This document shows positions 1-64,000 of a stretch of 64,000 bases of DNA, piece after piece. Each line of letters begins with the position of its first letter. Within the stretch, counting starts at the first letter, position 1. The translations under genes were made by a program, and so were the position numbers. The notes under the pieces are model-generated. The model ran no database searches and had not been told where the DNA came from. It saw nothing but the letters and a program-made list of their open reading frames with translations. This stretch comes from a virus (lineage: Duplodnaviria; Heunggongvirae; Uroviricota; Caudoviricetes): IMG/VR virus record IMGVR_UViG_3300023174_000034. The stretch is one strand, 5' to 3'.

Positions 1-2
1 CC

Positions 3-3000
3 AACAAACAACTCACTGCTTGGAATATATTGTAATTGTTCGACTGTGTCAACTGAGGTGTTGTAATAACCTGTCCCAGCGACCGGAACAGGTTCTTGTT
101 TTAATAAACGTGCAAAGTTTTTTGTGTATGTAATTTTCTTTGTTGCCAACACATTGTTCACAAATGTAACAAACACTTGAACAGCGCCTGTAGAGTTTTT
201 AATCATGCTCTGGCGTGGTAAATTGTTAATGCCATATGCGTCAGCATCGCTTAATTTCAAGTCTGGAACAACACTACCTGTTGAATTTTCACCACTCAAA
301 CTGTCAATTAGTTTGCTAATCAACTTGCTAGGAATTTCGCTATTGTTGCTGCCTTGCTGGATTAACTCATACTCGTTGTGACTAATAATATCGCCAAGAA
401 CTCGACTGTATTCCACACGGAATATGGTACGATCTGAATTCAATGAGTTCTTGACATTGTACAAGTTGAAAGCATTGTTGGCAATGGCCGCAAAATAAGG
501 AATGCCTTGTGCTTGAGGATTTGTTATCAAGCGCTCAAGCGTCACAACAGAATTGGTTCTGCGTGTTTTTGTTGTGTCAATACTTTGTTTGTTAATCACC
601 CAATAGTAGTACTTGGTTTTGATAAGACCGGATTGTATGTCAAAATATGTGTTCTCAACGTATGCGCTGTTATCAGAATACTTGGCTTGGCCGTCACCCA
701 CTTCAGCCGCATAATCACTTGGCAGATAATTGGATCCGACCCATTCACAGACCTGGATCATACTGTCCGGGAATAACTGTCCCCAACGGTTGCTACGATA
801 GTTGATAGGACCTTGCTCGTAGTTGATATAACGAGCCAGCGATAAATCCCACCATGTTTGTGTTTCTTGCATTTCGCCCCAGCTTGAATCCGTAGCAATA
901 GTTACAGTTGCCAATGATCCGCGATTGTACTGTGCAGGGTCATAACTTGATTTGTAATCCAAGTCCTGATCAGCAATACCTAGAATCTTACCTTTGGCAG
1001 GATCAAAGTAATCTAGATCTTTCAAATTAACTTGTTTCTTTTTATCATAGATCAAGCCCTTGTTGATGTAGTCAATGTCAATTTCTTCGCCGCGTTCACG
1101 CAAGCGTCCCCAGCCCTTGACATTACCGTCATTGATAAACAAGTGGGTCGCACCTGCTAGTGTGCTGTGATAACTGCTGTTTTCTGCACCAACTAATGCC
1201 CAGCCATTGTTGATATCAACTGAGCTACCAAAGTTATCTCCAGTTAGCACATAAGCATTTTGTAACACTTGGTTATACAATAACTTACCAGGGTTTGCTA
1301 ATGTTTCTCCCGGAGGATTCAAGTAATCGTACACATAAACAGCACCAGACGCATTCAAGCTGTCAATAAAGCGAGTGGTATCTTTATCAAATAATGTTGT
1401 TTCGTTATCAAACGTAGAAGTCTTAAGAGTGTTACCACCCTCGGATGCAATCAATACAGTCTTACCAGTATCATCAATTGCCACCTTGGTACCAAATCTT
1501 TCCGGAACACCATAACGTGGGTGTTGTAAAGTTTGGGTGAGTTCATAAATTTTTAGTCCTAGTCCGTCTAGTGCAGTACCTGTACCAGGCAAAATATCTA
1601 ATCGAGTCAATGCGTATTGATCACCAATTGTAATTTTAAGTAGCCCATCGACCACAGCCGTATCAACAGCAACCAATCCACCTTGTTCAAAATTACGAGC
1701 GATCTTGCTAAGGTTATCACCAGCACGTACAAAAGATAGTGCATCGCCTGCTGTGATTGTAACAGGTGCGCTGACTATAACGTTTGCCACCAGCGGCAAT
1801 GTAGTATCAGCCCATTCTACAAACTTAACTTGGAATGCTTCAGGAATGTCGGGTCCTACCAGCGTGTCTCCCACTACCAACCCAACGTTTGGTGTAAAAC
1901 TAACTTTGGTTGATACGCTACCATATACCGCAGAGACGTTGTTTATCAAGCCAGGTACAATCTCATTGAATGTGACTGTCCTATCGTTGACTTTAATAGT
2001 GTCGCCTAATGTTAGTGCAACGTCTAGGAAAGTTTTTTCAGTTGTAGCTGTACCATAAAATAGCCCTTTGTTTACATAGCGATATACAGTACCATTGTAA
2101 TAATCGTCATCGCGATAGCCTGGACTACCAATTGCAAAACTAGTGTTGTCTGGAGCAATATCTACACTATAACCAAATCGTCCTAGATTAACAATACTTG
2201 GACAAGGAATTACCTGTATGATATTAAAGAAGTTTGTGTCAATCTTGATTTTAGCACCGTTACGTGGTGCAACAGTAAACACTACCGAGCTTCCTTCGAT
2301 AATGTAATCTACGTTCTCGGCCAATAAAATACTGTCCAAGCTCACACTTAGAACAGAACGTACTGCTTCTAGGGTGAACACGCTTAATGTGCCAATGGAT
2401 AGAATAACTTCGTAACTGCGAGAGAACACATAAGCACGTCCAGCACTTGGTATGGTTTCTAAATCTGCATTCTCTTCATCCATGTCAGGCGCCCCTACTA
2501 ACAATCGGTAGCCACCTTTATCAATTTTTACACTCCACCCAAAATTGGCATCTGCATTGATTGCATCAGTTGGAACTATTGTTTCAACCAACTGATAAAA
2601 TACATCACGCTGATTGGCAACAATACTTGGCTCAGTTAAAAAGCTGTCATCCAAGAAAATTAAGTTACTACCAATAACAGTGTATTCCTTGTTGGGCACA
2701 AATACCCGGCCAGTGGCACCGTACACCAATAATTGATCTATTGTTTCAGGACGACTGGCCAATTGATATGTTCTCTGAGTTAAATTTCTAATAACAGTTG
2801 GTATGATATTTGTTTGCAAACGTTGACGTGTGATGTATATTTTGTCCTGGCTAGCAATACGTGCGTAGTCTGCCCAGTAGATACTACCAATGGAGTCAAC
2901 TGTGTAGTCAAAATTTGGTTCGTAAATTTTACCACTGCTACCAAGAACTTTTAATTCTTGAGCACTACGTAACCCAGTTAAATTTGTACTGTATGTCAGC

Positions 3001-6000
3001 TGATTAAGTACTGGCGTCAACGTCACACGTTGATACGCTTGTGTACGTTTACCGTAAGCATAGACTTTGTTGGCACCAGGTGCGCCCACATAGATCCATT
3101 GCTGGTCGTCACTGATTGCTACAGAATGACCAAATCGATCGCCGGGCTCGAGAGTTGGTGGAAATAGCATTTGGTAGCTGATCCATTGAGAACCCAAGGT
3201 CTGCGAAACCAACACACCACCTTGTTCTGCATAAGTCCCAGGTGCACCAATTGCTGCAAGCGTGGTGCCTAGGTCAATACTATAGCCAAATTCTCGTGCA
3301 TCGCTGTTGAATGGCTTGATTAACTGGGTTTCTTCAACACCAGTCAATGTCTGATTAGGACGTAGGAAAGTCTTGACTTGTCCGGTTGGCATAATCGCCT
3401 CAACAATGGCGCCGCTGCCTGACCCAGATAGGTCAACAACTTCGACTGTTGGCGGAACTAGATAACCTTGGCCGTAACTGAGGACCGTACCGGAAATAAA
3501 ATCGCCAATACCATCAACAGTGTGTCCAATATTACCAGTTGCGCCCGATCCTCCACCATAATAGATATTGGCAGTGGCAGTGGCAGTGGCATATCCAGAA
3601 CCAGTGGTGTACACTGATACGTTGCCAACAGCACCATTGGCATATACGTTTACGTTTCCAAGGAACCCGCTTCCACTGACGCTATTTTCAATAGTGATAA
3701 TTGATGTGTTGCCATAACTCTTGCCACGGTTCGTAACAGTGACACTTGACACTCCACCGTTACCATAGAAATTCAATGTTGCGGCAGCATCTATTCCGCG
3801 ATCGCGTGTGTCTGCTTGAATAACAAGAACTGGCTCGCGATAGTCCTGCCCTTTGTCTGAAATAATTAAATTTGCAACTGTGGTTGATTTTAATTTCACT
3901 CGCAAATCAACTGGTGTTGCGTTGTTGGTCAATAGTGTAATCTCAGGAGTTTCGTAATATCCGCTTCCAGCGTTTGTTACTGTGACTGATTGGATCACTC
4001 CGCCAGATATTGCGGCCACTGCTCGAGCTCCGGTGCCACCACCGCCCACAATGTCAATTTGCGGATTGATCGTGAATCCACTACCGCCATCCACAACTTG
4101 AATATAATCAATAGTTGTTGGAGTCAATCGAGCCCGTACTCCACCTGCAAGACCTCGAGAGAATGTGACTTGGGTGCCAGATCTAACACTGAGTGCTGTG
4201 GTTACCAACCAAGAAGTGGATGACCCGGACCCGAATAAAATTTCAACATTTACTACCAACGTTTGGTCTACAAAACTTACAACATAACCTTCCATGTATA
4301 CAGTGTTGTCGTTTGTTTTATAAATTCTGATACCTTGGTCTGGCACAATGCTAGTGCTATTGGCTGTTACTGATGTGACAAATGTTTTCTCGCCAAGGCC
4401 AGCAGTCATGCTAGTGGCAGATGAAAAAGTTGGCACAGGTGGGCCATCAATTTTAATTTTGAATTGTGCCTCAGTGATATCAACCACTTGTGATTCATCA
4501 GGAATACCACGACCAGAGATATAATCGCCAAGATACACACGGCCCATGTCACCAGCTGACAAAAATAAGTATTCGTCAGTTAATGTTTCTGCGGTAGTAA
4601 CTGTGGTGTATTGATCTACAACTGTCACATTCGGAGCAAAGGTATAACCATATCCGCTGGTAATCAAGTTGGCAAGCACAAGAGTTCCTGTGTCTTTTAG
4701 CGCAGTAAATTGTGCCAGTTGCCCAGTGGGGCCAGTGGGATATGAAATACGTACAGCCGGACTTTCGTAGTTTGCTCCAGGGTTGATAACACGTAACCCC
4801 AATAATGACCCAGTTGTAAATCGCGGTGTTCCGGCCAATATCAATTGGTTATCAACACTTAGTTTAACTTCAGCGCCGTATCCTTCTTGATAACGATCCT
4901 CGCCAAGACGCAGTGGTAGCACCTGATTAAATGCCCATCCGTCGGTTTTTTCAAACACACCCCAAACATCAGTTGCAGTATCGTTATCAATCCATACGCG
5001 GTCTTTATCTCTCCAGCCGTGTGGTGGAGTAAAATCAATGATGTTGCTCACGCTGGCAAAGCGCACACTCTTCATGCGTAAGTATACTCCGCTGCCTGTT
5101 GCTGTAGACACTTGCTGGAAGAAACTCAGGCCACGGTATCCAGTAACAGTAATACTCAAACCGTCTTCGACTGTTATCACGCGATAAAAACCATCGAATG
5201 AGTTATCGTTAAAGTTTTTAACCACAACAAATTCGCCCGGGCTGGTAACGTGCGGCTTATCAAACACAAACAATAATGTAGTTGGTGTTACTCTTGTGAT
5301 TGATACCAACAGAATGTCTGTTTCTGTGGCACGATATATGTTCCACATTTTATCAGTATCAACTGCTACCCATAACTTGTACCCTGAGCCAAGGTTGGCA
5401 ACTAATCCAAAATAATTTTGGTAATTGGCAATATCGTACATGGTGCCATCGATGTCATCAATGCGCGGATATCCAGCAGTGACATTGTCACTGATTCGAG
5501 GTCTGTAATCACTACGTGCCTTGACAATGTTTTTGCTGTAGATTTCTTCACTGGTACGATAGATTGTGCGTGGATTGAAATTGATGGCACCTGACACATC
5601 AGATTCGCCCAAGTTTGATAGAACAATAGTAGATGGGTCTTCTGTAAATTGTTGTTCGTCTAGGGTTACTTCAATAAATTGGTCACTGCCAGTTGCGCCA
5701 TATTCGCCAACACGTAATGCCCATTCTTCGTAGTACGAAACTTCACTAGACACGCGATCAAACTGTCCAGCAGTTAAACTAGTGATAGCATTTTTTGTGC
5801 CTTTTTGCTTGATGTAGCCTTGGTAGAATTTAAGTTGGCTTGTGCGATCAATTCCAAGATCCTGCAAATAATCACGGTTACGGAAACCAATCAGGCCATT
5901 ACTGTATTGGTCAAATATTTCATTACGATTCATTTGGTCTGGATCGTAAAACCCGCGGAAACTATTTGCGGCGTTGGAGAAATTGGTCAACAATCCGGTC

Positions 6001-9000
6001 TTGATCTGATCCTTGTCAATTGGGCGCCAATAGGTAAAATCAAACTGTGTGCTTTCTGGCACACGTTGCAGGGCCATGTAATATTTGTCTTTGTATGCTA
6101 CCAAACTGCCCAGGTTGTAACTGGCATTTTGCACCCAGTCTGCAACTGTTTCGTCATTGTAGATATAACCTGGGGCATTCAATTGTCCGTTCCAGTTTCC
6201 GGACTTGTATCCAATCAAACGCAAACGATATTGTCTATTGCCTAGCTCTGGTTGATAGATAACATCATTGAAAACTGTGGTATTATCAAAGATCAGTACA
6301 TGTTCGTAACTGACCAATGTTAAATCAGCCAGTGCAATCATTTTGTTATACAATGCCGTTGCAGTAAACACACCGTTGTCTCGAGTGACACTATACTCGC
6401 CGTGGCGTATCAATGAAAAGTTCTGATCTAATAATCGATTTCCATCAGACTTGTTAGAGATGTTATCAACCACGCCGTTTTCGGACACCACTGTAATTTT
6501 GCTACCAATCGGACTTAGAATGATTACACTGCCAGTTCTCCACCCCTGTTGCACCCATGTCAACAGTTCACGAATGCTTAGATCCCAGTCACGTGTGATG
6601 CCAAGGTCTGGATCAACATCAGAAAATACAAATCCAATTGAGCGCAGATATCTGCTGTAGCTAACGAAGAAGTCTGCGATTTGTTGTAGATTGGTAAACT
6701 CTGTGCCGTAAGGCACTGCTAGTTTTAATAATTTGTAATCTTTGTATACTGCGACACTTTGATTAACTTCTGTCAAGGTATAGGAATTGTTGTTTGGCTC
6801 ACTTGGTACTACTGTAAAGTATGGACGAGACGCATCGTAGCCGCCAACCTTGTAGCCTCGATCAGTTTTCTCAACAATAACTGCACTGTAGGTCAAACGT
6901 TTAATCGGTGTGCTCTTGTTCAAGTACACACGATAGTTTTCGTCTGGAACTACGATATTGCGACCGCTACCGCCTGGTGAACTTTGTTCGGCAATAACTT
7001 CTAACATTTTTTTATCAGTGAACCCAGCAACTCTATAGTTTAATCGTACATCAAGTTTTGTTAAGGAATCACTCAGCTTAGATGCACTATCAATACCTTT
7101 GTATTTCAAATAATCGCGCACCCAGTTTGCATACCCAGCTGTTAACACAGGGGTGGCCGTCCCTAGTCCAATATTTGGTACCAACAATGAGTTTGGTGTT
7201 AGTCGTTGTCGGGTACCCGAGTAAACAATTTGTCCAATTTCTGTATCGTACTTGTAACGACTGTTATCAAACAACGTACCGATATAAAATGCCGGGCGAG
7301 CTAGCATCATTGCAATTTGCACAGCATAAGGATAGTTACTGCTACGTCTCCAGGCTGTTTCAACAGGGCCGTGGTCACCAATAGCAAAACTCAAACTAGT
7401 ATCGTCAGCATTGAAATTTGCTACCAATAACTTTACAGGTTCAATTAGATTGCCGTTGTAGTCAACAGGAACAATCTTACTCAGTCCTGGACGTGCAAAA
7501 CGTGTATCGATACCAGCGCGAGCTCCTTGTAAGATTCGTCCTGCTTCTAAGTCTTCCCACAAAACTTTGTTGCCGCTTGTGTATGGTGCTGGACCATAAG
7601 CGCCTTCCCACCAACTTGGTTGTTGACTAAATCCTAGCATCTCCCACGGAGCATAATGAGGACGATCGGTATCGTAGTATTGTTTATAGATACCTCTCCA
7701 GTACCCAGGCAGCTCGTTACCTTGTAAATCAGTAAATCCTTTATAGTTCCACGACCATGGATCGTTTGGATTGAACCACTTGTTTTCACTATAGTCTAAC
7801 TTGTTAGTGCCGATCCAGCTCAAGAAACTACGTGTCAAAAGTTGATCAAATTCATTTCGTGTGTAGTCAGATGAACGATAATGCCCTGGTAGTGTATTAA
7901 AAATTTCCAACAAGGTATCGTCGTAATTTACTTTGATATTGTTATAGATGCGAAGCTCAAGTTCCATTAACAATTGGTCGCGGTAATCACCAAATGCCGG
8001 AGTCAAACTACCATCATGACCTTGTATTACCTGGGTTGGCACACGGTATGTGGTATCCAGTAACATTGTGGGAATAAACTTTGGATACAATCCAAGTTTG
8101 GTCGGAGTCTCAGGAACGTAACACTCAGTTGTGTTGGTACAATCCACAATGTCAAATTGTGTTGTGTATTTTAGCACCACGTGATCTGCAATTACAATGC
8201 TAGAAATATCTGTTGCAAATGTGTAGTCAATGCCAATTATCAGCTGACGGTATGTGCTATCTGTTGTGTCTTTCAAGTATACCAAGACACTGCGACGGCT
8301 GAGCACAGTGGGATCAAATGTATTTGGAATCAAATATGTGCGCTGACGTGTATTCAATACTGGCAATGTTGTTTTTGTCTTGAACTTAGAGCCCCACATC
8401 AACATGTCACTGTCATACCACGGAGCCATTGAGCTCTTGCCCAACATGATGCTAGACATAATGGTATCAACTGATCCAGGAATATCTTTTACGTTAACTT
8501 GAATCTTGCCGGCCTGGTCTAAGAAACGATTCTTAAACTTCACATATTCTCGCTGTGCATATTCTGTAGCCTGTACGATATCTAGATCTTTATCAATCAT
8601 AAACAAACTAGGCATGCTCATCGAACTAGCATGTTGCAAGATGCTGCCTTGCCAGGATTTTGTATTCAGGTCGCGTAAATTATTACTACCCAATGCTTGC
8701 CCAACAACACCATAATTGTTGTCTGTTTGTGCAACCAAGTGATTACGGATTTGTCCTAGTGTTAAAAAATTAAAACTGCTGTTTAGAGGATTGTAATCCA
8801 GATTGATTGGAGTATCGTATCGACCCAATACGCTTTGTTGTTTACTATAAACTTTAACGACCACAAGATCACCGGTTGTTAAATAATTAGAGTTGATAAC
8901 AACTGCGCGGCGGCCTCCATATTGATCAACAGTATATGCTGTTTCGGGCACACGTTTGCCTGCAACATAAACTTTTAGATACGGAATAGTCTTAGACTCA

Positions 9001-12000
9001 AGTGGCGTTACATCTATCTCGAAATAATTGGTAGTGCCATCAAATTCCGAAGTAATAGATTGATACTGTTTGCTGTCTTCGGTTATTTGAGTCCAAATAT
9101 TTTTTAATTTGAATCCTGCATCAGTTTTTTGTTTTAGAACAAAGTTACTGATTGCGACAGTGTCTTCATTGAACCCATTCAAATAATTAAAGGATTCGTT
9201 TTGGAAATAGTTAGAAAACTCAATGTCGCCAACGTTGTTGAAATTCTTGTACACCAACGGGAACTTCAGCACAGGATCTTGTGTTCCAGTACCCACGCGG
9301 TAACCAAAGATTTTTGTGCCAAAGAACTTGCTGCCAGGATATGCTGTGGCGTCGGCTGCGCTGTACCCATCGGTATTGAATGCATCAAACAACGGCTCTT
9401 GATTGATATTAGATTTTTGTTGTGCAGGCAACCACTCGGTACCGTTAAAATAGTATTGGTTGTATGCAACAATATTTGTTGCTGTTTGTGTTTTGTTAGC
9501 CGGGGTGTTTACTAGTACAGTATCCCCTGCTTCGTACGTTTCCGGGGTTGTGTCGTTTACATCAATTGCAGAATTCTCAAGATTGATCAACGATAATGCC
9601 TCTGCGGCCAATGTAAATATTACTTCAACATCAACAAATGCAGATTGATCAATGTCTACAATAACTCGAGCTTCAAATGTATTTGACGCTGTTTGTTCGT
9701 ATACAAATCCTACTACCACAGGAATGTCTGCACCAGTTGTGATACCAATACCGTTTGAATCAAACGAACTTGTAATCTTGGATCCAACTACGATATCAGT
9801 GAAACTAGAAACAGCCAGTACACGATTACCTGGATAAAATACATCTAATGTTCTATCATTGATATCTTTATAATTTACAAGGCCAGGTGTGCCAAGGCAA
9901 GTTGCTAACAAAGTAACAGATGGATACCGTGGCTGTATGGTAGCTACAGGTGCGCTTGCATAACCTGCACCTTCATCGCTGATGGCAATATAGTCAATTT
10001 CTGCTTGCTCTAACTCAACACTCATTACTGCATTATTAGACAGTTTAACTGGTGTTGCCGACGGCAAAGTAACAGCACGGCTCAATGTAATTCTGTTGAT
10101 ATAAGAATCAACCGCAGTGACTCTAATGTCAGCCAATAGGGTATCGGCTAAAGTTTGAAACACCATGCCAGGTTGTATACCCAGCACAGAATTTAATGTT
10201 ACCACAGTTCCTTCGAGAACTTCATTCACAAGAAGGAATCCAGTTTTTGTATTTCCAGCAACCCGTGCACCACTACCACGGCCGTCGGTGGTAAAGAATC
10301 TGTTTTGTGCAGTTACAAATATGCGAGAACCAGCTGGCAAATCAATCTGCTCGCCGTCACTATCCAAGCTGTCAATGACATTGCTTAGGATCAATCGGTC
10401 GCTGTCAATACTATCTACTGTTAAAATTTGAGCATTGGTTTTGGACACGTCCATGAAAAAACGATAGTCTGCATCATACGGACCTGTTGTGTCTGTTGTG
10501 GCGTACGGAGTTTGTCCAAAATCTGTGTAGATTTCGTCTCCGTTTACTGCGGTAATCAAAAATACCAACCAACCGGGTTGTACCGGAATTAGATCATCGC
10601 TGTTGGCAAAATACAATATATCAGTACCATGTGTTACTGTTTGTGATGTTGTTAATTCTAATCCACTCACAACATCAACTGTGATGCCCGAACTAATAGC
10701 GTAGCCATTGCCGTTTGTGGTTACGTTGATGTAGCTAATAATGTCATCGTTGGTAATTGCCGTTGCAGTAGCAGGATTACCAGATCCGTTGTACCAAACA
10801 GCCACGTTTGGTGCAGTGGTGTATCCAGATCCTGGGTTAGTAACAGTAATGTTGTAAATGCTGTTGTTATCGCTACGTGCAAATGCTTGTGCTGTTACGC
10901 CGCCAAACACTAACTTAGTACCAGGTTTGACTCGAACTGTGCGGGTAGTTTCAAATTGGGTAGAACTGATAACTCGATTAACTGTGGTCAGTCCATAGTC
11001 TATCGTATAGGCTGTGAGCGTTCCGCCGGAAATGTAATCACCGTAATTACGAGAGTCTTGTTCGTTGCCTGTTGTCAGACCTGCATCGGAATACAACTCA
11101 ATGGCTGTTTCGCTGACTCGATAAACATAGAAACGTGCATAGTTTAGATCAGTTGTACCTAACACATCGCGAACATATACCAAGTCACCGTTTTGTAAAT
11201 TATGTTCGGTGGCAGTAATAATACGTGTTGGCACCGCGGTAATAACAATATTGCTAATTTCAATTGGTTGTAAACCACCACACACTGCCATGCCAACGTC
11301 CAGCATACCAGTATCATCAACGGTGATCACTGTGTGATCAATCACTGTTGTCTGTACAGTGGCGTAGGTGCCGGCATCAACGTTGGACTTAAATGTCCAT
11401 ATGTCCCCGGCTTCGACTGCAGAAATACCAAAAACTGGTGTCTCCAAGCTTCTGTTGGCAATAACTGCTGGAGCATTGATGGTAACCAAGTTTGCACCGT
11501 TGTCAACTGCTGTGATAATAGAGCCGCCAATGATACCATTGGCAATAATTTGCATGCCTGGTACCAAGTAATCCCACAATGTGGTAGAAGTGCTTGCAAC
11601 TGTTCCGATGTTTCCAGTACTGGCAGCATAGGTATTGCCGGTGGTAGAAATTGTAAGAGTTGGGTTGGTCAGGTAACCTGACCCAGGATTCAACAAACTA
11701 ATTGATTTGATTGCTCCATTGGCATGCAAGTAAACATAGTTCACTGTTGCTGTTACACCAGCTGGGGTAGTAGGAGCAGAGATTGTAGCTGTTACGTTTG
11801 ACTGGAAATATCCCAGGCCAACGTTACTAAATGTAATGTTCAAGTTACCGCTGGTGGTAGCCAACGCTTTTGTTACCACAGGGTTAGGAATATTGCCGGC
11901 TGCAATTTCAAATGTTAATCCGGTGGTACTTATTTGGGCATTGGTAACTGTTGCCCAATATTCGTTAGGATTAGAAAGCACCACGTTTGCGGCGTATGAA

Positions 12001-14255
12001 TAACTGGTTCCTCGAGAGTCGATTCGTATGTAGTCAACTTGCTTGAATGGACGATATACAATATCAAGCCCAGCAGGAGTAACGTAATCCGTATTGATTT
12101 TGATATATGGATCAGCAACATAATTCACGCCAGAGTAACTAACAACAACGTTGGATACACCGGTTGATTTCAATACAACGTTACCTGTAGCAGTCATAGT
12201 ACCAATGCCAGGCAGTGGTGCTGTGAATGTCACACTAGGTACAAAATTGTACGCTAGATTTGAAGTGATACGAGCGCCACTGACTGTGTAAATTGGCAAG
12301 TCTTGGGTGCTGGTACTGACCAAGTGCAACACTGTGCCAACATCAGTTGTGATTTCTTCCACTCGATAGATTCTTCTGCGAACTTCCGGATCAGCATCAT
12401 TTGCAAAAATAATACGTGTGCCTGGAGTAAGTTCTCGGGTGATACCATTGGGCATTTGAACAATGTATTTGTTCTTGCCTTCTACTTCTTGGAATGCATC
12501 AGTCACAACAAAATCAAGAATATCAATTGGACTCTTGGCCTGGCGACCATAATCAAACAAATAAATGTCTGGGTCAAATTCAATGATCGGACGTTTTCCA
12601 CGCTGAACGCCAGTTAAATCAAGCAGTAACGGATCTTCACGGTACTGTGCGGCTAGTTCAACGGTTTGAATATGGAACCAACGATTACTACGGCTCCAGC
12701 CGTTTAGGTCACGACTGGCACGATTGATCGTGATGTAGTCAGGCTCTGTCAGGCGTGATGTATTTGCATACTGCTCAGGTACACTGAAATTACCGATGTT
12801 AATCAGTTTGATTGCAGTACCAACGCCTTCAACAATATATGCATTGCCTGCATAACGAGCAGGAACGATTGTGTTATCGAATCGTACATGTAGTCCGTTG
12901 GTGAATTTAACTTTGTTCGGACTTGTGTAGTTGATCTTATTCAGGATGTCGGCGACAACATCAATTGATGCTGTGCCAGGCTCTACCAAACGAATAATAC
13001 CAAAGAAATCTGGATTGCTATCGTCTTGATAATATAACTCTGTCAACGGTGCAGTAACTGGCTCAAGTTCTTGAAAGTATCCATTTGGTGCTTTGATAAA
13101 CTCTACGTTTGCGTATTGTGTGCCAGCACGTACATATACTTTTTCACCAATGGCAATTTCTGTTGTGGGAACTAGTTTAATCAGTTGACGGCCATTGCCA
13201 GCATCAACGGTGTCGATACGGAACACACCAAAACGACTCTGCGATGGTACAGTAGTGCCATATTCAAAACCTTCGCCGGTGTAATCAAAACTGCCAGTTG
13301 CACCAGTAGTACTGCCTGTGTCAAAGTTGCCAGGGTCTGTCCACTGGTCTGCAACAGAGTCTTGATTCAAGAAGATAATTGTTTTGCCATTGAGGCCTTC
13401 GCTGACACCATCAAAGCCGCCAATGTTTTTAATAACATTGTTCAAATGACTCTGCACTTGGTTGTAGCTGAGTGTGGTTGCAAAATCCACTGTGGCGGCC
13501 AATTGAGCACGAGTTGCACTACCTTGAGCATCTGTCGTGGGCACTGTAAATTCAATCGTACCATTGTCAATGCCGTTGTTTCGCAAACCATAAATTTGTC
13601 GATTTAATATTTCTGATGCCACGCTGGATGTACCAGTTACCCCTGGGCGAATCTGAATCCAGAATGGATTGTTGGCTTGGTTAACACGGAACTTGTATGT
13701 TGTTCCTTTGACCAATGTAATGATAGGATTACGGTCAGTTCCAAATTCTGTAAACTGGTAACTTTGACTTGCACTAGAACGAGTAACATTATATTCTAAC
13801 GCAATATCAACAGTTGATGCTGTTACTGTGACTTCAGGTGGACCGTCGGGCAACCATAGGTATTGTGTGAAGTTAACAAATTTATCAAAATCAAACACCC
13901 CATCAAAACTGTAACTTTGATTTGTAAACAAACGACTATGGTCATTTGTGAAACCACCGTAGTATGCAATCTGTTGCAACAGGTCTTGATAGTTTGCATA
14001 AAAGCTAGTCTTGCCTTGCCCTGCATCAACAATGGTGCCTGCCTCAACTTGATAGTTCTGACGTTCAGTGCTGATCTCTGTTACGTATGTGTCTCCAGTT
14101 TTCCATGTGGGAGTGTCTTGTCGACCAACATACGAATCAAGGCGCACTGAAGAATCTGCTTCACTGACCAATTGGTCAATAGTTGCCGCCAAGAACTTAC
14201 GGTTAGAATCGCTTCTAAATATCTCGGGTAAGTAGTTAATGCTTTTGGTTACCAT
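3..14255 (-). CDS. Giant virion/baseplate structural protein (>4,750 aa, C-terminus beyond left edge); baseplate-wedge gp7-like position, with GxGY repeat modules and FG-GAP repeats
   Basis: ATG at 14255 (MVTKSINYLPEIFRSDSNRKFLAATIDQLV...) lies 10 nt after the gp6-like stop. Spot translations at 14255, ~4900, ~3130, ~1230 and 3-60 are all in the same open frame. The ORF track lists no long minus ORF here, consistent with no stop before the window edge. Confidence 0.88.
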   Translation of the reverse strand, partial: MVTKSINYLPEIFRSDSNRKFLAATIDQLVSEADSSVRLDSYVGRQDTPTWKTGDTYVTEISTERQNYQVEAGTIVDAGQGKTSFYANYQDLLQQIAYYGGFTNDHSRLFTNQSYSFDGVFDFDKFVNFTQYLWLPDGPPEVTVTASTVDIALEYNVTRSSASQSYQFTEFGTDRNPIITLVKGTTYKFRVNQANNPFWIQIRPGVTGTSSVASEILNRQIYGLRNNGIDNGTIEFTVPTTDAQGSATRAQLAATVDFATTLSYNQVQSHLNNVIKNIGGFDGVSEGLNGKTIIFLNQDSVADQWTDPGNFDTGSTTGATGSFDYTGEGFEYGTTVPSQSRFGVFRIDTVDAGNGRQLIKLVPTTEIAIGEKVYVRAGTQYANVEFIKAPNGYFQELEPVTAPLTELYYQDDSNPDFFGIIRLVEPGTASIDVVADILNKINYTSPNKVKFTNGLHVRFDNTIVPARYAGNAYIVEGVGTAIKLINIGNFSVPEQYANTSRLTEPDYITINRASRDLNGWSRSNRWFHIQTVELAAQYREDPLLLDLTGVQRGKRPIIEFDPDIYLFDYGRQAKSPIDILDFVVTDAFQEVEGKNKYIVQMPNGITRELTPGTRIIFANDADPEVRRRIYRVEEITTDVGTVLHLVSTSTQDLPIYTVSGARITSNLAYNFVPSVTFTAPLPGIGTMTATGNVVLKSTGVSNVVVSYSGVNYVADPYIKINTDYVTPAGLDIVYRPFKQVDYIRIDSRGTSYSYAANVVLSNPNEYWATVTNAQISTTGLTFEIAAGNIPNPVVTKALATTSGNLNITFSNVGLGYFQSNVTATISAPTTPAGVTATVNYVYLHANGAIKSISLLNPGSGYLTNPTLTISTTGNTYAASTGNIGTVASTSTTLWDYLVPGMQIIANGIIGGSIITAVDNGANLVTINAPAVIANRSLETPVFGISAVEAGDIWTFKSNVDAGTYATVQTTVIDHTVITVDDTGMLDVGMAVCGGLQPIEISNIVITAVPTRIITATEHNLQNGDLVYVRDVLGTTDLNYARFYVYRVSETAIELYSDAGLTTGNEQDSRNYGDYISGGTLTAYTIDYGLTTVNRVISSTQFETTRTVRVKPGTKLVFGGVTAQAFARSDNNSIYNITVTNPGSGYTTAPNVAVWYNGSGNPATATAITNDDIISYINVTTNGNGYAISSGITVDVVSGLELTTSQTVTHGTDILYFANSDDLIPVQPGWLVFLITAVNGDEIYTDFGQTPYATTDTTGPYDADYRFFMDVSKTNAQILTVDSIDSDRLILSNVIDSLDSDGEQIDLPAGSRIFVTAQNRFFTTDGRGSGARVAGNTKTGFLLVNEVLEGTVVTLNSVLGIQPGMVFQTLADTLLADIRVTAVDSYINRITLSRAVTLPSATPVKLSNNAVMSVELEQAEIDYIAISDEGAGYASAPVATIQPRYPSVTLLATCLGTPGLVNYKDINDRTLDVFYPGNRVLAVSSFTDIVVGSKITSSFDSNGIGITTGADIPVVVGFVYEQTASNTFEARVIVDIDQSAFVDVEVIFTLAAEALSLINLENSAIDVNDTTPETYEAGDTVLVNTPANKTQTATNIVAYNQYYFNGTEWLPAQQKSNINQEPLFDAFNTDGYSAADATAYPGSKFFGTKIFGYRVGTGTQDPVLKFPLVYKNFNNVGDIEFSNYFQNESFNYLNGFNEDTVAISNFVLKQKTDAGFKLKNIWTQITEDSKQYQSITSEFDGTTNYFEIDVTPLESKTIPYLKVYVAGKRVPETAYTVDQYGGRRAVVINSNYLTTGDLVVVKVYSKQQSVLGRYDTPINLDYNPLNSSFNFLTLGQIRNHLVAQTDNNYGVVGQALGSNNLRDLNTKSWQGSILQHASSMSMPSLFMIDKDLDIVQATEYAQREYVKFKNRFLDQAGKIQVNVKDIPGSVDTIMSSIMLGKSSMAPWYDSDMLMWGSKFKTKTTLPVLNTRQRTYLIPNTFDPTVLSRRSVLVYLKDTTDSTYRQLIIGIDYTFATDISSIVIADHVVLKYTTQFDIVDCTNTTECYVPETPTKLGLYPKFIPTMLLDTTYRVPTQVIQGHDGSLTPAFGDYRDQLLMELELRIYNNIKVNYDDTLLEIFNTLPGHYRSSDYTRNEFDQLLTRSFLSWIGTNKLDYSENKWFNPNDPWSWNYKGFTDLQGNELPGYWRGIYKQYYDTDRPHYAPWEMLGFSQQPSWWEGAYGPAPYTSGNKVLWEDLEAGRILQGARAGIDTRFARPGLSKIVPVDYNGNLIEPVKLLVANFNADDTSLSFAIGDHGPVETAWRRSSNYPYAVQIAMMLARPAFYIGTLFDNSRYKYDTEIGQIVYSGTRQRLTPNSLLVPNIGLGTATPVLTAGYANWVRDYLKYKGIDSASKLSDSLTKLDVRLNYRVAGFTDKKMLEVIAEQSSPGGSGRNIVVPDENYRVYLNKSTPIKRLTYSAVIVEKTDRGYKVGGYDASRPYFTVVPSEPNNNSYTLTEVNQSVAVYKDYKLLKLAVPYGTEFTNLQQIADFFVSYSRYLRSIGFVFSDVDPDLGITRDWDLSIRELLTWVQQGWRTGSVIILSPIGSKITVVSENGVVDNISNKSDGNRLLDQNFSLIRHGEYSVTRDNGVFTATALYNKMIALADLTLVSYEHVLIFDNTTVFNDVIYQPELGNRQYRLRLIGYKSGNWNGQLNAPGYIYNDETVADWVQNASYNLGSLVAYKDKYYMALQRVPESTQFDFTYWRPIDKDQIKTGLLTNFSNAANSFRGFYDPDQMNRNEIFDQYSNGLIGFRNRDYLQDLGIDRTSQLKFYQGYIKQKGTKNAITSLTAGQFDRVSSEVSYYEEWALRVGEYGATGSDQFIEVTLDEQQFTEDPSTIVLSNLGESDVSGAINFNPRTIYRTSEEIYSKNIVKARSDYRPRISDNVTAGYPRIDDIDGTMYDIANYQNYFGLVANLGSGYKLWVAVDTDKMWNIYRATETDILLVSITRVTPTTLLFVFDKPHVTSPGEFVVVKNFNDNSFDGFYRVITVEDGLSITVTGYRGLSFFQQVSTATGSGVYLRMKSVRFASVSNIIDFTPPHGWRDKDRVWIDNDTATDVWGVFEKTDGWAFNQVLPLRLGEDRYQEGYGAEVKLSVDNQLILAGTPRFTTGSLLGLRVINPGANYESPAVRISYPTGPTGQLAQFTALKDTGTLVLANLITSGYGYTFAPNVTVVDQYTTVTTAETLTDEYLFLSAGDMGRVYLGDYISGRGIPDESQVVDITEAQFKIKIDGPPVPTFSSATSMTAGLGEKTFVTSVTANSTSIVPDQGIRIYKTNDNTVYMEGYVVSFVDQTLVVNVEILFGSGSSTSWLVTTALSVRSGTQVTFSRGLAGGVRARLTPTTIDYIQVVDGGSGFTINPQIDIVGGGGTGARAVAAISGGVIQSVTVTNAGSGYYETPEITLLTNNATPVDLRVKLKSTTVANLIISDKGQDYREPVLVIQADTRDRGIDAAATLNFYGNGGVSSVTVTNRGKSYGNTSIITIENSVSGSGFLGNVNVYANGAVGNVSVYTTGSGYATATATANIYYGGGSGATGNIGHTVDGIGDFISGTVLSYGQGYLVPPTVEVVDLSGSGSGAIVEAIMPTGQVKTFLRPNQTLTGVEETQLIKPFNSDAREFGYSIDLGTTLAAIGAPGTYAEQGGVLVSQTLGSQWISYQMLFPPTLEPGDRFGHSVAISDDQQWIYVGAPGANKVYAYGKRTQAYQRVTLTPVLNQLTYSTNLTGLRSAQELKVLGSSGKIYEPNFDYTVDSIGSIYWADYARIASQDKIYITRQRLQTNIIPTVIRNLTQRTYQLASRPETIDQLLVYGATGRVFVPNKEYTVIGSNLIFLDDSFLTEPSIVANQRDVFYQLVETIVPTDAINADANFGWSVKIDKGGYRLLVGAPDMDEENADLETIPSAGRAYVFSRSYEVILSIGTLSVFTLEAVRSVLSVSLDSILLAENVDYIIEGSSVVFTVAPRNGAKIKIDTNFFNIIQVIPCPSIVNLGRFGYSVDIAPDNTSFAIGSPGYRDDDYYNGTVYRYVNKGLFYGTATTEKTFLDVALTLGDTIKVNDRTVTFNEIVPGLINNVSAVYGSVSTKVSFTPNVGLVVGDTLVGPDIPEAFQVKFVEWADTTLPLVANVIVSAPVTITAGDALSFVRAGDNLSKIARNFEQGGLVAVDTAVVDGLLKITIGDQYALTRLDILPGTGTALDGLGLKIYELTQTLQHPRYGVPERFGTKVAIDDTGKTVLIASEGGNTLKTSTFDNETTLFDKDTTRFIDSLNASGAVYVYDYLNPPGETLANPGKLLYNQVLQNAYVLTGDNFGSSVDINNGWALVGAENSSYHSTLAGATHLFINDGNVKGWGRLRERGEEIDIDYINKGLIYDKKKQVNLKDLDYFDPAKGKILGIADQDLDYKSSYDPAQYNRGSLATVTIATDSSWGEMQETQTWWDLSLARYINYEQGPINYRSNRWGQLFPDSMIQVCEWVGSNYLPSDYAAEVGDGQAKYSDNSAYVENTYFDIQSGLIKTKYYYWVINKQSIDTTKTRRTNSVVTLERLITNPQAQGIPYFAAIANNAFNLYNVKNSLNSDRTIFRVEYSRVLGDIISHNEYELIQQGSNNSEIPSKLISKLIDSLSGENSTGSVVPDLKLSDADAYGINNLPRQSMIKNSTGAVQVFVTFVNNVLATKKITYTKNFARLLKQEPVPVAGTGYYNTSVDTVEQLQYIPSSELFV

Positions 14256-14265
14256 GCTCTAATCT

Positions 14266-17200
14266 TTATAGTTGTACTGCGGTAATAGCTGTGATGATTT
14301 CAACGTCGTCTACGGTTGCACAGCTGATTGTAATTTCGTCAGGCTCTGCGTTAATTTGATATAAGCTACCAAAAATTAGTTGTGTGCTTTTTGGAACAAT
14401 AACAATACTACTAATCTTGGTTGTTAATTCTGCATGTAAGTATGCGCTCAATTCACTGAAGTAAAATGTTTCACCAAAGTCCCAGTTGTTGATGTCAAAA
14501 TATGCATTCACTGCGGTAATGACAGCTACTTTGACGTCGTTGTCACTGATGACAACTTCAGCGTTTTTAACAACTTTGAATGTGGCACGAAGTGCTTCGT
14601 CGGCTTTGCTACCAAACACCAGTTTGAAACGACCAGTGTTGTAAATGATAGTATCGCTTATGGTTTTGTAATTTTCTAGCTCGCCGTATGCCAAACGCAA
14701 CTGTTCGACATCAGTTTCAACCGGTTGAGAAATTTTACCGCTGTTGTCTCTGATCCAGGCCTGGTAATCTGTAGCATAGGCTTTTGTAAGGATATACAAG
14801 TCAACAATGTTGTTTGGACTTGGATCAATACGTCGGTTGGCTGGACTTGTGTGTCGGTATTGGAAATACAAGCCTCGACGACCATACAACCACAAATACT
14901 TTTCACTGTTGGCGCTACCAGTCAATGTGCGTGTTTCAACACCACGTGTGGCAACCACAGACAAGTCATAAAATGTATTTTCATCTGTTGCATAAAAAAT
15001 TTGTCCGTCTTCGTACAAGTTATATGCCTGAACAATATCACCCTGTGAAGCATACGCTACACTGACCAATACGCTGTCCAATGGCACATATTGCACAAAG
15101 TTATTGCTATTGTATGTTTTCTGAAAGTAAACGTACTTGTTGTAGTTGGTATTAACCGCAGGATTAACCAGTTCTTCAAATACGTCAGGGTTATCTGGCA
15201 CACCGTCGCGGTTGCTGTCGGCAAATTTGACAAGTATCTTGTTTGTGTTTTCGCGACCGTCTGGATCCACAATCATCTTGTGTATAAACCAAGGCTTGTC
15301 TTCATACAATGCAGTATTACCGTCCGGTACACTATTGGAACGCAATATTTTAATTTGATCGCTTAGTGTGGTTGCGCTCTTGCTGTCGTACACTCGTACC
15401 TTAGGATCAAAATAAAATTTAGTTTCTTGTTCGCTCTGGAACACGTAGTCAATTTGTCTATAATAAATGGTGTAACCGAATGTTCCCGACACAAATGCCA
15501 TTAGCCAAGAGCTATCCAACGAGCTTGAAGTTGTATCTCCTGTGTAGGTTTCACTGTATTCGGCATTGTAACCATCTGTGTTAATCAACACTGAGTTAGT
15601 TTGTTTTAATTTCAAATCTTGTGGTTGGATCAATGCCCATTCTTGATTGACTTGGTCAAAACGTATGCCAAAGTTTTTCTTACTGTTAATCAATGTAACC
15701 GCACTACGCAAAACAGTTTGTGGAATTACATTGTAAATTTTAGGAATGATTTCTTCAATGTACGACCCGGTCGGCACAAAGGTGCTCAGTGTGATAGGTC
15801 CGGAGTCTACAATAGTTAAAACGCCAGCACCAGTGCCATCGCCACTTACGTTGACAACTGTTGCGTAAATGTAAGAGCGGTCGCCTGTGTTAGTTGGTGT
15901 ACCGAGTGTGATTTCGCCAGCGGCATTGAAATAACTAACACCTGCCGCCTCAGACGCACGGAATTTAATAATACTCCCTACCTTTATGAAACGCAAAGCA
16001 TTCGAACTGGCATCACCAACTTTGAGTGCTGGCAGTGCCAAGGTATTTGCCAGTTGAACACCAGTGGCTGTGTTGATGGTATCTATATAATTTGATTTTA
16101 GTGTGACAAAGCCAGTACACTGGCCAGTACTGATAGTCATTTGCTGCCAGACACCATCAAAGTTTGAACCATTGATAGCAATATTTTGGGTGTCGAAGCG
16201 TGGTAACTTGGCGTAAACAAATTGTGTAAATGGAATATATCCATCTGTCAACAAGGTGTTGTTTACTGTTTCGTTCAGTTGGCCAACGATGTCGCCGCTC
16301 ACTCCCGGAACAAAGTCGATACTATTGATTACTTCATTGCGATACAAAATACCATCTTGTGCAAAGATGTTTGTGCTTGAATACTTGCCTGTGATGTCAA
16401 TGGTGTCTAGGTATCGACTGATACCAGAGCTGGAACGGTTGGTACTCTTTATTTTAAGAATACTATTAAATTTAGTGAATGGCAGGATGTTGTAGTCCTC
16501 GCCAGTGATCATACGATTCTGTGTATAGTACTGTTGCGGTGCCTTGGTTTTGATCTCAGTAAGGGTTTCACGTGCTGACGCATTGTTCACTGTGTAGTAC
16601 AAGCTGCCGCGAATGTTCAGTGTTTCTGTACGACCATTACGGCTTACATAGTTGATGGGAATTAAAATGTTTTGCATTTCCACTGGGGAAATTTTGTAGT
16701 TTAATCCGTTGCTCACACGATAGAAGAAACGAAAGTTACCGCTTGGTATGTTTGCAAATGCACCGTCACCAAATACCAGATCAATTTGATCGCCTGCACG
16801 AGTATTAACTTGATATAGATTACGTTCGGTGCCGGTGTTGTACACAACGTTCACCCCAACAACGTTATCAACCTTGCTCCATAATTGTATATAGTTGCCT
16901 GCGTCGTCAACTTGATATAACCAGCAGTCTTCATTGTTGATATTATCAATCTGGATGCTGACCACGCGGTTAGGAAGTTTCTGGTCCAGTGAAAAGTCTA
17001 GGTTACGCAACTCGCCTTGCTTGAAATAAACAAACCAACCAGTGTTGGTTGAATCGTTGCCAAGGTTATCATTACGATATAAAATGTTAAAAATGCTTTG
17101 CGGACGTGGTTCACGTTCGTAAATATATTCTTGATTTACTGCGGTTGGGCTGACTGCTTCAAAACGCATGACTGTGTTTTCAACAGAAGTGCTGTAGCTG

Positions 17201-17796
17201 AATGTGGGCAACACACTATTTAGAATGTTGATGCTGTACTCATCTGTTGTGATGCCGCTGATACTTGATGAGTTGCCCGGTTTACCAACCACCTGACTGT
17301 CGATCAATGCTGAGTTAAAAATCAAACTCATTTGTTCAAGCCAGTTGTCATTTCCTGGATCGTTCCAGGTTACCGGAATGTTACCCAAACTGATACCGTT
17401 GCTATCAGTCAGGCTTTCTGTTGTGGTCACTGCTTCTACCCGTAAAAAACCACTGGAGCTTACATTTCTTTTTGGAACATAGCTGACTAGTCTTGCTAGG
17501 CGTAGTACACTGTCGCGGCGTTCTGCGGTGTCAATAAAATTCTCACGTGCATTCAAATCAGCACGGAAAGCTAGTGATTGCCCTAAAAATGCAATCAAGT
17601 CAATCAGGGCCACATATTCGCTAGACTCAATAAAGTCATTGAAATCTTCAGGATAGTAGGTCCTTAGATAATCAATCATGCTCTTACGCAGGGTTTCAAA
17701 GTCGTAGCTTTGGAAATCAGCGTTCTGGAAGCTTTGATATACTTTCTTCCAATCCTGTTGGACCAGCAAGTTTGTTTGTCTAGTAGTAGCGGCCAT
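14266..17796 (-). CDS. gp6: Baseplate wedge subunit, T4 gp6-like
   Basis: N-terminal DFQSYDFETLRKSMIDYLR...FNDFIESS...LAFRADLNARENFIDTAERRDSVLRLA, a central FGDG motif and KAPQQYYTQNRMITGEDY are typical of gp6/baseplate J; adjacent to gp25. Confidence 0.88.
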   Translation of the reverse strand: MAATTRQTNLLVQQDWKKVYQSFQNADFQSYDFETLRKSMIDYLRTYYPEDFNDFIESSEYVALIDLIAFLGQSLAFRADLNARENFIDTAERRDSVLRLARLVSYVPKRNVSSSGFLRVEAVTTTESLTDSNGISLGNIPVTWNDPGNDNWLEQMSLIFNSALIDSQVVGKPGNSSSISGITTDEYSINILNSVLPTFSYSTSVENTVMRFEAVSPTAVNQEYIYEREPRPQSIFNILYRNDNLGNDSTNTGWFVYFKQGELRNLDFSLDQKLPNRVVSIQIDNINNEDCWLYQVDDAGNYIQLWSKVDNVVGVNVVYNTGTERNLYQVNTRAGDQIDLVFGDGAFANIPSGNFRFFYRVSNGLNYKISPVEMQNILIPINYVSRNGRTETLNIRGSLYYTVNNASARETLTEIKTKAPQQYYTQNRMITGEDYNILPFTKFNSILKIKSTNRSSSGISRYLDTIDITGKYSSTNIFAQDGILYRNEVINSIDFVPGVSGDIVGQLNETVNNTLLTDGYIPFTQFVYAKLPRFDTQNIAINGSNFDGVWQQMTISTGQCTGFVTLKSNYIDTINTATGVQLANTLALPALKVGDASSNALRFIKVGSIIKFRASEAAGVSYFNAAGEITLGTPTNTGDRSYIYATVVNVSGDGTGAGVLTIVDSGPITLSTFVPTGSYIEEIIPKIYNVIPQTVLRSAVTLINSKKNFGIRFDQVNQEWALIQPQDLKLKQTNSVLINTDGYNAEYSETYTGDTTSSSLDSSWLMAFVSGTFGYTIYYRQIDYVFQSEQETKFYFDPKVRVYDSKSATTLSDQIKILRSNSVPDGNTALYEDKPWFIHKMIVDPDGRENTNKILVKFADSNRDGVPDNPDVFEELVNPAVNTNYNKYVYFQKTYNSNNFVQYVPLDSVLVSVAYASQGDIVQAYNLYEDGQIFYATDENTFYDLSVVATRGVETRTLTGSANSEKYLWLYGRRGLYFQYRHTSPANRRIDPSPNNIVDLYILTKAYATDYQAWIRDNSGKISQPVETDVEQLRLAYGELENYKTISDTIIYNTGRFKLVFGSKADEALRATFKVVKNAEVVISDNDVKVAVITAVNAYFDINNWDFGETFYFSELSAYLHAELTTKISSIVIVPKSTQLIFGSLYQINAEPDEITISCATVDDVEIITAITAVQL

Positions 17797-17818
17797 CTGT
17801 TATTTTTCCCAGTTTGTG

Positions 17819-17824
17819 TATTTA
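17819..17824 (-). promoter_or_regulatory. Late promoter (TAAATA) upstream of gp6
   Basis: TAAATA about 23 nt before ATG 17796. Confidence 0.6.
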
Positions 17825-17849
17825 CCAGATTGTAAAACTGGTATTATTA

Positions 17850-18221
17850 TCACACTTTAGTAAGAGTCTGACTGTCTCGATTAAATTGCAAGGTCATTTT
17901 GTCAATTTCGTTTGTGGCTAAAAAACGCACAGCAATACTCAAATTGATGCCATGTTCGTACTCGTCCACCACAACTTGTTCTAGCACAAGTCTAGGGTCG
18001 TAGGAGCAAATCAAGCGCACTTCTTCCGTTAATGCTTCTTTGATCTCACTGTTAAACGGCTCAAAGATTATATCCCAAATGCTTGTGCCAAAATTTGGAT
18101 TCATTAGTTTTTCGCCTTTGCGAATATTGAAATGATTAAACAAGTCTTGTTTGACTATTTCGTAGTCGCCGACTGCAAAACGCTTGGTTCGATTGTACGT
18201 ACTAAAGCCTTTGTATAACAT
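17850..18221 (-). CDS. gp25: Baseplate wedge subunit, gp25/GPW family
   Basis: IVKQDLFNHFNIRKGEKLMNPNFGTSIWDIIFEP...YDPRL is the gp25 signature; 123 aa. Confidence 0.92.
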   Translation of the reverse strand: MLYKGFSTYNRTKRFAVGDYEIVKQDLFNHFNIRKGEKLMNPNFGTSIWDIIFEPFNSEIKEALTEEVRLICSYDPRLVLEQVVVDEYEHGINLSIAVRFLATNEIDKMTLQFNRDSQTLTKV

Positions 18222-18230
18222 GATTTTTCC

Positions 18231-20456
18231 TTATCTATAATAGGTCGAATACTGGCTGGATACCGCGGTCGATCCTGCGGCATACAACTGATTGGGCGGA
18301 AGTTTATTTGTTGTTGTTTGCCCGGACATGGTGCCTGTCCTGGCCCAGTTGGCGGCAGCATCTGCACCATACTCATGTGCCACAGCCAGCATGCCTGCTG
18401 TGTGTGCAGATGGTCCATCCGCCGGAACAACACCAGACTGTACTAGTGTTTGATAATTTCTTACAGCGTATTCCTTGGCCGCATCTTCTTGTGCAGAAGG
18501 ATTTTGCAAGAATCCAGCCATTCCTCCACGGTCTTTCCAGGTATCCGTTCTATCCAATGCACCTCCGTTTGGATATTTTGCACTTGACCCAGGTTTTAAT
18601 AGTCCTGTACTTTCTAATGCTTCTTGATTCATACCGTAGCGTCCTGCACCTTCACCTTGACGCATGCCATAGTCCAGGCCAGCTGGTTGTCCGCTGCCAT
18701 AAGATTTAGCAAATCCCAATCCTGTCAAGTAAGAACTGACATCTCCTTGTGTCATGTTGCCAACTGGCGTGGATGCGTTTGGCGCAGTGGACGAGTCGTA
18801 ACTGCTGACCTTGGGAATCATTTTGCTAGGCAATGTGTTATTTTGCAATGCGCTGGCCACACCAGGATGACGTTGCAAAAAGTCGCCTTTCAGTAACCCA
18901 CTTATGTCACCAGCGCCAATTACTGAAATCTGTCCATTATCGTCCACTGTGAGATTACTTGAGCTTTGACCAGCAGGAGAACTAAAGCTGGGTGCCGGGC
19001 CTGTGGCTTGATTCACTGCTTGTCTTGTTATAACATCAAACCCCATGCGATCCCAAGGTTCGTGTGTGGGAAATATAGGACAGATAGTTGGGCTGGCTGA
19101 CTTGGTAGTATCAACTTTCCAAAGCCCAGTTGCGTTGTCTTGCACAGTGTCTTTGTTTTTGTCATACAATGCCAAGCCTCTGGGTGCTTTGGGTGTGGTT
19201 GCGGCTTTGTTGTCAGCAAGCGAAACAGTCTTTTGAGCATCAATTGATATAGATCCTCCTGAATTGACACTGATATCGCCCTTGCCGTCTAACACAATTT
19301 TTCCTTTTTGACTTATAAGGTTTAGTACACTATCACCAAATAATTCAAGTTCCTTACCGCCAGTGATTCCAATTTTGTTTTTGCCCTCAATGGTCATATC
19401 ACCATCGGTACGCATTTGAATTCCTTTGATTGCCATTACACGGAATGTTTCATCAGTGTGGATGTTGAAATCTCCACGGGTACGCATTGTTATTCCTCCG
19501 CTGGAAAAAGCAAACACCTGCCCGCTTTGTGTCATTTCAAACCAACTGCTACCACTTGCATTGATTACATAGATACTGCCTGCATCGTCATCCATTAGGA
19601 TCTGATGCCCACTGGCACTACGCATCTTCATGTGAGATCCGGCGCCAGAATAATCGCCGTCGTCTAGCACAAACACATGTCCGCCTTCGCGTTCATACAC
19701 TTGTTCAGTTGACTTGGGAATTCCATTGCGCCCCATGGGCTTGCCAGGAGTGCTGATGCCATACACTTGACTTGGCATGTCTCGCTGTGAGCTGGCATTA
19801 CGCGGACCTCGAATTGGATCGCCAATCAGACCTTGAGCAATGTACTGCGCGGCCAATATTTCGTGTATCACACGTTTTCTATCTTGTATGTCTTCGCTGG
19901 TTTTTTTGTATGGGTTGAATTCAGCCAGTGGTACAAATACCTTGCCAATTTTCATTGCTTGTTGTATTGCTGTTTTAAGTTTACCATTTTGCAGTGTGGC
20001 AAGATCAACGTCGACTCCAACTTCGCCGCCACTGTTGGATGGCATTCCGCTATGGCCTTTACGATCCATTACGCAAGCAAACCAAAATCCTCTGTTGGGA
20101 TCTCCATTGACAAATGTACACAACACTTGATTGCCAATGTCCGGAGGTACTGCCCAAAAACCGTAACTCATGCCATTGTTTTCAAAACTTTCAGCTTGTG
20201 ACTTTGCACCCTTGACTCCGCGACTGTTTGTAGTGCCCATGAAAGGGCTGGCATAGCGTACTGGGCGCCAACCGCCGTCGTCGTTTTCGTCGCCGCCCAG
20301 CTCAGGAATCCAAACTTTGAGTTTTCCTGCTCGGTCAGGGTCATTGACATTTTTTACTACACCAATATAAGTTCCTGGTTGTAGTTGGGTGCCCGCTGGT
20401 TTGCCCGAGTAAATACTCGAAACATTTTGACCCATTACACTGTCTGATTTACTCAT
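18231..20456 (-). CDS. gp5: Baseplate central spike/hub, gp5/VgrG-like (N-terminal OB-fold, beta-helix, C-terminal lysozyme-like domain)
   Basis: GVVKNVNDPDRAGKLKVWIPEL...PPDIGNQVLCTFVNGDPNRGFW (gp5/VgrG OB-fold), SGHQILMDD, repetitive beta-helix segment and FPTHEPW; C-terminal FLQNPSAQE...AGMLAVAH resembles lysozyme-fold domains. Confidence 0.8.
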   Translation of the reverse strand: MSKSDSVMGQNVSSIYSGKPAGTQLQPGTYIGVVKNVNDPDRAGKLKVWIPELGGDENDDGGWRPVRYASPFMGTTNSRGVKGAKSQAESFENNGMSYGFWAVPPDIGNQVLCTFVNGDPNRGFWFACVMDRKGHSGMPSNSGGEVGVDVDLATLQNGKLKTAIQQAMKIGKVFVPLAEFNPYKKTSEDIQDRKRVIHEILAAQYIAQGLIGDPIRGPRNASSQRDMPSQVYGISTPGKPMGRNGIPKSTEQVYEREGGHVFVLDDGDYSGAGSHMKMRSASGHQILMDDDAGSIYVINASGSSWFEMTQSGQVFAFSSGGITMRTRGDFNIHTDETFRVMAIKGIQMRTDGDMTIEGKNKIGITGGKELELFGDSVLNLISQKGKIVLDGKGDISVNSGGSISIDAQKTVSLADNKAATTPKAPRGLALYDKNKDTVQDNATGLWKVDTTKSASPTICPIFPTHEPWDRMGFDVITRQAVNQATGPAPSFSSPAGQSSSNLTVDDNGQISVIGAGDISGLLKGDFLQRHPGVASALQNNTLPSKMIPKVSSYDSSTAPNASTPVGNMTQGDVSSYLTGLGFAKSYGSGQPAGLDYGMRQGEGAGRYGMNQEALESTGLLKPGSSAKYPNGGALDRTDTWKDRGGMAGFLQNPSAQEDAAKEYAVRNYQTLVQSGVVPADGPSAHTAGMLAVAHEYGADAAANWARTGTMSGQTTTNKLPPNQLYAAGSTAVSSQYSTYYR

Positions 20457-20468
20457 TATTGAAATTCC

Positions 20469-23400
20469 TTATTCACCAAGGCCCCGGGCCGCCTCTGCCC
20501 GGCGGCGATTATCTTCTTCACGGCGGAGGTCGAGTACAACTTCGAAAGTTCCGCCAGTGCCTTCAACTCTACTGCCGCCAACTTTAATTCCTCTGGCTTG
20601 ATCTAATTTAGCCTGATCTTCCGCCGAGTAATTAACATTGCCATAAGGATCAACTATAGGTGTAACTACAACGTCAGACTGATTGGTGGCATTACCGACA
20701 CCTCCAGTATAACTAGTTCCGCTATTTGGTCCTGGCTGCAATGTCTTGGGTTGATATGTTGTTGCGGTACCTGCGTTTTCGCCTGGCTTGACACGATAAT
20801 TTGACAATCTATTTGCTTGTGCTACATCAGAGCTTCGATCTGTGGACTGTTTGATATCCTGATCCATGTACCTGATCAAGTTAAGAGTTTGTGTGAACTG
20901 TCCTCTAGAAAAGTCGGAATCAACCATGAGCAACTTATACACACCAGTGAACCCAGATTTTAATTTATTGCTGTCATAGAACCGTACGCCGCCTGTCCTA
21001 TCGTCGATATCAACTGGTGATCTAATTTCAACCCAGCACACAACTTCTGCGCTGTCCATTACAATACTATTGTTATTTTTTTTAGTTAGGTCTTTGCTAC
21101 TATCAGTAGGAGCCAATGGAGATCCCCTATTAACGTAGTCTACACCACCAATAGGTTGTACAGCAGTTTGACTTTGTCCAAGTGATGCAATTACTCCAGT
21201 AAACACATCGTCTTGTTTAATCAGTTCTGGATCTCCGATAATCTTCAGTGTGATGTTGAGCATTTCGCCACCAGCTGAACTATAAAGACTTTCAGATACA
21301 TTTGCCACTGCCATTGCAGTTGGGTCGCGACGCAGGTTTTTGCCTGCATTGGCAGGATCATCACTCACATGAACTATCACCCCTGGATTGGCTCCTTTGC
21401 CTTGTGCGGAGTTGTCGTTGGTTTCGGGATTATTCTCTGTTTGTGCATTGTATGAATTGTCGATATTTTTTGCTCTCAGTGCTGTAACTTTTGTAAAATA
21501 CACAAAGTCAAAATCAATTGCAAAATCAATCACAGACGTGTTTTGCCCAGTGTAGAAATACGGGTATTCTTTGCTACACAAGCTTCGGCTCGGCACTGCT
21601 TTTGGTAAACTTGGATGTGTCGTGTTCCATACTGTGTAAGGCACAACATAATATGTTGTGTCAAACGACCACTGATTGTTTTTATCGTCAAAATCTTGGA
21701 GTTTAACCAATGGAATTATTTTCCACCAGGTCACTAGACCTTGTACTTCTTTTATGCCGCCTGCCTTGGCTTCATCTTGGAGCACAATCTGTTTGCGAAT
21801 AAATTCACTTGACTGCATGGCAACATTGATTACTTCAGTGATCTGTGTGCCAGCAACAAAAGTAAAATTATCTTGTACTTGATTTGCTCTAACGTTGTCA
21901 CCATTTTTGGCGTCAGGACTCTTGGCCATGGCGCTGGCACCTACTGTTCCATCTTGGTCGCGCTGTCGGTAAACTTTATTGCCACCATTATCAGTGAACG
22001 TTTTATCAAATACCACAGAAATTTTATTTGGTGTTTTAACCTGGATGGCTTTTAATTTTACCAGGGTGTTTTGCCATTCGTTGTATGCGGCAACATAACT
22101 TTTAATCTCATAATTTTTGTCAGACAGTGCCTTGAGTTTGTTTTCATCAACTGCTCGTGCTTCTGCCAACCGGGTATTAGTTGCGGTGTTGGCTGGCGCC
22201 TGCTGGACTGCGTTTTGAAGCCGGGTGAGTTCTCGTGCGCCTGTGTCGGCTACCTGAGCCGAGGCCTTATCTTCAGACTGGAAGAATTCTTCCAGAGTGC
22301 CAGCGGTAACTGTAAAAGTAGCAGGAGTTGATGCACGAGTTTGTGACAGTGCATGGTGACTGAATGGAACTGCTGTACATCGATATTCGCTGCCTTTGGC
22401 TGAAGCTTTGATGGTCATACCAGTTAGTCTGATAGGTATAAATTTCTTCATATCTGCTATTTTGCCGCCGTCGGCTGAATAAAAATTGATTTCTAATAGA
22501 TAACAATTTGCAAAATACAAGCCTTTGCCGTCACTGAGCTCGTCTGTGGTTACTATCAGTCGGTCAATCAGAGATAATCCGTAGGGTTCTATTATGGTAA
22601 AGTCGCAATCAATTACGTTGGTACCTCTGCTGGTGCTATTGAGTCCAATCACTGAACTTAGCTTTAGACTTTCAAAGAAAAAGTTATCCTCCCACCCTTT
22701 GGCTCGGGGCGCACTGTCGGTGGACATGCCTGCACCTGATATCAGTGTGTTTGATGGTGAAAATGTTTGAGTCCTGTCGGTAGACACCATTGCATTGTAT
22801 TCTTGTTGTGTCAAGATGTGCAAAGAAATAGTGTAAGAATGTGATTCATATGCATCCAGTGGGTTGGGCCGCAAAGCGACTTGACGGGGTGCAGTTTCGC
22901 TGGCGCCAGCATCTGTCTGGGCTGATTGATTTGCGAATCTTACTTTAGTAATTTCATCAGGTTCGTCAGACCTTGATTTTGGTGCATCATTTGGAATTTC
23001 TAATGGTACTTGATTCCGCCAGTCGTCAGCAAGCCTTTGTGCTAAAAGTGCATTATTTTGTCTAGCAAAACTGGTAGGCATTTCTACTAAACCAAGAGAT
23101 TGATCGACTTGTTGTTGATTGGTTTTTGATCTTACTGCACGTTTCAATGCCGCTAGTTCGTCGCTGGCCAACGCAGCCGACCCAATTGGCCTGCGCCCAC
23201 TGTCAACAAAAGGATCAACCACACTAACTTGTGGGTATCGTGTTCTAGGAGTGTCTTCAAGGGTGGTGTCTTGAAGCGTTTTGGTTATAAGGTAGTTCTG
23301 GTACGGAGTACCGTAAGGCTTGGCACCAGTGGTTTTTTCTACTGATACTACATAATTTTGGAAGTCTTTGAAGTACGGATCACGTTGCAAGTCAGCGATC

Positions 23401-23798
23401 GAAGTGATGGTATCAGTTTGCCCTAGTCGGTAAACGCCTTGTTCTTTTGCCCAGGCTTTGAATGTTTCTATTTCGTTGTTTTGTTCGCGAACAATCAACG
23501 TGTTTTCATTGTTCTTTTCTTTGAAAAACTCGTTGTCGTCTCGGCTGGCATTATACTCTTGTCCAGTCTGTGTGACAATGACCAACGTGCCATCGGGTTT
23601 GTAGTAAACACTAGTGGCAGTTAGGTCTTTAAGGGCGGGACTGCCTGTTGAATTTCTTGTTGCATTCCGTAGGAGAACATCACTGGCTGCGTCAAGTTGG
23701 GCTTGTTGGGCCTGGCTGATATTTTGTTGAGTCGTACTTTCTAGCACAGCACCCTGAGCAACACTCGCGGCTTCTTCTGAACTTAGGTCATTTGCCAT
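20469..23798 (-). CDS. Baseplate hub/tail protein (gp27-like fold, with long N-terminal extension)
   Basis: 1109 aa between gp5- and gp53-like genes; NPLDAYESHSYTISL, FTIIEPYG, LKIIGDP and FTGVYKLLMVDSDFSRGQFTQTLNLIR (gp27/GPD-type C-terminal motif). Confidence 0.6.
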   Translation of the reverse strand: MANDLSSEEAASVAQGAVLESTTQQNISQAQQAQLDAASDVLLRNATRNSTGSPALKDLTATSVYYKPDGTLVIVTQTGQEYNASRDDNEFFKEKNNENTLIVREQNNEIETFKAWAKEQGVYRLGQTDTITSIADLQRDPYFKDFQNYVVSVEKTTGAKPYGTPYQNYLITKTLQDTTLEDTPRTRYPQVSVVDPFVDSGRRPIGSAALASDELAALKRAVRSKTNQQQVDQSLGLVEMPTSFARQNNALLAQRLADDWRNQVPLEIPNDAPKSRSDEPDEITKVRFANQSAQTDAGASETAPRQVALRPNPLDAYESHSYTISLHILTQQEYNAMVSTDRTQTFSPSNTLISGAGMSTDSAPRAKGWEDNFFFESLKLSSVIGLNSTSRGTNVIDCDFTIIEPYGLSLIDRLIVTTDELSDGKGLYFANCYLLEINFYSADGGKIADMKKFIPIRLTGMTIKASAKGSEYRCTAVPFSHHALSQTRASTPATFTVTAGTLEEFFQSEDKASAQVADTGARELTRLQNAVQQAPANTATNTRLAEARAVDENKLKALSDKNYEIKSYVAAYNEWQNTLVKLKAIQVKTPNKISVVFDKTFTDNGGNKVYRQRDQDGTVGASAMAKSPDAKNGDNVRANQVQDNFTFVAGTQITEVINVAMQSSEFIRKQIVLQDEAKAGGIKEVQGLVTWWKIIPLVKLQDFDDKNNQWSFDTTYYVVPYTVWNTTHPSLPKAVPSRSLCSKEYPYFYTGQNTSVIDFAIDFDFVYFTKVTALRAKNIDNSYNAQTENNPETNDNSAQGKGANPGVIVHVSDDPANAGKNLRRDPTAMAVANVSESLYSSAGGEMLNITLKIIGDPELIKQDDVFTGVIASLGQSQTAVQPIGGVDYVNRGSPLAPTDSSKDLTKKNNNSIVMDSAEVVCWVEIRSPVDIDDRTGGVRFYDSNKLKSGFTGVYKLLMVDSDFSRGQFTQTLNLIRYMDQDIKQSTDRSSDVAQANRLSNYRVKPGENAGTATTYQPKTLQPGPNSGTSYTGGVGNATNQSDVVVTPIVDPYGNVNYSAEDQAKLDQARGIKVGGSRVEGTGGTFEVVLDLRREEDNRRRAEAARGLGE

Positions 23799-23801
23799 CT
23801 A

Positions 23802-24107
23802 TTACAATCCTAGTGCAGAGTCAAGATCAACCTTTTTAGGAATACGAATAGTAATACCTGCAATAAAGTCACCCAGTGGATCTGTGATCACGTTGGGGTT
23901 TCTCATGGCAAACACCCACCACAGGCCTGCATCTCCGTATAGGTCAAATGCCAGTAGGTCAGGACGACCTTGGTATGCTCGTTCAATCGTATATACCACA
24001 TCGTCTTTACGAAAGTCTACACTGCGTTTTTCTAGCACATCCAGAAATGTTCCGTATTTTTGTGTTTTGAAATAAGGACTGCTTCTATTGTAATTTGCGT
24101 TTGCCAT
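23802..24107 (-). CDS. gp53: Baseplate wedge protein, gp53-like (LysM-type)
   Basis: RPDLLAFDLYGDAGLWWVFAMRN...GITIRIP is the gp53 signature. Confidence 0.85.
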   Translation of the reverse strand: MANANYNRSSPYFKTQKYGTFLDVLEKRSVDFRKDDVVYTIERAYQGRPDLLAFDLYGDAGLWWVFAMRNPNVITDPLGDFIAGITIRIPKKVDLDSALGL

Positions 24108-24913
24108 TATAGTTGGCCTCCACCAGGTTGGTTGGTTTTTGTGCCGCTGCCGCCTAGGAATCCGCCTTTAGTGAAATCATCCAACAGCATCTTTTCAGAT
24201 TGTCGTTTGCGACTCACTACTGGTTGCAGAGTAACTGTTAGTGTGCTGGAGATTGGCATCCATCCGTATGAACCGTCCCCAATGATGTATTTGATGTAGT
24301 CCACGTCTTCCGGCATGGTATGTGATACCGAAGTTACCACGCAATTGATGCTGGGCAAATAATGCTCGCCGTATCCGTACAGTCTGACCAATGTGGGAGG
24401 AGTTCCTGCTTTTGGATTGTCTGCTCCAAATTCCATTTTGGTACAAGCACGTAGGAACTGCACACTGGCCATTAAATATTCCGCTTCGCTTGCATCCTGA
24501 CAGGTAAATACACCAGCGATAGATATCGACGAGACATCGCTACCTTCATAGAAGTAGTTTTTGTAATTGCTATGGACCAGAGCCTGTTCGTTGTATCGTG
24601 CATTATGCGCTATGGTAACTGATGGGGTATACGGGAACACCACGCCGCTTCGCCAGAAGTCACTTGTGCCGTTTACACCAAATAATACACCGGTCAGTCC
24701 AGCGTACTGTTGCATGTATGCAAATTTGCTCAAAGGTGGTAACCCAATTCGCACTCGCCAATCTGTTGATGCACTGGCATCACTATTGGCGTTAGGAGAT
24801 ATGTATGTACGTTGGCTGCTTTGGAGCAAGGCTCCTCCAAGGTCAGCTCGGTTGTTGCCTATTGCCGTGGCCGTCTTGTAGCCTCCGGCTCGTAATGCAG
24901 TTGATCTGGTCAT
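24107..24913 (-). CDS. Tail tube initiator / baseplate-tube junction protein (gp48/gp54-like)
   Basis: GVVFPYTPSV...HSNY...GTPPTLVRLYGYG...VVTSVSHTMPEDVDY resembles contractile-tail tube-fold initiators; first gene of the baseplate operon, with a late promoter upstream. Confidence 0.6.
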   Translation of the reverse strand: MTRSTALRAGGYKTATAIGNNRADLGGALLQSSQRTYISPNANSDASASTDWRVRIGLPPLSKFAYMQQYAGLTGVLFGVNGTSDFWRSGVVFPYTPSVTIAHNARYNEQALVHSNYKNYFYEGSDVSSISIAGVFTCQDASEAEYLMASVQFLRACTKMEFGADNPKAGTPPTLVRLYGYGEHYLPSINCVVTSVSHTMPEDVDYIKYIIGDGSYGWMPISSTLTVTLQPVVSRKRQSEKMLLDDFTKGGFLGGSGTKTNQPGGGQL

Positions 24914-24937
24914 GTCAGAAACCTCTTGTGTTTCTGA

Positions 24938-24943
24938 TATTTA
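24938..24943 (-). promoter_or_regulatory. Late promoter (TAAATA) of the baseplate operon
   Basis: GATAAATA upstream of the AGAGG RBS and ATG 24913. Confidence 0.65.
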
Positions 24944-24985
24944 TCTGTTAAAATATATGGTAGCTTTATAAGGATACTCACAAAC

Positions 24986-25885
24986 ATGAAACACAATTAC
25001 CTTAATAACAAGGACATCTTGAAAGAGATACACAAGAGCAAAAGTACCTATTGTTGGTTTGCACAGCCTAGCGATGCTGATTATGACATGATCATCACTG
25101 ACGGACGCAAAATTACCAAGAAGGATATTACCGAAGCTAAAAAGAATCGAGCAGAACGACTGGGCAAAATTGCACACGAAGCTGCCACAGCAGATGGTAC
25201 AAAGATTAAATTGGACGAATTTGTTGTAAAGCATACCAAAGTCCCCGAAGAAGATCTGGTATTTCGCGTGATGACCTGGGAACATGTGCCAATCATGGAT
25301 GTGGTTAAAACTGTCAAAAAGCGTGGCAAGGCTGAGCCTGTGGACGAAGATGACAGCATTGACAACGAGTATGATGCTGGTGCAGAAGAACCTGCCAAGC
25401 CTACCAAGTTTGTCAAGGTTAATTTTCCACCGTTCAAACACATCAAACTCACCCGTGATACAGAAGAAAATCTAGTACAAGTCACTGTGGGTATCAGTCA
25501 CTGGAAGGGCACACCGGACACTGGATGCTATTCACGTGACCACGGAGGTATGACCAACAAACTGGCACACATGTTTATGAAACTGTGTGAACGCTATGCC
25601 ACAAGATCAAACTGGAGAGGATACACCTACAATGACGAAATGCGAAGCCAAGCCTTGTTACAACTCAGCCAAATTGGACTCCAATTTGACGAGTCCAAAT
25701 CGCAGAACCCGTTTGCGTATTATACTGCCGCTATCACTAATAGCTTTACTCGTGTCTTGAACATTGAAAAGCGCAATCAAAACCTACGCGATGACATCTT
25801 GCAAATGAACAACTTGAACCCAAGTTACACACGCCAGATGGCCAGCAGTGGTGGCGGTGGCGGTGGTGGCAGCTACGAAGAGTAA
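24986..25885 (+). CDS. gp55: Late-transcription sigma factor, T4 gp55-like
   Basis: NYLNNKDILKEI N-terminus plus NWRGYTYNDEM...FDESKSQNPFAYYTAAITNSFTRVLNIEK core; precedes gp47-gp46 as in T4-like phages. Confidence 0.88.
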   Translation: MKHNYLNNKDILKEIHKSKSTYCWFAQPSDADYDMIITDGRKITKKDITEAKKNRAERLGKIAHEAATADGTKIKLDEFVVKHTKVPEEDLVFRVMTWEHVPIMDVVKTVKKRGKAEPVDEDDSIDNEYDAGAEEPAKPTKFVKVNFPPFKHIKLTRDTEENLVQVTVGISHWKGTPDTGCYSRDHGGMTNKLAHMFMKLCERYATRSNWRGYTYNDEMRSQALLQLSQIGLQFDESKSQNPFAYYTAAITNSFTRVLNIEKRNQNLRDDILQMNNLNPSYTRQMASSGGGGGGGSYEE

Positions 25886-25899
25886 GATTATCAAAAGAC

Positions 25900-25928
25900 T
25901 TGCACTTACTGGTGCAAGCGTCTATAAT
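25900..25928 (+). promoter_or_regulatory. Sigma70-type (early) promoter of the gp47 operon with overlapping inverted repeat
   Basis: TTGCAC (25900-25905), 17-nt spacer, TATAAT (25923-25928); CTTGCAC-N6-GTGCAAG palindrome at 25899-25918; ATG 8 nt after the -10. Confidence 0.75.
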
Positions 25929-25936
25929 GGAGTGCT

Positions 25937-26953
25937 ATGAGTAATCTATTCAAGAAGGCCGCGGTCTTCACTGACATCCACTTTGGCTTGAAGTCAAACA
26001 GCATCACCCACAACGAGGACTGTTTAGCATTTGTTAAATGGGCAGTTGCCAAAGCAAAAGCAGAAGGTTGTGAAACCTGCCTGTTCCTTGGCGACTGGCA
26101 CAACAACAGAGCCGCACTAAACATTCTCACATTGAACTACAGTCTCCGGGCACTGGAGCACATGAACAACAACTTTGATGCTGTGTACTTTATTCCTGGC
26201 AATCACGACTTGTACTACAGAGACAAGCGCGATATACAAAGTGTTGAATGGGCGCGGCACCTGCCCAACGTTCATATCTGCAACGATTGGTTCAGTGAGG
26301 GAAATGTAACTATTGCCCCATGGCTAGTGGGTGATGATCACAAGAAGCTGTTGAAGAAAAAAGGCAAGTACTGCTTTGGACATTTTGAACTGCCTGGCTA
26401 CTACATGAATGCCATGGTACAGATGCCAGACATTGGCGAGGCCAAAAGCGAAGACTTGATGGGCTTTGAAAAAGTGTTCTCTGGACATTTCCACAAGCGC
26501 CAGACCAACAGCAATATTACCTATATCGGCAACTGCTTTCCACACAACTATGCAGATGACGGTGACGAAGAACGTGGCATGATGATACTTGAGTGGGACA
26601 AGGAACCGGAGTACCATGCCTGGCCCGATCAACCCACATATCGTGTGTTGAGTTTGTCCAGCATTGTGGATCATGCAGACAAGATTCTCAAACCCAGGAT
26701 GCACGCCAGGATCAATATTGACATTGATCTCAGCTATGAAGAAGCTAACTTTATCAAAGAAACTTTTATGGAGACCTACAAACTACGTGAGTTGAGTTTG
26801 TTGCCAAAGAAAGAAATTGATACAAACGAAGGCGTGGCCATTGGCGAAATTAAATTTGAAAGTATCGACACAATCGTGCAAAATCAAATCAACGCAATTT
26901 CAAGCGAACACTACGATCGCAATCTATTGTTAGATATCTACAGGAACTGTTAA
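25937..26953 (+). CDS. gp47: Recombination endonuclease subunit, Mre11/SbcD-like metallophosphoesterase
   Basis: FTDIHFG, LGDW, PGNHD, GHF and SGHFH phosphoesterase motifs. Confidence 0.95.
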   Translation: MSNLFKKAAVFTDIHFGLKSNSITHNEDCLAFVKWAVAKAKAEGCETCLFLGDWHNNRAALNILTLNYSLRALEHMNNNFDAVYFIPGNHDLYYRDKRDIQSVEWARHLPNVHICNDWFSEGNVTIAPWLVGDDHKKLLKKKGKYCFGHFELPGYYMNAMVQMPDIGEAKSEDLMGFEKVFSGHFHKRQTNSNITYIGNCFPHNYADDGDEERGMMILEWDKEPEYHAWPDQPTYRVLSLSSIVDHADKILKPRMHARINIDIDLSYEEANFIKETFMETYKLRELSLLPKKEIDTNEGVAIGEIKFESIDTIVQNQINAISSEHYDRNLLLDIYRNC

Positions 26954-36054: not shown

Positions 36055-37818
36055 ATGTCTTGGAAAAAATACTTTAAGAGTTCAAACCTTCCTACACAGC
36101 TCACCGGAGTTGGCGGCTCTGTGAGTGTTTTGGCCAATGGTTCACAGGATGGCGCATTGAATGGCACAGGCTACCGTAACTGGCAAAGCAACTTGCCAGA
36201 AGTGTACATTGGCCACCCCAACCGTGTGGAACGTTACAACCAGTATGAACAAATGGACATGGACTCGGAAGTGAATGCTGCCTTGGACATCTTGAGCGAG
36301 TTCTCTACACAATACAACGAAGACAACGGCACACCGTTTAACTTGGATTTCAAAGAACAACCAAGCGAAAACGAAATTAAGATCATCAAGGAACAGCTAC
36401 AACAGTGGATCAGCCTTAATGAACTCAACAAACGTATATTCCGTATCTTCCGTTCAGTGATCAAATACGGTGACCAGGTGTTTGTGCGTGATCCAGAAAC
36501 ATTCAAGTTGTACTGGGTTGAGATGGGCAAAGTCACCAAGATCATTGTGAACGAAAGCGCAGGCAAAGAGCCTGAGCAGTACATTGTCAAAGACCTAAAC
36601 ATCAACCTAATGAACCTCAGTGTCACAGCAGTGGCCGCAAGTGATACCTATACCAATCATCCACAGATGGGCGGCCCTAGCGGCAGCTATGTGCAACCCA
36701 ATGCACCATTTGCTGGAGGATCGCGATTCTCACAAGCCAAGAACGAAGTGGCAATCAATGCTGAACATGTGTTGCACATGAGCCTGACAGAAGGCCTGGA
36801 TGTGTACTGGCCGTTTGGTAATTCAGTACTGGAAAACATTTTCAAAGTGTTCAAGCAGAAAGAACTGCTGGAAGACGCTATCATTATCTATCGTGTGCAA
36901 CGTGCACCGGAACGCAGGATCTTCAAGATTGACGTGGGCAACATGCCCAGCCACATGGCCATGGCATTTGTGGAACGCATCAAGAACGAAGTGCATCAGC
37001 GCAGGATTCCTACTTCAACAGGTGGTGGTACCAACATGATGGATGCCACATACAATCCACTGAGCCAAAACGAAGACTTCTTCTTTCCAACTACGGCAGA
37101 CGGACGTGGCTCATCAGTAGAAACACTAGCAGGTGGACAAAACCTTGGTGAGATAACTGACCTACACTTTTTTACCAACAAGCTATTCCGTGGCCTGCGT
37201 ATTCCTAGTAGCTACTTGCCCACAGGACTTGACGATGGAGCCAGTGGTAGCTTCACCGACGGCAAAGTAGGCACAGCACTGATCCAAGAATGGCGCTTTA
37301 ACCAGTACTGTTTGCGATTACAAAACATCTTGGCAGAGTATTTAGACAGAGAATTCAAGCTGTACATGCGCTGGCGCGGCATTAACATTGACGGTCAACT
37401 GTTTGATCTCAAGTTTAACCCACCACAAAACTTTGCACAGTACCGTCAAGCAGACGTTGATATGGCACGTATCAACACATTTGCACAGCTAGAACAGTAT
37501 GCTTACTTCAGCAAGCGTTTCTTGATGCAACGTTTCTTGGGCTTGACAGAAGCTGAAATGACAGAAAACGAAAGCATGTGGGCAGAAGAACAAGGTGATG
37601 CAGAGCAAGCACCTGTAGATTCAGCAAGTCTACGTTCAGTTGGCGTAACACCAGGTGGTATACAAACAGACTTGGATAGTGCAGAAATACCAACAGATGA
37701 TACCGGTGCTGAAGCTGGCATGCCTGGTGACATGGGTGCCGATGCCACAGGTATAAACAGCCCAATAGCTGGTGGAGCACCTCCTTCTGGCCTGGGCGCA
37801 GCCCCAATGCCAGCTTAA
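36055..37818 (+). CDS. gp20: Portal vertex protein, T4 gp20-like
   Basis: MDMDSEVNAALDI, LLEDAIIIYRVQRAPERRIFKIDVGNMP, EDFFFP...GRGSSVETLAGGQNLGEI...KLFRGLRIPSSYL. Confidence 0.96.
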   Translation: MSWKKYFKSSNLPTQLTGVGGSVSVLANGSQDGALNGTGYRNWQSNLPEVYIGHPNRVERYNQYEQMDMDSEVNAALDILSEFSTQYNEDNGTPFNLDFKEQPSENEIKIIKEQLQQWISLNELNKRIFRIFRSVIKYGDQVFVRDPETFKLYWVEMGKVTKIIVNESAGKEPEQYIVKDLNINLMNLSVTAVAASDTYTNHPQMGGPSGSYVQPNAPFAGGSRFSQAKNEVAINAEHVLHMSLTEGLDVYWPFGNSVLENIFKVFKQKELLEDAIIIYRVQRAPERRIFKIDVGNMPSHMAMAFVERIKNEVHQRRIPTSTGGGTNMMDATYNPLSQNEDFFFPTTADGRGSSVETLAGGQNLGEITDLHFFTNKLFRGLRIPSSYLPTGLDDGASGSFTDGKVGTALIQEWRFNQYCLRLQNILAEYLDREFKLYMRWRGINIDGQLFDLKFNPPQNFAQYRQADVDMARINTFAQLEQYAYFSKRFLMQRFLGLTEAEMTENESMWAEEQGDAEQAPVDSASLRSVGVTPGGIQTDLDSAEIPTDDTGAEAGMPGDMGADATGINSPIAGGAPPSGLGAAPMPA

Positions 37819-37845
37819 TTTACCATTTAGGGTAAATAGTGTATC

Positions 37846-38091
37846 ATGCACATATTTGAATTTTTTGACAAGCCCATATACGGAAGAGAAGATCCAAGCG
37901 AGGATCATTCTACATTGAAGCTGGATGATAGACGCAAAACACGACTAACTCTAGCCCAAATTAACAGACTTCGCATGATGAATGACGTTAAGAAAGTAGA
38001 ACACGAGCACCAGTTAAAGCGTGTGAGCAAACAGTATAAAGCGGCACCACAAGAAGGAGCGGCGGGTGCAGGTGCACCTGCTAGCCTATAG
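37846..38091 (+). CDS. Small head-module protein (position of T4 gp67/gp68 core genes)
   Basis: 81 aa, DRRKTRLTLAQINRLRMM; late promoter 7 nt upstream; between portal and core genes. Confidence 0.6.
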   Translation: MHIFEFFDKPIYGREDPSEDHSTLKLDDRRKTRLTLAQINRLRMMNDVKKVEHEHQLKRVSKQYKAAPQEGAAGAGAPASL

Positions 38092-38148
38092 TTTTTTGCA
38101 AATCCTTCAAAAACATCCACATAACTGGCGAAATCTTAGCCGTTATCT

Positions 38149-38154
38149 TAAATA
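38149..38154 (+). promoter_or_regulatory. Late promoter (TAAATA) of the core/protease/scaffold/capsid operon
   Basis: TTAAATA 33 nt before ATG 38188. Confidence 0.65.
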
Positions 38155-38187
38155 ACTTAACATAGCCATATTATTAGAGGAGTTCTC

Positions 38188-39177
38188 ATGAACAAATATG
38201 AACAGCTTATAGAACACATTGTCAATGACGACGAAGCAAAGGCTCGTGCTCTATTCCACGCAATCGTGGTAGAACGCAGTCGCGAAATTTACGAATCATT
38301 GATGGACGAGGAACAACCTGGCGTAAGCCATGATGCAGTTGGCGGTCTAGTAGATGAAATCTCTGCAGACGAAACTGGTATGCACGAAGCCGATGAAGAA
38401 CTAGGTATGCCTGGTGACGACATGGGTGGCGACATGGGTGACGACATGGGTGACGACATGGGTGGCGATATGGGTGGCGATATGGGTGGCGACAGCGAAG
38501 CACCTGCTACCAAAGGCGACATCATGGACCTAGAGTCTGCAATTGACGAATTAAAAGCTGAGTTTGATCGCTTGATGGGCGACGAAAGCAGTGACGACAT
38601 GGGTGGCGAAGAAGACTTCGGCTCAGAAGAGGGCGACGATGAAGAAGGCGACGATGAAGAGGGTGGAGAAAATCCATTTGCTAGCGACGACGACGGAGAA
38701 GGCGAAGAAGAGCCAGCAGACGACGAAGAAAAAGTTGCTGAATCACGCCGTCCAAAGACTGAAGCAGAACGTATTCGTGAATACGTAGACCGCGTTGGTA
38801 TGGACTGGGACAAAGGCGCAATGAAGGGCCCAAAGGGTGAAAACGTTGGTACTGGTGCTAAATCAGAACGCCAAGGTGAAAAGAACACCAAGTCAATCAT
38901 TGACAACATGAAAAACGACATGGGCGGCACAAGTGCTAACATGAATCGTCGTGCAGAAGAAGCCAATCCAGACGGTCAAACACCATCAGGCAAAGCAGGC
39001 GGATTCCTAAAGCCAGCACAGGAAATTGATGTTGCCAAGCGTAACGTCAACAAAGTAGGTGGCAACAAAGGCGCACAAAATTATTTTAACGGCAAGACAT
39101 CTACAAAGAGCGGTGAAGAAGGCGGTACCAACGCCAAGAGCATCGAACCAGGTGGTAAGTCTGGCTTCAGCAAGTAA
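38188..39177 (+). CDS. Acidic prohead core/internal scaffolding protein
   Basis: AGAGGAG RBS; very acidic low-complexity centre and basic Gly-rich C-terminus; between portal and protease. Confidence 0.65.
   Translation: MNKYEQLIEHIVNDDEAKARALFHAIVVERSREIYESLMDEEQPGVSHDAVGGLVDEISADETGMHEADEELGMPGDDMGGDMGDDMGDDMGGDMGGDMGGDSEAPATKGDIMDLESAIDELKAEFDRLMGDESSDDMGGEEDFGSEEGDDEEGDDEEGGENPFASDDDGEGEEEPADDEEKVAESRRPKTEAERIREYVDRVGMDWDKGAMKGPKGENVGTGAKSERQGEKNTKSIIDNMKNDMGGTSANMNRRAEEANPDGQTPSGKAGGFLKPAQEIDVAKRNVNKVGGNKGAQNYFNGKTSTKSGEEGGTNAKSIEPGGKSGFSK
38413..38493 (+). repeat. 12-nt in-frame tandem repeat GGTGRCGAYATG (G-[GD]-D-M), ~6.75 copies
   Basis: Read directly; encodes GDDMGGDMGDDMGDDMGGDMGGDMGGD. 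Confidence 0.95.
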
Positions 39178-39194
39178 TCGGATAAAAATATATA

Positions 39195-39842
39195 ATGGCT
39201 TATCTTAAAGAGAATCTTACATTTGATGCGGCACGTATGGAAGTCCTCACTGAGGAATCCAACGACGGCAAAGGTGGTAAGAATCTCTATTTGAAAGGTA
39301 TATGTATCGAAGGTGGTATCAAGAATGAAAACCAACGTATATATCCCATTCCAGAGATCCAACGAGCCGTTGGCACAATCAACGAAACACTCAAGGGCGG
39401 CAAGTCTGTTCTTGGTGAAGTTGATCACCCAGATGACCTTAAAATCAATCTTGATCGTGTGAGCCACATGATTACAGATATGTGGATGGACGGTCACGCT
39501 GGCATTGGAAAATTAAAGATTCTACCAACACCGATGGGTAACCTAGTGAAAACTATGTTAGAGTCGGGTGTGAAGTTAGGAGTGAGCTCTCGTGGTAGCG
39601 GTAACGTAAACGAGAGTTCTGGTCACGTCAGTGATTTTGAAATAATCACTGTAGACATTGTAGCACAACCATCTGCGCCACATGCGTATCCACATGCCAT
39701 TTATGAAGGGCTTCTTAACATGAAGCATGGTCATAGAGTTATGGAAATTGCAGGCGAAGCAGGACAAAATCAAAAAGTTCAGAAATATCTGAAAGAGGCT
39801 GTTGTGCGCCTTATCAATGACTTAAAAATAGGAGATAGGTAA
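39195..39842 (+). CDS. gp21: Prohead core protein protease, T4 gp21-like
   Basis: KNENQRIYP, LGEVDHP, INLDRVSH, LPTPMG, LGVSSRGSG, DIVAQPSAP. Confidence 0.96.
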   Translation: MAYLKENLTFDAARMEVLTEESNDGKGGKNLYLKGICIEGGIKNENQRIYPIPEIQRAVGTINETLKGGKSVLGEVDHPDDLKINLDRVSHMITDMWMDGHAGIGKLKILPTPMGNLVKTMLESGVKLGVSSRGSGNVNESSGHVSDFEIITVDIVAQPSAPHAYPHAIYEGLLNMKHGHRVMEIAGEAGQNQKVQKYLKEAVVRLINDLKIGDR

Positions 39843-40942
39843 TGTTTGATGCTATCAAACCTTTGTTGGATGCAGGTATCATCAACGAAGACACCCGTCA
39901 GGCTATTAACGAAGCATGGGAATCTAAGATTAACGAAGCACGTGAACAAGCACGTGCCGAGCTACGCGAAGAATTTGCTACTCGTTACGAGCACGACAAG
40001 AGTGTCATGGTTGAAGCCCTTGACAGCATGGTTACCGAGGCCTTGTCTGTAGAAATACAAGAATTTGCAGAAGAAAAGAAAGCACTAGCAGAAGACCGTG
40101 TACGTTTCCAACGTACCATGTCTGAAAATGCTGGTAAGTTTGATCAATTCATGGTTAGCAAGCTAGCAGAAGAATTGAAAGAACTACGTGCAGACCGCAA
40201 GCAGTATCAAGAAGGCATCAAGCGTCTTGAGAAGTTTGTTATCACTGCATTGGCTGAAGAGATTCAAGAATTTGAAACAGATAAGAAAGCCGTGGTAGAA
40301 GCTCGTGTACGTATGGTGTCAGAAGCCAAACAACAACTAGCTGATCTAAAAGGTCAGTTTATTGCACGTAGCGCCAAGTTGGTCAAAGAAGCTGTTGCTA
40401 CTAATCTAGACACAGAGATCACACAACTCAAAGAAGACATCCAGTCAGCACGTGAAAACATGTTTGGCCGTCGTTTATTTGAAGCATTTGCTAGCGAATT
40501 TGCAGTCACTCACTTGAATGAGAACCGTGAAATTCTAAAACTTCGTGCAGAGAAATCTGCTACAGAGCAAGCACTAGTAGAAGCAAAAGCTCAAGCTGAA
40601 GCAAAGACCGCTTTGGTGGAAAGTAAAGATAAAGAAATTAAGATTATCAAAGAGTCAACCACTCGCAAGGAAGTCCTTGCAACATTGTTGAAGCCTTTGA
40701 ACAAGGAGAAAGCCGCAATCATGAGCGATCTTCTTGAATCAGTGCAAGCTGAAAAACTTCAGTCTGCATTTGATAAGTATCTACCAGCAGTATTGAATAA
40801 TACATCTGCCCCTAAGCAAGCTCCTAAAGCTGTGCTTAGTGAAGGACGTTCAGCAGTAACTGGTGATAAGACTGCTAAGGTCAGCGCAATTGATGATACC
40901 ACTAACGTGATTGAAATCAAGCGTTTAGCAGGGCTAAAGTAA
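39842..40942 (+). CDS. gp22: Prohead core scaffolding protein, T4 gp22-like
   Basis: Coiled-coil Glu/Ala/Lys-rich, FGRRLFEAF motif; between gp21 and gp23. Confidence 0.85.
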   Translation: MFDAIKPLLDAGIINEDTRQAINEAWESKINEAREQARAELREEFATRYEHDKSVMVEALDSMVTEALSVEIQEFAEEKKALAEDRVRFQRTMSENAGKFDQFMVSKLAEELKELRADRKQYQEGIKRLEKFVITALAEEIQEFETDKKAVVEARVRMVSEAKQQLADLKGQFIARSAKLVKEAVATNLDTEITQLKEDIQSARENMFGRRLFEAFASEFAVTHLNENREILKLRAEKSATEQALVEAKAQAEAKTALVESKDKEIKIIKESTTRKEVLATLLKPLNKEKAAIMSDLLESVQAEKLQSAFDKYLPAVLNNTSAPKQAPKAVLSEGRSAVTGDKTAKVSAIDDTTNVIEIKRLAGLK

Positions 40943-40969
40943 AACCCTAAACAGGAGAAGGAAAAAGAA

Positions 40970-42151
40970 ATGACAACCGCACTACTAGAGAGCCGTTGGG
41001 GCGAAACCAAAGATGCCCTGTTAGAAGGCCTAAATGGTTCTAAAAGAACTACAATGGGTGTAATCCTAGAGAACACCCGCAAGTACCTGGCAGAAAATGC
41101 AACAGGTGGCGCTACAGCTTCCAGCAACGTAGCTACACTGAATCGCGTGATTCTTCCAGTAATTCGTCGTGTTATGCCTACCGTTATTGCTAACGAAATC
41201 GTTGGTGTTCAACCAATGACAGGCCCAGTTGCACAAATCCATACGCTACGTGTACGTTATGCTGACACAGTCAGTGCAACTACAACTGCTGATGGCGCAA
41301 CAGCAGGTGACGAAGCACTAAGTCCATTCAAGATTGCTACTGCTTACTCTGGTTCCAGTTCAACTTCTAGAGCTGTTAACACAGCCACCCTAGAAGGTGT
41401 ACCAGGTAACCGTATTAACGTTCAAATCTTGAAACAAGTCGTTGAAGCCAAAACCCGCAAATTGTCTGCACGTTGGACATTTGAGGCTGCTCAAGACGCA
41501 CAAGCCATGCATGGTTTGGATGTTGAAGCAGAAATCATGGCAGCATTGGCTCAAGAAATCACAGTTGAAATCGACCAAGAAATCCTAGCTAGCCTACGTT
41601 CTTTGGCCGCAACTGAATTCACATATGATCAGTCAAGCGTTTCTGGTACAGCTACATTCGTTGGTGACGAGCATGCCGCATTGGCAGTTCTAATCAACCG
41701 TACAGCTAACTTGATCGCTCAGCGCACACGTCGTGGCGCGGCAAACTGGGCAGTTGTATCTGCTGAGGCTCTAACAGTTCTTCAGTCTGCTACAACTTCT
41801 GCTTTTGCTCGCACTACAGAAGGCACTTTCGAAGCACCTACAAACACCAAGTTTGTTGGTACATTGAATGGCGCAATGCGTGTATACGTTGACAGCTATG
41901 CTAACACAGGCACAGCAGTTCTTATCGGTTACAAAGGTTCTAGCGAGGCAGATGCTGCCGCGTTCTATTGCCCATACGTACCGTTGATGAGCTCTGGTGT
42001 TGTTCTTGATCCAGCTACTTTTGAACCAGTAGTTGGCTTTATGACACGTTATGGCTATGTGGAATTGACAAACACAGCAAGCTCATTGGGCAATGCTGGT
42101 GACTATCTAGGCAAGATTGGTATCACTTCTGGTACTTTGTCTTTCCAGTAA
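40970..42151 (+). CDS. gp23: Major capsid protein, T4 gp23-like
   Basis: IRRVMPTVIANEIVGVQPMTGP, VEAKTRKLSARWTFEAAQD, EIDQEI, FYCPYVPL, FEPVVGFMTRYG. Confidence 0.97.
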   Translation: MTTALLESRWGETKDALLEGLNGSKRTTMGVILENTRKYLAENATGGATASSNVATLNRVILPVIRRVMPTVIANEIVGVQPMTGPVAQIHTLRVRYADTVSATTTADGATAGDEALSPFKIATAYSGSSSTSRAVNTATLEGVPGNRINVQILKQVVEAKTRKLSARWTFEAAQDAQAMHGLDVEAEIMAALAQEITVEIDQEILASLRSLAATEFTYDQSSVSGTATFVGDEHAALAVLINRTANLIAQRTRRGAANWAVVSAEALTVLQSATTSAFARTTEGTFEAPTNTKFVGTLNGAMRVYVDSYANTGTAVLIGYKGSSEADAAAFYCPYVPLMSSGVVLDPATFEPVVGFMTRYGYVELTNTASSLGNAGDYLGKIGITSGTLSFQ

Positions 42152-42190
42152 TCACAAAAGTAAAATCGACTCAGGGATGGGAAGAGCAGG

Positions 42191-42216
42191 AAAGCGCCGC
42201 AAGGCGCTTTTTTGTT
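42191..42216 (+). terminator. Intrinsic terminator after the major capsid gene
   Basis: AAAGCGCC-GCAA-GGCGCTTT followed by TTTGTT. Confidence 0.9.
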
Positions 42217-42222
42217 GACTGT

Positions 42223-42915
42223 TTAACCTCGACCCAGTATTTTTCTATTGCCAAATGCTATGTTGGTCCACACAGGCGGTGTTGTTTTTTCTAGCACAAG
42301 TTCTATTTCGTAACAACCATTACTGGGATGCATTTCTCCAGCACTGACAGTCTTTGCATTGCGGCCGTCATTGTGTGTTACACCGTCTACTGTGTTGCCG
42401 TCGACTACTACTTGTTTTACAACCCATCCGTCGTTCCAGTCTTGATCGTTGTCGCACATGTGTCTTATGCGATAGCTCAGATGCGGCAATGCTTGCCATA
42501 CTTCTTCTAATAGATTGAATGGTGCATAAAAGCGTTTGTGATCTCGGTTGTATCTGCTGGGCAAGTCAGGCTTTTTCTCGTACAGCCACACATGTGGTAC
42601 ACAGATGATCATGTGCCCACCAACTTTCAGCACACGGTGCCATTCTTGTAGTGCAGTTTTCCAATCAGTCACATGCTCGTACACATGGCTGGCGTACACA
42701 GTGTCCTGGCTTTGATCTGCAAAAGGCAAATGCACACCGTCATATCCAGGATAGTCAATGTCCACACCAATCACATGCGGGAAAATAGTTTCGCAACCTT
42801 GTCCGCCATCGTAGCCTATTTCTAGGGCATTGGCACCAAAGTATTTTCTAAAGAAACCAGACTGTTGTTTCTGGTCAAAAGATTTGGCAGTTTCAGGACC
42901 TATTTTTCTATTCAT
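42223..42915 (-). CDS. Class I SAM-dependent methyltransferase (Methyltransf_11-like)
   Basis: ALEIGYDGG motif I, GVD, LPFADQSQDTVYASHVYEHV, EWHRVLKVGGHMIICVP. Confidence 0.88.
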   Translation of the reverse strand: MNRKIGPETAKSFDQKQQSGFFRKYFGANALEIGYDGGQGCETIFPHVIGVDIDYPGYDGVHLPFADQSQDTVYASHVYEHVTDWKTALQEWHRVLKVGGHMIICVPHVWLYEKKPDLPSRYNRDHKRFYAPFNLLEEVWQALPHLSYRIRHMCDNDQDWNDGWVVKQVVVDGNTVDGVTHNDGRNAKTVSAGEMHPSNGCYEIELVLEKTTPPVWTNIAFGNRKILGRG

Positions 42916-42932
42916 ACAAATAATTATCAGTT

Positions 42933-42965
42933 AAAAAAATACCCGAAGCATTTCTGCTCCGGGTA
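42933..42965 (-). terminator. Intrinsic terminator on minus strand, just upstream of the methyltransferase
   Basis: UACCCGGAGCA-GAAA-UGCUUCGGGUA (11 bp with one G-U, GNRA loop) followed by U7. Confidence 0.85.
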
Positions 42966-43000
42966 CCAACTAAACAGGATGCTGTCTGACTAGCACCTGT
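42933..43000 (-). ncRNA. Candidate ~68-nt small RNA (hairpin, single-stranded linker, terminator)
   Basis: Bounded by a sigma70 promoter and an intrinsic terminator, with no credible ORF; sequence ACAGGUGCUAGUCAGACAGCAUCCUGUUUAGUUGGUACCCGGAGCAGAAAUGCUUCGGGUAUUUUUUU. Confidence 0.65.
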
Positions 43001-43004
43001 ATGT

Positions 43005-43033
43005 ATTATATAGCAGACACAACTACAAAGCAA
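43005..43033 (-). promoter_or_regulatory. Sigma70-type promoter driving the candidate sRNA
   Basis: Minus strand TTGCTT (43033-43028), 17-nt spacer, TATAAT (43010-43005). Confidence 0.75.
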
Positions 43034-43042
43034 ACTATTAGG

Positions 43043-43132
43043 TAAATATAATGTTCACTTGACACTCAAGTAACTTATGCGGTACCCACCGCGTAGGCCT
43101 AGAACGCTAAATCATATTAAGGAGAAAAACAA
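43043..43132 (+). promoter_or_regulatory. Late promoter plus structured three-way-junction 5' leader
   Basis: TAAATA at 43043-43048; P1 UGUUC/GAACG, P2 ACUUGA/UCAAGU, P3 CUUAUGCGGU/ACCGCGUAGG; then TAAGGAG RBS. Confidence 0.6.
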
Positions 43133-43876
43133 ATGGGACGTCCTCTAAATCATAAATTCTTTGGCGACTTAAATTACGCCGCAGGCGGTGCAATGGTCGG
43201 TGGTGAAGGTGTTGCTAGCGTAGCCGCAGTCACAGGCTTGACTGGCATGGCCGCAAGTGGTCCGTTTGCAATTCTAGCCGCAGATATCACTGCACCAGAA
43301 ATTGCCGGCGGTACAAAACCAACATTGACATTCACTGCTACCAGCGCAACAGCAGGTACAGTTGCAGTTGTGACACAAGGTTCAGGTTACACATCAGCAC
43401 CAACAGTGACCGTTCGCGGCTCACTAGCAGGCGGTAGTACCACAGCAACTCCAGCAGCCACATTGACCACAACTCGTTTGAATGCTATCATTCCACAAGT
43501 TCGTATTGCTGGCACAAACCGTACCAGCGGTAATGACATCATTGCACAAAAAGGTAGCAAGCGTTTTCAAGTACAGTCACAAGACGGCTCGGGTGTTTGC
43601 AAGCTAGTGCCACGTACACCAGCAGCCGCACTAGAAATGGCTATTGCGGCAACAGACAGCCAGAGCAACACATACTGGGTAAAAAAGATCAGCAAGAACA
43701 AAGTTCAACTGATAAGAAACACCCTAGTAGGCTCAACCTGGGATATCGCTGATGGCGATACAGCAAAATGGACTATCACTGGTTCAGCTGTGGCTCCAGT
43801 TGGCGGCGGAAACCCATCAGCAACTGATGGCCCATCAGTGGTCAGCATCGGCACAGTGTTACTAAACAACGCTTAA
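43133..43876 (+). CDS. Virion structural protein (possibly abundant head decoration), with a GSGYTSAP module
   Basis: Late promoter, strong RBS, own terminator; Ala/Thr/Gly-rich; IIAQKGSKRFQV and YWVKKIS motifs. Confidence 0.6.
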   Translation: MGRPLNHKFFGDLNYAAGGAMVGGEGVASVAAVTGLTGMAASGPFAILAADITAPEIAGGTKPTLTFTATSATAGTVAVVTQGSGYTSAPTVTVRGSLAGGSTTATPAATLTTTRLNAIIPQVRIAGTNRTSGNDIIAQKGSKRFQVQSQDGSGVCKLVPRTPAAALEMAIAATDSQSNTYWVKKISKNKVQLIRNTLVGSTWDIADGDTAKWTITGSAVAPVGGGNPSATDGPSVVSIGTVLLNNA

Positions 43877-43899
43877 TATCCTCGTTTGCAGTGGATCCT

Positions 43900-43927
43900 A
43901 AAGAGGGCTTTGGCCCTCTTTTTGTTT
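43900..43927 (+). terminator. Intrinsic terminator
   Basis: AAAGAGGGC-TTTG-GCCCTCTTT followed by TTGTTT. Confidence 0.88.
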
Positions 43928-43968
43928 GAGCTTGTTACCGCATAAATAAAGCAAACGGTAGAAAACTC

Positions 43969-44643
43969 ATGAGCTTTATTAAAAACGTCAGCGGTCCATA
44001 TACGATAAACACCATCAATCATGATGATCCTATTATTTTGGACAGCAACAATGTTATCATCAATGGTAGCCTGTCTGTTTATGGCTCAAACACATTCTTG
44101 GGCAACATTACATCAGCTGAAGTACAACAAACCTACATTGTTGACAACGTTATTACCCTAAATGCAAATGCTTCAACTTTAACAACTCCTTATCCAGGTC
44201 CATCTGGTATTGAAGTCGAACGCGGATCCGTAGAATACAATGCTATTCTGCGTTGGTATGAACCAAGCAAGACTTGGCAAATTCGTTCAAACGTTGATGG
44301 CGCAGTGTACTACAACCTTGTGGCAACCACAACAGGTAACACTCGTGTGGTTGATGACGTTGCACCACAGTTAGGCGGCAATTTGTTCACAAACAGTTAT
44401 GCTATTACAAACATAACAGGTAACATTTTCCTAGATCCAGCAACCACAGTGAGCCTCAATGGTAATCTTAGTTTACAAATGGCAGGCAATATCTGGGGTA
44501 ATGCACAAGCATACAATACCTTAATTTCAAACCAAGTTGGTGCAGGCGGCACCGGCTTGTATGTCACAACCGGCGATGGTGGCGTGACAAGCCAAGAATT
44601 GATTACAAAAAGACGTGCGATTGTTTATTCAATTGTATTTTAA
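43969..44643 (+). CDS. Virion structural/fibre-associated protein
   Basis: IVDNVITLN...SGIEVERG...LRWYE...W and DVAPQLGGNL fibre motifs; late promoter at 43943-43948. Confidence 0.7.
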   Translation: MSFIKNVSGPYTINTINHDDPIILDSNNVIINGSLSVYGSNTFLGNITSAEVQQTYIVDNVITLNANASTLTTPYPGPSGIEVERGSVEYNAILRWYEPSKTWQIRSNVDGAVYYNLVATTTGNTRVVDDVAPQLGGNLFTNSYAITNITGNIFLDPATTVSLNGNLSLQMAGNIWGNAQAYNTLISNQVGAGGTGLYVTTGDGGVTSQELITKRRAIVYSIVF

Positions 44644-44655
44644 CAGGAACGAGAA

Positions 44656-44970
44656 ATGATTAAAAGTGTAAAACTACTGCAAGGAACACCGCAAGCAATT
44701 ATCACAGCCAACGCTGATATCGCTGTGACGACCTTATACCTTTGCAATCGATCAACCAGCACAGTAACAACAAGTGTATTTTTGGTCAGCAATGGATCAA
44801 CTGATTCTTACGACAATATAGTTTATAACGAAGTTCAGATTGCAGGTAAGGATACCTTGGTAATTGACAACGAACGCTTGCTATTGGGTACAGGTGATTC
44901 TATCCAGGCCAACGTTGACGTACTATCAGACAACAGAATTGTTGCGACCTTGAGCTGGACAAACATCTAA
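44656..44970 (+). CDS. Small virion structural protein
   Basis: 104-aa beta-rich protein (TTLYLCN...LLLGTGDSI) with AGGA RBS, inside the structural operon. Confidence 0.65.
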   Translation: MIKSVKLLQGTPQAIITANADIAVTTLYLCNRSTSTVTTSVFLVSNGSTDSYDNIVYNEVQIAGKDTLVIDNERLLLGTGDSIQANVDVLSDNRIVATLSWTNI

Positions 44971-44971
44971 C

Positions 44972-45385
44972 ATGCGTTCACTAAAAAATCCTGTATTAAA
45001 AACTTTTGGGTATGCAACTGTGATGCCTTTTGGTACCACAGCATTGCGTCCTACCACACCTGTTAATGGCGAGTTTAGATTCAACACTGACACGACCAAA
45101 ATGGAAGTGTATTACAGTGCCGCATGGAATTCAATCTCCAAGATTGGTCAAGTTGCTGTGACCAAAGATTCATTCACTGGTGACAGCTCACAAACTATTT
45201 TTACCATGACCAAAAGCTATTCAGCTGGTGATGAACCCAAGATCATTGTTGTGGTTGGTAATGTGTTTCAAAATCCTGGAGTGGCATTCACAGTGAGTGG
45301 TACTACTCTTACATTTACATCTGCACCGCCGTTTGGGCAAACAGTTATCGTATTACACGGATTTGCAAGTACAGATCCAGCCTAA
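44972..45385 (+). CDS. Small virion protein (PxGT..RP..G.RFNT module plus F.GD...FT Ig-like module)
   Basis: MPFGTTALRP...GEFRFNT and DSFTGDSSQTIFT...VGNVFQNPG...LTFTSAP. Confidence 0.7.
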   Translation: MRSLKNPVLKTFGYATVMPFGTTALRPTTPVNGEFRFNTDTTKMEVYYSAAWNSISKIGQVAVTKDSFTGDSSQTIFTMTKSYSAGDEPKIIVVVGNVFQNPGVAFTVSGTTLTFTSAPPFGQTVIVLHGFASTDPA

Positions 45386-45395
45386 GGAATAAACA

Positions 45396-47312
45396 ATGGC
45401 AATCGGAAGAGTCGCAGGTCCAATGCTCTTATCTGAATTAGACAGGCAAGGCATTGACTTGACTTTTACAACCAACAGTAATCAGTTGGTTGCACTGGAC
45501 TTTACCGCTTTTCGGATGGCTCTCAAAGGCGGAACAGCATCGGCATATGTGTTTGACGTCAATGGCAATGCCGCAATAGGCAACGTGATTATTGAGAATG
45601 GCGCACGTATCACCAGCCAAGGACTAAATCAAACTCTAACCCTACAAGCCAATGGCGTTGCTAACGTAACTGTTATCAATGCCAATGTTATTAGTGGGCG
45701 TGTTGATGGCACAGTGATTGGAGGATTAAATCCACGTCCTGCTACATTCACATTCATGAATGCTAATACACTGGCTACCATGGCCACAGCAAATGTCAGC
45801 AACCTACGTGCCAATTTGATTGCGTTTACTGCGCCAAACAATCAGATTATCATGGACAACCCTACTTTGCGTTTTTATAATGCAAATAACAGTATGGTTG
45901 TTGACAATCTAACAGTATTACAAAGTCAAACGTTTACCACACTGGATGCGGCAAACGTTATCATTCGCAACAGTACTGCAAATGCCATTCCGTTCATGGC
46001 AGCAAACAACTGGATCAAGACCAGTTCTTCATTGACCTACAGTGAAGCCAACAACATGGTGTCAACTGGTAATGTGCGACTGAGTGGACCAAGTACCAAT
46101 CAGGTGCTGTTCTTGGATGCCGCTGATAACAGATTCCTTAAAGGAACAACCTATCTAACATTTGATGGTACCAACTTACGTGCCAATGGTATCACACGCC
46201 TGGGCGATGTAACAACATTTACTAACGTAATTAGCACAGCAAATACTGATCAGGACCTGGTACTAGCACCAGACGGTGCGGGTGTAATTTCTGCCGCCGA
46301 CAAAAACATTCGCAACGTTGCTTCACCTACTTCTCCAAGTGATGCGGCAACAAAAAGTTATGTTGATGGATTGATTGTGATTTCGACTGCATCAACTGCT
46401 TCAATATATCAATTTGATACCAGAGTCTCGGCACTGGATGACAATAATGGCACTGCTAACATTACTTTTGCCATCAGCGGTGTTGAACAAGGACGTATCA
46501 CGAGTGGATTGGTAAACTGGCAAGACATCAACATCAATGATGCCACAATCAGCACACAAGCCGGTCCGTTGATCTTGTCACCATACAACGACGAACGTGT
46601 TATCTTGGACACCCCCAAGGCACTGGGATTACCGGTTGGTAACAACGCAGAACGCCCTACGCCGGGACTGGAATATGTTGGCGATTTCCGATTCAATACA
46701 GAACTTGGCACAGTAGAATGGTTTGATGGTACTCAATGGGAAAACCCAGCCAACTCCACAGTCTATAGCCAAACTATTGTACCCGACGGAGCCAATGCCA
46801 CATTTACTTTGTCTCAGAAAAGCACAACAGAAGCAGTGTTAGTTAACTTCAACGGTGTTATTCAACGGCCCAGCACAACTTATAGTGTTGCGCTGGATCA
46901 GATCACATTTAGCTCAGTTCCGCTAACAACTGATGTTATTGAAGTGCGTTTCTTTAATGGCACAGTAGCGCAAGCAACCAATCCTATTGTTGCTGATCGT
47001 AGCTATTCAAATGTTGGCATAACAGCAACCACGATAGACAGCTGGTACATCAATACCTATAGAGGTGCAAAGTATACCTACGTTGCTAAAACCATAACAG
47101 GTAACAATTACGAAACTGGTGACCTACATGTTGTTCATGACAACCTGGAAGGTTTCCACAGCAGTACGTTTGTGAGTAAAACAGGATCTAGCATGATCAC
47201 CTGGACCACAACAAACGATCCAATTGGTGTCATGAACATCCGAGCACAAGGCACACACGCCGATGTGCAGGTTAAATTTCACGCAATTTACCTAACCGAT
47301 CCTACAGTTTAA
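45396..47312 (+). CDS. Virion structural/fibre protein
   Basis: DAATKSYVD fibre motif, LPVGNNAERP...FRFNT, NGVIQRP module, C-terminal TYRGAKY domain. Confidence 0.75.
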   Translation: MAIGRVAGPMLLSELDRQGIDLTFTTNSNQLVALDFTAFRMALKGGTASAYVFDVNGNAAIGNVIIENGARITSQGLNQTLTLQANGVANVTVINANVISGRVDGTVIGGLNPRPATFTFMNANTLATMATANVSNLRANLIAFTAPNNQIIMDNPTLRFYNANNSMVVDNLTVLQSQTFTTLDAANVIIRNSTANAIPFMAANNWIKTSSSLTYSEANNMVSTGNVRLSGPSTNQVLFLDAADNRFLKGTTYLTFDGTNLRANGITRLGDVTTFTNVISTANTDQDLVLAPDGAGVISAADKNIRNVASPTSPSDAATKSYVDGLIVISTASTASIYQFDTRVSALDDNNGTANITFAISGVEQGRITSGLVNWQDININDATISTQAGPLILSPYNDERVILDTPKALGLPVGNNAERPTPGLEYVGDFRFNTELGTVEWFDGTQWENPANSTVYSQTIVPDGANATFTLSQKSTTEAVLVNFNGVIQRPSTTYSVALDQITFSSVPLTTDVIEVRFFNGTVAQATNPIVADRSYSNVGITATTIDSWYINTYRGAKYTYVAKTITGNNYETGDLHVVHDNLEGFHSSTFVSKTGSSMITWTTTNDPIGVMNIRAQGTHADVQVKFHAIYLTDPTV

Positions 47313-47363
47313 CGTCTTAAACTGCCCCAATTTTGGGTGCAAATGAAAGGATCCTACATCTGC

Positions 47364-47369
47364 TAAATA
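47364..47369 (+). promoter_or_regulatory. Late promoter (TAAATA)
   Basis: CTAAATA upstream of the AGGAG RBS of 47400. Confidence 0.65.
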
Positions 47370-47399
47370 GCTATAACCAATGCCTTAGGAGCTCGAATA

Positions 47400-50300
47400 A
47401 TGGCCGTAACGCGGATTAAGAACAATCAGATCACAGACGCAACGATCTTTGCCAACGTAAAAATCGCTCCAGGCACAATCGTCGGATCGTTGTTCAACCC
47501 AGATGTAACAATCAATTCTAACATTGCGATTGTTGGTAACCTCACGGTTTCTGGCAACACAAACACAATCAACAGTACCAATACCTTGGTCAATGATCCA
47601 CTTGTTATTTTCAACAATGGATACACAGGTACTCCTAGCTATGATGTGGGTATTCTAGTAGATCGTAATCTGCAACCCACTAGTCCAACCAACTACGGCA
47701 GTTTGAACTCTGCCTGGGTCTGGCGTGAAAGCGACGGTAGCTTTGAAGGTTTACTCACAACAGAAACTGGAACCACACAAGGTGTTATTGCTCGATCTGC
47801 TTATGCCAATGTGATTGTTGGCAACACCACAATCAGGACCAATGGTGTTGATGCCAGCGTGGTTGAAGCAGTTGACACAGGTTCCGGAGCACTGCAAGTA
47901 AAGGGTGGTGCCAGCTTTACACAGAACGTGCAAATTGGCGGACGTGGATCTGTATTTGGTGCCAACACCGGTGCAGTTGCAATCAACGCCAACATTCCAA
48001 TTGTACAAATTACCACTGAGTCCAGCACACGCTACGGCCTGATGATCACAGACACCACCAACAATGGTGCGTTTGCTGTCAAGACAGGATCCACATCAGG
48101 TGCTGAAATACATACTTTTGGTGGAACCAACAACGATATACGTATCCAGCCAGATCGTAAAAAGAGTATCTGGCTGCCAGCTGCCAATGCCAGCGTACTG
48201 GTAGACAACAATCTCAACAGCTCAAGTGCAAATATTGGTGCACTGGTTGTGACAGGATCAGGCGGTGCAGGCATTGGTGGCAACTTGAACACAGGAACCA
48301 GTGCCAGCTTTGAAAGCAAGAACGTTTATGTTCAAAGCAACAAGACCAATGATGTTGTGATTGGCAAGAATCAACTCAAGACCGGCATTGGTGCAAACGT
48401 AACAGCCATTGGTGCTGTGCAAGGTATAACAAGCATTGGCGAAAGCTCTACCATAGTTGGTATGGGTGCAGGTGCCGGTGCTCCTGGCATCAACTCTACC
48501 TTTGTGGGCAAGAGTTCGGGTAATATCACAACCGGATCCGACAATCAATTTTTTGGTCGCAATGCAGGTCGTTTGGTCACATCTGGATCATATCATACCA
48601 TACTTGGTAGCCATGATGGCAACACCATTGCATCGCTGAACAATCAAGTTATTATTTCAGACGGTGCAGGCAATCCTCGCATCAACATCGACAACACCGG
48701 TAATGTTTGGGTAGTCAGCACAAACCCAGCCACTGACTATAGAACTGGTGCGCTGGTAGTGAATGGTGGCGTGGGTGTTGGTGGCAACTTGTATGTGCAA
48801 GGTCAAGTTTTCTTCAGTGGGCAAACACGGATTTCCAGTACACCATACTCATTGATGATTGCTGGTAATACTGCTGTTGAGCAGTTGAGTACCAACTCTG
48901 TCATCTACGGTCAGCAGATTGGCAGTGGCACAGGAGTTGCCACACCGTTTGGTGTGCGAGCAACCATATACGGTGCAGATGCATCTAACACACCAACCAC
49001 GTCAGATGATGTCACACTGATTGGTTATCGCACAGGCTACAGCGGCCCTGGTGCAAGAACCACAGCGGTGGGATCCGGCGCTGGTTACAGCCTATTGGCA
49101 GGCGCTACCAACAATCAACTGTTTGGATTCAATTCAGGCAACCTGATAACCACAGGCAACAACAATGTTATCCTTGGCGCCAACACAGGCTCAACTATTG
49201 CCACGCTGAACAACAGGATCATCATTGCAGATGGTGCTGGCACATCACGCATCAGTATTACAGACACTGGTGCTACAGAAATCACCAGCACAGTTGAAAC
49301 TGATTCAATTGGTACAGGTGCCTTGATTGTTGACGGCGGCCTTAGCGTACAGAAAAACACACGTATCGGTGGCAACCTTACTGTCACTGGCAACCTAAAC
49401 GTAATTGGTACTGTAAGCACAATCAACTCAACTTTTATGACTGTGGTTGATCCTATTATTGAAATGGGTGGCCTGGCCAATGCCAGCGTACTAACAACCA
49501 ACGATGGCAAAGACCGTGGACTGCGTATGCACTATTATGAAGGTGCTGATCGTAGCACTTTCTTGGGCTGGCAAAATACCACAGGTAACTTGGTCTACAT
49601 GCAAGCCGCTGTAGAAAGTGCTGGCAATGTATTCACAGGTACATATGGTAGTGTACAATTTGGTCAGCTGAAACTCAGCAACGTCAACCCAAGTACCAGC
49701 CAAACCACAGGCGCACTACAAGTTGTGGGCGGAATAGGCACACAAGGTAGATTGACTGCCAACAACGCAGTAGTAGACAACAATCTTACTGCCAGCGGCA
49801 CAGGTGCTCTTATTACATTTGCGCCATCTGGTTCAGGTTATGTAACAATCAATCCAGCAACCACTGGCACAATTGACAACATGACCATTGGTGGTAGTAC
49901 ACCAGTAGATGCTACGTTTGTTAATGCAACAGTCACAAATACTATGACCATCACTGGCAGCGGTAATGTTGTGATGGCACCGGCTGGTAATTTAAGATTG
50001 AACCCAACCACAACCGGCGATATAAACAATCTTTATATTGGTAACATTACTCCACGTCAAGGTGCATTCACTGCGGCCAACATTGGTCAAGACCTGGTAA
50101 TGAAAGCATTCAGTTCAAACTCGGTACTGTTTATCAGTCCAACTGGTAACCTGAGTGTTGATCAAAAGCTAAACGATTTCAACTTCCAACGTCAGACTGG
50201 CAACACAATTTCTACTGTGAGTCTGAGCGTTGGTACTAACGGTGACTTCACAGGCACTGACACTCTAAACATCTACTATCAAGGTGATGCCTACCTGCCA

Positions 50301-51719
50301 CAGAGTGCAATATCTGCAAATGTTGTAGGACAAGCGCCTGGGTGGACCACAACATCAAGTCGTGGCACAGGACATGCTCCTGCCAATCTACAAGACGGTG
50401 ACTTCACAGGTGTGTTTGGCGCCTACGGATACAGTGATGGTGCATATAGAGAACTATCTGGTTGGCGACATGTGGCACAAGGTGCAACAGTTGTTACAAA
50501 TGGCATTGGTGGCGAAGCTCAACTTTGGACCAAGACAAATGCGTCAGCGTCCACTACACTGGCTCTGCGGGTGGACAACAACCAGAAAGCCACATTCTAC
50601 GGTCAAGTTGCCATTGCCAACAGCACCACAAGCACCACAACTTCAAGCGGTGCGTTCTATGTACAGGGTGGCACAGCAATTGGCGGCAATCTAAATGTCA
50701 GCCAAGGCGCACGTTTCAACGATCAACAAAATCACAACAGAGATTTTTATGTTCGTGGTGGCAATGATGCAACACTGATCTGGGCCAGTACGTCAAGTGC
50801 ATATAACCAAGTGATCATTGGCAACTCTGCAGTGGGTGCTAATTTGATAACTGGCGCCAAATTACAAATCAACTCAACTGACGCCTTGTTGATGCCGCGT
50901 GGCACAGAAGCACAGCGTCCTGGATTTGCTGGTTACGGATCGCCAAGTGCTGGTATGATGCGTTTCAATACCATTGTCAATGACATGGAATATTGGGACG
51001 GTGGCAAATGGTATCAACCACAAAGCGGCCAAACAGCAACCATTGTTGCAGAAACATTTAGTGGCGACGGTGTAACCACACAGTTTACCACAGCCCGAGA
51101 ATCAACCACAGCCGCCACATTTATTGCCATCAACGGTACACTACAACAGCCAACAACTGCTTATAGTATCAGTGGCAACGTGGTCACATTCACTGAAGCA
51201 CCTGCACCAGGCGACGTCATCAGCAGTCGTTATCTTGCACTGTCAGTCACAGCTGGTCTGTCATCTGCATATGGCTTGGTGACATTACGCACCTTGGACG
51301 AAGGTGTACTGATAACCGGAGCCAACGGCACTATCACTGCCAACTCTGTGCTGTTCAAATCAGACGGCACAGTTGGCTGGAACGGAACTGTACAAACAGC
51401 AGTTGACACCAGCCCGGTACTGATTCACACATTTGATGCTGGCCGTTATCGATCAGCAAAATATGTAATCCAAGTGGAGAATGCCACTGCCAATGCATAC
51501 GAGGCCAGCGATGTCATGGTGATCCACAATGGTAGCTATGCTTATAGAACACAATACAACATGATCAGTACATTTGCCAATGCCGCCGCACTGGGTAGTG
51601 TGACAGCGGCATACGCCGCTGGCAATGTAAACTTGTATTATCAAGGTATTACAACAGGCAACAGGGTCAAAGTTCGAGCTGACATGATTGGCAACGATCA
51701 ACCCTGGGAACCGTTCTAA
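47400..51719 (+). CDS. Long tail-fibre-like structural protein (1439 aa)
   Basis: Repeated TGAL.V.GG.G.GGNL beta motifs, YadA-like G..AG repeats, MPRGTEAQRP...MRFNT, FSGDG module, C-terminal YRSAKY domain. Confidence 0.8.
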   Translation: MAVTRIKNNQITDATIFANVKIAPGTIVGSLFNPDVTINSNIAIVGNLTVSGNTNTINSTNTLVNDPLVIFNNGYTGTPSYDVGILVDRNLQPTSPTNYGSLNSAWVWRESDGSFEGLLTTETGTTQGVIARSAYANVIVGNTTIRTNGVDASVVEAVDTGSGALQVKGGASFTQNVQIGGRGSVFGANTGAVAINANIPIVQITTESSTRYGLMITDTTNNGAFAVKTGSTSGAEIHTFGGTNNDIRIQPDRKKSIWLPAANASVLVDNNLNSSSANIGALVVTGSGGAGIGGNLNTGTSASFESKNVYVQSNKTNDVVIGKNQLKTGIGANVTAIGAVQGITSIGESSTIVGMGAGAGAPGINSTFVGKSSGNITTGSDNQFFGRNAGRLVTSGSYHTILGSHDGNTIASLNNQVIISDGAGNPRINIDNTGNVWVVSTNPATDYRTGALVVNGGVGVGGNLYVQGQVFFSGQTRISSTPYSLMIAGNTAVEQLSTNSVIYGQQIGSGTGVATPFGVRATIYGADASNTPTTSDDVTLIGYRTGYSGPGARTTAVGSGAGYSLLAGATNNQLFGFNSGNLITTGNNNVILGANTGSTIATLNNRIIIADGAGTSRISITDTGATEITSTVETDSIGTGALIVDGGLSVQKNTRIGGNLTVTGNLNVIGTVSTINSTFMTVVDPIIEMGGLANASVLTTNDGKDRGLRMHYYEGADRSTFLGWQNTTGNLVYMQAAVESAGNVFTGTYGSVQFGQLKLSNVNPSTSQTTGALQVVGGIGTQGRLTANNAVVDNNLTASGTGALITFAPSGSGYVTINPATTGTIDNMTIGGSTPVDATFVNATVTNTMTITGSGNVVMAPAGNLRLNPTTTGDINNLYIGNITPRQGAFTAANIGQDLVMKAFSSNSVLFISPTGNLSVDQKLNDFNFQRQTGNTISTVSLSVGTNGDFTGTDTLNIYYQGDAYLPQSAISANVVGQAPGWTTTSSRGTGHAPANLQDGDFTGVFGAYGYSDGAYRELSGWRHVAQGATVVTNGIGGEAQLWTKTNASASTTLALRVDNNQKATFYGQVAIANSTTSTTTSSGAFYVQGGTAIGGNLNVSQGARFNDQQNHNRDFYVRGGNDATLIWASTSSAYNQVIIGNSAVGANLITGAKLQINSTDALLMPRGTEAQRPGFAGYGSPSAGMMRFNTIVNDMEYWDGGKWYQPQSGQTATIVAETFSGDGVTTQFTTARESTTAATFIAINGTLQQPTTAYSISGNVVTFTEAPAPGDVISSRYLALSVTAGLSSAYGLVTLRTLDEGVLITGANGTITANSVLFKSDGTVGWNGTVQTAVDTSPVLIHTFDAGRYRSAKYVIQVENATANAYEASDVMVIHNGSYAYRTQYNMISTFANAAALGSVTAAYAAGNVNLYYQGITTGNRVKVRADMIGNDQPWEPF

Positions 51720-51755
51720 GCCAAATGAATAAATACAAATGAATAGGAACAAGTA

Positions 51756-52160
51756 ATGGCCAATAGTAAATTTGTTGTTGATACAGGACTGGTAGTCGGC
51801 CCGCTGACAATTTTTGCCTCAAATGGCGATATTCGAACCAGCGGCAACATTGTTTACACAGCCAGCGGCCCAGACAATCCAGTCACAACCACAGGCATAG
51901 GATCCGGTTTTACCAACTCTACCACATTATATTTTCCTGGTGCCCAAGGCGGCACAACAGACTACGCAATAACAACAACCACAGTAGATGGCGTGGCAAC
52001 CACCGTAAACGAAACAGTTTCGGGATTGGCCACACTGACTGCAATACAGGATGCTTTTGGCGCAATCACAGCGGAAAGCGCAGGAAGTCCAACCGACATC
52101 TACGATTGTATGGAACCGTCTGGACTGATTGAAACAACAGATCTGGGTGTCTTAACATAA
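51756..52160 (+). CDS. Small virion structural protein
   Basis: Late promoter at 51730-51735, AGGA RBS, Thr/Gly-rich, C-terminal YDCMEPSG...DLGVL. Confidence 0.65.
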   Translation: MANSKFVVDTGLVVGPLTIFASNGDIRTSGNIVYTASGPDNPVTTTGIGSGFTNSTTLYFPGAQGGTTDYAITTTTVDGVATTVNETVSGLATLTAIQDAFGAITAESAGSPTDIYDCMEPSGLIETTDLGVLT

Positions 52161-52174
52161 ATACCATATAAATA
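52158..52174 (+). promoter_or_regulatory. Tandem late promoter boxes (TAAATA and TATAAATA)
   Basis: TAAATA at 52158-52163 and the full T4 consensus TATAAATA at 52167-52174. Confidence 0.7.
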
Positions 52175-52196
52175 CGAATTAGGAGTCGGTTAAAAA

Positions 52197-52568
52197 ATGC
52201 CAACACAAGTACAGTTCCGTAGAGGGACAACGTCCCAAAATAACAGTTTTACGGGTGCCACTGGCGAAATATCCATTGACACCACTCTAAAAGTACTGCG
52301 TGTGCATGACGGCTCCACAGCAGGCGGACAAGCACTGGTAGGCATTTCGGCCACCCAGACGCTGACAAACAAAACACTGACCAGCCCTACTGTTAACAGC
52401 GCAACATTGAATGACTCAACATTCACTGGAACTGCGAGTTTTAGCGGTGTTGGCACACTTTCTGGAGTGATACTAAACACTCCAGCACTTGGAACTTACT
52501 CAACCACAGCCAATTCAATTGTGCCTAAAAGTTACGTAGATTCCATAGGAATTGTGTTCGGTGTATAA
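52197..52568 (+). CDS. Short fibre protein with Mtd/hyaluronidase N-terminal-like domain
   Basis: VQFRRGT...FTGATGEISIDT...RVHDGSTAGG, TQTLTNKTLTSP and KSYVD fibre motifs. Confidence 0.75.
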   Translation: MPTQVQFRRGTTSQNNSFTGATGEISIDTTLKVLRVHDGSTAGGQALVGISATQTLTNKTLTSPTVNSATLNDSTFTGTASFSGVGTLSGVILNTPALGTYSTTANSIVPKSYVDSIGIVFGV

Positions 52569-52571
52569 ATA
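52564..52571 (+). promoter_or_regulatory. Late promoter TATAAATA overlapping the upstream stop codon
   Basis: Exact T4 late consensus upstream of 52604. Confidence 0.7.
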
Positions 52572-52603
52572 AAAGAAGCATATTAACCATAAGGTAGACC
52601 AAA

Positions 52604-55600
52604 ATGGCAAGAAAAAGTATACAATATTACAGCTACACCCCAGGCGCCGCAAACGCCGGTACTGTAAAGATTCCAGATGTTTATCAATTAAAAGACATTC
52701 TGATGATTACCAACGTTACACGAAACGTGGTAATTTACAATTTTAGCGACAGCACACGTGGTGCATACGCATTCTCGGCCAACGAGAATGACACAACCAC
52801 TTTCCCTGGCGCAATGAACGGTGTAACAACACTGACTCTAGCACTTGACACTAGCACTCAAAGTTCTGCTGACAAGTTGATGATCTATGTTGAAGCCAGT
52901 GAAATGCGTGTTCGCACTCATGACTTTGGTATTGACGCTGTTGAACGCCAACGTGTTGCTCAACCAGAATCCATGATTGACGCTGACTTTGAATATGGTT
53001 TGCAACAAACCAAGTGGGCTTCGTGGACCACAGTATTCAACACGCCAACAACATATGAAGTGCCAGGTTCCGATGTTCTTGCCAACGTTTATGGTTATGC
53101 TACTTTGGTTGCTACTCCAATCTCATCAGCTGCCACAACATCATTGGTACTGACCAATCAAGGTCTAACACCAACCACAGCTTACATTGGTAACACAGCT
53201 CCTGTTCACAACCAATTTGACTACAAGATTTTGATCAACCAAGGTTATGGTACAAGTACAACAAGTCCACGTGGTACAACATGGATTGCCAATGCTGCCG
53301 TCACAAACGGTGCTTTGTCGATCACTGCTGCCAACGGTGGTCCTGCACAACGCAGTTTCACAGTCACACGTGACATCAACTACTGGAACGCAGGTGACTT
53401 AGCCGCATTGATTGGTATCCCAAGCGACTTGGCCGATGCCGCCACCATGAACACATCAATCAGTTCACCAGGTACCACAGCATTCACAACCAATGCCGCA
53501 GGTTCTATTGTGAACAACGACATCCTGGCGGTTGAAACTGTCAACGGTGGTGAATTTGAATTGGTTTATGTCAGCTCAGGTGGTACAACAACTTCATTGA
53601 CTGTTACTCGTCAATTGTTTGGTACCAACTACGGTGGTGCTAACTTGCCATCCGGTGCACGTATCAAACGTATTCGTCAAGCTGACGTTGCATCAGGTGC
53701 AGGTTTTGCATCCAACGTTGAAATTGTTCGTGTTGACTCAGTTGATCAAACATTGAACCAGTTGCATGTCACACGTGGCTTCATGAACACCAATGCCGCA
53801 GTGCAGTTCCTACCAGGTACTATTGTTGGTAAGGTCAATGCATTTGGCGAGTTGAGCCCAGGTCTAGGCAACGGCCCATCCGCTGTTGGTACTGGTGCCA
53901 GCGCCAACATTGAAATTGTTCGTGTCACAGCTACAGCAATTGGCCCATTGGGTTCACAAACAATTACACGTGGTGCACTGGGCACAATTCCACTGACTAA
54001 CATCTACGCAGGTTCATTGGCTGTCACAGCCGCTGGTGTGTTCGTAGCAGGTAACGTCAACGTTCCAATTATTGGCGTCAACGCCAACTCACACGGTGTG
54101 TCCAGTTCCATGCAAGGTGCAGGCTCATTTGGTCTAAGCACAGCAGTTGCAGGCACAGCCAATGCTAATGCATTTATTTCCACACTGGGTCTAAACAACG
54201 CCAACGTTGAAGGTATCTACTTCAACTCAATCAACGATGTTCACTATGCAGCCTACTATCCAAAGATTTGGCCTAATCGTGAAATTGGTTGGCAGTTGAA
54301 CCCAATTGCTGCCACACAAGACGTCACAATCCGTAAAGGTGGTACATACACTGGTGCTAACATCCAGTATGTGTCTATCATCTCCAACACTGGCACACCA
54401 TCCATGATCACTGTGACAACAGTTGCTCCACATGGTATTTTCCCAGGACAGTTGGTACAAACAAACTTGTACGGTGCAACCAATGCCAACACACACGCAA
54501 GTGGTGTGTTTGCAGTCAACAGTGTGCCATTTAACACACAGTTCACATTCACTGCCAAAGGTGGCGCCGCAGTTTCTTCTGGTAACTTGTTGGTTGCTTC
54601 ACTGGGCACACAGTCCACAATCTTTGGTAACATTGTATTGTTCCCAACCAGCTTGGTACGTCACCGTCCAGTTGATGGCGGTACAAACATGGGTGTGAAT
54701 GCTCCGGCATTTGGCTACGAAGTTGTACGTCAAACCAAGAAATACTTCCGCTACCAGTCTGGTAAGGGCATGATGTTCACAACTGGTATCAGTCTAAGCC
54801 CACAGTTTGTGGTTACAAACGTATCGGCAGCAGGTACAAGTATTGGTAGTGCAATCACTATCACAACAGAATTGGATCACGGTTGCCAAATTGGTGCCAA
54901 CGTTCAACTTGCTGGTGTTACCACAACAGGCTACAACAGCTTCTACCGTGTGGCCAGCGTGGTATCACAAAACAGCTTCACAGTTCTAGCCACAGCAACA
55001 TTGGGTGCAACTACTCCAAGTTTTGGTAGCTTCCCACAGTGTGCGCTACTAAACTGGCACGGTGGTAAAGTACGTGTTGGTATGTTTGATGACCAAAACG
55101 GCGTGTTCTGGCACTATGATGGTCAGCAGTTGTATGCAGGCAAACGTTCAAGCACACGTGATCTACTAGGTCGTTGCCAAGTTGGTCAAAATCAATATCG
55201 TGTAAACGGCGATCGTAACACACGTTTCTTGGACCAATTGATGGCAGGTGACCAAGTGGTTATCCGCGGTATGAGCCACACAGTCAGTCGTATTGAAAGC
55301 CAAAACACCATGTACATCACTCCTGCATATCGCGGCGTTATCAACGCTGAGAATGCCAAGATTGCTGTGACTGATGATGTGCTAACTGCACAAGCTAACT
55401 TCAACAAAGACAAGATGGACGGTACAGGCCCATCAGGTTATGTGATTGACAAGAGCAAGATGCAGATGGTTGCCATCCAGTACACCTGGTACGGTGCAGG
55501 CTTTATCGACTGGGGTATGAGAACCACAGACGGTCAAATGATCTGGGCACATCGCACCAAGAACAACAACGTGAACAACGAAGCGTTTATGCGTTCTGGT

Positions 55601-56698
55601 AACTTGCCAGCTCGTTATAAAACAGCTAACAACACAGTTTACACACGTTTGGCCACAGCTCTAGTAGCCAACGAAACTGGTAACATCAACCTAGGTAGCA
55701 CAGTTGGTTTCCCAACTGCTAACGTGACATATCCAGCCACAGTTATCGTGACTGGTATTGCAAGTGATGTTGACGAGTTGGTAACATACACAGCAGGTCC
55801 ATTTGCAGCCAATGGTAACATTTCGGGCTTGACACGTGGCGCAAGCTACTCATCCTTTAACCTGGGTGCAGTACGCTCACAGACCATGGGTATTGCAGGT
55901 GTAGGCGTTGGTACAGCTCATCAGATCAACTCAGCAGTTCGTTTGTTCTCTGTAACAGCAAGTCCAGACTTGAATCACTGGGGTTCAGCTGTTATTCTAG
56001 ACGGCGGATTTACCAAGGATCGTTCATACCAGTTTACATACAACGTTGCTAACACCAACGTGTTGGGTACACAGGTACAGACATTGTTCATGATGCGCTT
56101 GGCACCTTCAATCACCAATGCTATCACTGGTGACCTAGGCGCTAAAGACGTTATCAACCGTGCTCAGTTGTTGCTACAAAACATGTATGTTAACATTTCA
56201 GACTCTGCGGCGACATTGAAGCCACGCTTCTTGATCCAGGCGATTTTGAATCCAACCAACATCTTGAGTGCCAACTTTGCTCCATTGAACCAACGTTTCA
56301 ACTCGCCAAACACTGGTGGTCAGTCTGCAACTCCTGCAGGTTCTGGTGGTTTCAATCAGCCATCGTTCACACAGTTTGTTGCTAACGTGTACCCATCGAC
56401 TGCTCACCCAACCACTATGTGGGGTGTGAACACTATCTTGTTTGATCAAAGCCCACGTGGTCACCACAACGGCCTACCATACGCACAAGGTGGCGAACAG
56501 TTGTTCTCAATTCCTGTAAGTGCTCAAAACTCTGGTTTCATTGATTTGAGTAACATTAAGGAAATTGGTGGTGCATCAATTCCAGGTGCTGGATACTATC
56601 CAAACGGTAATGAGATTGTTGCGTTTAACATTGTACCTGCTCAAGGTGCACAGGCCAACGTTGATATTCAAATTACATACGTTGAATCACAGGCTTAA
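52604..56698 (+). CDS. Large virion structural protein (1364 aa)
   Basis: ILMITNVT, DAVERQRVAQPESMIDADFEYGLQ, RQTKKYFRYQSGKG, YTWYGAG, MRSGNLPARY, HWGSAVILDG motifs as recalled from T4-like aquatic phage virion proteins; T...HG and V.RG..GT modules; late promoter and terminator. Confidence 0.75.
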   Translation: MARKSIQYYSYTPGAANAGTVKIPDVYQLKDILMITNVTRNVVIYNFSDSTRGAYAFSANENDTTTFPGAMNGVTTLTLALDTSTQSSADKLMIYVEASEMRVRTHDFGIDAVERQRVAQPESMIDADFEYGLQQTKWASWTTVFNTPTTYEVPGSDVLANVYGYATLVATPISSAATTSLVLTNQGLTPTTAYIGNTAPVHNQFDYKILINQGYGTSTTSPRGTTWIANAAVTNGALSITAANGGPAQRSFTVTRDINYWNAGDLAALIGIPSDLADAATMNTSISSPGTTAFTTNAAGSIVNNDILAVETVNGGEFELVYVSSGGTTTSLTVTRQLFGTNYGGANLPSGARIKRIRQADVASGAGFASNVEIVRVDSVDQTLNQLHVTRGFMNTNAAVQFLPGTIVGKVNAFGELSPGLGNGPSAVGTGASANIEIVRVTATAIGPLGSQTITRGALGTIPLTNIYAGSLAVTAAGVFVAGNVNVPIIGVNANSHGVSSSMQGAGSFGLSTAVAGTANANAFISTLGLNNANVEGIYFNSINDVHYAAYYPKIWPNREIGWQLNPIAATQDVTIRKGGTYTGANIQYVSIISNTGTPSMITVTTVAPHGIFPGQLVQTNLYGATNANTHASGVFAVNSVPFNTQFTFTAKGGAAVSSGNLLVASLGTQSTIFGNIVLFPTSLVRHRPVDGGTNMGVNAPAFGYEVVRQTKKYFRYQSGKGMMFTTGISLSPQFVVTNVSAAGTSIGSAITITTELDHGCQIGANVQLAGVTTTGYNSFYRVASVVSQNSFTVLATATLGATTPSFGSFPQCALLNWHGGKVRVGMFDDQNGVFWHYDGQQLYAGKRSSTRDLLGRCQVGQNQYRVNGDRNTRFLDQLMAGDQVVIRGMSHTVSRIESQNTMYITPAYRGVINAENAKIAVTDDVLTAQANFNKDKMDGTGPSGYVIDKSKMQMVAIQYTWYGAGFIDWGMRTTDGQMIWAHRTKNNNVNNEAFMRSGNLPARYKTANNTVYTRLATALVANETGNINLGSTVGFPTANVTYPATVIVTGIASDVDELVTYTAGPFAANGNISGLTRGASYSSFNLGAVRSQTMGIAGVGVGTAHQINSAVRLFSVTASPDLNHWGSAVILDGGFTKDRSYQFTYNVANTNVLGTQVQTLFMMRLAPSITNAITGDLGAKDVINRAQLLLQNMYVNISDSAATLKPRFLIQAILNPTNILSANFAPLNQRFNSPNTGGQSATPAGSGGFNQPSFTQFVANVYPSTAHPTTMWGVNTILFDQSPRGHHNGLPYAQGGEQLFSIPVSAQNSGFIDLSNIKEIGGASIPGAGYYPNGNEIVAFNIVPAQGAQANVDIQITYVESQA

Positions 56699-56713
56699 TC
56701 CAAAGCCAGTCGA

Positions 56714-56742
56714 GAGAAAGGCCCGCAAGGGCCTTTTTCTTT
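56714..56742 (+). terminator. Intrinsic terminator
   Basis: AAAGGCCC-GCAA-GGGCCTTT followed by TTCTTT. Confidence 0.88.
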
Positions 56743-56798
56743 GGGCTGTTTTTCATTTGGTTGTGTTTCCATAAATAGTTAAAACGAGATGGATTCCC

Positions 56799-59700
56799 AT
56801 GGCATTAACAAGACCACGCTATAGTCAGATACCGGACACCGATTGGAAACAAAGTGTCCGGGTCGCCACAACCGCAGACGTAGGTAACGTGATGTTGGCA
56901 GCAATGCCAAACTCAGTTGACGGCGTCACGCTTAATTTTTATGATCGTGTTCTATTAAAGTCGCAGGCCAATGCGGCACAAAATGGTATCTACTATGTCA
57001 AGGCAGTGGGTACAGGTGCCAATGGTATTTGGGAACGTACCAAAGATGCCAGCTCGGGTGGTGCGCTGGGTGCAGTTACTCCTTCAATTGTCACACAAGT
57101 TGAAGAAGGCACGATCAACAAGAATCGTACTTTCAAACTAACCACAACAGGCAATATTGATCTTGGCACAACTGATTTAAGTTTTGGTGTACAAGCCGCT
57201 GAACCAGCTGGCGCCACAGGACAGCTACAGTTTGCCAACGTCAACAATGTGATTGGTGGTGCAACAACTACCAGCTATGACTATGTAACTGGTAACTTGG
57301 TATTAACCGGTAATGTAAACACCACACTGCTGTATCAAAATGGCAAGCGTGTACCGCAAGTATTTACAAGTGCAACACCACCATCTACTCCAGCAGTAGG
57401 TGATCAATGGTATCAAATTGGCACAGATATTCTATATGAATGGTTGCAGGATGGTGCCACAGCATACTGGATTGACGTAAGCGGTGCTACCATTGCCAAC
57501 ATCAATCCCATCACAGGGGAAAACGTTGGTAGTTTAGTTGTCAATGGCGGCAACGACTCTACAAGTTCCACAACAGGTGCGTTACAAGTAGTTGGCGGAA
57601 CAGGTATCACTGGCAACTTAAATGTTGGCGGTTCTATTACATTTGGCGGTGGATCACTTGGCAGCGACCTTGTTGTTAATTCTACTGCACCGTCAACGAG
57701 TGAAACAACAGGCGCCATTCGTATTGCAAGCCCGGGCGGTTTAGGCGTCGGTGGTAATATTTGGGTTGGTGGCACGTTTGTTGCCAACAGCCGTATTCCG
57801 AGCACAAGCATCGGAACTGGCGCTATTATACTTCCGGGCACAGGCGGACTAGGTGTTGGTGGTAATGTATTTGTTGGGCAAAACTTAAATGTTTTAGGCA
57901 ACATCACCGGTGGCGGTATACGTCAGTCTATCAGTTCTGGAGCTCCGGCCAATCCTGTAGTAGGCGACCAGTGGTACCAACTTGGTACAGACATCTTGTA
58001 CCAATATGTAAGTGACGGTACTGGTAGTTATTGGGTTGACGTAGCAGGTGCAACAGTTGCCAACATCACGCAACAAACAAACACAGTAAACGACATTCAC
58101 TTGGTAAGCGGCACACCAAGCACAAGTTCAGACACTGGTGCATTGATTGTCAGTGGTGGTGTTGGTATACAAGGTAACTTGAATCTACAAGGTGGTTTTA
58201 ATATCACTGGTGGCAACTTAATTGCCAATCAAAATGTCACAAGCACAAACACCACAACTGGCTCAATGGTTGTGACTGGCCAAGGCGGCATTGGTGTTGG
58301 CGGCAATATCAACATTGGCGGCAATCTAAGTGTTGCACAAACTGCCAGCTTTTTACAAAATGTAATCATATCTGCAAATTTAGTTGCCAGCGGAACTTAT
58401 TTTGCCGCAGGTGGTCTAAGCGTCACAAATGGCAATATTGTTACAACCGGTACTAGTGCTCAAATTGGTGGACTAACAATTACCAATGGTGCAATCAGTG
58501 GAATTGCAAGTTTAGGTGTCACTGGCGCAACCAATATTGGTGGTGACTTAACAGTAACTGGTAACATTGCAGGTGGCGGTGTACGCAAGTATGCTCAAAC
58601 TGCCAAACCCACAAATGCTTTTCCTGGTGATGTCTGGTACAAGACTGATACTGACGTATACTATACCTATGTAAATGATGGCACAGCCAGTTACTGGATT
58701 GACTATACCAGTGCAACAGTTGCCAATATTACTCCACAAACAAATCAAACACTCAGTGATATTGTAATTGTAAGTGGTACTCCTGCAACCAACACCACAA
58801 CTGGTGCCCTACAAGTACAAGGTGGCGCTGGTATCACTGGTAATGTGTTTACCGGTAATTTATCTACTGGCACAGTGTCCGCTGGTGCATTTACCTATGC
58901 AAACGGTGTAAGTATTCTTCTTGGAAATGAAGGTACATATTCGAATGCAAACGTCGTTGCTTATTTGTCTGCAAGCAATATCAGTGTTGGTGGTAACCTA
59001 ACTGCCGGTGGATCATATTTCTCTGCAGGTGGCCTAAGTGTCACAGCGGGCAATATACTAGCAACAGGAGCTCGTGCAGTTATTGGTGGTTTGACTATTG
59101 AAAACGGCGGCATTAGTAGCCTTGCAAGTCTAAATGTCATTGGTTCAGGCACCTTAGGTGGCGACTTTGCAATCACTGGTAACGTTACCGCTGGCGGCTT
59201 GAGAAAGTATGCACAAGTTGGTGCACCAGCCAATCCGGTTGTGGGCGATGTTTGGTACAAAACGGACACAGATGTATTCTACCAATACGTAAACGATGGA
59301 ACCAACAAGTACTGGATTGACTATACCAGTGCTACCGTTTCAAACGCCAGCCCAACTAGCCCACAAAGTCTACAAGACTTACAAATCGTTTCAGGTACAC
59401 CTTCAACAGGCTCTGGCACAGGCGCACTACAAGTAACAGGTGGAGCCGCAGTAACAGGTAACTTGTTCTCTGGCAACCTAAGCACAACAACCGTTGCCGC
59501 AAGCAACTTCACTTATGCAAATGGCGTAAGTATTCTTGCTGGTAACGAAGGCACATATTCAAATGCCAATGTCCTATCATACTTGGCAGCAAATGGTATC
59601 ACTGCTACCACAGCAGGAATCAGCACCACTGGTAATTTGACAGCCAGCGGATCATATCTATCAGCAGGTGGCTTCACTGCCACAGCAGGAAATATTCGTA

Positions 59701-62700
59701 CAACATCTGCCAATATTGGCGGTGTGATAATTGAGTCAGGTGGCATTGGCCAGCTGGCAAGTCTTGGTGTACTAGGCGCGGCAACAATTGGTGGTGACGT
59801 TGCCATCACTGGTAACATCACAGCAGGCGGACTACGCAAATATGCACAGGCAGGTGCACCGGCTAACCCAGTTGTGGGTGACGTTTGGTACAAAACTGAC
59901 ACTGATGTTTACTATCAGTACATCAATGATGGCACAAACAAATATTGGATTGACTATTCAAGTGCAACTGTTTCTAATGCAAGTCCAACTACATCTCAAA
60001 GCCTACAAGACCTACAAATTGTAAGTGGTACGCAAAGTACAAGCACAGGAACTGGTGCGTTGGTTGTACAAGGTGGTATTGGTGCAAGTGGTAATGTATT
60101 TGTTGGCAACGTATCCACTGCCACAGTGTCTGCTTCAAACTTTACCTATGCCAACGGTGTGAGTATTTTACTGGGCAACGAAGGCACTTACTCAAATGCC
60201 AATGTCACTGCTTACCTAACAGCTAGAACAACAACCATCAGTGATGGATTTTTGAGCACAGCTGGACTAACAGTCACAGCAGGCAATCTTAAAACTACAT
60301 CTGCCAATATTGGCGGATTGATAATTGAAAACAACAGCATTAGCCAATTGGCAAGTATTGGTGTTGTTGGGGCTGCAACCATTGGTGCTGACCTAGCAGT
60401 TACAGGAAATATCACAGGCGGTGGCCTACGCAAGTATGCACAAGCAGGTGCTCCAGCAAATCCAATTGTGGGTGACGTTTGGTACAAGACTGACACTGAT
60501 GTGTACTATCAATACATCAATGACGGCACAAACAAATACTGGGTTGACTATGCGGGTGCAACTGTAAGCAATGCAAGCATTACCAGCAGTCAAATCTCTT
60601 ACGACATTGTTGTTACTACAGATACTCAGAGCACAAGTACCACCACAGGTGCTGTTCGCGTTCAGGGTGGTATTGGCTTAATTGGCAATATCTACACCAC
60701 AGGCATTGCTGACATTGGCGGTAACCTGACTGCCGGCAATATCAAAGCCAACAACAATCTACAAACAAACACACTAGCAGTGGTTCAAAATGCCACAGTT
60801 GGTGGCACCCTAACCGTAACTGGTGCAGTAGCCACTGGTAACTTGACCACAGGCAATATTACAGGTTATGGGTTTACTACTGACGCCGGCAACCTAACTG
60901 CAACTGGTCAGTATTTTTCTGCAGGTGGTGTAAGTGCCACAGCAGGCAATATTTCAATTGGAAACATTGCAGGTTACGGATTCACTGTAAGCAATGGCAA
61001 TATCACATCTACCGGTACTCGTGCTGTTATTGGCGGATTAGAAATCATCAATGGCGGGTTTGGTTCGCTAGCAAGTTTAGGTGTAACAGGTGCGGCAACA
61101 TTTGGTGCCAACGTTGATATTACAGGTCGTGTGACTGGTGGTGGTATCCGTAAAACATCCAGCACCACTGCGCCTGCCAGCCCAATTGTTGGCGACACAT
61201 GGTACAAAACAGACACAGATACTTTATATCAATATATCAATGATGGCACAAGCAACTATTGGATTGATATCTCTGGAGCCACTGTTGCCAACATCAGTCC
61301 ACAAACAAATCAAACGCTAAACGACATTGTTATCGTAAGTGGTACACCTGCAACCAATACCACAAGTGGTGCCTTGCAAGTTCAAGGTGGCGCTGGCATA
61401 ACTGGCAACGTGTTTGCTGGCAATTTGTCAACTACAACTGTAGCGGCAAGTAACTTCACTTATGCCAACGGCGTAAGCATTTTACTAGGCAACGAAGGCA
61501 CATATTCAAATGCCAACGTCACTGCCTACCTAACAGCCAAGACAGTGGCAATTAGTGACGCCGGCAATGTTACTTCAAGTGGTACATATTTCAACACAGC
61601 TGGTCTAACAGTTCTCAACGGAAATGTAACAGCAACCGGTACAACTGCTACCATTGGCGGGCTGGTAATCAACAACGGCTCACTACCAAGTTTACCTACA
61701 TTGGGTGTATTAGGAGCCGCTACTATTGGTGGCGACATAGCAGTCACTGGTAATATCACAGCAGGTGGTTTACGCAAGTACGCTCAAGTAGGAGCTCCTA
61801 CAAATCCAGTGGTAGGTGATGTTTGGTACAAGACTGATACTGATGTATTTTATCAATATGTCAATGACGGTACTAACAAATATTGGATTGACTACACCAG
61901 TGCCACTGTAAGCAATGCAAACCCAACAAGCCCACAGAGTTTACAGGATCTACAAATTGTCAGTGGCACACCAAGCACAAGTACCACAAGTGGTGCTCTA
62001 CAAGTAACTGGCGGCGCTGGTATTTCTGGCAATGTCAATGCAGGTAACGTAACAACAGGCACACTAACAGCCACAACAGTGAACTCGTCTGGTGTTATTG
62101 TTGGCACAGGATTCACTTATGCAAATGGTGTGAGTATCCTGGTTGGTAACGAAGGCACATACTCTAATTCAAATGTTACTGCTTACCTAACAGCTAGAAC
62201 AACAACCATCAGTGATGGCTTCTTAAGCACAGCAGGAATGACAGTTACTGCTGGTAACTTGAAAACAACTTCTGCCAACATTGGTGGTGTTGTAATTGAG
62301 TCAGGTGGCATTGGGTCATTGGCAAGTTTGAACGTAATTGGTGGCGCAACAATTGGTGGCGATATTGCTATCACCGGCAACATCACTGGCGGCGGTATCC
62401 GTAAAACATCAAGTGCATCTGCACCTGCCACTCCAACCGTTGGCGATCAGTGGTACAAAACTGATACTGATACACTATACCAATACATCAACGATGGTAC
62501 GAGCAAGTACTGGATTGACGTAGCAGGTGCTACAGTTTCTAATGCAAGCATTACTAGCAGCCAGATTGCCTACGATATTGTAGTCACAACAGATACTCAG
62601 TCAACAAGTACAACCACCGGTGCTATCCGAGTACAAGGTGGTATTGGTCTAATTGGTAACATTTACACAACCGGTATTGCCGACTTTGGCGGTAACTTAA

Positions 62701-63998
62701 CTGCTGGCAATATCTTATCTAACAACAACTTGCAAACAACAACCTTGCAAGTCACAAGTGATGCAAACGTTACTGGCAACTTGTCTGTTAACAGAATCAC
62801 AGCCAGTGGTAATATCACCAGCTCAGGACAATATTTTAGTGCGGCAGGCCTGAGTGTAACCAATGGCAACATTATCACAACTGGTACAACTGCTACTATT
62901 GCTGGGTTGCAAATCACCAATGGTGCATTGCCAACATTGCCTACACTAGGCGTAACTGGACTAGCAACATTTGGTGCAAATATTGACGTCACCGGCAGTG
63001 TCAATGTCACCGGCAACATCACAGGCGGCGGACTACGCAAGTATGCCCAAATTGGTGCTCCTGCCAATCCAGTGGTGGGTGATGTTTGGTACAAAACCGA
63101 TACCGACGTATACTATCAGTATATCAATGATGGCACAAACAAATATTGGATTGACTATTCAAGTGCAACAGTAAGCAACGCAAGTCCGACAAGTCTACAA
63201 AGCATTCAAGATCTAGCAGTGGTTGGTGGTACAGTAAGCACAAGCACATCAACAGGTGCAATAACAATTCTCGGAGGTGTTGGTTTATCCGGCAATATCA
63301 ATGTAGGTGGCAATGCTTCTGTTGGTAATTTGGTCGCCAGCGGTGTAGTCTCTGGGACTGGATTCACTTATGCCAATGGTGTGAGTATCCTGGTTGGTAA
63401 CGAGGGAACATACTCTAACTCAAACGTAACTGCTTACCTAACAGCACGTACTACAACCATCAGTGATGGATATTTGAGCACCGCTGGCATTACTGTAACT
63501 GCTGGTAACATCTTTGCCTCGAGTGCAAATATTGCAGGCGTAATAATCAGCTCAGGCGGATTAAGTAGTCTTGCTAGTTTGGGTGTAGTAGGTGGTGCAA
63601 CCATTGGCGGTGATCTTGCAGTCACTGGCAACATAACTGGTGGTGGTATTCGCAAAACAACAAGCATTAGTGCTCCTACTAGTCCGGTAGTTGGCGACCA
63701 GTGGTACAAACAAGATACAGATACCTTGTATCAGTACATCAATGATGGCACAACCAAATATTGGGTTGACGTGGCAGGCGCTACCGTTTCCAATGCTCGT
63801 ACAAGTGGCGATCAAATTGCCTACGATATTGTAGTTACAACAGACACACAATCGACTAGCCCAACAACAGGCGCAGTAAGAGTACAAGGTGGTATTGGTC
63901 TAATTGGTAACATCTATACCACAGGCATTGTGGACATAGGCGGAAACCTACGTGCCGACAATATCACAGCAAACAACAATGTTCAGACCAATACTCTG
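56799..63998 (+). CDS. Giant repetitive tail fibre (>2,400 aa, C-terminus beyond right edge)
   Basis: ATG at 56799 (MALTRPRYSQIPDTDWKQSVRVATT...DRVLLKSQ...NGIY...W) after TAAATA at 56772-56777; same frame open at 63960-63998; absent from the ORF track because there is no stop in the window. Confidence 0.88.
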   Translation, partial: MALTRPRYSQIPDTDWKQSVRVATTADVGNVMLAAMPNSVDGVTLNFYDRVLLKSQANAAQNGIYYVKAVGTGANGIWERTKDASSGGALGAVTPSIVTQVEEGTINKNRTFKLTTTGNIDLGTTDLSFGVQAAEPAGATGQLQFANVNNVIGGATTTSYDYVTGNLVLTGNVNTTLLYQNGKRVPQVFTSATPPSTPAVGDQWYQIGTDILYEWLQDGATAYWIDVSGATIANINPITGENVGSLVVNGGNDSTSSTTGALQVVGGTGITGNLNVGGSITFGGGSLGSDLVVNSTAPSTSETTGAIRIASPGGLGVGGNIWVGGTFVANSRIPSTSIGTGAIILPGTGGLGVGGNVFVGQNLNVLGNITGGGIRQSISSGAPANPVVGDQWYQLGTDILYQYVSDGTGSYWVDVAGATVANITQQTNTVNDIHLVSGTPSTSSDTGALIVSGGVGIQGNLNLQGGFNITGGNLIANQNVTSTNTTTGSMVVTGQGGIGVGGNINIGGNLSVAQTASFLQNVIISANLVASGTYFAAGGLSVTNGNIVTTGTSAQIGGLTITNGAISGIASLGVTGATNIGGDLTVTGNIAGGGVRKYAQTAKPTNAFPGDVWYKTDTDVYYTYVNDGTASYWIDYTSATVANITPQTNQTLSDIVIVSGTPATNTTTGALQVQGGAGITGNVFTGNLSTGTVSAGAFTYANGVSILLGNEGTYSNANVVAYLSASNISVGGNLTAGGSYFSAGGLSVTAGNILATGARAVIGGLTIENGGISSLASLNVIGSGTLGGDFAITGNVTAGGLRKYAQVGAPANPVVGDVWYKTDTDVFYQYVNDGTNKYWIDYTSATVSNASPTSPQSLQDLQIVSGTPSTGSGTGALQVTGGAAVTGNLFSGNLSTTTVAASNFTYANGVSILAGNEGTYSNANVLSYLAANGITATTAGISTTGNLTASGSYLSAGGFTATAGNIRTTSANIGGVIIESGGIGQLASLGVLGAATIGGDVAITGNITAGGLRKYAQAGAPANPVVGDVWYKTDTDVYYQYINDGTNKYWIDYSSATVSNASPTTSQSLQDLQIVSGTQSTSTGTGALVVQGGIGASGNVFVGNVSTATVSASNFTYANGVSILLGNEGTYSNANVTAYLTARTTTISDGFLSTAGLTVTAGNLKTTSANIGGLIIENNSISQLASIGVVGAATIGADLAVTGNITGGGLRKYAQAGAPANPIVGDVWYKTDTDVYYQYINDGTNKYWVDYAGATVSNASITSSQISYDIVVTTDTQSTSTTTGAVRVQGGIGLIGNIYTTGIADIGGNLTAGNIKANNNLQTNTLAVVQNATVGGTLTVTGAVATGNLTTGNITGYGFTTDAGNLTATGQYFSAGGVSATAGNISIGNIAGYGFTVSNGNITSTGTRAVIGGLEIINGGFGSLASLGVTGAATFGANVDITGRVTGGGIRKTSSTTAPASPIVGDTWYKTDTDTLYQYINDGTSNYWIDISGATVANISPQTNQTLNDIVIVSGTPATNTTSGALQVQGGAGITGNVFAGNLSTTTVAASNFTYANGVSILLGNEGTYSNANVTAYLTAKTVAISDAGNVTSSGTYFNTAGLTVLNGNVTATGTTATIGGLVINNGSLPSLPTLGVLGAATIGGDIAVTGNITAGGLRKYAQVGAPTNPVVGDVWYKTDTDVFYQYVNDGTNKYWIDYTSATVSNANPTSPQSLQDLQIVSGTPSTSTTSGALQVTGGAGISGNVNAGNVTTGTLTATTVNSSGVIVGTGFTYANGVSILVGNEGTYSNSNVTAYLTARTTTISDGFLSTAGMTVTAGNLKTTSANIGGVVIESGGIGSLASLNVIGGATIGGDIAITGNITGGGIRKTSSASAPATPTVGDQWYKTDTDTLYQYINDGTSKYWIDVAGATVSNASITSSQIAYDIVVTTDTQSTSTTTGAIRVQGGIGLIGNIYTTGIADFGGNLTAGNILSNNNLQTTTLQVTSDANVTGNLSVNRITASGNITSSGQYFSAAGLSVTNGNIITTGTTATIAGLQITNGALPTLPTLGVTGLATFGANIDVTGSVNVTGNITGGGLRKYAQIGAPANPVVGDVWYKTDTDVYYQYINDGTNKYWIDYSSATVSNASPTSLQSIQDLAVVGGTVSTSTSTGAITILGGVGLSGNINVGGNASVGNLVASGVVSGTGFTYANGVSILVGNEGTYSNSNVTAYLTARTTTISDGYLSTAGITVTAGNIFASSANIAGVIISSGGLSSLASLGVVGGATIGGDLAVTGNITGGGIRKTTSISAPTSPVVGDQWYKQDTDTLYQYINDGTTKYWVDVAGATVSNARTSGDQIAYDIVVTTDTQSTSPTTGAVRVQGGIGLIGNIYTTGIVDIGGNLRADNITANNNVQTNTL

Positions 63999-64000
63999 CA
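57345..64000 (+). repeat. 11 in-frame ~190-240 aa tandem units, each with a P..P.VGD.WY..DTD..YQY.NDGT..YW.D knob
   Basis: GD.WY motifs at about 57399, 57962, 58626, 59243, 59877, 60471, 61191, 61815, 62442, 63078 and 63693. Confidence 0.92.

Follow-up and report, generated by a model that had tools for sequence, protein, structure and literature searches.

Does a giant phage control its own major capsid gene with a small RNA encoded just beyond the 3' end of that gene? The question arose from a 64,000-nucleotide stretch of DNA (hereafter the window) from an uncultured freshwater T4-like giant phage, in which CTAAACAGGA occurs only twice on either strand, at 40947-40956 and at 42970-42979. 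The first copy overlaps an AGGAG upstream of the capsid start codon, and the second lies within a candidate small RNA gene on the minus strand; the coordinates given for this repeat in an earlier note were right. The capsid gene itself (40970-42151, plus strand) encodes a gp23-type protein of 393 amino acids (Pfam Gp23, E=7.6e-99; PHROG 138, major head protein). Upstream of it lie a prohead protease gene (39195-39842) and a scaffold-like gene (39842-40942). The closest cultured capsid genes, those of Rak2/PA5oct-type jumbo phages, share ~68% DNA identity with it. Related contigs reach sizes of 355-371 kb, and one complete relative (G002) is 355 kb long. Elsewhere in the window, Rfam identified a Polynucleobacter-1 RNA motif (31198-31333, plus strand, 116.9 bits).

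The ~67-nt small RNA gene on the minus strand is very probably real and conserved. Based on a covariance model and the consensus fold, the predicted RNA spans ~66-68 nt, from an A at 43000-42998 to the end of the U-tract (42933-43000). It is preceded by a sigma-70-type promoter (43005-43033) made up of a -35 element, TTGCTT (43033-43028), a 17-nt spacer and a -10 element, TATAAT (43010-43005). The two hexamers are constant, and the sequence of the 17-nt spacer is different in nearly every homologue. The RNA is predicted to begin with hairpin 1 (42978-42997; GGUGCU, loop AGUCAGAC, AGCAUC), followed by a linker, CUGUUUAGUU, and a Rho-independent terminator with a U7 tail (42933-42966). The seed, UCCUGUUUAG (42970-42979), straddles the first two of these parts: its first 2 nt close hairpin 1, and the remaining 8 of its 10 nt lie in the consensus single-stranded linker (10 of 10 in L215 and L226). 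The seed is invariant in 18 of 20 homologues; in the other two, L218 and L226, it reads CUCCUGUU-AG, with one U lost.

Covariation supported this fold, with 100% of stem cells paired and double changes at five pairs. Hairpin 1 contains one compensatory pair, in L089, and four pairs of the terminator have changed on both sides, all cells of both elements being paired. The observed covariation score was reached by no shuffle, and RNAalifold independently recovered the same fold. In L215 and L228, the stem of hairpin 1 has been wholly replaced, with the loop UCAGAC and the seed retained. The retention of UCAGAC in the loop (42984-42991, minus strand) despite full stem replacement was observed in L226 as well as in L215 and L228, and such conservation suggests a second seed or a protein contact. 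The invariant block of the small RNA extends over 31 nt, much longer than the 10 nt that pair with the capsid leader; the hairpin loop should therefore serve some partner besides the capsid leader. One candidate target for a loop seed, a 10-mer at 120643 in G002, was rejected because it lies inside a coding frame. Its own promoter, an intrinsic terminator and a conserved accessible seed are traits that the RNA shares with trans-encoded base-pairing RNAs, and its architecture, as read from the sequence, is that of a classical trans-acting base-pairing RNA.

Seed-independent pattern scans and the covariance model (R1) detected the small RNA in 20 related contigs of viral and metagenomic origin. 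Sixteen of these homologues scored 59-103 bits with R1, and four divergent ones, found at the same locus, scored 23-54 bits. The self-contained gene with a sigma-70-type promoter that the earlier note had proposed thus exists, with conserved hexamers and 20 homologues. Its position is constant, just past the capsid terminator and pointing at the capsid gene. The carriers form one clade on both the protease and the scaffold trees, so that the co-occurrence of RNA and site represents a single evolutionary event. Two independent gains of the RNA, as might be read from a split of the carriers on the capsid tree, were ruled out by these flanking-gene trees. The split results from recombination within the capsid gene: in L089, L158 and L159, the C-terminal two thirds of the capsid protein group with RNA-less lineages, whereas the protease and scaffold genes group with those of the other carriers. 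Rfam contained no family for the small RNA. Its matches, including NsiR1 (RF02399; 24.6 bits against a gathering threshold of 39, so not a member), were sub-threshold and covered mostly the terminator. A search of cultured-phage DNA yielded no copy of the small RNA. Likewise, no analogous small RNA with a matching seed was found downstream of the capsid gene in 80 RNA-less relatives, where the only repeats are the ribosome-binding sites of the next gene.

The capsid gene has a terminator of its own (GCGCC-GCAA-GGCGC followed by T6; 42190-42215, plus strand), and in relatives the homologous terminator stands back to back with that of the small RNA. In the window, a SAM-dependent methyltransferase gene (42223-42915, minus strand; Pfam Methyltransf_11, E=3e-12) separates the small-RNA terminator from the capsid 3' end. 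This gene is a patchy insertion, present in the window, in L081 and, as a diverged copy, in L146 (L146:6209-6967); in L196, a gene sits at the same position. Most carriers lack it; one of these is L090, whose capsid protein and that of the window are 99% identical. In the window, the methyltransferase gene has no evident promoter and no good Shine-Dalgarno element of its own, and the small-RNA terminator lies 17 nt ahead of its start. Because it lacks these signals, its expression probably depends on read-through of the small-RNA terminator.

On the other side of the small RNA gene lies an Rfam freshwater-2 motif (43056-43135, plus strand, 56.3 bits), the leader of a gene at 43133-43876. A TAAATA box precedes the motif within this leader unit (43043-43135, plus strand). 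In most relatives, the freshwater-2 unit directly follows the capsid gene; the small-RNA cassette therefore appears to have been inserted after the capsid terminator and ahead of the presumed late promoter of the freshwater-2 unit.

The proposed target site, CUAAACAGGA (40947-40956, plus strand), occupies positions -23 to -14 relative to the capsid ATG at 40970. It is identical in all carriers with a readable capsid leader, and every such leader contains ACCCTAAACAGGA. Besides the gene, its promoter, its fold and their conservation, complementarity is evident in all carriers: the perfect antisense match that the earlier note had described for the window recurs in every carrier with a readable leader except L218 and L226, where the leader is unchanged and the pairing shifts to 8 bp, a bulge and 2 bp. 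The leader contains two Shine-Dalgarno-like elements (40953-40963). The distal one, AGGAG (40953-40957), is 12 nt from the ATG, and its AGGA would be covered by the pairing. The proximal one, AAGGA (40959-40963), to which the earlier note had also drawn attention, is better spaced, in fact optimally so, and lies outside the pairing, which stops 3 nt before it. This dual arrangement is kept in relatives.

Parts of the leader are conserved irrespective of the small RNA. ACCCTAA and AGGAG are found family-wide even where the RNA is missing, and the bases between CCCTA and GGA vary in the 80 RNA-less capsid relatives (AAAT, AATT, AAA-, AATC). A leader-pattern scan recovered the same leader 10-mer in two groups of RNA-less lineages (L014/L206/L230 and L211/L214/L225). 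The site is therefore not dependent on the RNA and is probably older than it, the ancestral state having been reconstructed from a biased sample. These data also bear on the suggestion that the small RNA targets the capsid mRNA of competing relatives. Most RNA-less relatives in a sample based on the major capsid protein deviate at the centre of the site, but pairing through G-U would still be open to C-to-U variants, and some RNA-less lineages have the exact site; overall, the idea is weakly supported at best.

Other details proposed for the pairing were retained only in part. The extension to 13 bp by ACC/GGU across a 2-nt bulge is present in the window, but it involves a part of the RNA that varies between relatives. 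The toehold layout, in which a CAGG/CCUG lower stem holds CCUGU, is possible only in the subgroup with an ACAGG leader and is not conserved. Similarly, the 7-mer AACAGGA before the gene at 44656 is present at 44642, but it is retained only in the nearest relative, L090, and a second target at 44656 was rejected because the 7-mer is not conserved. The calculated hybrid energy of seed and capsid leader is -14.5 kcal/mol. Opening the mRNA would cost about 2.5 kcal/mol, and opening the RNA 8.0 kcal/mol for the window type, 4.2 kcal/mol for G002 and 0.3 kcal/mol for L215.

The length of the match alone carries little weight, as the earlier note had cautioned in calling a 10-mer only suggestive. When 72-nt RNAs were compared with the 67 start regions of the window, 16% of dinucleotide shuffles and 23% of natural 72-mers matched one or more of these regions with a perfect run of at least 10 nt. 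For a whole 355-kb genome, the figure estimated from k-mer counts rises to roughly 40-50% of trials; with the capsid start region specified beforehand, the chance is roughly 0.003. The 10-mer match alone is within chance. At both ends of the window (1-14000 and 56800-64000), the greedy ORF picker returned only short ORFs with poor start regions. These calls are probably spurious and located within very long genes that leave the window, and they slightly raise the count of start regions tested.

Scored by full-length duplex and accessibility, the capsid start region came first both among the 67 start regions of the window and among the 415 of the complete genome G002. The capsid was also first among 26 orthologue pairs. 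In all six genomes, one and the same RNA segment is predicted to pair with it in an unchanged register, which holds for no other orthologue group. By a 14-nt score, the capsid ranked 1-5 in four genomes and fell to about the 10th percentile in the window and G006, where the 5' ACAGG can sequester CCUG. No other conserved phage target was found among the available orthologue groups, and a third genomic copy of the capsid 10-mer, at 347735 in G002, was dismissed since it has no gene context. The capsid start region is thus the best predicted phage target with a register conserved across genomes.

We also compared the evolution of the leader bases between CCCTA and GGA in carriers and RNA-less lineages on a scaffold-protein tree, using sequences sampled regardless of their leader. 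Carriers showed no changes over a branch length of 1.20, and the RNA-less remainder showed 10 over a branch length of 3.33. With 3.6 changes expected in carriers, the probability of observing none was 0.028. A version of the test with contigs added through the leader pattern gave P=0.01 and was discarded, as such sampling favours the 10-mer. Other late leaders in the carrier clade have diverged freely. The compensatory changes sought in related phages were not found: both partners are invariant within the one clade of carriers, and the seed change in L218 and L226 has no counterpart in their leaders.

These observations can be read in several ways. The small RNA may be real, with a seed that serves host mRNAs, another phage message or a chaperone such as Hfq; the capsid match would then be fortuitous and would persist because both sequences are independently constrained and inherited together. 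We regard this as a serious possibility, though a somewhat doubtful one. Chance produces a match of this kind in 16-23% of trials, the carriers make up just one clade, and the leader 10-mer occurs in RNA-less lineages and appears ancestral in the biased sample, just as ACCCTAA and AGGAG are conserved across the family without the RNA. Capsid pairing leaves the 31-nt invariant block and the UCAGAC loop unexplained, UCCU is a generic anti-Shine-Dalgarno motif, and the altered seed of L218 and L226 is uncompensated. A fortuitous match fits less well, however, with a capsid leader that ranks first in two genomes and is the only register-conserved target, with the outcome of the constraint test (P=0.028) or with the failure to find another conserved phage target among the available orthologue groups. 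Taking these points together, we give the capsid leader close to an even chance of being a genuine target of the small RNA. If the match is fortuitous, the small RNA still needs a target. It is highly improbable that the element does not act in trans at all and instead serves the methyltransferase gene as its leader or attenuator, or works at the capsid 3' end on the DNA level or through convergent transcription. The terminator 17 nt before the start of a promoterless gene and the constant convergence of the unit with the capsid gene are what such an element would predict. Yet most genomes with the RNA (L089, L090, L155-L159 and others) have no methyltransferase gene, and the RNA is therefore not its riboswitch or leader. 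Strand-specific covariation and the terminator U-tract point to an RNA, the capsid gene's own terminator stands in between, and Rfam gave no riboswitch match. A cis-antisense RNA was likewise rejected, because the RNA stops short of the capsid terminator and is separated from its pairing site by 2 kb.

If the RNA does pair with the capsid leader, the direction of its effect depends in part on where the capsid mRNA begins. A degenerate late-promoter-like box, TAAAGTAA (40935-40942, plus strand), overlies the stop codon of the upstream scaffold-like gene; relatives have TAAATA, in CTATAAAT-like boxes, at the same place on the scaffold stop codon. Many structural or late genes are preceded, at a distance of ~20-33 nt, by TAAATA or TATAAATA boxes, which are probably T4-type late promoters; in the window, these genes are the ones at 14266 (minus strand), 24107 (minus strand), 32786, 36055, 37846, 38188, 43133, 43969, 47400, 51756, 52197 and 52604. 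By the spacing of T4 late promoters, a capsid-specific late transcript would start near 40948-40950, inside the site, so that only 7-9 nt of it would pair, at the extreme 5' end of the mRNA. Such pairing would be compatible with both stabilisation and repression; in longer read-through transcripts, the whole site would be present. The duplex might accordingly cap the 5' end of the capsid mRNA and shield it from 5'-end-dependent or GGAG-directed RNases, leaving the proximal Shine-Dalgarno element free. FasX of Streptococcus pyogenes pairs at the 5' end of ska mRNA and stabilises it, and antisense protection from RNase E occurs in cyanophage infection; if the late transcript starts inside the site, pairing over the first 8-9 nt of the capsid mRNA would resemble the FasX-ska case. 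The very large demand for capsid protein, a poor fit with repression, and the uncovered, optimally spaced AAGGA also favour such positive action, as do the box on the upstream stop codon and its counterparts before other late genes. We nevertheless consider it unlikely. The start site is placed by analogy with T4, the window has a degenerate form of the box, a site cut down to 7-9 nt means weaker pairing, and a sigma-70 promoter predicts that synthesis of the RNA falls as late mRNA peaks.

The explanation that best accounts for the data, which we put just short of an even chance, is that the small RNA pairs in trans with the capsid leader and lowers or delays 30S loading. The host-type (sigma-70) RNA polymerase would transcribe the stand-alone ~67-nt RNA, with its 5' hairpin, invariant single-stranded linker and intrinsic terminator, from its own promoter. 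The linker seed would then pair with the site at -23 to -14, forming a duplex that covers the distal AGGAG and ends 3 nt ahead of the proximal Shine-Dalgarno element. Made early, the RNA would titrate the first capsid messages, the most likely outcome being that 30S loading on capsid mRNA is reduced or delayed. Production of the RNA, its binding to the capsid leader and the direction of the effect are what we infer here from sequence comparison.

Among small phage-encoded RNAs, the c4 antisense RNA of P1 and P7 (Rfam RF01695) and the sar RNA of P22 base-pair with a phage gene and thereby block its ribosome-binding region. Both are components of temperate-phage immunity systems with ant/icd as targets, and they either overlap the target operon or are processed from it; by contrast, the RNA described here comes from a T4-like lytic phage, and its predicted site belongs to a late structural gene at a distance of 2 kb. 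In 42850-43200, Rfam gave no match to c4 (RF01695) at E values up to 10. The RNA resembles enterobacterial small RNAs of the Hfq type, which have a seed, a U-rich linker and a terminator, in its layout: a short hairpin at the 5' end is followed by a conserved seed that is single-stranded and by an intrinsic terminator ending in a U-tail. SviR, a small RNA of the Vibrio cholerae phage satellite PLE, acts on gp120 of phage ICP1; it has its own promoter and terminator and two seed regions, with promoter, seeds and terminator as the conserved parts, and it lowers translation of this late capsid-morphogenesis gene by pairing with its 5' UTR and its ribosome-binding site (bioRxiv 10.1101/2022.04.08.487710). 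The two systems are alike in directing a trans-acting RNA with its own promoter and terminator against the leader of a late capsid-type gene, an action that is predicted in our case. SviR, however, is satellite-encoded, anti-phage, 210-300 nt long and experimentally proven, whereas the present RNA is phage-encoded, ~67 nt long and predicted to act on the phage's own major capsid gene.

There is hardly any documented case in which a lytic phage uses small RNAs of its own to control its virion genes after transcription, and the nearest proven case is a satellite RNA directed at a phage. In a 2025 review of phage-derived small RNAs (PMC12197685), capsid genes do not appear among the targets. We propose only tentatively that a small RNA of a lytic T4-like giant phage gates or tunes translation of its own capsid mRNA, or protects the 5' end of that mRNA, and that its UCAGAC loop may act as a seed for a further target. 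If the pairing is true, it would add an RNA family absent from Rfam and show in compact form how widespread freshwater giant phages use RNA to dose or time their most abundant protein, with a self-directed RNA timer within the virion module.

Follow-up and report, generated by a model that had tools for sequence, protein, structure and literature searches.

What is encoded by the short minus-strand segment at 42933-43033, downstream of the capsid gene of this jumbo phage? The window, that is, the whole stretch of 64,000 nucleotides that was analysed, was read in a preliminary description as holding here a stand-alone small RNA (sRNA) gene, driven by the host RNA polymerase and acting in trans. 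An attenuator or riboswitch for the adjoining methyltransferase gene was offered as the alternative. The first proposal is supported by a conserved promoter, structure and terminator and by covarying targets. Judged by comparison of related loci, the sRNA is most likely a previously undescribed phage regulator of the phage's own genes, and not a methyltransferase riboswitch.

Anatomy of the predicted sRNA gene

The promoter TTGCTT-N17-TATAAT, the 5' hairpin, the linker, the 11-bp terminator with a GAAA loop and a G-U pair, and the U7 tract are all present as first described. They are arranged as follows.

43028-43033, minus strand: sigma70-type -35 element TTGCTT; TTG-N3 lies exactly 17 nt from TATAAT in 19 of 19 copies
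43005-43010, minus strand: -10 element TATAAT, with a 17-nt spacer to the -35 element; kept in 19 of 19 copies
42978-42997, minus strand: hairpin 1, stem GGUGCU/AGCAUC with an 8-nt loop; among copies, G-U is replaced by A-U and U-A by A-U
42991-42984, minus strand: loop of hairpin 1, AGUCAGAC
42983-42990, minus strand: seed 1, GUCAGAC(A), the complement of (A)UGUCUGAC, which lies at the start codon of t62; UCAGAC is invariant in 19 of 19 copies
42968-42979, minus strand: seed 2, UCCUGUUUAGUU, a 12-nt complement of the t62 Shine-Dalgarno (SD) region and a 10-nt complement of the gp23 leader
42933-42965, minus strand: intrinsic terminator with an 11-bp stem, GAAA loop and U7; variable in sequence, with the stem preserved in all copies

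The arms of the terminator stem, which contain one G-U pair, occupy 42965-42955 and 42950-42940, and the U7 tract 42939-42933; in a scan of the window from 38 to 50 kb this terminator is the strongest. The minus-strand RNA has a minimum free energy of -30.9 kcal/mol (z -6.8), not equalled by any of 200 shuffles, and the plus-strand fold of the same region is weaker (-25.8 kcal/mol). The promoter is missing from the list of the window scan because TTGCTT matches TTGACA at only three of six positions. It is nevertheless beyond chance, TTG-N3, the 17-nt distance and TATAAT being kept in all 19 copies while the sequence of the spacer varies.

From standard promoter spacing, the +1 of the predicted sRNA is expected at about 42998-42997; ACAGG begins 4 nt past the -10 element, at 43000. 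The hairpin as originally drawn has to be divided: its inner stem, GGUGCU/AGCAUC, is conserved, and its outer stem, ACAGG/CCUGU, is found in only 4 of the 19 copies and was abandoned. Because of this rarity of the outer stem, and because the expected +1 cuts into it, the linker is taken to be largely single-stranded; in folding, the conserved stem leaves CCUGUUUAGUU mostly unpaired. The 8-nt seed proposed earlier, UUAGUUGG, gives way to the conserved seed UCCUGUUUAGUU (42979-42968) plus the loop.

A search of the sRNA region against Rfam returned no family at gathering score, and no SAM, SAH or preQ1 class was matched; the preliminary description had likewise recognised no SAM or preQ1 class. 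The best weak match, NsiR1, is driven by the terminator and scores 24.6 bits where 39 are required; relaxing the search to E 10 gave only weak, terminator-driven matches. Possible resemblances to Spot 42, GcvB, 16S rRNA and, on the plus strand, a CsrB-type CAGGAUG play no part in the interpretation.

Homologues and conservation

A search for homologues downstream of gp23, suggested at the outset, yielded 19 distinct copies of the sRNA, all at the same locus behind gp23 in freshwater phages of about 350-375 kb whose major capsid proteins (MCPs) are 81-100% identical. The copies were found by pattern searches of viral and metagenome contigs and by protein-anchored look-ups; TATAAT formed part of some search patterns and not of others. 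The layout of a stand-alone gene (promoter, short non-coding body and U-tailed intrinsic terminator) recurs in every copy, and common to all 19 are a TTG-type -35 element, the 17-nt spacer, TATAAT, the loop UCAGAC, a linker UCCUGUU(U)AG and a covarying terminator.

The copies fall into three structural types, and across these conservation is confined to the promoter, the UCAGAC loop, the linker and the structure of the terminator. Type A copies share an invariant core of 28 nt, which exceeds the length of either duplex predicted with a phage mRNA. The closing U-A pair is replaced by A-U in L338 and L411; a wholly different 7-bp stem surrounds the same loop core in L209, L325 and L329; L340 and L347 form the third type. 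Type-B sRNAs have the loop AUCAGACG. When each copy is folded separately, all terminators form despite their differing sequences. Per-copy folds were preferred over alignment A4, because it misaligns types B and C, and a pair count on alignment A5 was set aside, since the count was fitted to the model and included three chance matches. The cells paired and the covariation score lie above those of all 500 shuffles, counts of a kind that relatedness inflates.

An exact copy of the 19-nt sRNA core was not found in the bacterial genomes of GTDB, and no description of the family was found in Rfam or in the searchable literature, which did not extend to the supplements of Fremin 2023 (PMC10690425) and Weinberg 2017 (PMC5737381). 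In public RNA runs the locus was seen in Logan contigs only, with shares of at most 0.18. What looked like a second copy in L303, and two further pattern matches in the complete genome G002, fall within coding sequence and were taken as chance. In three metagenome contigs (L290:121, L292:385 and L314), TATAAT is followed by TGCTAGTCAGAC and then by a different conserved sequence. This element is probably unrelated to the sRNA, the matching seed and the locus both being absent.

Complementarity to the start region of t62

The gene t62 is a conserved, basic early gene of 108-111 amino acids with a Lys/Ala-rich tail. In G002 (complete, 355 kb) it lies at 49.6 kb (49618-49944, 108 amino acids) with its own TTGACA-17-TACAAT promoter, about 190 kb from the sRNA gene at 239.2 kb. 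The 410 TIRs of this genome that were scanned include one gene that is high for both seeds, t62, and its start region is, besides the sRNA gene, the only place in G002 where both complements stand in the right order. By exact complementarity t62 ranks first and gp23 second among the 410. By cofold energy they rank 3rd and 14th, and shuffled RNAs reach better best scores; the ranking by whole-domain cofold was dropped as a discriminator of targets, energy alone not being significant.

The linker is complementary over up to 12 nt to the SD of t62, and the loop over 8 nt at the start codon, spanning this codon and codons 2-3 (AUG UCU GAC). Four orthologues, P0066, P0124, P0015 and P0085, have AACTAAACAGGAG, a variable 8-nt spacer and then ATGTCTGAC, which allow 12 perfect linker pairs and 8 loop pairs in a colinear, antiparallel arrangement. 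Their proteins are 78-84% (P0066, P0015) and 74% (P0085) identical to that of G002. The net energy of the sRNA-t62 cofold is about -19 kcal/mol, and the rough chance of both t62 sites is about 1e-5 per genome, given an SD.

The most telling single case is GROS21 scaffold_9 (an ENA contig of 351,294 bp), where an AG is inserted in the sRNA seed and a complementary CT at the corresponding position of the t62 leader. The duplex there has an energy of -13.9 kcal/mol with the cognate seed versus -7.2 kcal/mol with the standard seed; this is a single compensatory event, and sRNA-t62 pairs are seen directly on one contig in two cases only. Drift of the t62 site next to the SD is seen in the GROS21 phage and in G002, whose sRNAs nevertheless match gp23 without a mismatch; this suggests that the sRNA is constrained by both targets. 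For phages of the window type the link to t62 is indirect, P0066 and P0124 being tied to window-type sRNA loci by contigs of equal size (371,055 and 261,074) and by one shared sample; the window itself shows the sRNA gene and the gp23 site. For the sRNAs of types B and C no link to their own t62 genes was found.

Relatives lacking the sRNA serve as controls. In G006 (100% complete), G009 and G010 pattern searches detected no copy, and the covariance model gave no match better than E 0.15; the t62 start regions of these three are without both sites, and the gp23 leader of G006 has no site.

The t62 family has 820 homologues. The protein begins with MSDK in 80 of the closest 120 and mostly not in the distant ones. 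It is predicted to fold into a small alpha/beta domain with a disordered tail. Comparison with the PDB gave no fold match (best Z 3.3), which does not establish a new fold; it has no PHROG, Atlas scores do not exceed 0.78, and in BFVD it matches only uncharacterised Caudovirales proteins. It is possibly a DNA-binding or an internal head protein. A paralogue at L362:2569 (G002 at about 329,230) has its own sigma70 promoter and is without both sRNA sites. In L415 (950-975), L401, L516 and L523 a conserved hairpin stands at the 5' end of the t62 mRNA, immediately ahead of the seed site.

Complementarity to the gp23 leader

The second predicted target lies directly upstream of the capsid gene in the window.

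40970-42151, plus strand: major capsid protein gp23 (PF07068, E 7.6e-99)
40947-40956, plus strand: predicted site of pairing in the leader of gp23, CUAAACAGGA, at -23 to -14 relative to the AUG (40970)

The encoded protein is 66-69% identical to the MCPs of the jumbo phages PA5oct, Paride and Phosso. At 40947-40956, CTAAACAGGA complements the sRNA linker over 10 nt. The site covers the distal AGGAG; a second SD (AAGGA) is predicted to be open whether the site is blocked or not, so that any effect of the sRNA on gp23 could be of either sign. No conserved complement of the sRNA loop was found near gp23, and the site accounts neither for the loop nor for the last two bases of the linker. Sites of the gp23 type are expected by chance about 0.13 times among 410 genes, chance matches being favoured because seed 2 contains the anti-SD UCCU.

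Among 38 distinct MCP loci with a readable downstream region, some of which were found via the leader pattern itself, the site is present in 17 of 17 that carry the sRNA and in 0 of 21 that do not. One locus, L209, appeared at first to have the site without the sRNA and proved to carry a divergent copy with an intact seed. In L346 the leader site is present, a different gene directly follows gp23, and the contig ends 193 nt further on. The label of site plus sRNA needs about five changes on the MCP tree, at least two of them forced by well-supported branches; no bootstrap tree groups the sRNA-positive loci as one clade, and the tree is weakly resolved. A conserved hairpin-forming motif at 40922-40950 (plus strand), across the stop codon of the scaffold gene and adjoining the gp23 SD, occurs in sRNA-positive and in many sRNA-negative relatives.

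The anti-SD UCCU in seed 2 also invites the view that the main targets are host mRNAs with ribosome-binding sites of the AAACAGGA type, the sRNA serving as a general anti-SD agent of host shutoff and the matches in the phage being secondary. The type A core, longer than either phage duplex, points the same way, and lambda PreS and VpdS do regulate host mRNAs (bioRxiv 10.1101/2024.10.31.621285). We regard this as unlikely: the compensatory indel and the pattern of presence and absence tie the seeds to the phage sites, and no exact copy of the 19-nt core was found in the GTDB genomes. Additional host targets may nevertheless exist.

Less probable still is that the sRNA is a protein-binding decoy, or that CTAAACAGGA is a DNA or RNA site for a protein, kept separately at three places. 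An invariant loop on variable stems does resemble a protein-binding loop, and at the gp23 site several sRNA-negative relatives have TAAATA, a motif that precedes late genes, where sRNA-positive leaders have TAAACA. However, a protein site explains neither the colinear, antiparallel complement of the loop at the t62 start codon nor the matched 2-nt indel, and a sigma70 promoter is already present just upstream of t62. The gp23 site reads TAAAAG, TAATTA or TAATCA in yet other relatives and so does not represent a conserved promoter.

The region downstream of gp23

The gap between gp23 and the freshwater-2 RNA (42152-43050 in the window) is an insertion hot spot in the window and its relatives, ranging from about 85 bp to several kb. 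Methyltransferase genes of two kinds, HNH genes and further accessory genes have been inserted in it. Two features border the sRNA gene.

42223-42915, minus strand: accessory class I SAM methyltransferase (PF08241), between two back-to-back terminators
43056-43135, plus strand: Rfam freshwater-2 RNA (RF02980, 56.3 bits against a gathering score of 49.9), divergent neighbour of the sRNA

Since the gap gathers insertions, the segment might be read as a bidirectional terminator pair with a promoter for hot-spot genes, its short transcript being functionless. This is very improbable, as neither the invariance of loop and linker amid a variable spacer, stem and terminator nor the covariation with the targets would be explained.

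The ATG of the methyltransferase, at 42915, follows the sRNA U-tract by 17 nt. The gene is absent from 15 of the 19 loci, where the U-tract abuts a second, oppositely facing terminator; the remaining copies are accompanied by one of two methyltransferases, which are 40% identical to each other. On one contig from a public run the gp23 terminator is joined directly to that of the sRNA, and on another 505 nt of the methyltransferase are deleted and the sRNA region is kept. As judged from these arrangements, the methyltransferase is not part of the sRNA unit. An attenuator or SAM/SAH riboswitch for this gene, to which the short distance to the ATG and an alternative fold pairing the 5' end with the start-codon region (predicted for the window sequence alone) might point, is almost certainly wrong, because in 15 of 19 copies the gene is missing and the sRNA terminator backs directly onto another one, and neither an Rfam riboswitch match, a known aptamer class, a conserved antiterminator nor a consistent place upstream of a regulated gene was seen. 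The sequence upstream of the methyltransferase (42916-42927, minus strand) contains no SD; TAATTA, which resembles the late motif TAAATA, stands 5 nt before the ATG (TAACTA in L004) and is absent from the L009/L288 type. The methyltransferase mRNA may be a near-leaderless late transcript.

The freshwater-2 RNA follows a TAAATA late-promoter motif and leads a gene of 247 amino acids. Its core pattern has at least 120 matches in IMG/VR, and since many of them lie just downstream of gp23, the motif seems to serve these phages as a leader of late genes. Four Logan contigs with neighbouring run identifiers (L427-L430) begin at one and the same point, 55 nt ahead of the start codon ATG of the gene at 43133; this common start, inside the freshwater-2 RNA, is either an assembly break or an RNA end. 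Another Rfam element, Polynucleobacter-1 RNA (31198-31333, plus strand, 116.9 bits), occurs in the window, inside a jumbo phage; it was described from Burkholderiales and freshwater (PMC2864571). G002 carries a phage pstS (L367:11059-12626) whose closest relatives are from Burkholderiales/Oxalobacteraceae (62-70%), followed by an unannotated gene with a start like that of a signal peptide. The host is probably betaproteobacterial, as judged from the PstS of G002 only.

Proposed mechanism

Taken together, the locus probably encodes an sRNA of about 66 nt, transcribed by the host sigma70 polymerase, that would act in trans by base-pairing with two phage mRNAs, those of t62 and gp23. It most likely represses t62 and binds the capsid mRNA as a two-site antisense RNA in the manner of C4.

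Host sigma70 RNA polymerase would make the sRNA from early in infection. The single-stranded linker UCCUGUUUAGUU would nucleate on the AU-rich stretch and the SD of t62, and the hairpin loop would then pair over the start codon and codons 2-3, blocking loading of the 30S subunit. A block of initiation is proposed because antisense RNAs that cover the SD and AUG act in this way. As t62 is likewise preceded by a sigma70 promoter, the effect of the pair would be to cap its synthesis or limit it in time. The same linker would pair over 10 nt with the gp23 leader, leaving the second SD free; this binding would either damp premature translation of the capsid protein or let the capsid mRNA titrate the sRNA. 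A timing circuit made of RNA only, in which the late capsid mRNA sponges the sRNA and so couples t62 synthesis to capsid output, is a tentative extension that we consider doubtful.

Comparison with known systems

The closest functional parallel is the C4 RNA of P1 and P7 (RF01695), a phage RNA of about 77 nt, in which two single-stranded regions pair with two sites in a phage mRNA, one of them occluding the ribosome-binding site (PMC5320573; PMC8198154). The sRNA resembles it, in complementarity only, in that loop and linker match two sites at the t62 ribosome-binding site. The differences are considerable. C4 has three stem-loops, whereas the sRNA has one hairpin, a linker and a terminator; C4 is released by RNase P from a longer precursor, whereas the sRNA has its own promoter and terminator; and C4 regulates the immI operon in which it is encoded and has its role in lysogeny, whereas the predicted targets of the sRNA are a gene about 190 kb away and the capsid leader. 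The RF01695 covariance model did not match the sRNA up to E 10.

PreS/LPR1 of lambda and VpdS of VP882 are likewise short stand-alone genes with a terminator and poly-U, short seeds and several targets. PreS was shown mainly on host mRNAs, and both come from temperate phages (bioRxiv 10.1101/2024.10.31.621285), whereas the complementarity found here suggests that early and late genes of the jumbo phage itself are the targets. The sRNA has the hallmark of the Hfq class, a conserved single-stranded seed complementary to distant TIRs, and might use Hfq; no phage hfq was found in five records. For action of an sRNA on a structural gene the closest precedent is SviR of the Vibrio cholerae PLE satellites, a trans-acting RNA with distinct seeds that lowers translation of a putative phage structural protein (bioRxiv 10.1101/2022.04.08.487710). 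SviR belongs to a satellite and is directed against the helper phage, whereas the sRNA is encoded by the phage itself. In T4, timing control of genes e, soc, 49 and I-TevI is exerted by mRNA hairpins that occlude the SD or AUG (PMC3014915); these act in cis within the transcript, whereas the sRNA would act in trans as a separate RNA. On present comparisons, the sRNA would work like C4 but falls outside the C4 family on model, fold and genomic arrangement.

Significance

Most of the phage sRNAs whose targets have been defined belong to temperate phages and satellites, and the conserved sRNAs observed in giant phages lacked known targets (PMC11512511). For the present family two predicted targets in the phage can be named, compensatory variants occur in nature, and relatives without the sRNA serve as controls; the start region of t62 as an sRNA target is new in this analysis. 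If the proposal is true, t62, a member of an uncharacterised family, is singled out as a protein whose dose matters, and jumbo phages whose capsids are of the gp23 type would link early and late gene expression by trans-acting riboregulation.
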